Below the pieces are notes generated by a model. That model made no database searches, was not told the origin of the DNA, and saw only the letters and a program-made list of their open reading frames with translations. The position numbers and the translations under genes are program-made. From contig JAKARG010000001.1 in NCBI GenBank assembly GCA_021819345.1, forward strand, positions 1 through 32,421: DNA of 32,421 nucleotides. Reading direction: 5' to 3'. This DNA comes from Actinomycetes bacterium (GTDB taxonomy: Bacteria; Actinomycetota; Acidimicrobiia; Acidimicrobiales; Palsa-688). This document shows, piece after piece, positions 1 to 32,421 of this stretch (the first letter of the stretch is position 1; each line of letters begins with the position of its first letter).

Positions 1-1140
1 TATCGGCACAGGTCCATAGTCGGGAACCCCTGCGAGGCCTAGGAAGCTTTTGAGATAAGCCGGTTCGTCGATCAACGACTGCATCGCCTGCCTTACGTAG
101 AGCTGCCGAAGGGCCGGTCCTACGGTCGGATTATTGAAGTTCAAGACGATGTAGCTGATGGACAACAGGGGCCAGGGGTCGAGGCGGTACCCAGCGGCGG
201 CGAAGCGCGCAGACGCCGAAAGATCCGATATTGGAACATACCCATAGGTCAGTCCTCCCGTGGACAGCTCGTTGGCCTCCGCCGCATCGGACGTGAAGGG
301 CTCCATGATGAACTTGGCAATCGTCGGGAATCTCCCGATGTCGTATCTCTTGTTGGGCAGGAGCACGGCGTACCCATCCGATCGGTACTCCGCCAGATGC
401 CACGGTCCGTCGACGACCTGCCACAGCTTGTTCGTGGAGTACGTGGCGGTGTCACGTGCCTGACCGAGGAGGAAGGAGAGAACCTTCGAAGCTCCTCCAG
501 GTGTCAGGTCGAAGTTGCCGATCGGACCCTTCAGCGAGGTCTTGTCCCAGGCTTGTTGTGGAAGGGCGATGAGGTCCGACAGCTGCGAGTCGGTGAACCA
601 GGTGGGCGAGTACGCCCTCGTCAGCTCGAGGGTGAGCGACCTCTGGCTGTCGATCCGTACTGACCGGATGTTGGAGGGGAGCTCACCGGCGACGTATCCC
701 CACCAGTTGGATTCGTACGCCCTGACGAGATCGATGAAGAACTCCACGTCACGGCTCGTGACCGGCGCACCGTCGGACCAGCGGGCTCGCTTCAAGGTGA
801 TGGTCACAGCTGTGTCCCCGCGGCTGTAGACCGGGGGCTCCGCCAGGCTGAGGGATCGGTTGGGAGCCAGCTCACCTTGTTGACCGAACCAGTACAGCGG
901 CTGCCACTGCAGGTACTGGAAGTCAATGTTGGAGGGGAGGTCTACAGCGAGCGAGCCGAAGGGAAGGATCCAGTTGATCGCTCCCGAGGACTGGTTCTCG
1001 GCAAAGCTGACCGTGCCGCCTTTGATTGGAGCCTGCCGAGTGCCGGACGGCTTGGAACAGCTGTTCCACGAAGCCACTGAGAGCGCGAGCACGGTCGCTC
1101 CGACGAGGGAGGCGATGACGTTCTTGGGGGACTTGTTCAT
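1..1140 (-). CDS. ABC transporter substrate-binding protein, family 5 (peptide/nickel type); 3' end cut by window edge
   Basis: Not in the ORF track because no stop lies inside the window. My reverse-complement translation from ATG 1140..1138 reads MNKSPKNVIASLVGATVLALSVAS... and stays open for 380 codons to position 1. It is clearly paralogous to the SBP at 3017..4828, sharing RWSDG..VT.RDV, PQQAWDKTS, VVDGPW, FTSD.AE.N.L..G.LTYGY.P and RQLY.RQAMQ.LID. Confidence 0.85.
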   Translation of the reverse strand, partial: MNKSPKNVIASLVGATVLALSVASWNSCSKPSGTRQAPIKGGTVSFAENQSSGAINWILPFGSLAVDLPSNIDFQYLQWQPLYWFGQQGELAPNRSLSLAEPPVYSRGDTAVTITLKRARWSDGAPVTSRDVEFFIDLVRAYESNWWGYVAGELPSNIRSVRIDSQRSLTLELTRAYSPTWFTDSQLSDLIALPQQAWDKTSLKGPIGNFDLTPGGASKVLSFLLGQARDTATYSTNKLWQVVDGPWHLAEYRSDGYAVLLPNKRYDIGRFPTIAKFIMEPFTSDAAEANELSTGGLTYGYVPISDLSASARFAAAGYRLDPWPLLSISYIVLNFNNPTVGPALRQLYVRQAMQSLIDEPAYLKSFLGLAGVPDYGPVPI

Positions 1141-1167
1141 CTCTTCTCCAGAAAGTTGGTTGACCGG

Positions 1168-2070
1168 TCAACGGCGGCGCAGGCGCACCTCGAGGGCCTC
1201 ACGCAACGCATCTCCTATGAAATTGAACCCGACAACGGTGAGGACGATCGCCACGCCAGGCGGGTAGACGAGCCACCAGTAGCCCGAATAGAGGTAGTTG
1301 ATCCCGTTCGACAGCATTCCGCCCCAGTCCGCAGCCGGCGGCGGCAGCCCGAGACCCAGGTAGCTGAGCGAGGCCAGTAGGAGGATCGCGTCCGCAACCT
1401 GAAAGCTCGCATTGACGACGAGAGTCCCGATCGAGTTGGGTATCAGGTGGCGGACGATGATCTGGGGGCGACCGACGCCGAAGAGCCGTGCGGCGCGGAC
1501 GAACTCGCGCTCACGCAGCACGAGCACCTCCCCCCGGACCAGCCGGCTCGGAATGAGCCAGGACACGAGTGACACGACGAGGATGAGAAGCGGGACGGTG
1601 GGGCGGTGGATGGTGGCAAGGAACAGTAGGAGAAGGATCGGTGGGACAGAGAGCATGGTGTCGACGACGCGCATCATCACGCTGTCGGTCAGGGGCTTGG
1701 CAAAGCCTGCTACAGCCCCCCAGATGGCCCCGAAGGCAGTTGCGATGAGCGCCGCAGCTACGCCCACCTCGAGTGACGACTGACCACCGACCATGAGGCG
1801 CCCCAGCTCGTCGTAGCCTAGCCCGTCGGTGCCGAGCAAGTGGTGCGGACCGGGCGGGAGGTGGACCTGGCTCAAGTTCGTGTGGATCTGGTCGGTATGG
1901 TAGAGAAGAGGACCCACGAAGCAGAACAAAGCCATTGACACAACGATCAAGGCTCCGACAATTCCGAGCCGATTCCGGCGGAACTCCCGGAGAGCCGCAA
2001 GGCCGTTTCTGCTGGAACTGGTCGGGAGAGATGCAGGTGCAGGACCCTCGGCGGACAAGATGGCTGTCAT
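1168..2070 (-). CDS. ABC transporter permease (DppC/OppC-like)
   Basis: Lies in track ORF 1168..2379. The internal ATG at 2070 (MTAILSAEGP...) overlaps the upstream stop as ATGA (2067..2070). The 103 codons upstream are Arg/Cys-rich junk overlapping the neighbouring gene. It has multiple hydrophobic spans and a permease loop (SWLIPSRLVRGEVLVLREREFVRAARLFG). Confidence 0.9.
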   Translation of the reverse strand: MTAILSAEGPAPASLPTSSSRNGLAALREFRRNRLGIVGALIVVSMALFCFVGPLLYHTDQIHTNLSQVHLPPGPHHLLGTDGLGYDELGRLMVGGQSSLEVGVAAALIATAFGAIWGAVAGFAKPLTDSVMMRVVDTMLSVPPILLLLFLATIHRPTVPLLILVVSLVSWLIPSRLVRGEVLVLREREFVRAARLFGVGRPQIIVRHLIPNSIGTLVVNASFQVADAILLLASLSYLGLGLPPPAADWGGMLSNGINYLYSGYWWLVYPPGVAIVLTVVGFNFIGDALREALEVRLRRR

Positions 2071-3011
2071 TGAACTCGGACGCGAGGGTCGATGACTGCG
2101 TAGAGAATGTCGGCGAGAAGCGATCCGACCACTGTCGCTACTGCGACGACGAGCGTGACCCCTAGGATGACCGGGTAATCCTCGTCTTGTGCCGCGTTCC
2201 AGAGCAGCAGACCCATTCCCGGATAGTTGAAGACGGACTCCACCACGACCGCACCCCCGACGACGACGGGCAGCGTGAGGCCAACCAGCGTCACGACAGG
2301 CCCCACAGCATTTCGTAGAACATGGCGCGACGCAAGAAGTAGCTCGCCGAAGCCTTTCGCACGTACGGCGCGTACCCAATCCTGGGTCAGGGCTTCGATG
2401 GTCGAGGAACGAACGTAGCGACTGAAGAGGGCAATGGTGACGAGCGTGAGAGTGATGATCGGCAGGGCGATGTCGGACGGGTGCAGGAGCAGCTGGCCAA
2501 TCGACGCCTGCGGAACGATTGGTTGGAACAGATGTAATTGCACCGCGAACAATACGACGAGGATGAGGCCCAACCAGAAGATCGGCATCGAGTAGAAGAC
2601 GAAGGAGAAGCCCGTTGCCACATAATCAGCGATCCGGTTCCGACGAAAAGCCTGGAGCATGCCGAGTGGTATTGCTATCAGAAGGGCGAAGGCGTTGGCG
2701 AAGCCGACGAGGACCACGTCTCCTGGTAGGCGTTGGCCGATGAGGGTGAGCACCGGCTCGTTGAGCTTGACCGAGTACCCGAGATCGCCCTGGAACAGAT
2801 CGGCGGTCCAGCGCAGGTACTGGACGGGTAGGGGCCGGTTGTACCCGTACTCACGGTTGAACGCAGCGATCTTGGCTGGTGTCGCTCGATCACCGAGCAT
2901 TGCTCGTGCGGGCCCGCCGGGAAGGAGGTGGATCATGACGAACACGATCACCGATACGCCGAACAGGACTGCTAGGGCCTGGCCTGTTCGGCGGAGCAAG
3001 AAGTGTCCCAT
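2067..3011 (-). CDS. ABC transporter permease (DppB/OppB-like)
   Basis: Lies in track ORF 2067..3035. I prefer ATG 3011 (MGHFLLRRTGQALAVLFGVSVIVFVMIHLLPGGPA, a typical DppB-type N-terminus), 5 nt after the SBP stop at 3017..3019. The alternative start is 3035. Confidence 0.9.
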   Translation of the reverse strand: MGHFLLRRTGQALAVLFGVSVIVFVMIHLLPGGPARAMLGDRATPAKIAAFNREYGYNRPLPVQYLRWTADLFQGDLGYSVKLNEPVLTLIGQRLPGDVVLVGFANAFALLIAIPLGMLQAFRRNRIADYVATGFSFVFYSMPIFWLGLILVVLFAVQLHLFQPIVPQASIGQLLLHPSDIALPIITLTLVTIALFSRYVRSSTIEALTQDWVRAVRAKGFGELLLASRHVLRNAVGPVVTLVGLTLPVVVGGAVVVESVFNYPGMGLLLWNAAQDEDYPVILGVTLVVAVATVVGSLLADILYAVIDPRVRVQ

Positions 3012-3016
3012 CGCGC

Positions 3017-4828
3017 CTACTTGCCCACCGACCACAGCTCCGGCGTGATGCCAAGACCATCAACGGGCTGAGGGGTTGCACCATGGAGGCGCTTGCTGAT
3101 CGCGGAGATCTGGACGGGCGATACGGGCATGAAGAGCATCGGCAGCTGCTGGGCCGTGTAGTTCTGCCAGGTGTCCAGGGGCCCGAGACCCGGTTGGGTC
3201 GTCGTGGCTCTGATGAGGGTGTCCATCCGGGAGTTGCTGTAGCTGCCGAAGTTCCCCACCGCCCCTGTGGCGAACGCGACCTCTCCCGAAGGGTAGTTGT
3301 CGGGAGAGAACTCCCATCCGTTACCCCAGTAGGCCATTCCCCAGGTGCAGGAGGCCTGCCCTGCACTGCAGGGGACTGCGGCCGCTTCCACCTGTGCGAA
3401 GGGTTCTTGGGTGAGGGTGAGGTCTATCCCGGCCAACGAGAAAGAAGACTTGAGCGCCTGGGCTTCCTCTCCGACGGTTGCGAGTCCTGAGGCATAGAGG
3501 AGACCGAGCCGAAGGGGCGCGCCAGCTCTGATCCCTGTGCCGCAGCTCGTCGGTCCGTTGCCAGGGCGGTCGCAGACGGCGACGCCAGCTCGGTTGCGCC
3601 TCCAGCCATGGCTTCGGAGCAGCGCCTCGGCGGCGCGGAGCGAGTAACGCAGCGGGCCCGCCTTCACGTAGGAGTCCACGTACTGGGTCGATGGCCCGTT
3701 GGGGACGGGACCGTTGTCGGTGATGCCGTAACCGTCGAGAAGAGCGGACTCGAGCTGGCGTTCGTCGATGAGTCGCTGCATCGCCTGGCGAATATATAGC
3801 TGGCGGTAGAGCGGACCTTGAGTGGGATTGTGGAAGTTCATCGGGATGATGTTCATGGACCACAGGTACCACGGGACCACGTCGAACCCTTCGCCTTCGA
3901 GGAGGCTGCGCTGGCCGAGGTCCCCGATAGGTATGTAACCGTAGGTCAAGGACCCCGAACGTAGGGCGTTGTACTCGGCGGAGTCCGATGTGAAAGGAAC
4001 CTCGATGAACTTCGAGAGCTCGGGCTCGTGGCCGAAATAGGTCTTATTCGGAACGAAGACTGCGTAGCCATCGGGGCTGAAGCTGGATAGTCTCCAGGGG
4101 CCGTCGACGACTTTCCAGAGTGGATTCGTTGCGTAGGTCCGGAGGTCGGTCGACTGAGCGTTCAGGAACTTGTAGACGGCATGGGCCCCCGAGGCGGTGT
4201 AGTCGAAGTTCCCGACGGGTCCCGAGGCGCTCGTCTTGTCCCAGGCCTGTTGGGGGATCGGCACGATCTGGCTGAGCTCGTTCAAGGTGAACCAGGTGGG
4301 ATTGACGCTTGCGGTCAGATGGAGCACGACCGTCGTAGTCGAGGTGGTGGTGACCGAGGCGACGTCGTCGGGAAAGTAGCCCGGGGCGTACTCTCCCCAA
4401 TCCTGCTTGTTGGCCCGCAAGAGGTTGATCCAGAACGTAACGTCCCTCGCCGTCACCGCGTGTCCGTCGGACCACCGTACATGCTTGAGCCGGATGGTGA
4501 CCACACGGTCGGCGCCGGTGTAGATTGGCGGGTACGCCAAAGAAAGCGTGTCGTTCAGCTCGACGTCGCTCCCCCGGCCGAAGAAGTAGAGCGGGCGCCA
4601 CATGAGGTTTTGGAACTCGTTGATGTTGGTCGTGTCGAAGTACTGGAGTGCGTCGAGGGGAAAGATGTAGTTCGGAGGCGAGCCGGGTGACTCGGCGAAG
4701 GTGGCCGTGCCTCCGTGCCTGGTTGCGGTCGTGACCGCACTAGGCGGTGCTGGGGTCGAGCCGCAAGCGCCGAGGATCCCGGAGAGAGCAGATAGTGAGA
4801 GGATGGTAGCAATGCGGCGGTGTCTCAT
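3017..4828 (-). CDS. ABC transporter substrate-binding lipoprotein, family 5 (peptide/nickel type)
   Basis: Lies in track ORF 3017..5032. ATG 4828 gives MRHRRIATILSLSALSGILGACGS, a signal peptide with a lipobox-like LGAC. It is preceded by GGAG (ttggagcagcATG). The 68 codons upstream look non-coding. Confidence 0.9.
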   Translation of the reverse strand: MRHRRIATILSLSALSGILGACGSTPAPPSAVTTATRHGGTATFAESPGSPPNYIFPLDALQYFDTTNINEFQNLMWRPLYFFGRGSDVELNDTLSLAYPPIYTGADRVVTIRLKHVRWSDGHAVTARDVTFWINLLRANKQDWGEYAPGYFPDDVASVTTTSTTTVVLHLTASVNPTWFTLNELSQIVPIPQQAWDKTSASGPVGNFDYTASGAHAVYKFLNAQSTDLRTYATNPLWKVVDGPWRLSSFSPDGYAVFVPNKTYFGHEPELSKFIEVPFTSDSAEYNALRSGSLTYGYIPIGDLGQRSLLEGEGFDVVPWYLWSMNIIPMNFHNPTQGPLYRQLYIRQAMQRLIDERQLESALLDGYGITDNGPVPNGPSTQYVDSYVKAGPLRYSLRAAEALLRSHGWRRNRAGVAVCDRPGNGPTSCGTGIRAGAPLRLGLLYASGLATVGEEAQALKSSFSLAGIDLTLTQEPFAQVEAAAVPCSAGQASCTWGMAYWGNGWEFSPDNYPSGEVAFATGAVGNFGSYSNSRMDTLIRATTTQPGLGPLDTWQNYTAQQLPMLFMPVSPVQISAISKRLHGATPQPVDGLGITPELWSVGK

Positions 4829-4958
4829 GCTGCTCCAATCTGAGGGACGGATGCTGCGCCTTTTCGTCGGAGAGGCCAGGTGATCGGCGGTCTCTCGGTC
4901 CTCCCCCGACGGTCTGCCAGACCCAGCCTGCCTACGTCGAGGCGGTTTAGTCCTGCTG

Positions 4959-4987
4959 TTCCTATCAGAGATGTAGATGCTCGTCAA
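4959..4987 (-). promoter_or_regulatory. Candidate sigma70-type promoter for the SBP-permease operon
   Basis: The minus strand reads TTGACG (4987..4982), a 17-nt spacer ending in TGA, then TAGGAA (4964..4959). It sits in the 269-bp divergent intergenic region. This is pattern matching only. Confidence 0.25.
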
Positions 4988-5097
4988 GGGAGGCCGGCAC
5001 CCGTGAGGCACGCGTTCATCTTCTCGTAACACGCAACAGCAGAGGCCCCTCGCGAGGGACGGGCTCTCGGAGCGGCAGACGCTAGACGGGCGATCGA

Positions 5098-5763
5098 GTG
5101 GTGAGTATGCTGGGACTGAACCTATTGAGCGCTCTAGGGTGGGTCATGCAGCCAGGTGGAGATGGTCGCCGGGAACGGATCACCGTTGGACCCGACGTCG
5201 AGAGGGAGCGGCCGGTCGCAGAGCTACGCATCGGTCCGCGCCTAAGGCGCGCTCGGCTCGCCGGGGGGCTCACGCTCGCTGAGGTCGCTGGAGCGACAGG
5301 GCTGACGAAGGGTTTCATCAGCCAGCTGGAGCGGGACATGACTTCGGCGTCGGTCGCCTCGCTCGTCAAGGTGTGCGAGGTGCTGCGCATCAGTGTGGGG
5401 GCTTTGTTCGAGCCGCCTTCGGCATCACTGACGCGTGCGGACGAGGCGCCGAGGATCAACTTCGGCGGGGTGGGTCTGGTGGAGGCTCTCCTCACTCCGC
5501 GGGGGACCAGCGACCTGCAAGTGATACGGTCGGTGATCGAGCCGGGGGGGGGAAGTGGGGAGGAACCCTATGGTCTCGACGCGAAGGCCGAGGTGGCGTA
5601 CGTCCTCGAAGGAGCTCTGGTCGTCGCGCTGGAGGGCGAAGAGTTCCGGCTCGGCGCCGGAGATGCGCTGACCTTCTCCGCGCGGGTGCCGCACGCGTGG
5701 CACAATCCGTCGGCCGACGAGCGCGCGGTCACCCTTTGGGTGCTCGCCCCGAGCCCATGGTGA
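5098..5763 (+). CDS. XRE-family HTH transcriptional regulator with C-terminal cupin domain
   Basis: HTH segment [32 protein letters not shown], then a cupin barrel [40 protein letters not shown]. The start is uncertain: GTG 5098, ATG 5107 or ATG 5146. Confidence 0.85.
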
Positions 5764-7844
5764 GCCCGCTGCAGGAGGGAGGATGCCGGCGCTCCGAGGG
5801 TGACGCGGTCGTGCTCGAGTTGAGCGGGCTCGAGACCGTGGTCCGGCTTCGTACGGGTACCGTGCGGGCTGTCGATGGCGTGAGCCTCACGGTACGGAGG
5901 GGTGAGACGGTTGGCCTTGTAGGGGAGTCGGGCAGTGGGAAGACGATGACCGGTATGTCGGTCGTGCAGCTTCTGCCGCCCGGCGGCGAGATCGTCGGCG
6001 GTGAGGTGAACTTCCTGGGTCGTGACCTGCGCTGCGCGTCCCGAGCCGAGCTGCGTCGCATCCGAGGAAGCGAGATCGGTGTGATCTTCCAGGATCCGAT
6101 GACGTCGCTCGATCCGACGATGCCGATCGGTCGGCAGGTGGGGGAGGTGTGGCGGCTCCATCGCGGAGGCTCCCGGACGGAGGCTCTCGCCCGTGCCGAG
6201 GAGGTCCTCGGTCGCGTGGGCCTGCCGAACCCGAGCCAACGCCTCGGGACGTTTCCGCACCAGTTGTCAGGGGGGCTCCGCCAGCGGGTGATGATCGCAA
6301 TGGCGCTGGTGTGTGAACCAAAGCTCATCATCGCTGATGAGCCGACGACTGCCTTGGACGTCACGATCCAGGCCCAGATCCTCGACCTCTTACAGCAGCT
6401 GAAGGTGGAGCTCGATGTCGCTGTTTTGTTGATCACCCATGACATGGGCGTGGTGGCCAACCATACCGACAGGGTGGCGGTCATGTACGCCGGGAGGGTG
6501 GTCGAGGAAGCTGGGACCGCCGAGCTGTTCCGCCATCCACGACACCGCTACAGCCAAGCGTTGCTTGGGTCGATCCCGAAGTTGAGCCAGGACAGAAGTC
6601 GGCGGCTCTACGCGATCGGTGGCCTCCCGCCCGACCTGTCTGTTCCGATCGAGGGCTGCCGCTTCGTGCCCCGCTGCCAGTTCGCGGGAAGCGACTGTGT
6701 CGCAGGGGAGCCCCCGTTCACGGGCATGTCGACCCACCGCTTCGCCTGCTGGCATCCGGCTCCGGATGACGGTGCTCCAGGCGAGGTCGGAAGACTGGCC
6801 ATCGTCGAGGAGTCGGGCGAAGCGCCCGCGCTCGTGGTCTGCGAGGGGCTCACCAAGGAGTTCCCGTTGGGTCGCGGTCTCGTTCCCGGGCGCAGGGGCA
6901 GGGTAGTCAAGGCGGTGTCGAACGTGACGATGTCGATCCGGGCTGGGGAGACCTTCGGGCTCGTTGGCGAGTCGGGTTGCGGCAAGACGACGCTCGCACA
7001 CATGATCGTCGGTTTGGAGGCTGCCACGGCGGGCCGTATCGCCTACGACGGCGTCGAGGTCGGCACAGCCGGTCACCGTGACCGAGCCCGCCTGCGGCGC
7101 GAGCTGCAACTGATGTTCCAGGACCCGTACTCGTCGCTCGACCCCCGGATGAAGGTCGGCTCGATAATAGCCGAGCCGCTTCGAGCCCAGCACAGTGGGG
7201 GGCTGACCTCGCGGCGTGCCAGAGTGCTGGAGGTGCTCGACCAAGTGGGCCTGCCCTCGTCGGCGGTGGACCGCTACCCCCACGAGTTCTCTGGCGGGCA
7301 ACGCCAACGGATCGGGCTTGCTCGTTCCCTTGCGCTGCGGCCGAAGCTGATAGTAGCCGACGAGCCGGTCTCGGCCCTCGACGTGTCGATCCGCTCACAG
7401 ATCCTCAACTTGATGCGCGAGCTGCAGGTTGACCACGGGCTCACCTACCTCGTGATCTCGCACGACCTCTCGGTGGTGCGCTACCTCGCAGACCGGATCG
7501 GGGTCATGTACCTCGGACGGCTGGTGGAGGTCGGCCAGGGAGATGACATCTACGAACGACCTGCTCATCCCTACACGTCGGCGCTGCTCGCAAGCCTGCC
7601 GAGCGCTGATCTGGCGGGCGGGGGCGAGCTGGGAGCGACCGCGGCTAAGATCGGCGGCGAGCTGCCTTCGGCCATCGACCCACCGTCGGGCTGCCATTTT
7701 CGAACCCGCTGCCCCCGGGCAGAGGGGATCTGCGCACGAGTCGAGCCGCCCTACACGCCGCTCGGAGGCGAGCATCAGGTGGCGTGCCACTTTCCCCTAC
7801 AGGTTCCAGTATCCGTGAGCGTGCCCACCGAAGAAGGGAATTGA
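5757..7844 (+). CDS. Fused double ABC ATPase (DppD-DppF-like) of the peptide/nickel transporter family
   Basis: In frame with track ORF 5373..7844. ATG 5757 overlaps the regulator stop (ATGGTGA). There are two full cassettes. Walker A motifs are GESGSGKT and GESGCGKT, signatures are LSGGLRQR and FSGGQRQR, and Walker B motifs are [11 protein letters not shown] and [11 protein letters not shown]. Each cassette is followed by a Cys-rich oligopeptide-type C-terminal motif ([15 protein letters not shown]). Confidence 0.92.
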
Positions 7845-8218
7845 TGATGGGAGTAGAGCAGATCCGTCCGATCCGCATGGGCGAGGGCCAGGTGGTCGAG
7901 CCGAAATGGCCGGAGGGCGATGCGAGCGAAGGCTGGGCCGAGAAGGAGTACCGTAGCTTCGCCGATGAGACGGGAAGGCTGTTCGGCGGCACCTGGCAAG
8001 GGAGCCCGGGGAGCTTGAGAATGGATCCTTACCCCTACGACGAGGTCTGCGTGATGCTCTCTGGCCGGGTCGCGCTCGTGGACGTCGACGGCGGGCGCCG
8101 GGAGTTCGGCGAAGGTGAGGCGTTCTTCGTCCCCAGAGGCTTTCGGGGGGTATGGGAGACGCTCGTGCCGTCGCAGAAGATCTTCATCGGCATGAGCGTG
8201 ACCGACCCTTCGATATGA
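7844..8218 (+). CDS. Small cupin protein (Cupin_3/DUF861-like)
   Basis: ATG 7844 shares its A with the ATPase stop (TGATG), and GAAGAAGGGAA lies upstream. The sequence YDEVCVMLSGRVALVDVDGGRREFGEGEAFFVPRGFRGVWE matches my recollection of the DUF861 cupin pattern. Confidence 0.7.
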   Translation: MMGVEQIRPIRMGEGQVVEPKWPEGDASEGWAEKEYRSFADETGRLFGGTWQGSPGSLRMDPYPYDEVCVMLSGRVALVDVDGGRREFGEGEAFFVPRGFRGVWETLVPSQKIFIGMSVTDPSI

Positions 8219-9807
8219 CCTCGGCCCCCTTTGCCTGGTCGCCGCGGGGCTGGCCGTCGGAGCGTGCCTTCGCCACGGGCGGTCCCGAGGTCTGGTGCTA
8301 CGCAGACCGCTTCTCCTACCTACCCGGAGAGTCGGTCGGGCTCCACCTGGCCTCGACGGCGCGAGAGTTCGAGGTGGAGATCACACGCGACGGTGCTCGG
8401 CCGGAGCGGGTCTGGTTCAAGAGATCGGTAACGGCTGAGGCCTTCGCGACCCCTGACGACGCCTACGCGGTCGGGTGTGGTTGGCCCGTCGGCCTGACCG
8501 TCGACATACCCGAGAGCTGGCCGTCGGGGTTCTACGTCGTCACCGTCCGGGCCGAGGGCACCGAACCGTGGGAGCGCGAGCACTTCTTCGTAGTCAGGGC
8601 ACCCGTCGAACGTCGCGCAGAGATGGCACTGGTGCTCACGACCAGCACGATGCTCGCCTACAACGACTGGGGTGGGGCGAACCACTACCGGGGCCTCGGA
8701 GACGACCCACGGGTCGAGGGCGCCTCTCCGCGAGTGTCGCTCATGCGTCCAGTGGCCAGGGGAATGATCCGCAAGCCTCCTGGGGCGCCGAGGGAGGCCA
8801 ACCCACTGTCCCTTCCGATGCACGCTCCTCCCCGCTATCCGGCGTACGAGTGGGCACGACTGTTCGGCTACAGCCGGCATCACGCTGATGCGTTCTGGGC
8901 CACCTACGAGCGTCCGTTCGCCATCTGGGCGGAAGGGGAACGATACCGCTTCGACATGCTCACCCAGCAGGACCTGCATGACGATCCGCACGCGCTCGAC
9001 GGATACAGCTGTGCGGTCGTCGTGGGTCATGACGAGTATTGGTCCTGGGAGATGCGCGATGTGGTGGACGCCTTCGTGGACGGCGGGGGGAACCTTTGCC
9101 GCCTCGGCGGTAACTTCTACTGGCAAGTCCGCTTCGAAGAGGGCGGGACCGTACAGTGTTGCTACCGCGCCCCGGCGCTGGATCCGCTGGCGGTCACTCA
9201 GCCGCGGCGTGCGACCACGGCGTGGGAGGCATTGTCGCTCGGGCGCCCCGGAGCGTCCACCATGGGACTGAACGGCATGGGGGGCACGTATGCTCGTTAC
9301 GGCTGCGCCGCGCCTCGAGCCTCAGGCGGCTTCACCGTCTACCGGGAACGGCACTGGGCGTTCGAGGGCACCGACCTTTATTACGGGGACGTCCTCGGTG
9401 GCCTGCCGACGCTCTTGGCCGGCTTCGAGATGGACGGAGTGGACTATACCTTCAGGAGAGGCTTACCGCTTCCCACCTTCGAAGACGGGGCGCCCGAGAG
9501 CCTGGAGATCCTTGCGATGACACCGGCTGTGCGGGGCGAGGAGGACCGCTTCGGTGGTAGCGTCCCTCTAGGCGGACCACTGGACGAAGGCGAGGAATAT
9601 CAACAGGCAATGGCAGCGGATATCCCCACCTGGGCCTCAGCGATGGCCTATCGTGGAGCAGGTATGATCGGGGTGTTCGAGCGAGGCGCAGGCACGGTCT
9701 TCAACGGAGGGTCGACCGAGTGGCCCCACGCTCTCGAAGTCGGGGACCCGTTCTGTACAGGAGTGGTTCGAAACGTGCTCGACCGATTCGGTGCGGAGAG
9801 AGCATGA
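8215..9807 (+). CDS. N,N-dimethylformamidase beta-subunit-like / DUF6605-type protein (function unknown)
   Basis: ATG 8215 overlaps the cupin stop as ATGA. The family call rests on remembered motifs ([34 protein letters not shown]). No search was run. Confidence 0.55.
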
Positions 9808-10960
9808 CGATGCGAGGCGTGATGCCCCGGCCCATGGCGGTGGAACCTCTTCAGTGCCTACCAGCTTATCGCCAGCGTTCTGTGGGTGGGCTCTCGTGAC
9901 GAACGATGATGGGCCCGTGGCGGCGAGACAGCCGGTTGGACCGCCGGACGGTCGGTCGATACCTCGGTATGCGGGGCCAGATACGTTTGCGCGGCTCCCG
10001 ACCCTCGAGTCCGTTGGCAGCGCGGTGGTTGCAATTGTTGGCGTTCCGTTCGATGGGGGCGTGTCGTATCGTCCTGGTGCCCGGTTCGGTCCGCAAGCAG
10101 TTCGCGCTGGGTCGAAGTTGCTTCGCCCGTATCATCCGGCCCTGCAGGTCCAGCCGTGGCTGACGCTCCAGGTGGCGGATGCCGGGGACCTCGCAGTGAA
10201 CCCCTTCTCGATAGACGACGCGATTGCCGCCATCGAAGCCGGTGCTGACGAGGTGCTCGCCCGAGCCGACCACATGATCGCGGTCGGAGGGGACCACACC
10301 ATCGCACTACCGCTGCTCCGGGCGACCGCACGTCGACATGGCCCGCTTGCGCTGGTACATTTCGACGCCCATCTGGACACATGGGACACGTATTTCGATG
10401 CTCCTTACACCCATGGGACGCCGTTCCGGCGAGCAGTGGAGGAGGGAGTGCTCGATCTCGACTGCTCAGCGCATGTGGGGATCCGAGGTCCGCTGTACGC
10501 GCCTGATGATCTTCTGGAGGATCATGGGCTCGGCTTCGCGACGATCACGACGGGGGACGTCGCCGAGCTCGGTGTCGCAGTCGCCGTTGGTCGGATAAAG
10601 GCCCGTGTCGGCGACCGGCCCGTCTACGTCAGTATCGACATCGACGTGCTGGACCCAGCACACGCGCCTGGAACTGGTACGCCCGAGCCGGGTGGGCTTA
10701 CCAGCCGCGAGCTGATGGCGATCATCCGGGGACTCGAGGGGTTGAGGCTCGTCGGGGCGGACGTCGTCGAGGTCGCACCCTCTTACGATCACGCCGAGCT
10801 GACTTCCTTGGCAGCTGCGAACCTGGTGTACGACCTGCTTGGCCTGTTCACGCTGGGTAGCGGTCGTGAGGCAGGGTCGGTGACGGCGGCTCGCCCGGAC
10901 GGAGCTGACGACGGCGTCGCGGTGCGGGGTGCGGGAGGGGGTCACGCGTCGCCGGAGTGA
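9791..10960 (+). CDS. Arginase/agmatinase-family ureohydrolase (agmatinase or guanidino-acid hydrolase type)
   Basis: Mn-binding motifs are [21 protein letters not shown] and [22 protein letters not shown]. The start is ambiguous. GTG 9791 overlaps the upstream gene by 17 nt, and in-frame GTGs also occur at 9854 and 9896. Confidence 0.88.
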
Positions 10961-11157
10961 TGGACGAAGGGGTTGCGGGGAGCCGTTGGCCGATCCAACC
11001 CGGGCCCGGCGCTGCTGGCCGGGACGGGGGAGCACGGCTTCGAGTCGATGTGGTTGAGCTGAGCCGGGCGGTCGGATCTCGCTAGGCGCCCCGGGGGCTC
11101 GATGTCGGCCGAGGCGGGTCGCTCCTGCGGCGCCGCCCGGGACGCGAGAATGCCGGG

Positions 11158-11697
11158 GTGCAGCGGGTTGCGGTGGTCGGCTCCGGCGGCGCCGGGAAGT
11201 CGACCTTCTCCGAGGCACTGGGGAGGCTGACCGGTCTTCCGGTGGTCCACCTGGACCGTCACTACTGGCAGCCGGGATGGGCCGCTCTGCCCCGGGAGGA
11301 ATGGAGGGACGAGCAAGCGAGGCTGCTCGCCGGTGGGCGTTGGATCGCGGACGGCAACTACTCGAGCACGCTCGATCTACGCCTGGAGCGGGCCGACACC
11401 GTGATCGTGCTGGCCCTGCCCCGATGGCTCTGTATGGTCCGGGTCCTCGGCCGGTGGTGGCACAACGGTGGGCGGGCGGTGCAGGCCGAGGGTTGCCCCG
11501 AGCGGCTCGACCCTGCGTTCCTGCGCTGGGTGTGGAGCTACCCGGTCGAGGGTCGGGCACGCCTCGACGCCGAGCTGGGCCGCCACGCCGGGAGGCTCCG
11601 GGTGGTGGAGCTCGCCACGCCGAAGGAGGTACGGCTGTTCCTGGCAGCGGTCGATCCGAAGGCTGCAGCCGGGCCCCCGCCCGCGGATATCCCCTGA
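11158..11697 (+). CDS. P-loop NTPase, adenylate-kinase-like (topology modulation protein FlaR-like)
   Basis: GTG start. Walker A is VVGSGGAGKST, followed by HLDRHYWQPGW and RADTVIVL, typical of this small kinase-like family. Confidence 0.75.
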   Translation: MQRVAVVGSGGAGKSTFSEALGRLTGLPVVHLDRHYWQPGWAALPREEWRDEQARLLAGGRWIADGNYSSTLDLRLERADTVIVLALPRWLCMVRVLGRWWHNGGRAVQAEGCPERLDPAFLRWVWSYPVEGRARLDAELGRHAGRLRVVELATPKEVRLFLAAVDPKAAAGPPPADIP

Positions 11698-11725
11698 GCC
11701 GCGGTAGGCGTCGTGCCGGCGGCGC

Positions 11726-12492
11726 TCATCTCGGTCTGTTCCGGAGCGCTCCGGCGTGCTGGTCCAGGGAGCTGAGCCGTGGGTGGGCCGCACGCTCGAT
11801 GCTGGCGGCGGCGAGGGCAACTACCAGGGCGGCGAGCAGTGCGGCGCTGACCACCTCGGTGCTCTGCCGAGGCGCATGCGCTATGGACACGATGAGCCAG
11901 GGGACGCTCCAGACGACGAGGGTGGCGGCGAGCCGGTGGGGGTGGAGGGTCGCGCAGGCCGCAGCGACCGTCACTGCGGCAACGCCGGCGGCTGGTGCCC
12001 AGGCGGCGAGGACGGCGGTCGATCCCTGGTAGAACGCCGCCCGGGTCAGCTCCCAGCTCGGGGAGGGGCCGGAGGCGGAGGCGGCCGCAGTGGCGACGAG
12101 CAGGACGACGGTCGCCAGGTAGGCAAACGGTCCGATGGTGAGGAAGGGGCCGAAGTGGGCGCCGACGACCCCGGCGCCGGGAGGGACGGGCCCGAGCTTG
12201 CCGAGGCCGAGCTCCCCGAGGCAGAGCACCACGAGGGAGGCGACCGCGGCAGAGGCGAGCGCAGGGGACGCCGCTGCCGCCAGGAGACCCCCGAGCAGTC
12301 CGTCGGCGTCGAGGCCGACCCGGAGCGCCAGGCCGTGGGCGACCAGGCTGGCGGCCTCGCCACGATCGGGACGGCGCTGGCCAGGGCGGGCGGCCTCGAG
12401 CAGGGTGGCGAGCATCTCCTCCCGCGGGCCTGGCGGTACGAGCGGGGGTAGGTGAGCAGGAGGCGCCGGTAGGCGCTGGCCAGGTCGCTCAC
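11726..12492 (-). pseudogene. PadR-coupled membrane protein, apparently interrupted by a 1-nt frameshift near 12419..12424
   Basis: GTG 12492 overlaps the PadR stop as GTGA and reads VSDLASAYRRLLLTYPRSYRQARG before turning into junk. The adjacent frame continues EEMLATLLEAARPG... through several hydrophobic spans to the stop at 11726. The span is 767 nt, one short of a multiple of 3. The alternative is an intact CDS 11726..12415 starting at ATG (MLATLLE). Confidence 0.55.
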
Positions 12493-12827
12493 TGCGGAGC
12501 TCCTGCCAGCCCGAGGCGCCCGAGGGCCACTGCGGAGATCCGGGCTCTCGCCCGCGCCTCGGCTTCGAGCGCCCGGCGTCCCTCGGTGGTGAGGGCGTAG
12601 TAGCGGCGCAGCCGCCCATCGACCACCTCCTCGCCCGCGGTGGCTACCAGGCCTTCGCCCGCCAGGCGGTCCAGCGCGGCGTAGAGGGTCCCGGCCCGCA
12701 GCCGTAGCCGGCCCTCCGAGAGCCGCTCCACCTCCCCGGTGATCCCGTAGCCGTGCAGGCGACCGGCCCCCGCCAGAGCGGTCAGGACCAGCCACGTCGG
12801 CTCGCGCATCTCCTTCACATTCCGCAT
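12489..12827 (-). CDS. PadR-family transcriptional regulator
   Basis: Winged-helix pattern LVLTALAGAGRLHGYGITGEVERLSEGRLRLRAGTLYAALDRLAGEGLV...RRYYALTTEGRRAL. The start is ATG 12827 or ATG 12809. Confidence 0.88.
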   Translation of the reverse strand: MRNVKEMREPTWLVLTALAGAGRLHGYGITGEVERLSEGRLRLRAGTLYAALDRLAGEGLVATAGEEVVDGRLRRYYALTTEGRRALEAEARARARISAVALGRLGLAGAPQ

Positions 12828-12875
12828 CTCCTCACGCCTCCCGGCTTCCTCGCGGCCCGGACCTGCTCCAGTTCC

Positions 12876-12929
12876 TCGACTGCATCCACGTCGTCGACTG
12901 CATTCGCGTCGTCGACTGCCTCACGGCTA
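12876..12929. repeat. Three tandem 18-bp direct repeats in the PadR / coiled-coil-gene divergent intergenic region
   Basis: Units are TCGACTGCATCCACGTCG (12876..12893), TCGACTGCATTCGCGTCG (12894..12911) and TCGACTGCCTCACGGCTA (12912..12929). An unusually AT-rich box follows at 12927..12957 (CTATCAGCATATACCGGATATCAGACTATTGG). Confidence 0.7.
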
Positions 12930-13085
12930 TCAGCATATACCGGATATCAGACTATTGGGACGGCGACGGTCCGCTCGGCGCCGTGATCGGGAGTCGCTGG
13001 CTGCGCTCTTCGGCGCCCCTGGTTCGTGCGGTCGACAGCTAGCGGCTCGGTCCGAGGGGAGCCGACCGATCGCCGGGAAACCTGC

Positions 13086-13115
13086 TTGCCAGACCGATGT
13101 ACACCGGGATAGCAT
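13086..13115 (+). promoter_or_regulatory. Candidate promoter for coiled-coil gene A
   Basis: TTGCCA (13086..13091), an 18-nt spacer, then TAGCAT (13110..13115), about 70 nt upstream of ATG 13188. This is pattern matching only. Confidence 0.3.
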
Positions 13116-13187
13116 GAGCACACCTGGCTTGGCGACTCGACGAGGGCCGGCGAGAGCCGGGTGGTATGCGACGCGAGGAGCGCAGCC

Positions 13188-13976
13188 ATGAGCGATGTCG
13201 AGCAGGTCGAGCGGTTGATCGAGGTGCTCCGGACCGACGACGCCCTTCGAGCCCGGGTGGAGCGCGCCCTGCTCTCCGAGCGGCTCCTGGCGCTGCCGGC
13301 GCAGGTCGCCGAGCTCGCCACCACGGTTGCCGGCCTGGTCGAGATCACGACCCGCCAGGGGGAGCGCCTCGACCGCATCGAGGAACGTCTGGCCATCCTG
13401 GCCGATCGCCTGGACCAGCTCACCGAGCGCGTGGACCAGCTCACCGAGCGCGTAGACCAGCTGACCCAGCGGGTGGACCGGCTGACCGAGCGCGTGGACG
13501 CGCTCGTCGAGGTCACAGCGCGCCAAGGCGAGCGGATGTCGCGGATGGACCTCGACCTCGGCCGGCTGAAGGGCTTCCACCTGGAGCACAAGTTCGCCCA
13601 CAACCCCGGAGCGTGGGTGCACCAGCTGGCCCGCCGGGCACGCATCGTGACCCTCGACGAGCTGCTCGACGACGCCGGCGTCGCCGACGTGCTCTCCGAC
13701 GAGGACTACGCCCTGCTCGTGCGGGCCGACTCCTACGTGCGGGGACGCGCTCCGGGGACCGGGGAGCAGGTGACCCTCGTGGTCGAGGTGACCTGGAAGC
13801 CCCACAGCGGAGACGTCGAGCGCCAGGCTGCCCGCCTCGGGGTGCTCTCCCGGCACGTCGGCCCGGTTGCAGCCGTGGTGGTCGCAGTGGAGCCACCGAT
13901 CGAATCGGTGCGGGGCGCGTTCGAGGACGCCGGGATCGTGCTCGTGGTCGACGAGGCAGAGCGTTGGGCGGCCTGA
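13188..13976 (+). CDS. Coiled-coil protein with heptad DNA repeats and a C-terminal PD-(D/E)XK-like domain (paralog A)
   Basis: ATG 13188 is preceded by GAGGAG. The N-terminal motif is DDALRARVERALLSERLLALPAQVAEL. The heptad array is LDQLTERVDQLTERVDQLTQRVDRLTERVDAL. Next come GRLKGFHLEHKF and a nuclease-fold-like core (LVRADSYV ... VTLVVEVTWKPHSGDVERQAARL). Confidence 0.8.
   Translation: MSDVEQVERLIEVLRTDDALRARVERALLSERLLALPAQVAELATTVAGLVEITTRQGERLDRIEERLAILADRLDQLTERVDQLTERVDQLTQRVDRLTERVDALVEVTARQGERMSRMDLDLGRLKGFHLEHKFAHNPGAWVHQLARRARIVTLDELLDDAGVADVLSDEDYALLVRADSYVRGRAPGTGEQVTLVVEVTWKPHSGDVERQAARLGVLSRHVGPVAAVVVAVEPPIESVRGAFEDAGIVLVVDEAERWAA
13410..13493 (+). repeat. Four in-frame tandem 21-bp repeats, one heptad each, inside gene A
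   Basis: Units start at 13410, 13431, 13452 and 13473 with consensus gtggaccagctcaccgagcgc. Units 1 and 2 differ only at their first base. A degenerate fifth unit follows. Confidence 0.9.
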
Positions 13977-14154
13977 GGCTCGGCCAGAGGTAGAGGTTCG
14001 CCACGGGCCCGGCTGGAGCGGGAAGGTGGTTGGGTCCGAGCCAGGAGAGGTCGGCGAGTGGTGCTGGCCTCCGGGCAGGCCGCCGGCGCTGCCCCTATGG
14101 CGCCGGGCCTGTGGTCACGGAGGGCTCGAGCCTCCTCGGGGGGAACCTTTCCCC

Positions 14155-15249
14155 CTATTCCTCGATGCCCACCGCGGGCCCTGGTGGCGCACCGAGCTCG
14201 AGGCGGGTCCCGACGGAGTTGGGGACGAAGGCCTCGCCGAAGCGGGCACCGATAGCGTGTTGGGCTCGCCACCCGGTGCAGTGCGCCGGCACGACGACCT
14301 CGGGCTCCAGGGCGGCGAGGTCGTCGAGGACCCGGGGGATGAGCGGCTCGAAGATCGGACCGTTCAGGTGGAACCCTCCGAGCAGCGCGTGCAGCGGCCG
14401 GTCCCCGGTCAATCGGGTGGCGTAGCGGCAGATGTTGACCACGCCGGCATGGCCGCAGCCGGTGATCACGAGCAGCCCCTTACCGGCGACGTCGACCACC
14501 AGGGCTTGGTCGTCGCGCACCAGGGGGTCGGACTGCCAGCGACCGTCGAGCCACGCCTGCTGGGTGGGGAAGCCGGGCTCGTAGCCACTCGTGCGGGGCA
14601 CCTCGCCGGTGACGAGCAGGGAGCGCTCGAACAGATAGCTCGGCTCGGGCTCCTCGACCACCTCGAAGCCGGCGTCGGTGAGGGCCCGTTTGCTCGGGGT
14701 GGGCAGCTCCAACAGGTCCCTGCCGGGTATCGGGACCCGCCGCCGGCGCCAGGCGTCGGGATGTAGCAGCACGGGGAGGTTGGTCCGCCCGAGCCGGCGG
14801 GCCAGGCCGTCGAGGCCGGTGGTGTGGTCGAAGTGACCGTGGCTGCAGACGATCGCCTCGAGCTCGGCCGGGTCGATCTCCAAGCGGTCCATGTTGGCGA
14901 CCACGCCGTCGGGGCTCACCCCGGTGTCGAACAGGACGTGATGTCGCGCGCCGCCCTTGGCGAGGGTGACGAGCACCGAGAAGCCGTGCTCGGCGACGAG
15001 GGTGTCCAGGCCCTCGCCCGATCCCATGGTGGCGCAGCGCCGTGGCCGCCCGAGCGGCGGGGTGCGCCGGGCGGGACCACGATCGGGCATGAACACGTCG
15101 GTGAGGTTGTCCATCAGGCAGGTCACCGTGACCGAGTCGACCGGCTCGAGCTCGAAGCGGACCGGGGGGTCGAGGTCCTCGATCAGCTTCGGGTCGAGGG
15201 GCGGGGGCCCGGGGACGTGGCCCGAGCAGTGGCCGGCGTCGTCGCACAT
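14155..15249 (-). CDS. MBL-fold metallo-hydrolase (COG1237-like)
   Basis: Lies in track ORF 14155..15867. ATG 15249 (MCDDAGHC...) is preceded by GAGGTGG. Motifs are CSHGHFDHTTG and ITGCGHAG. The upstream 206 codons are junk. Confidence 0.85.
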   Translation of the reverse strand: MCDDAGHCSGHVPGPPPLDPKLIEDLDPPVRFELEPVDSVTVTCLMDNLTDVFMPDRGPARRTPPLGRPRRCATMGSGEGLDTLVAEHGFSVLVTLAKGGARHHVLFDTGVSPDGVVANMDRLEIDPAELEAIVCSHGHFDHTTGLDGLARRLGRTNLPVLLHPDAWRRRRVPIPGRDLLELPTPSKRALTDAGFEVVEEPEPSYLFERSLLVTGEVPRTSGYEPGFPTQQAWLDGRWQSDPLVRDDQALVVDVAGKGLLVITGCGHAGVVNICRYATRLTGDRPLHALLGGFHLNGPIFEPLIPRVLDDLAALEPEVVVPAHCTGWRAQHAIGARFGEAFVPNSVGTRLELGAPPGPAVGIEE

Positions 15250-15416
15250 GCCCACCTCTGTTAGCAGATCCAGGGCTCCTCGCTCGGACCGGGCTCCGGC
15301 TGGCCCGCCCACGGCCTCGGGGCAGGCTCGGGGCGGCCTCGGGGAGGGGAGCCATCCAGCCATCGGAGCGGGCTCGGGTAGGGCTGCGCTCTCGACATCG
15401 CGGATATGTTCCGTGA

Positions 15417-16477
15417 GTGGCCCAAGTGGTCGTCGCCACGGCGGACGGGGTGGTGAGCGTCGAGGCGACGGGCGGGGTGGCGGCCGGCCTGGCTGGGCGC
15501 CGGGTGCGGGCGCTCGCTCCGGCGTCGTGGCGCACTCTCTGGGCCGCCCTCGACGGCGGGGAGATCTGGAGGTGCCGGGACGGGACCTGGGAGCGAGTGG
15601 TTGCGCTCGCCTCGGATGGCGGCGCCGAGGCCCTCGAAGTCCGCTGCCTCGCCGGCACCCGGGCCAACGACGAGGGCGGGATCCTCGCCGGCACCACGGC
15701 GGTGGGATCCTGCGCTCGGCCGATGAGGGACGGAGGTTCGTGGCCAGGATCGACATCGACGCAGGCGTGCACCGGGTGGTGACCGCCAAGGCCGGCAGGG
15801 TGCTTGCCGCCGCCGCCGGCGGGCTGTGGTCGAGCGACGACCAGGACGAGACCTGGCGGCTCGCCACGGCGGGCCTCGAGGAGACCTACTGCCGCTCGGT
15901 CGCGGTCTGCGGGTCGACGATCCCGCTCTCCGCGTCGGCCGGCCCCCGGGGCGAGCGCGCCGGGCTCTATCGCTCCGGGGACGGAGGTGGCTCCTTCGAA
16001 CGCTGCCGCAGTGGGCTCCCCGATCACCTCCCGGGCAACATCGACAGCCTGTGCCTCGACGCGCTCCCAGACGGGAGCCTGGCCGCCTTCGCCACCTCCT
16101 CGGGTGAGCTCTACGTCTCCGCCGACGAGGGCGGGACCTGGGAGCGGGCGGCCACCGGGCTGGCGGACCCGCGCGGGGTGCTCGTCTGGCCCCGGGCTCC
16201 GGCTGGCCCCGGGGTCCGGCTGGCCATGTGCTCCGGCCCGGCTCCGGCCCGGCCGGCGCTCCAGTCAGCCGGTCCGGTCCGGTTGGCTAACCCGCCGTCG
16301 GCGAGGGCAGCGGGGTGTGGTCGCGGCCGGCGGGAGAGGAGGTCGGCCGACCGAGGAGGAAGCCCTGCCCGAGCGGAACGCCGAGCTCCAGCAGGCTCTC
16401 GTGCTCGGCCCGGGTCTCGATCCCCTCGGCGACCAGGTTGCACCCGGTCCGCTCGGCCACGTCGACCAAGGCTCTGA
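15417..16477 (+). pseudogene. BNR/Asp-box beta-propeller protein, apparently frameshifted near 15695..15706; 3' end uncertain
   Basis: The frame from GTG 15417 reads VAQVVVATADGVVSVE...LWAALDGGEIWRCRDGTWERV...EGGILAGTT and then junk. The next frame continues GGILRSADEGRRF...GGLWSSDDQDETWRLATAGL...LYRSGDGGGSFERC...LYVSADEGGTWERAATGL, which are Asp-box SxDxGxTW repeats. The span is 1061 nt, one short of a multiple of 3. Confidence 0.55.
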
Positions 16478-19337
16478 CGAGAGCCTGGCGGGCCGGGTCA
16501 CCAGGCAGCCCGCGCACCCATCCGGCGTCGAGCTTGCCGATCTCGGGTCCGTGCTCTTCGAGCAGGTGCAGGGTGTCGTAGGCGGGCACGATCCCCGACA
16601 GCGCGAGGGTGGTCCCGACCGGGAGGGTGCCGACCAGCTCGACCAGCTCCTCCTCGGAGGCGATCCTGCGGTGGTCGAGCTCGAGGACGACCGGCCGAGA
16701 GGCCCCGCTGAGGGCGTGGGAGAGGGCCAAGCCGGCTCTGAGCAGCCCGGGTGACACGTTGATCGAGATCCAGGAGCTCCCGGGGAGCGAGGCTGCGGCT
16801 GCCACCCCGGCCCGGGCGAGCAGCAGCTCGAGCTCGATCCCGGCCCCGACCGAGGCGGCCTGGGCCAAGCGGTCGGCGGGGCCGATGCCGTCGTCGAAGC
16901 GGGTCAGGACCTCGTAGCCGACCACGGCTCCGCTCCGTAGGTCGACGACCGGTTGGAACACGGTGCGAAAGCCGCTCTGCCTCGATCTGCCGGGACGGTC
17001 GGGATCCGGGTCGCGGACCGAAGTGGCGGCCGCAGGAGCCGCGGGGGCGGCCCCGAAGAGCCCCGGCGCCGGGCTCCCCCCGAAGTGCAGCACCGAGGCC
17101 CAGTCGACCGCCGGAGGGCTCGCGATCACCGACGCAGCCGTCGTCGGCCCTGCCAGCGGCGCCTGCGCCGGGCGGTAGAGCCAGGAGCGGAGGTGCGCCC
17201 AGAGGTCCCGCACCGTGTTCCCGAGGCCGATGAAGGCGACCAGGGCGTAGGCGAGGAGCACCGTGTTGAGCCCGGCGTAGACGCCGTTGACCACCCGGTC
17301 GCCCACCACGTCGCGCCACAGCGTGAAGCCGGCGAGGCCGAGGATGAGCCAGGGCATGACGACGAACACGAGGCTCGGGACGGTGCGGTCCCGCACCTTC
17401 GGGGTGCGCCCGAAGACGCTCTTGTCACCGGTGAGCCACTGCACCACGGAGTCGAAGACACCGGCCAGGTTGATCGGCAGCAGGATCAGGTTGAAGCCGT
17501 AGATCCGCGCGACGTCGGTCCATTTGTACCCGCAGCTGCGCAGGTCGCTCGCCATCGCGGCGAAATAGGGAAGAGCGATGAGGCCGAGCAACGGGGTGAC
17601 GAGCTCGTTGCGGAACGGATAGCCGAGGAGCAGCACGAGCGACAGCGACGCCCAGGTGATCGATGCCAGGTAGTTGGTCCGCAGCAGCGTCTCGCTCACC
17701 GGGACGCTCAGGCCGAGCTTCTTGCGCTCCTTGCGGTAGCGGCGCAGCTTGCCGAGGATCAGGAGGCCCCCGTTGGCCCAGCGGCGCCGCTGGATGCAGA
17801 GCGCGCCGAAGTCCGGCGGGGTGGCCGAGTACGCCAGGCGCTCGGGGAAGTTGACCAGCTTCCAGCCGTGGCGGGCGAGGTCGAGGGTGGACTCGGTGTC
17901 CTCGATCACCGTCCGGTCCTGGATGTAGCGGCGGATCTCCCAGTTGCCCTCGTAGTGGGACTCGCAGATCTCGTCGAGGGCGCGCTTGCGCAGCACTGCG
18001 TTGGCTCCCACCCAGAAGGTGGCGTCGTAGTGGCAGAGCCCCTGGTGCTGTTGGTACTGGAGGTCGGTGGTCGCGCCGGCGAGTCGCTCGATCCTCGTCT
18101 CGGCACCGGGGTAGGAGCTGTAGGGGGTCTGGGCCACGGCAGCCCGGGAGTGCTCGGACTGCTCCAGGAGGTGCACCATCCTCAGGCAGTACTCCGGCAT
18201 GAGGATGCTGTCGGCGTCGAGGGTGGCCACGAAGTCGGGGTCGGGCACCACCAAGTCGGCGGTGCCGCTCGTGGTCGGCACGAGCACCCTGCCCTGGAGG
18301 GTCTCCAGGTCCTGGTAGGCCCCGCCCATGAGGCCGATGTAGCTGTTCAGGTTCATCGCCTTGTTGGCGTCGTGGCTCGAAGAGGCGTAGCGCTTGCGCT
18401 CGAAGCTCGACAGCTCCGCCCGGAAGGTCCACACCAGGCGGCGGTGGAGCTGGCGCAGGCGCTCGGGGCCGAGGATCGCGCCGTCTTCGGCGGCTGCACG
18501 CAGGGCGGTGGCGGTGAGCGTGAAGTCCGCAGCGAGGCCACCGAGCACCTCGTTCACGAAGAATCGGTCTGCGTGGTCGAGGATCTCCTCGGCGGCGGAC
18601 TGCTCCTCCAGCCACTGGACGGCCCACTCGTAGTCGGTGGCGAGGCCGAGCAGGTCCTCTCGGTGGCGCTCCTCCTGCCTCGGGCGCCCCTCGAAGGCAT
18701 CGAGAGCGGCAGCGAAGCGACCGGCGGGCTCCGCCAGGAGCTCTTGGACCTGGCCGGGCAGCGCCCTGGCGGCGGCGAGCGCTGCCTGGTCGGCCTCGGC
18801 CAGCGGGTCGGGCGGGTCGTCGATCAGTAGCACGATGCGCAGGTGCGGGTACTCCTGGAGCGCTGCGGAGAGCAGCGTCGTGCGGATCACCCGCCGATCC
18901 TCCTTGTAGGAGGGCACGAGCACGGTGAGGGTCGGGTCGGTGTGGGAGAAGAACTCGTCGAGCGCTGCCCGAGGAACCCGTCGGTGGCTCTTGGTCCGGT
19001 AGAGGTAACCCAACCTGCAGGCGAGGTAGGCCAGCGCGGAGAGGGTGAGGAACGTCACCACGAGCAGGTAGACGGCGGCTTCGACCTCGGAGCGGGTGCT
19101 CGTGCCCCCAGGAGCGTCGAGCTCGCCGACCAGCCAGGAGACGAAGTAGGCGCACCAGGCTCCGACGGTGACCACGATGGCGAGGCGGCCGACGGCTATC
19201 CGACCCTCGGTGACGGTGGTCGCAGCGATCGGCCCGCTTCGCCGGTCGGCGCCGAGCTGGCGTCTCCTCGCGGGCTCGGTCGTCTCGGTCGAACTGGGTC
19301 GGGGCGGGATGGGAGTGCTCCTAGGCCGGGACGGCAC
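16287..19337 (-). CDS. Membrane-embedded processive family-2 glycosyltransferase (BcsA/cellulose-synthase-like) fused to a C-terminal degenerate EAL domain
   Basis: Lies in track ORF 16287..19622. I prefer GTG 19337 because the upstream part collides with the divergent gene. GT2 motifs are VLVPSYKED, LLIDDP, HDANKAMNLN (compare BcsA HAKAGNLN), TLDADS, QTPYS, FWVGANAVLRKRAL, EDTESTLDL and QRRRWANG. Hydrophobic spans flank the catalytic core. The C-terminal EAL-type domain begins at FQPVVDL...GYEVLTRF. Confidence 0.9.
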   Translation of the reverse strand: MPSRPRSTPIPPRPSSTETTEPARRRQLGADRRSGPIAATTVTEGRIAVGRLAIVVTVGAWCAYFVSWLVGELDAPGGTSTRSEVEAAVYLLVVTFLTLSALAYLACRLGYLYRTKSHRRVPRAALDEFFSHTDPTLTVLVPSYKEDRRVIRTTLLSAALQEYPHLRIVLLIDDPPDPLAEADQAALAAARALPGQVQELLAEPAGRFAAALDAFEGRPRQEERHREDLLGLATDYEWAVQWLEEQSAAEEILDHADRFFVNEVLGGLAADFTLTATALRAAAEDGAILGPERLRQLHRRLVWTFRAELSSFERKRYASSSHDANKAMNLNSYIGLMGGAYQDLETLQGRVLVPTTSGTADLVVPDPDFVATLDADSILMPEYCLRMVHLLEQSEHSRAAVAQTPYSSYPGAETRIERLAGATTDLQYQQHQGLCHYDATFWVGANAVLRKRALDEICESHYEGNWEIRRYIQDRTVIEDTESTLDLARHGWKLVNFPERLAYSATPPDFGALCIQRRRWANGGLLILGKLRRYRKERKKLGLSVPVSETLLRTNYLASITWASLSLVLLLGYPFRNELVTPLLGLIALPYFAAMASDLRSCGYKWTDVARIYGFNLILLPINLAGVFDSVVQWLTGDKSVFGRTPKVRDRTVPSLVFVVMPWLILGLAGFTLWRDVVGDRVVNGVYAGLNTVLLAYALVAFIGLGNTVRDLWAHLRSWLYRPAQAPLAGPTTAASVIASPPAVDWASVLHFGGSPAPGLFGAAPAAPAAATSVRDPDPDRPGRSRQSGFRTVFQPVVDLRSGAVVGYEVLTRFDDGIGPADRLAQAASVGAGIELELLLARAGVAAAASLPGSSWISINVSPGLLRAGLALSHALSGASRPVVLELDHRRIASEEELVELVGTLPVGTTLALSGIVPAYDTLHLLEEHGPEIGKLDAGWVRGLPGDPARQALVRALVDVAERTGCNLVAEGIETRAEHESLLELGVPLGQGFLLGRPTSSPAGRDHTPLPSPTAG
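16344..16970 (-). other. EAL domain lacking the metal-binding DD pair
   Basis: Retained residues are EVL(T)R (16905..16913), INVS, LEL, GKLD, AEGIET and GQGFLLGRP. The canonical DDFG(T/A)GYSS loop reads LALSGIVPAYDTL, with Ser-Gly codons at 16593..16598. Confidence 0.8.
17763..18932 (-). other. GT2 catalytic core, from VLVPSYKED to QRRRW
   Basis: Coordinates were computed from residue positions 231..620 of the track ORF. Confidence 0.8.
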
Positions 19338-19468
19338 CGGGTCGGCCGCCGCCAGTGGTTGTATCGGATGCCTGCACCCTGAGCCGACCGCGCTCGGTGC
19401 GACGCAGAAATCGCGGAAGAAGCTGCACTCCTGCCGGTCGGCCCGCTGCCCCCACTTACCCTCGTGGC

Positions 19469-21031
19469 GTGAGCAGATCCCCCGACCTGGTCCCTTCCGT
19501 CGCGCCCGCTGCCGGGGATCTCCGGTTGTCCCGTAGCCGGCTCGGCGCCGTGGTGCTCGTTGCCCTGGCGCTCGTCGGTGCGTCGGTGTGGACGGTGCGC
19601 AGCGCCGTGGGCCCCAAGCCACCCGAGCCGGCCGTCACCTGGTACGCCCCCTACGTCGACGCCACGCTGACGCCGACTTACCAGTTCCAGCTCCCCGCCG
19701 ACGATCCGGCTCGCCAGATAGTGCTCGGCTTCGTCGTCGCCTCGCGCTCCGAGGGGTGCGTCCCCTCCTGGGGCGACTACTACAGCCTCGGGCAGGCGGC
19801 GAGCGCGCTCGCCCTCGACGCCCGGGTGGCCCAGGTGCGCGAGGACGGGGGAACGCCGATCGTCTCCTTCGGCGGCCAGGCCAACACCGGCCTCGCCGAC
19901 GCCTGCACCGACCAGGCGGCCCTGCGAGCTGCCTACAGCCAGGTGATCAGCCGCTACGACCTGTCGGTCGTGAACTTCGACGTGGAAGGGGCTGCCCTCG
20001 CCGATGCGGCCGGCAACCTGCGCCGGGCCCGGGCGCTCGCCTCACTGCAGGCTGCGGCCCGGGCAGATCACCGGAGCCTCGCCGTCTGGCTGACCGTCCC
20101 GGTTGCCCGGAGCGGCCTGACGCCTGCGGTGGCCGGCCTGGTGCGGACCACACTTCGGGCCGGGGTCGAGCTCGCCGGGGTCGACGTCATGGCCATGGAC
20201 TTCGGACCGCCGGTAGCCGACATGGAGACGGCGGTGCAGCAGGCGCTCGGGGCCAGCGCCGGCCAGCTCGGCGCGATCTACCGCCAGGTCGGCATCCGCC
20301 TCGACTCGACCGAGGTGTGGGCGCATCTCGGGGTGACGGTGATGATCGGCCAGAACAACAGCGCGGGGGAGACCTTCACCACCCTCGACGCGCACCGCCT
20401 GGTGAGCTTCGCCACCGAGGTCCACCTGGCGCGGGTGTCGGCCTGGTCGATCAACCGCGACCGTCAGTGCGGCGGCGAGTTCCCCGTGCTCGCCGTCGAG
20501 TCCAACACCTGCAGCGGAGTTGCCCAGTCGACCCTCGAGTTCAGCCACATCTTCTCCGCGCTGCGGGGCAGCGCGCTCCGCACCAGCGGCCGCACCCCTG
20601 CGCCCTACGTGCCGAGCACCACCGACAACCCGGCCACGAGCCCGTTCCCGATCTGGAACCCCACGGCGGCCTACGTGAGCGGCTACAAGGTCGTCCGGGA
20701 GGGCTATGTGTACCAGGCCAAGTGGTACAACCAGGGCTCGGACCCCGCGGCCGCGCAGGCCGAGGACCCCTCGCAGTCGCCCTGGGAGCTGATCGGACCC
20801 GTCCTGCCCGGCGAGCACGCCCCGAAGCTGCCCACCCTGGCAGCCGGGACCTACCCGGCTTGGTCCCCGGTGGTGGCCTACCAGGCCGGTGCGGAGGTGC
20901 TGCGAGACGGCCTCCCCTACGTGGCCAAGTGGTACTCGAAGGGCGACGATCCGCTCGCCGCGGCCGACGGCTCTGCCTCCTCGCCGTGGTCTCCGGCCTA
21001 CACCCTTCCCGGGGAGCCGGCACCCGGCTGA
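19469..21031 (+). CDS. Membrane-anchored or secreted GH18-family glycoside hydrolase (chitinase-like) with two C-terminal CBM5/12 modules
   Basis: Lies in track ORF 19355..21031. The GTG 19469 start is tentative. The N-terminal hydrophobic anchor is LGAVVLVALALVGASVW. GH18 (hevamine-type) features are YAPYVDATL, SFGGQ, NFDVEG (19973..19990), MAMDFG, VMIGQNN and WSINRD. Two CBM5/12-like repeats occur at about 20641..20745 and 20851..20955 (YKVVREGYVYQAKWYNQGSDP and AEVLRDGLPYVAKWYSKGDDP). Confidence 0.85.
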   Translation: MSRSPDLVPSVAPAAGDLRLSRSRLGAVVLVALALVGASVWTVRSAVGPKPPEPAVTWYAPYVDATLTPTYQFQLPADDPARQIVLGFVVASRSEGCVPSWGDYYSLGQAASALALDARVAQVREDGGTPIVSFGGQANTGLADACTDQAALRAAYSQVISRYDLSVVNFDVEGAALADAAGNLRRARALASLQAAARADHRSLAVWLTVPVARSGLTPAVAGLVRTTLRAGVELAGVDVMAMDFGPPVADMETAVQQALGASAGQLGAIYRQVGIRLDSTEVWAHLGVTVMIGQNNSAGETFTTLDAHRLVSFATEVHLARVSAWSINRDRQCGGEFPVLAVESNTCSGVAQSTLEFSHIFSALRGSALRTSGRTPAPYVPSTTDNPATSPFPIWNPTAAYVSGYKVVREGYVYQAKWYNQGSDPAAAQAEDPSQSPWELIGPVLPGEHAPKLPTLAAGTYPAWSPVVAYQAGAEVLRDGLPYVAKWYSKGDDPLAAADGSASSPWSPAYTLPGEPAPG

Positions 21032-21100
21032 GCCGGCGGGCAGCCGGCCGAGCCGAGCCCAGCTAGCCCGGCCCAGGTCGGCCGAGGTGAGATCACTGGA

Positions 21101-22966
21101 TCAGCTCACCTTGGCGGTCACCACGTCGGAGCGCACGCCGCCGGCGACCACGTAGAAGCGGTTGGTCCGTAACAGCTCGACGCGGATCAGGGCAGTGCCG
21201 TTGCCGGCGGGCGTGGCAGCGGTCGTGGCCGCAGCCCTCGGGAAGAAGCTCGTCGCCGCGAACGGCTCGTCGTAGAGCACGACCTTCTGGCCGGGGCGGT
21301 CGGTTGTCACGCGGATGGCGACCATTCCCGGGTCGCTCAGCGGGGCGGGGCTGGAGACGAACACCTCGACCGGCGGGTCGGTGATCTCCACCGGTGCCGA
21401 CGGCTCCGAGGGAGCTCCCTCGCCGGCGGAGCCGACGGCCGTCGCGGTGAACTCGAAGCTCCCAGCGGGGAGCCCGGACATCGTGACTGTGGTCGTACGG
21501 GAGAAGACGGTCCGTCCCCGACCGCCGAGGAGATGGGCGGTGACGAAGTAGCCCTCGATCGCGCCCTGACCCAACACCGGGCTCGAGGGCGGGTCCCAGG
21601 AGACGGTCGCTTCTCCGGGGCCGGTGGGCGACGCCACGGGCTGACCGGGGGGCCCGAGCGCGGCAGCTGCGGTGGTGGCCGACGAGGTCGCAGCCGGGAG
21701 GGTGACCGTCGCCGGCGAGGAGGGCGGCGAGCTCCAGCCGCCGGCGTTGGTCGCAATGACTTCGAAGCGGTACGTGCTTCCCGGCGAGAGGCCGGTGAGC
21801 GTCGCCGAGGGCGAGGACGTGGAGCCGACCACGACCGGCGACCCGCCCGCTCGGAGCCGTTCGAGGATGTAGGTCTCGACGGGCAGGCCGCCGTCGCCGC
21901 CCGGGGGCTGCCAGTACAGCTCGACGCCCGCTCCGGTCGCTGTGGCCGCCCCTGTCGCGACGGCTACCAGGCCGGTTGGTGGTTCGGGGGGGAGCACGAA
22001 GGTGTCGGTGAAGTCCTGCCCCCCGCCGGGCGAGGCGCCGGGGGCGCCGGCGGCCGCGAGGACATGCCCGGCCGAGCCGACCATGTCGACCTCGTCGGCT
22101 GCGGTCATGTCGGTGGCGAACCACCCCGTCTGGCCGGCGAAGTCGCCGTAGATCCCGGTTCGGCCGAAGCCGACCGACCCGAAGTCGGCCGGCGAGCTCT
22201 GAGTGCCGTCGATCATGGGCGCCTCCTCGATCCACTCGGCGGAGGTCCCCGGCCCCGAGTAGGCGAAGTCCTGCTGGAAGGACCATCCGGCCGTCCGGTC
22301 GGCGAGGTAGATGCTCCAGGTCCCCGGCCCGACCTCCGAGACCCTGGCCGCCATCTGGTCGCCCGGGGACACCGGGGCGGGCGATCCGTCGGGCGCAGCG
22401 ATGGTCACCGCCGGGGCGGGGAGGATCTCCCACCAGGCCGAGTAGCCACTGCCGGGATCCTGGGAGGTGCCCGTCTGGATCAGGTCGGAGTTGGTCACCC
22501 CGTCTACGCCCACCCAGCTGCCCGAAGCGGTCCCGGCTGCGCCGCTCACCGCGGGCACCGTCCAGGCCCCCTCCGCCCCCTCGATGCCGGTTCCCGAGGT
22601 CACGAGCCCCGACCAGTTGTCGCTCTCGGTGGCCTCGGTCGGGCGCCCCGAGACCATCCGATGCGCAAGCGGCCGGCCGAAGAGGCCCTGGCGGGCGTTC
22701 CCCGGGCCGATCCTGGCCCCCGCGACGCCACCGGGGGGGACGGGACGAGGAGCGTGCCCGCCGAGGACCGGAGGGACCGGAGCGGCTGGCGAAAGCGGCG
22801 TTGCCGCGTGGGCGGCTGGGGCCTCGGGGGCGACCACCACGACGGCGACGAGGACCGTCGCAGCGACGAGGAGCGTCGAGGCGAGCCGCAGCCCGCCGTT
22901 GGCTCGCTCACAGCGCGGAGTCGAGGCCGGCTCGGGACTGGCCGCTAGTGGTCTGGTCCAGCTCAT
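21101..22966 (-). CDS. Secreted glutamic peptidase, family G1 (eqolisin / Peptidase_A4) with two FN3-like domains and a C-terminal beta-sandwich region
   Basis: ATG 22966. The signal/anchor is LRLASTLLVAATVLVAVVVVAP. The G1 core lies at about 22052..22624, with NWSG, SWVGVDG, LIQTG (catalytic Gln), YSAWWEILP and SAEWIEE (catalytic Glu). FN3-like segments include VELYWQPPGGDGGLPVETYILE...YRFEVIATNAGG and a second copy. Confidence 0.85.
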   Translation of the reverse strand: MSWTRPLAASPEPASTPRCERANGGLRLASTLLVAATVLVAVVVVAPEAPAAHAATPLSPAAPVPPVLGGHAPRPVPPGGVAGARIGPGNARQGLFGRPLAHRMVSGRPTEATESDNWSGLVTSGTGIEGAEGAWTVPAVSGAAGTASGSWVGVDGVTNSDLIQTGTSQDPGSGYSAWWEILPAPAVTIAAPDGSPAPVSPGDQMAARVSEVGPGTWSIYLADRTAGWSFQQDFAYSGPGTSAEWIEEAPMIDGTQSSPADFGSVGFGRTGIYGDFAGQTGWFATDMTAADEVDMVGSAGHVLAAAGAPGASPGGGQDFTDTFVLPPEPPTGLVAVATGAATATGAGVELYWQPPGGDGGLPVETYILERLRAGGSPVVVGSTSSPSATLTGLSPGSTYRFEVIATNAGGWSSPPSSPATVTLPAATSSATTAAAALGPPGQPVASPTGPGEATVSWDPPSSPVLGQGAIEGYFVTAHLLGGRGRTVFSRTTTVTMSGLPAGSFEFTATAVGSAGEGAPSEPSAPVEITDPPVEVFVSSPAPLSDPGMVAIRVTTDRPGQKVVLYDEPFAATSFFPRAAATTAATPAGNGTALIRVELLRTNRFYVVAGGVRSDVVTAKVS

Positions 22967-23141
22967 CTCGCCAGGATGGGTGCTCCGGGCGCCCGCCCGT
23001 CACCCGGGTGCGGCGCTTTCCGTGACGGCCACCTCCGGAGGTCGGGCGGGAGCCGAGCGTGGCGAGGCCTTTCCCATCTCGGCGCTCCTGTCCTCGGCGG
23101 GCGTCCGGTACGGCGAGCGGAGCGTCACGGCTCGGCGGATG

Positions 23142-23170
23142 TGACATTGTCCCACCTTTCGGGCTACCCT
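23142..23170 (+). promoter_or_regulatory. Candidate promoter for the S53 peptidase gene
   Basis: TGACAT (23142..23147), a 17-nt spacer, then TACCCT (23165..23170), about 75 nt upstream of ATG 23246. This is pattern matching only. Confidence 0.3.
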
Positions 23171-23245
23171 CCGCCGAGCTCTAGAGGGGGACAGTCGGGT
23201 CCGGCCCGAAAGCCTCTCGCCAGGTCGCCAACAGGGAGGCAAGCG

Positions 23246-26200
23246 ATGGTCCAGGAGTCCGCCCGTGAAGGATGGTCGCTTCTCTCGAAGCGGGCGAGGA
23301 GGGGACCGGGTCGGCTGTCGACCTGCGTCGCAGCGGCTGCTCTGTTCGTCGGCAGCCTCGGGGCAGGTGTCGCCGGCGCCGCGGTCGCCGGGGCTGCACC
23401 CCTCGCGGTCCATCCGAAGCTGGTGAAGGTAGCCGCAGCACCGCGAGCCCCCGAGGGTGCGAGGGAGCTCGGGAGGGTGAGGGGCTCGCAGGTCATCCAC
23501 GGAGCCATCGCCTTGCAGCCTTCGGACCCTGCCGGCCTCGCCGCCTTCGCCGCGGCGGTCTCGAAGCCCGGGTCGGCCTCCTACCACCACTACCTCGCCC
23601 CTGGACAGTTCCGCGCCCGCTTCGGGCCGGCGGCGGAGACCATCGCAGCGGTTCGCGCGTCGCTCCGGTCGGCCGGCGTGTCGGTGACCTCGGTCTCCTC
23701 CAACGGGCTGCTCGTCGACTTCTCCGGGCGCTCCTCGCAGGTGGCGGCGGCGTTCCACACCCGCTTCGAGCGCTTCGGGCTCACCGGCGGCCGGAGTGGC
23801 TACGCCGCAGTCACCCCGATCTCGCTGCCCTCGACGGTGGCGTCCTCGGTCGCATCGGTGGTCGGGCTCTCCGACCTCTACCACCCCGCTCCGGTCAGCC
23901 TGTACCTGCACGGCCCGGCCCGTGGCGGACCGGGGCACCGCCGAGCCAAGGCTGCGCGAGCATCGAGCGTGCCGGTGGCCGGCGGCCCCGCCGCCTGCCC
24001 GGCGGCCACCAAGGCCGCCAACGAGTACGGGGGGCTCACCGACACCCAGATCGCCTACTCCTACGGGATGGACCCGCTGCTGAAGGCGGGCTACGACGGC
24101 ACCGGCCAGACGATCGCGGTCTACGAGCTCGAGCCGTTCGACCCGAGCGACATCATGGCCTTCGACACCTGCTACTTCGGCTCGGCCGCGGCGACCGCAA
24201 TGATGTCACGGCTGAGCGTCGTCCCGGTGGACGGTGGCCAGCAGATCGGCTACGGCTCGGGGGAGGCGGAGCTCGACGTCGAGGACGTCTCGGCGATGGC
24301 TCCTGGGGCCAACATCGACGTCTACGAGGCACCGAACACCACCTTCGGCGCCCTCGACGAGTACAACGCGATCGTGAGCTCCGACACCGCCAAGGTGGTC
24401 ACCACCTCCTGGGGCCTTTGCGAAGCGGCGATCGAGACCGGTGAGCCGGGCATCCAGGAGGTCGAGAACACGATCTTCGAGCAGGCCGCCGCCCAGGGCC
24501 AGTCGATCTTCGCCGCAGCGGGTGACGACGGCTCCAACGACTGCGGCAACCACGCCACCTCCCCCGTCGCCCCGGTCCTCTCGGTCGACGACCCCGGTAG
24601 CCAGCCGTATGTCACCTCGGTCGGTGGGCTCACCATCGACACCGCCACCCAGCCTCCCCAGGAGACCGTGTGGAACGACGGGCCGCAGTGGGGAGCCGGC
24701 GGAGGCGGGATCTCCTCGACCTGGGCCCAGCCGGCCTGGCAGTCGACGAGTGTTCCCGGCGTCGACGACCAGAGCGTGATCGCCGCCGCCGAGAAGCTGG
24801 CGGGCAACGACTTCTGCCTCTCCTCCGGGGCGCTCGCCGCCACCGCCACCGCCTGCCGAGAGGTCCCAGACGTGAGCGCCCAGGCCGACGAGTTCACCGG
24901 GGCGATCACCATCTACTACCAGGGCCAGTGGATCACCATCGGGGGAACCTCCTCGGCCACCCCGCTATGGGCCTCCATGCTCACCGACATCGACTCGACC
25001 CCCTCCTGTCAGGCCAACGGCGGGGTCGGCTTCGCCAACCCGGCGCTCTACTCGATCGCGTCGATCCCGGCCGAGTACGCAGCGTCGTTCACCAACGTGA
25101 CCACCGGTAACAACGACCTGTTTGCCCTCCCGGGCGACCTGTACCCGGCGACGAGCGGCTACAACATGGCGAGTGGGCTCGGCTCCCCGCAGGTCACCGC
25201 CCCCGGCGGGGGCAACGGGCTCGCCTACTACCTCTGCGCGGCGCCGGCGATCGCCAGGCCTACGGTCACGGGGCTCAGCCCGACGGTGGTGACCAGCTCG
25301 GCCACCACGGCGGTGACCGTCACCGGCACCGGCTTCGAGTCCGCCTCGGGAGCCCCCCAGGTCGCCGGGGTCCAGGTGGGCTCCCTCGGGCTGCCGGCCT
25401 CGGCGGTGAGCGTCTCGTCGCCCACGACCCTGGTCGTCCAGGTGCCCGGTGCTGCGCTCCAGCACGCCGGCGACCCCTCGGCGCCGACAACGAGCACCGG
25501 GGCGGGGATCTACGACGTCTCGGTGACCCTCGACGGAGGCGAGACGAGCGCCCCTGGCGCCAGCTCTCGCCTGGTCCTCGACCCGTCGAGCACGACCGTT
25601 ACGACCAGCACCGCCAGCGCCTCGGCCGGACCGGTGGTGGTCGGCACCGGTCCCGCAGGTGGCAACGAGGCGGGAGGTGGGACCGTCACCGTCTACGGCG
25701 TTGGCTTCAGCGGAGCGACGCAGGTGACCTTCGGCGGGGTGGCAGGCAGCGCCCCGGTGGTCAACTCGTCGGGCACCGAGCTCACCACCACCGTGCCGGC
25801 CTACGGGCCGAGCACCACCTGCTTGACGGGTGACAACCCGACCGACGACGTCTGCCAGGTCCAGGTGCAGGTGACCACCCCGGCGGGCACCAGCGCGACG
25901 AGCCAGATCCTCCCCGAGTACGCCGGCGCCTATGCCTTCAACGCCCAGGGCGTCTTCGTGCCGCCGGCCGGCACCGAGGTCTCGCCTGCGCCGACCGAGT
26001 ACGACTACTTCCCGACCCCGACGCTCACCTCGGCCACCAGCACCTCGCTCAGCGCGAGCGGTGCGGACTTCGTCAACTCCAACGGCGGGACGGTCGAGAC
26101 GCTCACCGGGACCGGGCTCGGGGCGCTGGCCGTCGAGTGGTACGACGTCGGGGCGCCGAACCAGTACACGAGCTTCTCGGCGAGCCCGGTCTACATCAGC

Positions 26201-26989
26201 CCGACCAAGGACGAGATCGTGATGCCGGCCATCGGCTCGGTGAAGACGATCACCCCCGAGCCGGTCTCGGTCCAGACCCTCGGCAGCATCAACTCCTCCA
26301 ACCTGTCGTCGAGCACCCCACCGAGCAGCGAGGTCACCGTCGACTACGCCCCGACGCCGAAGATCAGCTCGGTGAGCGCGGTCGGCAACGCCTACGACGC
26401 CGGCCCGGCTGCCGGCGGTACGCAGCTGGTGATCACCGGCACCGGTTTGGCCTCCGCCGCCTCGGCGGTGTTCTCCGACCTGAGCCCCTCGGAGTTCTCC
26501 TACGCACGGACCACCGCAGTGCAGATCGTGAGCAACGACGAGGTTACCGTCACCACCCCGGCAGCCAACCCGGGCTTCGACGGGGTGCGGATCTGCGACG
26601 CCTCGGGGTGCTCGACCTACACCGCTCCCGGGTCTCCCTTCGCACCGAAGGGGTCCTTCTTCACCTACTTCGCCCCCGGCAATCCCTCCCTCCAGAGCAT
26701 CAAGCCCTGGAGCGGCCCGGCTTCTGGTGGCACCGAGGTGACCCTTACCGGCTACAACCTCGGCTTCGCCGACGAAGTGCTGTTCGGTACCGAAGCGGTG
26801 AGCGCGGAGATCGTGCCGGCGATCCTGGACGAGGGCAGCACCACCACGGTGACGGTCAAGGCTCCGAAGGGCCCGGCGGGCACGAGCGTGCCAGTGCGGA
26901 TAGTGACCCTTGCCTCGCTGGTGGACGGGTCGGGGCCGAGCCCGGTGAGCCACTACATCGACTTCACCTGGCACCGGAGCGCCAGCTGA
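23246..26989 (+). CDS. Secreted sedolisin/kumamolisin-like serine-carboxyl peptidase (S53) with pro-kumamolisin activation domain and about five C-terminal IPT/TIG-like repeats
   Basis: Lies in track ORF 22976..26989. ATG 23246 is preceded by AGGGAGG. The signal peptide is LSTCVAAAALFVGSLGAGVAGAAVAGAAP. The prodomain has ASYHHYLAPGQFRARFGP. Catalytic motifs are GEAELDVED, SWG, AAGDDGS and GGTSSATPLWASM (Ser codon 24950..24952). Repeated about 90-aa segments have the form P.(V/I)T.(L/V)SP...G.T.VT(I/L)TG.GF. Confidence 0.9.
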   Translation: MVQESAREGWSLLSKRARRGPGRLSTCVAAAALFVGSLGAGVAGAAVAGAAPLAVHPKLVKVAAAPRAPEGARELGRVRGSQVIHGAIALQPSDPAGLAAFAAAVSKPGSASYHHYLAPGQFRARFGPAAETIAAVRASLRSAGVSVTSVSSNGLLVDFSGRSSQVAAAFHTRFERFGLTGGRSGYAAVTPISLPSTVASSVASVVGLSDLYHPAPVSLYLHGPARGGPGHRRAKAARASSVPVAGGPAACPAATKAANEYGGLTDTQIAYSYGMDPLLKAGYDGTGQTIAVYELEPFDPSDIMAFDTCYFGSAAATAMMSRLSVVPVDGGQQIGYGSGEAELDVEDVSAMAPGANIDVYEAPNTTFGALDEYNAIVSSDTAKVVTTSWGLCEAAIETGEPGIQEVENTIFEQAAAQGQSIFAAAGDDGSNDCGNHATSPVAPVLSVDDPGSQPYVTSVGGLTIDTATQPPQETVWNDGPQWGAGGGGISSTWAQPAWQSTSVPGVDDQSVIAAAEKLAGNDFCLSSGALAATATACREVPDVSAQADEFTGAITIYYQGQWITIGGTSSATPLWASMLTDIDSTPSCQANGGVGFANPALYSIASIPAEYAASFTNVTTGNNDLFALPGDLYPATSGYNMASGLGSPQVTAPGGGNGLAYYLCAAPAIARPTVTGLSPTVVTSSATTAVTVTGTGFESASGAPQVAGVQVGSLGLPASAVSVSSPTTLVVQVPGAALQHAGDPSAPTTSTGAGIYDVSVTLDGGETSAPGASSRLVLDPSSTTVTTSTASASAGPVVVGTGPAGGNEAGGGTVTVYGVGFSGATQVTFGGVAGSAPVVNSSGTELTTTVPAYGPSTTCLTGDNPTDDVCQVQVQVTTPAGTSATSQILPEYAGAYAFNAQGVFVPPAGTEVSPAPTEYDYFPTPTLTSATSTSLSASGADFVNSNGGTVETLTGTGLGALAVEWYDVGAPNQYTSFSASPVYISPTKDEIVMPAIGSVKTITPEPVSVQTLGSINSSNLSSSTPPSSEVTVDYAPTPKISSVSAVGNAYDAGPAAGGTQLVITGTGLASAASAVFSDLSPSEFSYARTTAVQIVSNDEVTVTTPAANPGFDGVRICDASGCSTYTAPGSPFAPKGSFFTYFAPGNPSLQSIKPWSGPASGGTEVTLTGYNLGFADEVLFGTEAVSAEIVPAILDEGSTTTVTVKAPKGPAGTSVPVRIVTLASLVDGSGPSPVSHYIDFTWHRSAS

Positions 26990-27024
26990 GGCCGTAGCCA
27001 GCGCCAGCAGCTGCAGGGGTGAGC

Positions 27025-27064
27025 CCACCCCGGGTGCCCGGGTCTCCGCCGGCGCCCGGGGTGG
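27025..27064 (+). terminator. Candidate stem-loop after the S53 gene
   Basis: CCACCCCGGG (27025..27034) and CCCGGGGTGG (27055..27064) are perfect reverse complements around a 20-nt GC-rich loop, 36 nt after the stop. There is no T-tract. Confidence 0.3.
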
Positions 27065-27146
27065 GGGGTGGCGGGTGATGGCTCTTGTGCGAATCGGTGG
27101 TCGCCTAGCTCGCTTCGAAGCGCACGATCTCACCCCCTAGCTGGCA

Positions 27147-27359
27147 ATGCTCGTGGTCGAGCGTGGTGCCCGGATGGAGGCGGCGGTCAGTGCGATGAGA
27201 GCGCTGGCTGCGGTGCGGATGTCCGAGGCGGGCAGCTGGAAGCAGGAAGGTTGCCGATCCCCGGCGGAGCAGCTCGGCCGCAGGGCTCGGATGAGCCCGA
27301 GCGCAGCTCGCCGGACGCTCGAGACGGGGAGGCGGCTCTCGGCCCAGCCCGAGGCGGCT
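27147..27359 (+). pseudogene. Remnant of a DUF222/HNH-endonuclease (REP13E12-like) gene, about 70 codons of the N-terminal region only
   Basis: The translation ...EAAVSAMRALAAVRMSEAGSWKQEGCRSPAEQLGRRARMSPSAARRTLETGRRLSAQPEAAQA fits the remembered DUF222 pattern (W..eG.rS.a.wL......s...Ar......a.rL...P). The frame is closed upstream by stops and runs into the 3' end of the opposing gene at 27359. No HNH part is present. Confidence 0.4.
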
Positions 27360-28072
27360 CAGGCAACGCCTTGCAGAGGAGCGAGGCGCTCGCCGTCGGG
27401 CGAGAGTACCCCGAGACCGGACTCCCTCGCTGCGTCGACGCTGCCGTTGTAGACCCTGAGGCCGTACACGTAGCCGACGTGCGTGTCGTCGATCCCGAGA
27501 CGGGCGACGAGGGACGGGTAGGAGGCAGCGAAGCGCCTGACATCGGCCGGGCGCAGCCTCGTCTTGGCCTCCACCAGGGCGACGAGCGGAGCGCCGGCTG
27601 GGTCGGTCGCGCGAGCCATGACGTCGATCTCACCGTCGATCTCGACCGCCTCCGGCTCTGCCTCGAGACGGTACCCCTTGGCTTCGAGCACGGTCTGGAC
27701 CACCGAGACGGCGTCCTCTTCGACGGTGCCTCCCACGATGGCCGAGAGCCGCCCTACCTCGGTCCGCAGCCCGTCGATCTGGCGGGAGTGCTCCGCAACG
27801 GCCTCCCACAGTCTGGCGATCTGGCGGGAGTTGTCGGCAACCGCCTCTCGCAGCCCGTCGATCTGGCGGGAGTGCTCCGCAACGGCCTCCCACAGTCTGG
27901 CGATCTGGCGGGAGTTGTCGGCAACCGCCTCTCGCAGCCCGTCGATCTGGCGGGAGTTGTCGGCGACCAGGGCGGGCAGAGAGAGCACCTCTTCGCCGAG
28001 GAGGACGGCGCGAAGCTGGGCACGCAAGGCGGGATCACTCTCCATCTGGCGAATGATCCCAAGTGTGTCCAT
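27359..28072 (-). CDS. Coiled-coil protein with 42/84-bp DNA repeats and a C-terminal PD-(D/E)XK-like domain (paralog B)
   Basis: The N-terminal motif DPALRAQLRAVLLGEEVLSLPALVADN matches gene A. It has five 14-aa repeats (ADNSRQIDGLREAV / ADNSRQIARLWEAV / AEHSRQIDGLREAV ...). The nuclease-fold-like core is GEIDVMARA...LVALVEAKTRLRPADVRRF, i.e. D ... E.K. Confidence 0.8.
   Translation of the reverse strand: MDTLGIIRQMESDPALRAQLRAVLLGEEVLSLPALVADNSRQIDGLREAVADNSRQIARLWEAVAEHSRQIDGLREAVADNSRQIARLWEAVAEHSRQIDGLRTEVGRLSAIVGGTVEEDAVSVVQTVLEAKGYRLEAEPEAVEIDGEIDVMARATDPAGAPLVALVEAKTRLRPADVRRFAASYPSLVARLGIDDTHVGYVYGLRVYNGSVDAARESGLGVLSPDGERLAPLQGVA
27765..27968. repeat. Perfect 84-bp tandem duplication plus a partial third unit, with 42-bp sub-periodicity, inside gene B
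   Basis: 27765..27848 and 27849..27932 are base-for-base identical by my alignment. 27933..27968 restarts the unit and then switches to the second 42-bp half. The unit is 28 codons, so it stays in frame. Confidence 0.9.
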
Positions 28073-28131
28073 GGCATCTCAGCCTACCAGGTGCTCCGGG
28101 CCAGGGGCAAGGCTTTACCGCGCCTAGGTCC

Positions 28132-28195
28132 GTGGCCCACCAGGTCGTGGCCCATCAGGAGGTCGGCGGTCCACCAGGTCGTGGCCCACCAGTTC
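28132..28195. repeat. Four tandem 15-18-bp repeats between the MocR stop and the gene B start
   Basis: Units are GTGGCCCACCAGGTC (28132..28146), GTGGCCCATCAGGAGGTC (28147..28164), GGCGGTCCACCAGGTC (28165..28180) and GTGGCCCACCAGTTC (28181..28195). Confidence 0.75.
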
Positions 28196-29543
28196 AGCGG
28201 GTGACCCGGCGCAGGGGGGGCGCCGCAGCGGAGGCCACTGCGTCGGCGAGGGCGGGGACCTCCCCGGTCAGGCGCCCGACGGTGAGGCGCAGGTGCGGGG
28301 TAGTCGGGGGGGCCAAGCCGAAGACCGATCCACGAGCGGCACCGATCCCGGCCGCGAGGAGGGTTGCGAGGGCTCGGTCCTCGTCGGCGACCTCGACCCA
28401 CAGGTTGATCCCGTCGTCGCCGGTGGTGCGCACTCCGCGGGTGGAGAGCGCCCGGATCGCAGCTCGCCGGCGCCGGGCGTAGGTCGCCCGGGCGGCGCGC
28501 ACCGCGGCGACTGCGCTCGGGTCGGTGAGCAGGTCGGCGAGGACGTGCTGGAGGAGGCGGCTGGACCAGCCGGCGCCGAGCAGCCGGCGCTCGCTGAGGG
28601 CGTTCACCACCCGGGCCGGACCGCCCACTGCGGCGAGTCGCAGGTCGGGGCCGTGGCTCTTGGAGAAACTGGAGATGTGCACCGTCGCCCCCGGCCTCCA
28701 GCGCCCGAGGCTCACCAGCTCCGAGGTGGCGATGTCGCCGGAGTGGTCGTCTTCCACCACCAGCAGGTCGCTCCCGCCGAGCAGCCGGGCGAGCTCTTCG
28801 GCGCGCGGCGCTCGCATGCTGACCCCGGTCGGGTTCTGCGCCCGGGGCTGGACCCACATCGCCACCGCGCCTCCCTCGAGCGCCTGCTTCAGCGACTCGG
28901 GCCTGACGCCCTCCCCGTCGAGCTCCAGGCCCACGACTTCTGCACCGGCGGCGTCGAGTAAGTCGAGCAGCGGGGGGTAGCCCGGGTCCTCGACGAGCAC
29001 CCGGCTGCCCCGGCGCACCACCAGGCTCACCAGGCGATCGAGGGCGTCGCCGGCGCCGTCGACCACGGTGATCGATTCGGGGGGGAAAGGCCACCTCTTG
29101 CGTAACACTCGCTCCAACCGGGGCAGGACGGCGTCGGACTGGTAGCCGTCGGGGAGCTCCACCCGGCCCGCCCTGGACAGCGCCGGAGCGAGGTCCGGCA
29201 GGAGGGCGGGATCTGGTCCCCCCGTCGACAGGTCGAGGTTCACCGGTGCCCCGAGAGCCGCGATCCTTCGGGGCCAGGGGTGGGTCGCGCTGCAGGCAGG
29301 GTCGAGCACCACGGTCCCGGCCCTGCCCCGGGTGGAGATGAGTCCGTCGGCGGCGAGGACTTTCCATGCACCACTGACCGTCATCGGGCTCACTCCGAGC
29401 ACCTCGGCGAGGGAGCGCACCGGGGGGAGCCGTGCTCCGGGCCCAAGGGTGCTGTCGCCGACCAGGCGGCCGACCGCGCGGGCGATCCCGGCCGCCGTAC
29501 GGTCCTCGATCTGCGCGCCGAGCTCCTCGGCCGAGAGAGTCAC
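28194..29543 (-). CDS. MocR/GabR-type regulator (GntR-family HTH fused to a class I aminotransferase-like PLP domain)
   Basis: GTG 29543. The HTH is PPVRSLAEVLGVSPMTVSGAWKVLAADGLISTRGRAGTVV. The aminotransferase-fold part carries the PLP-lysine motif SSFSKSHGPDLRLA. Confidence 0.88.
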   Translation of the reverse strand: MTLSAEELGAQIEDRTAAGIARAVGRLVGDSTLGPGARLPPVRSLAEVLGVSPMTVSGAWKVLAADGLISTRGRAGTVVLDPACSATHPWPRRIAALGAPVNLDLSTGGPDPALLPDLAPALSRAGRVELPDGYQSDAVLPRLERVLRKRWPFPPESITVVDGAGDALDRLVSLVVRRGSRVLVEDPGYPPLLDLLDAAGAEVVGLELDGEGVRPESLKQALEGGAVAMWVQPRAQNPTGVSMRAPRAEELARLLGGSDLLVVEDDHSGDIATSELVSLGRWRPGATVHISSFSKSHGPDLRLAAVGGPARVVNALSERRLLGAGWSSRLLQHVLADLLTDPSAVAAVRAARATYARRRRAAIRALSTRGVRTTGDDGINLWVEVADEDRALATLLAAGIGAARGSVFGLAPPTTPHLRLTVGRLTGEVPALADAVASAAAPPLRRVTR

Positions 29544-29544
29544 T

Positions 29545-29609
29545 TTTTGTACAATAACAAAATAGCGTAACCTCTGGACAGATCTGCGCAGGCGGGGTAG
29601 CCTGCGCAG
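29545..29609. promoter_or_regulatory. Operator-like elements in the MocR / mmsA divergent region
   Basis: An AT-rich inverted repeat TTTTGT-ACAATA-ACAAAA lies at 29545..29562. Two copies of the self-palindromic octamer CTGCGCAG lie at 29584..29591 and 29602..29609, 18 bp apart. The RBS GGAGGAGGAG precedes ATG 29630. Confidence 0.35.
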
Positions 29610-29629
29610 CGGGTGGAGGAGGAGCGCTC

Positions 29630-31180
29630 ATGAAGCAGATCGGGCACTGGATCGACGGGAAGGCCTTTGCCGGCGGCGTCGCAGCCGGCGGGGTCGGGGT
29701 CGGCACGCTTGGCGCTCCCGGCGGGGAGGGAGCCGGCGGGGCACAGCGGTTCGGCCCGGTCTGGGACCCGGCGACGGGCGCCCAGCAGGCCGAGGTCGCC
29801 TTCGCCACCCGAGAGGAGGTCGACCTGGCGCTGTCGGGGGCGCGCGCCGCATTCCCCGAATGGCGGGCGACGTCGCTGTCGAGGAGGGCAGAGATCCTCT
29901 TCGCATTCCGGGAGCTGCTGCACTCCCGCCGCCAGGAGGTGGCCGCCCTCGTCACCGCCGAGCACGGCAAGACCCTCTCCGACGCCCTGGGCGAGGTGGC
30001 GAGGGGCCTGGAGAACGTGGAGTTCGCCTGCGGGATCCCGCACCTGTTGAAAGGCGAGCTGTCCGAGCAGGTCTCGACCGGGGTCGACGTGTTCTCGATC
30101 CGCCAGCCACTGGGGGTCGTGGTGGGGATCACCCCGTTCAACTTCCCGGTGATGGTGCCTTTGTGGATGCTCTCCAACGCAATCGCGTGTGGCAACACTT
30201 TCGTGCTCAAGCCCTCGGAGAAGGACCCCTCGGCGTCGCTCTGGCTCGCCGAGACCCTGGGCGAGGCCGGGCTGCCGCCCGGGGTGCTGCAGGTTGTCCA
30301 GGGCGACCGTGAGGCGGTGGGCGCACTGCTCGGGTCGCCGGAGGTCGCGGCGGTGTCATTCGTCGGATCGACGACCATCGCCCGGTCGATCTACGAGACG
30401 GCCACTCGCGCCGGCAAGCGGGTCCAGGCCCTCGGGGGAGCGAAGAACCACATGGTCGTCCTCCCCGACGCCGACGTCGACCTCGCCGCCGACGCCGCGG
30501 TGTCGGCGGGTTTCGGCTCGGCGGGGGAGCGCTGCATGGCGGTGTCGGTGGTGGTCGCGGTCGGATCGGTGGCCGACTCACTCGTGGCGGCGATCGCCGC
30601 ACGCCTTCCACGTCTTGCGGTCGGTCCCGGCACCGACCCCCGCTCCGAGATGGGGCCCCTCGTCACCGCGGAGCACCGCGACAAGGTTGCTTCCTACCTC
30701 GACTCCGGGCGGGCGGCGGGCGCAGAGGTGGTCGTCGACGGTCGGCTCCACGACGTTCCCGCCGGCGGCTTCTACCTCGGCCCGAGCCTGCTCGACCGGG
30801 TCGAGCCGGGGATGGACGTCTACCGCGACGAGATCTTCGGGCCGGTGCTCTGCGTCGTGCGGGTCGAAAGCTTCGAGGAAGCGGTCCGCCTCGTCGACGA
30901 GAACCCCTACGGCAACGGGACCGCCATCTTCACCCGCGACGGCGGCGCAGCCCGGCGCTTCCAGTTCGAGTGCCAGGTGGGCATGGTCGGGGTCAACGTC
31001 CCGATCCCGGTCCCGGTCGCCTCCTACAGCTTCGGGGGGTGGAAGGACTCGCTGTTCGGCGACACCCACATGTACGGCCCCGACGGTGTGCGCTTCTACA
31101 CCCGTACCAAGGTCGTGACCGCCCGCTGGCCCGACCCCTCCACCTCCTCGGTGGACCTCGGCTTCCCGGTCACCCGGTAG
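29630..31180 (+). CDS. mmsA: CoA-acylating methylmalonate-semialdehyde dehydrogenase
   Basis: An ALDH fold with MmsA-specific features: FNFPVMVPLWM..AIACGNTFVLKPSEKDP, ALGGAKNHMVV in place of the general-base Glu motif, and the catalytic Cys in GERCMA. Confidence 0.9.
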   Translation: MKQIGHWIDGKAFAGGVAAGGVGVGTLGAPGGEGAGGAQRFGPVWDPATGAQQAEVAFATREEVDLALSGARAAFPEWRATSLSRRAEILFAFRELLHSRRQEVAALVTAEHGKTLSDALGEVARGLENVEFACGIPHLLKGELSEQVSTGVDVFSIRQPLGVVVGITPFNFPVMVPLWMLSNAIACGNTFVLKPSEKDPSASLWLAETLGEAGLPPGVLQVVQGDREAVGALLGSPEVAAVSFVGSTTIARSIYETATRAGKRVQALGGAKNHMVVLPDADVDLAADAAVSAGFGSAGERCMAVSVVVAVGSVADSLVAAIAARLPRLAVGPGTDPRSEMGPLVTAEHRDKVASYLDSGRAAGAEVVVDGRLHDVPAGGFYLGPSLLDRVEPGMDVYRDEIFGPVLCVVRVESFEEAVRLVDENPYGNGTAIFTRDGGAARRFQFECQVGMVGVNVPIPVPVASYSFGGWKDSLFGDTHMYGPDGVRFYTRTKVVTARWPDPSTSSVDLGFPVTR

Positions 31181-31246
31181 ACCGCCGACCACCACCCACC
31201 GACCGCCGCCCACTAACCGCCGCCCGCGCCACCACCAGGAGCAACC

Positions 31247-32421
31247 GTGACCACCACCGAGACCGACGCCGAGACGGGGATCGACCCCGAGCCCGCCCGG
31301 GCGGCCCGCGAGGACGACCGCAACCACGTGTTCCACTCCTGGTCCGCGCAACGTGGCCGAGACCCACTGGTGGTCGCCGAAGCCGAGGGGTCCTGGTTCA
31401 CCGACATGGGGGGACGGCGCTACCTCGACCTCGCCAGCCAGCTCGTGTTCACCAACATCGGCCACCAGCACCCCCGGGTGGTCGCGGCGATCAAGGAGCA
31501 GGCCGACCGGCTCTGCACCCTCGCACCCGCGTTCGCGAACGACAAGCGCGGCGAGGCGGCCCGCCTGATAGCGGAGCACGCACCGGGAGACCTCGACCGG
31601 GTGTTCTTCACGAGCGGCGGTGCCGAGGCCAACGAGAACGCGATCCGCATGGCCCGCCTGCACACCGGTCGCCACAAGATCCTCACCGCCTACCGCTCCT
31701 ACCACGGGGCCACCGGCGGGGCGATCACCCTGACCGGCGACCCGCGTCGCTGGCCCTCGGAGCCGGGGATGCCGGGGGTGGTCCGGTTCTTCGGCCCCTA
31801 CCCTTACCGGTCGGCGTTCGGGGCGACGAGCGAGGCCGAGGAGCGCGATCGGGCGCTCGCCCACTTGGAGGAGGTGGTCACCCTCGAGGGCCCGCACACC
31901 ATCGCCGCGGTGCTCGTCGAGCCGGTGGTGGGGACCAACGGGATCCTCGTCCCCCCGCCGGGTTACCTGGCCGGGGTCCGCGAATGCTGTGACCGCCACG
32001 GCATCGTAATGATCGCAGACGAGGTGATGGCCGGCTTCGGGCGCTGTGGCGAGTGGTTCGCCGTCGAGCACTGGGGGGTGGTCCCCGACCTGGTCACCTT
32101 CGCCAAGGGGGTCAACTCCGGCTACGTGCCCCTCGGCGGTGTGGTGCTCTCCCCCGAGATCGCAGAGACCTTCGCCGAGCGTCCCTACCCGGGCGGTCTC
32201 ACCTACTCCGGCCACCCGCTGGCCTGCGCGGCTGCGGTCGCCTGCATCCGGGTGATGGAGGACGAGGGCCTCGTGGAGCGGGCCCGTGACCTCGGTGACC
32301 GGGTCCTCGGACCGGGCCTGCGTGCGCTCGCCGATCGGCATCCGAGCGTTGGGGAGGTCAGGGGGCTCGGCTGCTTCTGGGCGCTCGAGCTCGTCGCCGA
32401 CCGGGAGACCCACCGGCCACT
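31247..32421 (+). CDS. Class III (omega-amino acid:pyruvate type) PLP aminotransferase; 3' end cut by window edge
   Basis: Not in the ORF track because no stop lies in the window. GTG 31247 follows AGGAG. My translation reads VTTTETDAETGIDPEPARAAREDDRNHVFHSWSAQRGRDPLVVAEAEGSWFTDMGGRRYLDLASQLVFTNIGHQHPRVVAAIKEQADRL...FFTSGGAEANENAIRMAR and stays open to the edge. Confidence 0.85.
   Translation, partial: MTTTETDAETGIDPEPARAAREDDRNHVFHSWSAQRGRDPLVVAEAEGSWFTDMGGRRYLDLASQLVFTNIGHQHPRVVAAIKEQADRLCTLAPAFANDKRGEAARLIAEHAPGDLDRVFFTSGGAEANENAIRMARLHTGRHKILTAYRSYHGATGGAITLTGDPRRWPSEPGMPGVVRFFGPYPYRSAFGATSEAEERDRALAHLEEVVTLEGPHTIAAVLVEPVVGTNGILVPPPGYLAGVRECCDRHGIVMIADEVMAGFGRCGEWFAVEHWGVVPDLVTFAKGVNSGYVPLGGVVLSPEIAETFAERPYPGGLTYSGHPLACAAAVACIRVMEDEGLVERARDLGDRVLGPGLRALADRHPSVGEVRGLGCFWALELVADRETHRP

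Follow-up and report, generated by a model that had tools for sequence, protein, structure and literature searches.

BcsA of Rhodobacter sphaeroides (4P00/5EJ1) is a processive GT2 synthase of the membrane with D, DxD, TED-type and QxxRW motifs, transmembrane (TM) helices flanking its glycosyltransferase (GT) domain and a cytoplasmic c-di-GMP-related domain, PilZ, past the last TM helix. Another arrangement is found in Escherichia coli NfrB, a GT2 synthase that uses N-acetyl-hexosamine and is activated through a fused C-terminal c-di-GMP receptor of a non-PilZ type, MshEN (PMC8669469). Degenerate EAL domains also serve as c-di-GMP receptors, with the Arg after the signature central to the binding site in LapD (PMC3032553). 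Trigger phosphodiesterases such as PdeR/YciR bind and hydrolyse c-di-GMP with an EAL domain whose occupancy controls a partner (PMC5052742, PMC3715855). MatB and CslA/GlxA/CslZ are, like the system described here, synthase-dependent glycan systems of actinobacteria; Streptomyces MatB combines GT2, TM and CE4 parts and makes beta-1,6-PNAG (PMC5972031).

The window, the whole 32,421-nucleotide stretch of DNA that was analysed, encodes a synthase that has the listed features of BcsA in common and finds in BcsA its best PDB match by sequence and fold. At 18-20% identity, it differs in having neither PilZ nor a BcsB partner, in an extra 125-aa helical insert in the GT domain, in a partner hydrolase of the GH18/CBM5-12 type instead of the GH8 enzyme BcsZ, and in its product, which is probably not a glucan. 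Like NfrB, it is a GT2 exopolysaccharide synthase with a fused non-PilZ C-terminal domain, here with a predicted link to c-di-GMP; the fold of that domain is EAL rather than MshEN, NfrB belongs to a Gram-negative secretion system (NfrA), and NfrB is experimentally characterised whereas the GT2-EAL family is known from sequence. With LapD and FimX, the window protein shares an EAL fold in which catalysis is lost and the Arg after the signature is conserved, c-di-GMP sensing again being a prediction, and the LapD EAL domain superposes on the window model with a target-normalised TM-score (TMt) of about 0.7. However, most metal ligands are gone in LapD and FimX, which also carry a degenerate GGDEF domain; in the window EAL, the losses are limited to the Asp pair, one Glu and loop 6, and GGDEF is absent. 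The parallel with FimX drawn in the initial annotation is thus superficial. LapD and FimX act on protease sequestration or pilus assembly; the output here would be a covalently attached synthase.

A two-gene synthase module

The features of the locus are collected in Table 1. The reading frame of the synthase is open upstream to 19622 (16287..19622 counted from the first GTG), and the shorter version in the table is the form in public databases. Pfam finds Glyco_trans_2_3 (E=5.6e-32) and EAL (PF00563, 105.5 bits versus a cut-off of 31.3), in agreement with the GT2-EAL fusion in a single reading frame that had been noted initially. The four GT motifs quoted at that time (HDANKAMNLN, TLDADS, EDTES, QRRRW) can each be found in the protein, at columns that do not vary across the family alignment, and the residues expected of a GT2 membrane synthase, D173/D174, D374-A-D376, E479-D480-T481 (TED-type) and Q516RRRW, are invariant. 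The absence of PilZ was likewise confirmed, with no Pfam match in the protein even at E<=1 in the profile check that had been suggested, and no hit to RxxxR...[DN]xSxxG in a regular-expression search.

Table 1. Features of the synthase gene and its divergent partner (positions in the window)
Feature	Position	Strand	Details
GT2-EAL synthase gene	16287..19337	-	1016 aa, GTG start 19337; P0001 100% identical over 1016 aa
Two N-terminal TM helices, aa 44-117	18987..19208	-	Hydropathy scan; AlphaFold2 (AF2) helices H44-74, H81-117
Cytoplasmic GT2 catalytic domain, aa 118-545	17703..18986	-	Pfam, invariant columns, Foldseek best matches BcsA 5ej1/4p00
Family-specific four-helix insert within GT domain, aa 181-305	18423..18797	-	AF2 H181-217, H222-249, H255-284, H291-305; pLDDT mostly >90
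C-terminal membrane region, aa 547-718 (four TM helices, one amphipathic/interface helix)	17184..17699	-	Hydropathy, AF2
Invariant F642-x-R-T-P-K647 (FGRTPK) in C-terminal membrane region, gating-loop-like	17397..17414	-	Invariant alignment columns
Low-confidence linker, aa 719-788	16974..17183	-	AF2 pLDDT <50 for 721-740 and 755-788
EAL domain, aa 789-1005, cytoplasmic, catalytically degenerate	16323..16973	-	Pfam E=3.5e-30, PDB alignments, Foldseek TMt 0.64-0.75
E809-V-L EAL signature, then R813	16905..16913	-	Val unique among 120 homologues
Ser914-Gly915 at metal-binding Asp-Asp site (RocR D295/D296)	16593..16598	-	phmmer and MAFFT alignments
Divergent partner gene, membrane-anchored GH18 chitinase homologue with two CBM5/12 modules	19469..21031	+	CBM_5_12 36.7 bits versus 26.2
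GH18 catalytic motif, window reads N-F-D-V-E	19973..19987	+	D-x-D-x-E in 77/77 orthologs

The C-terminal membrane helices are presumably laid out as TM5-8/IF3 of BcsA, and we take the invariant FGRTPK stretch to resemble the FxVTxK gating loop of that enzyme. The helical insert in the GT domain also occurs in relatives without EAL. The EAL domain lies directly past the last TM helix, on the cytoplasmic side, and thus occupies the slot of PilZ in BcsA, as had been proposed; 16344..16970, the segment flagged initially, corresponds to residues 790-998 within it. AF2 gives a confident EAL fold (residues 789-1010, pLDDT >90), which superposes on many solved EAL domains. The linker ahead of it holds a conserved DWASVLH motif (aa 745-751, with W746 and L750 invariant in the family alignment). 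In the AF2 model, this linker is disordered (aa 721-788), so that no contact between EAL and GT can be claimed, which counts against the EAL domain acting as a gate.

The partner gene was called from 19550 (493 aa); alignment with orthologs, together with the sequence itself, suggests that translation probably begins further upstream, for example at GTG 19469. The ortholog profile matches PDB 9buf 'Exochitinase 1' (E=1.9e-72) and 2dsk (E=2.3e-31), and the SxGG, DxDxE, MxYD-type and W...D motifs of GH18 are conserved in 77 orthologs. A GH18-CBM5/12 gene adjoins the synthase in 77 of the 80 best-matching loci, the other three being contigs of 2.4-3.4 kb, and is its sole conserved neighbour. The window thus has the complete module: a GT core with the helical insert, a C-terminal EAL domain and the adjoining GH18-CBM5/12 gene. 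P0121 and nine of the loci join the synthase and GH18 in one protein, arranged GT-GH18 or GT-EAL-GH18. In the GT-EAL-GH18 proteins, EAL is separated from GH18 by one additional TM helix, which puts EAL on the inner side of the membrane and GH18 on the outer.

Product of the synthase

For the GT-TM part, the strongest sequence match is BcsA (E=1.7e-9), which also heads the Foldseek fold matches (4p00_A, 733 columns). The description of the protein as BcsA-like, made at the outset, therefore stands for fold and motifs, and judging from the profile scores for these only. With the CelA equivalog model (NCBIfam TIGR03030), it reaches 70.1 bits where 699.1 are required, and with PRK11498 37.2 where 992 are. 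Models for other polymers also score below their cut-offs: 36.8 versus 422 for the PNAG synthase TIGR03937 (PgaC/IcaA), 18.9 versus 550 for NodC (TIGR04242) and 14.5 versus 27 for Chitin_synth_2. Among the genes called within 10 kb in five genomic contexts, there is no BcsB, BcsZ or BcsC.

A literal version of the earlier reading would be a cellulose synthase making beta-1,4-glucan in which a dead EAL domain has replaced the PilZ gate. In its favour, no solved structure is closer in sequence and fold than BcsA, the protein has matching TED-type and QRRRW motifs, and the gating-loop-like stretch is present. Against this are the equivalog score, the missing Bcs genes and the universal partner, a GH18 protein with chitin-binding modules; GH18 catalysis requires a 2-acetamido group on the substrate. 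In addition, relatives are fused to CE4 deacetylases, and the broader GT family is mostly without any c-di-GMP domain, so that nothing shows that PilZ was ever present. We consider this version improbable; the window synthase is probably not a cellulose synthase.

The product is instead probably a GlcNAc-containing, chitin-like beta-glycan, because the constant partner is a GH18/CBM5-12 chitinase homologue; the fusion of other GT relatives to CE4 deacetylase, LCP or acyltransferase domains points the same way. Several observations count against this assignment. Fold and sequence are nearest to cellulose synthase, the chitin synthase 8k52 comes no higher than 49th among the fold matches, and the window GH18 copy has Asn for the first Asp of DxDxE, although the D-x-E pair is kept. 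Moreover, CE4-fused relatives of the GT core (P0146, P0150, P0158, P0167, P0225, P0229) share the layout of MatB. MatB itself is closest to PgaC, whereas the window protein scores better against cellulose synthase models, and the GH18/CBM5-12 partner, unlike the MatB system, points to beta-1,4-GlcNAc.

Active site and nucleotide pocket of the EAL domain

When aligned by phmmer with four EAL domains of solved structure, BlrP1 and TBD1265 among them, LALSGIVPAYDTL falls on LA(I/L)DDFG(A/T)GYS(G/S)L. In a MAFFT alignment of 120 homologues, the first column of the Asp-Asp pair carries Asp in 72 sequences and the second in 73; thus, the pair is not present in a shifted register, which the initial annotation had named as grounds for rejecting its claim, and the replacement by Ser-Gly is confirmed. 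Relative to RocR, D295 is replaced by Ser914, D296 by Gly915 and E268 by His889 (the ExxE motif reads ELDH). Loop 6 reads S-G-I-V-P-A-Y-D-T in place of the conserved D-D-F-G-(T/A)-G-Y-S-S; canonical members of the family have D-D-A-G-A-G-Y-(D/E)-S. The residues retained in P0001, with RocR equivalents in brackets, are Q795 (Q161), E809 (E175), R813 (R179), N860 (N233), E886 (E265), K935 (K316), D937 (D318) and E971 (E352), together with E974 and Q991.

The EVL form of the signature, for which the initial annotation pointed to FimX, does not signal degeneracy. It occurs in only this one of the 120 family members, and active phosphodiesterases vary at the middle residue of the signature.

An intact EAL site requires seven residues, RocR E175, N233, E265, E268, D295, K316 and E352, and c-di-GMP is recognised by Q161, R179, D296 and D318 (PMC2952852). 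The window protein has five of the seven, missing D295 and E268, with D296 also gone; three of the four recognition residues are kept (Q795, R813, D937). Given established EAL enzymology, a domain that has lost its Asp-Asp ligands, its entire loop-6 motif and the second Glu of ExxE, as this one has, is very probably incapable of hydrolysing c-di-GMP. A residual phosphodiesterase with an altered metal site, lowering c-di-GMP near the synthase, is a very remote prospect: E809, N860, E886, K935, E971 and E974 are present, but both metal-site Asp residues are replaced, D295 being among the seven required positions (PMC2952852), loop 6 is rebuilt, the second Glu of ExxE is His, and the homologue alignment contains no alternative acidic pair in register. 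The losses also bear on sensing, as D296 and loop-6 residues contact substrate or metals in active EAL domains and their absence could lower affinity.

The EAL domain might also act without the nucleotide, in the style of YdiV and BluF/YcgF, by recruiting a partner or dimerising the synthase. Loop 6, which is remodelled in the window protein, serves dimerisation and regulation in EAL domains. However, YdiV-type domains are without most of the nucleotide-binding residues, and in the GT2-EAL family these are retained and invariant. We therefore give this possibility little weight, although some degenerate EAL proteins do act in this way, as described for YdiV in PMC3510510.

Degeneration across the family and the proposed gate

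The GT2-EAL architecture is common to all but one of the closest 120 database proteins; in species-representative genomes of actinobacteria, 50 of the 80 loci that match best have it too. The window protein is a member of a large actinobacterial family and no one-off. The initial annotation did not recognise the architecture as a characterised one; we too found no paper on the family, but the arrangement is not unique to this protein.

About half of the family keeps a near-canonical EAL site. Among the 120 homologues, catalytic residues have been lost in at least four separate clades, with four degenerate patterns: [S/T/A]G; E[D/N/H] with the general-base Glu replaced by Ser; an N-to-K change with E[H/R/N] and Glu replaced by Thr or Ala; and DN with Thr. 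In the window's own clade, the loss is limited to loop 6. Throughout, E809 and R813 never vary, and Q795, K935, E974 and Q991 hardly do. Because the Gln, Glu, Arg, Lys and Gln of the nucleotide pocket are kept family-wide while catalytic positions are lost repeatedly, the alignment points to selection for c-di-GMP binding over hydrolysis.

The interpretation given initially, a dead EAL domain in place of PilZ as a built-in sensor, is thus partly supported. It fits the family-wide conservation; as far as the alignment indicates, however, the dead domain is a lineage-specific state of the family and not its defining design, since about half of the members are near-canonical. For the same reason, the ancestral role may have been enzymatic, which counts against sensing. 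The trigger-phosphodiesterase model may, by analogy, fit the near-canonical members; lacking the catalytic Asp pair, the window protein would be at most a frozen, non-hydrolysing version.

Alternatively, an ancestral active phosphodiesterase, a local c-di-GMP sink or trigger enzyme, may have decayed to a vestige with no ligand role that is heading for deletion. In a neighbour-joining (NJ) tree of the GT core, the EAL-less clades and those with GT-GH18 fusions sit alongside the most degenerate EAL clades, which could mean that the domain is being lost rather than kept as a sensor, and EAL diverges faster than the GT core (32-55% versus 51-64% identity to the window protein); the near-canonical half of the family is also in keeping with such a history. 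Yet the domain is full-length and confidently folded, and its pocket residues, G992 included, are invariant or almost so across all degenerate clades. Neutral decay would not be expected to spare nucleotide contacts in four independent lineages, and the losses are concentrated at metal and loop-6 positions. Decay is therefore unlikely, though it deserves consideration.

Our best reading, which we hold with about even confidence, is a non-hydrolysing EAL gate that senses c-di-GMP on a synthase of a chitin-like polymer. Of the two genes that form this conserved actinobacterial module, one codes for a processive GT2 synthase embedded in the membrane, the other for a membrane-anchored GH18 hydrolase that lies outside the cytoplasm and carries two CBM5/12 modules. 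The polymer would be built in the cytoplasm from a UDP-sugar and extruded through the synthase's own channel, to be trimmed or bound outside the cell by the GH18/CBM partner. The EAL domain most likely binds c-di-GMP, because the residues that hold the nucleotide are kept; as an allosteric switch, it would relay its occupancy to the synthase. If this works as in BcsA-PilZ and NfrB-MshEN, the switch would be an activating one.

Layout of the synthase and its EAL domain

The synthase is encoded by a minus-strand ORF with its first GTG at 19622 and its stop at 16287. A database version of the protein (P0001, from a metagenome contig and the MAG GCA_027390875.1) is 100% identical, starts at the GTG at 19337 and comprises 1016 residues, which are numbered accordingly here. 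G+C content around the gene is ~72%, and the nearest relatives of the protein are actinobacterial; elsewhere in the window G+C is 70-74% for the most part, against ~62% in positions 1..4000. Pfam assigns Glyco_trans_2_3 (E=5.6e-32) and EAL (E=3.5e-30). The initial annotation had found no PilZ signature, and rightly so: neither a regular-expression motif scan nor a Pfam search, even at E<=1, finds PilZ elsewhere in the protein.

In the AlphaFold2 model, read together with a hydropathy scan, two N-terminal TM helices are followed by a cytoplasmic GT domain, four TM helices with an interface-type helix, a disordered linker (residues 721-788) and the EAL domain at the C-terminus. BcsA is the best PDB match both by sequence (E=1.7e-9) and by fold (4p00_A, 733 aligned columns). 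Its layout is the same, with PilZ where the window protein has EAL; thus, the EAL domain holds the place of PilZ. In the single polypeptides of ~1515 aa that run GT-EAL-TM-GH18-CBM, found in three Acidimicrobiia genomes, an extra TM helix follows the EAL domain, which confirms a cytoplasmic location for EAL and an external one for GH18.

Between its DD motif and HDANKAMNLN, the GT domain contains a four-helix insert that is conserved throughout the GT family, EAL-less members included. Plant CesA has its P-CR insert in the corresponding position and gives the top query TM-scores for the GT-only model (0.47-0.49). Past the last TM helix, the motif DWASVLH stands out in an otherwise disordered stretch. 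It is kept in EAL-less and GH18-fused relatives, whose matches reach about residue 753, and because it is retained without EAL it is part of the synthase core, not of the EAL module.

An Asp-box/BNR-like gene (SSDDQDETW, SGDGGGSF, SADEGGTW; PSII_BNR, a weak Pfam match at E=0.008) has an apparent frameshift near 15740. Only its first 118 aa are called, and the second frame would share ~190 bp with the 3' end of the EAL ORF; either a pseudogene or an assembly error may account for this.

Features of the synthase locus, of the rest of the window and of fused relatives (L, species-level genome loci; P, database proteins)
Feature	Position	Strand	Remarks
DMFA2_C-domain gene	8215..9807	+	~6.5 kb from synthase gene
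Asp-box/BNR-like gene	15417..15782 and 15692..16477	+	two frames
Ser914-Gly915	16593..16598	-	in place of the EAL Asp pair
DWASVLH motif	17085..17105	-	aa 745-751; conserved
Four-helix insert	18423..18797	-	aa 181-305, ~125 aa; confident model
Arg149	18891..18893	-	cytoplasmic GT domain; candidate EAL contact
GH18/CBM5-12 partner gene	19469..21031	+	divergent, directly upstream of synthase gene; called from 19550
GH18 catalytic motif	19973..19987	+	NFDVE in window copy
Peptidase gene	21101..22966	-	beside GH18 gene
Peptidase gene	23246..26989	+	beside GH18 gene
Fusion ORFs	L032:2014-6549, L038:2514-7040, L051:5352-9887; L054, L055, L058, L060, L061, L062, L064, L065, L067; P0121

The EAL site in the window protein and its family

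Alignments made with phmmer to the solved EAL domains BlrP1, TBD1265, PA0575 and DcpA place LALSGIVPAYDTL on LA(I/L)DDFG(A/T)GYS(G/S)L. The Ser-Gly that had been read in place of the Asp pair is in register, both in these four PDB alignments and in a 120-sequence family alignment, where Asp occupies the first DD column in 72 sequences and the second in 73; together they rule out an Asp pair in a shifted register. In comparative genomics, an intact EAL site consists of RocR E175, N233, E265, E268, D295, K316 and E352 (PMC2952852). The window protein lacks two of these seven, with Ser for D295 and His889 for E268, and Gly replaces D296 as well. RocR Q161, R179 and D318, which recognise the nucleotide, are kept as Q795, R813 and D937, and the EAL residues E809, N860, E886, K935, E971, E974 and Q991 are present too. 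AlphaFold2 predicts the fold confidently (pLDDT >90 for residues 789-1010), and the model superposes on many solved EAL domains, including c-di-GMP-bound LapD, with target-normalised TM-scores of 0.64-0.75.

The domain had been called catalytically degenerate, and the loss of the Asp pair and the E268 equivalent in the PDB and family alignments sustains that description. The residue pattern argues strongly that the window's EAL domain would have no phosphodiesterase activity; on the same residues, kept and lost, a residual phosphodiesterase appears very improbable. The EVL signature, which had been offered as a parallel to degenerate FimX, is uninformative: active EAL enzymes vary at the middle residue of this motif, and the window protein is alone among the 120 homologues in having EVL.

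These homologues are the 120 best database matches (50-85% identity, ~1000 aa), and all but one share the GT2+EAL architecture; their source annotations are ‘glycosyltransferase family 2 protein’, ‘EAL domain-containing protein’ or ‘cellulose synthase (UDP-forming)’. With one genome taken per GTDB species, a scan turns up 585 or more GT-core relatives. The best 80 loci were examined, and 50 of them have an EAL domain, from Micromonosporaceae (Actinoplanes, Paractinoplanes, Winogradskya, Planosporangium), Geodermatophilaceae (Blastococcus, Modestobacter), Frankiaceae and many Acidimicrobiia. The initial annotation did not recognise the architecture as characterised; no paper in the literature searched describes it, and it is a large family rather than a one-off.

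The EAL site can be profiled at thirteen positions, signature motif included. It is fully canonical (QEALRNEDDKEEQ) in 54 of the 120 database proteins, and in seven more the sole deviation is Asp for the first Glu of ExxE; among species-level loci, half of the scoreable EAL-bearing ones (23/46) have a canonical site. The second Glu of ExxE is not conserved even among canonical members, for which phosphodiesterase activity is plausible, not assured. The non-canonical members fall into at least four separate clades, each with different lesions. In the first, that of the window, DD becomes [S/T/A]-G and some members also have Gln for the general-base Glu; the second (Geodermatophilaceae) has E-[D/N/H], with Ser for the general-base Glu; the third combines Asn to Lys, E-[H/R/N] and Glu to Thr/Ala; and the fourth has D-N with Thr. 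Losses in the window's clade (29 sequences) are centred on loop 6, where DDAGAGY becomes [ST]GxxPxY, and the remaining pocket is retained. Throughout the 120 homologues, E809 and R813 are invariant in every clade, and Q795, K935, E974 and Q991-G992 nearly so. Such repeated, targeted loss of catalysis with strict retention of nucleotide contacts is to be expected if c-di-GMP binding is the selected function, and this pattern is the best available support for the earlier idea that a dead EAL domain may be a built-in c-di-GMP sensor that gates polymer synthesis in place of PilZ.

The disordered linker prevents any EAL-GT contact from being read off the AlphaFold2 model. Comparison of EAL-bearing with EAL-less sequences leaves a sole credible candidate, R149, which is present in 47/47 EAL-bearing synthases and, among EAL-less ones, in 5/17 from nested clades and 0/12 from the outgroup; we propose it only as a candidate contact. 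Given the conserved nucleotide contacts, a nucleotide-independent interaction module of the YdiV type is improbable.

A neighbour-joining tree of the GT core (80 sequences), which cannot establish the order of events, sets apart a large, mostly EAL-bearing ingroup, with Leifsonia, Saccharimonadales and further EAL-less forms outside it. EAL-less clades nested in the ingroup are the Streptosporangiaceae/Trebonia GT-GH18 fusions, which adjoin the most degenerate EAL clade (its GH18 gene is downstream or fused), and Solirubrobacterales. The tree tentatively suggests that an active EAL domain was gained, repeatedly converted to a non-catalytic form and occasionally lost. A vestigial domain would sit well with the nested EAL-less clades and poorly with the retained nucleotide contacts, and we consider it unlikely.

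The chitinase-like partner and the probable product

The partner gene encodes a membrane-anchored chitinase homologue with two CBM5/12 modules (36.7 bits; cut-off 26.2). Its true start is probably upstream of the called one, for example at the GTG at 19469, since the N-terminal motif RLSxxRL of the orthologs, ahead of the TM helix, is encoded there. A profile of five orthologs matches the GH18 ‘Exochitinase 1’ 9buf (E=1.9e-72) and a Pyrococcus chitinase (2e-31). The gene adjoins the synthase gene in all five contexts inspected, where no other neighbour is conserved, and in 77 of the 80 species-level loci, the three exceptions being contigs of 2.4-3.4 kb. All 77 orthologs have DxDxE intact; with NFDVE in the window copy and SG for DD in the synthase, both genes of this locus carry a catalytic-motif lesion.

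In P0121 and nine loci, the synthase core continues at its C-terminus into GH18-CBM (50% identical to the partner encoded in the window), giving ORFs of ~1270-1345 aa. These and the GT-EAL-TM-GH18-CBM polypeptides are ‘Rosetta-stone’ fusions, two proteins joined in some genomes, and indicate that the parts are functionally tied. The two large peptidase genes, whose products are probably secreted, have Peptidase_A4 with fn3 and a Pro-kumamolisin activation domain with TIG; they are absent from the other contexts inspected.

Distant GT-core members are mostly ~700 aa with no extra domain. The fusions among them are to CE4 polysaccharide deacetylase (six representatives), LytR-CpsA-Psr (two), an acyltransferase (one) and DMFA2_C (one, P0153), and none has PilZ or GGDEF. 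The window's own DMFA2_C gene (N,N-dimethylformamidase beta-subunit-like) is not a neighbour in four other inspected contexts, and its position near the synthase may be coincidence.

GH18 catalysis relies on the 2-acetamido group of the substrate, and chitin-type glycans are the targets of CBM5/12 and CE4. This chemistry, together with the synthase-hydrolase logic of BcsA/BcsZ, PgaC/PgaB and CslA/CslZ, argues for a GlcNAc polymer rather than cellulose; by analogy, the product is probably GlcNAc-containing and beta-1,4-linked. A caveat is that GT+CE4 relatives of the synthase core share the layout of Streptomyces MatB, which makes beta-1,6-PNAG (PMC5972031). The GT domain is nearest cellulose synthase by model scores and by fold. 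As a guide to the sugar, fold does not settle the substrate, the GT-only model being about equally close to BcsA, hyaluronan synthases and plant CesA, with chitin synthase weak. The label of BcsA-like synthase given initially stands for fold and motifs only; the GH18/CBM5-12 partner disfavours cellulose as product, and a literal cellulose synthase with a swapped gate has little probability.

A possible c-di-GMP switch and its implications

No c-di-GMP riboswitch or other Rfam family is found in the window. The BldD box (TNACN5GTNA) is absent from the divergent promoter region (19338..19549) and the vicinity of the locus, its three matches in the window being at chance level, and consensus scans for sigma-70 promoters and intrinsic terminators over 15800..21300 return nothing.

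We see about an even chance that the EAL domain binds c-di-GMP without hydrolysing it and acts as a switch on the synthase of a chitin-like polymer. Following the precedents of BcsA-PilZ and of NfrB-MshEN, an activating c-di-GMP receptor on a synthase (PMC8669469), c-di-GMP might activate the enzyme. For canonical members, a trigger-enzyme or a local-sink role is equally possible. Full-text literature searches, with most subscription journals outside their coverage, brought up no work on GT2-EAL synthases or on a GT2 + GH18/CBM5-12 module; degenerate EAL domains that act as receptors are known, as are synthases that carry a fused c-di-GMP receptor, and the combination and the module are undescribed in the literature searched.

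More broadly, many Actinomycetota, and some Saccharimonadales-labelled genomes among the 80 loci, may make a new chitin-like, beta-1,4-GlcNAc-containing surface polymer. The two-gene machine would be a BcsA-fold synthase with an anchored GH18/CBM5-12 enzyme, and in one large branch (Micromonosporaceae, Geodermatophilaceae, Frankiaceae, Acidimicrobiia) it would be gated by c-di-GMP via the fused EAL domain. The joint reading, of an unrecognised polymer, its machine, gating in one branch and a recorded evolutionary path, is possible but on the doubtful side.

If true, synthase-attached c-di-GMP receptors would gain a new class, the first whose receptor derives from a phosphodiesterase and is fused to the enzyme under its control. 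EAL would join PilZ, MshEN, the degenerate-GGDEF I-site, GIL and the BgsA C-terminal domain as receptor modules of exopolysaccharide synthases. The family would hold, in one architecture, the whole path from active phosphodiesterase to non-hydrolysing receptor (at least four times) to domain loss, and its canonical, variously degenerate and EAL-less versions would form a natural series in which the enzyme-to-sensor transition is directly testable. The strictly conserved GH18/CBM5-12 partner and the CE4/LCP fusions would point to a chitin-like glycan made by bacteria known mostly as chitin degraders. Genes for c-di-GMP turnover are, according to a review, about as dense in Actinoplanes as anywhere (PMC10333796). 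The finding would bear on the actinobacterial cell surface, on the development of sporangium-forming genera such as Actinoplanes and on the interpretation of environmental ‘chitin’ signals.
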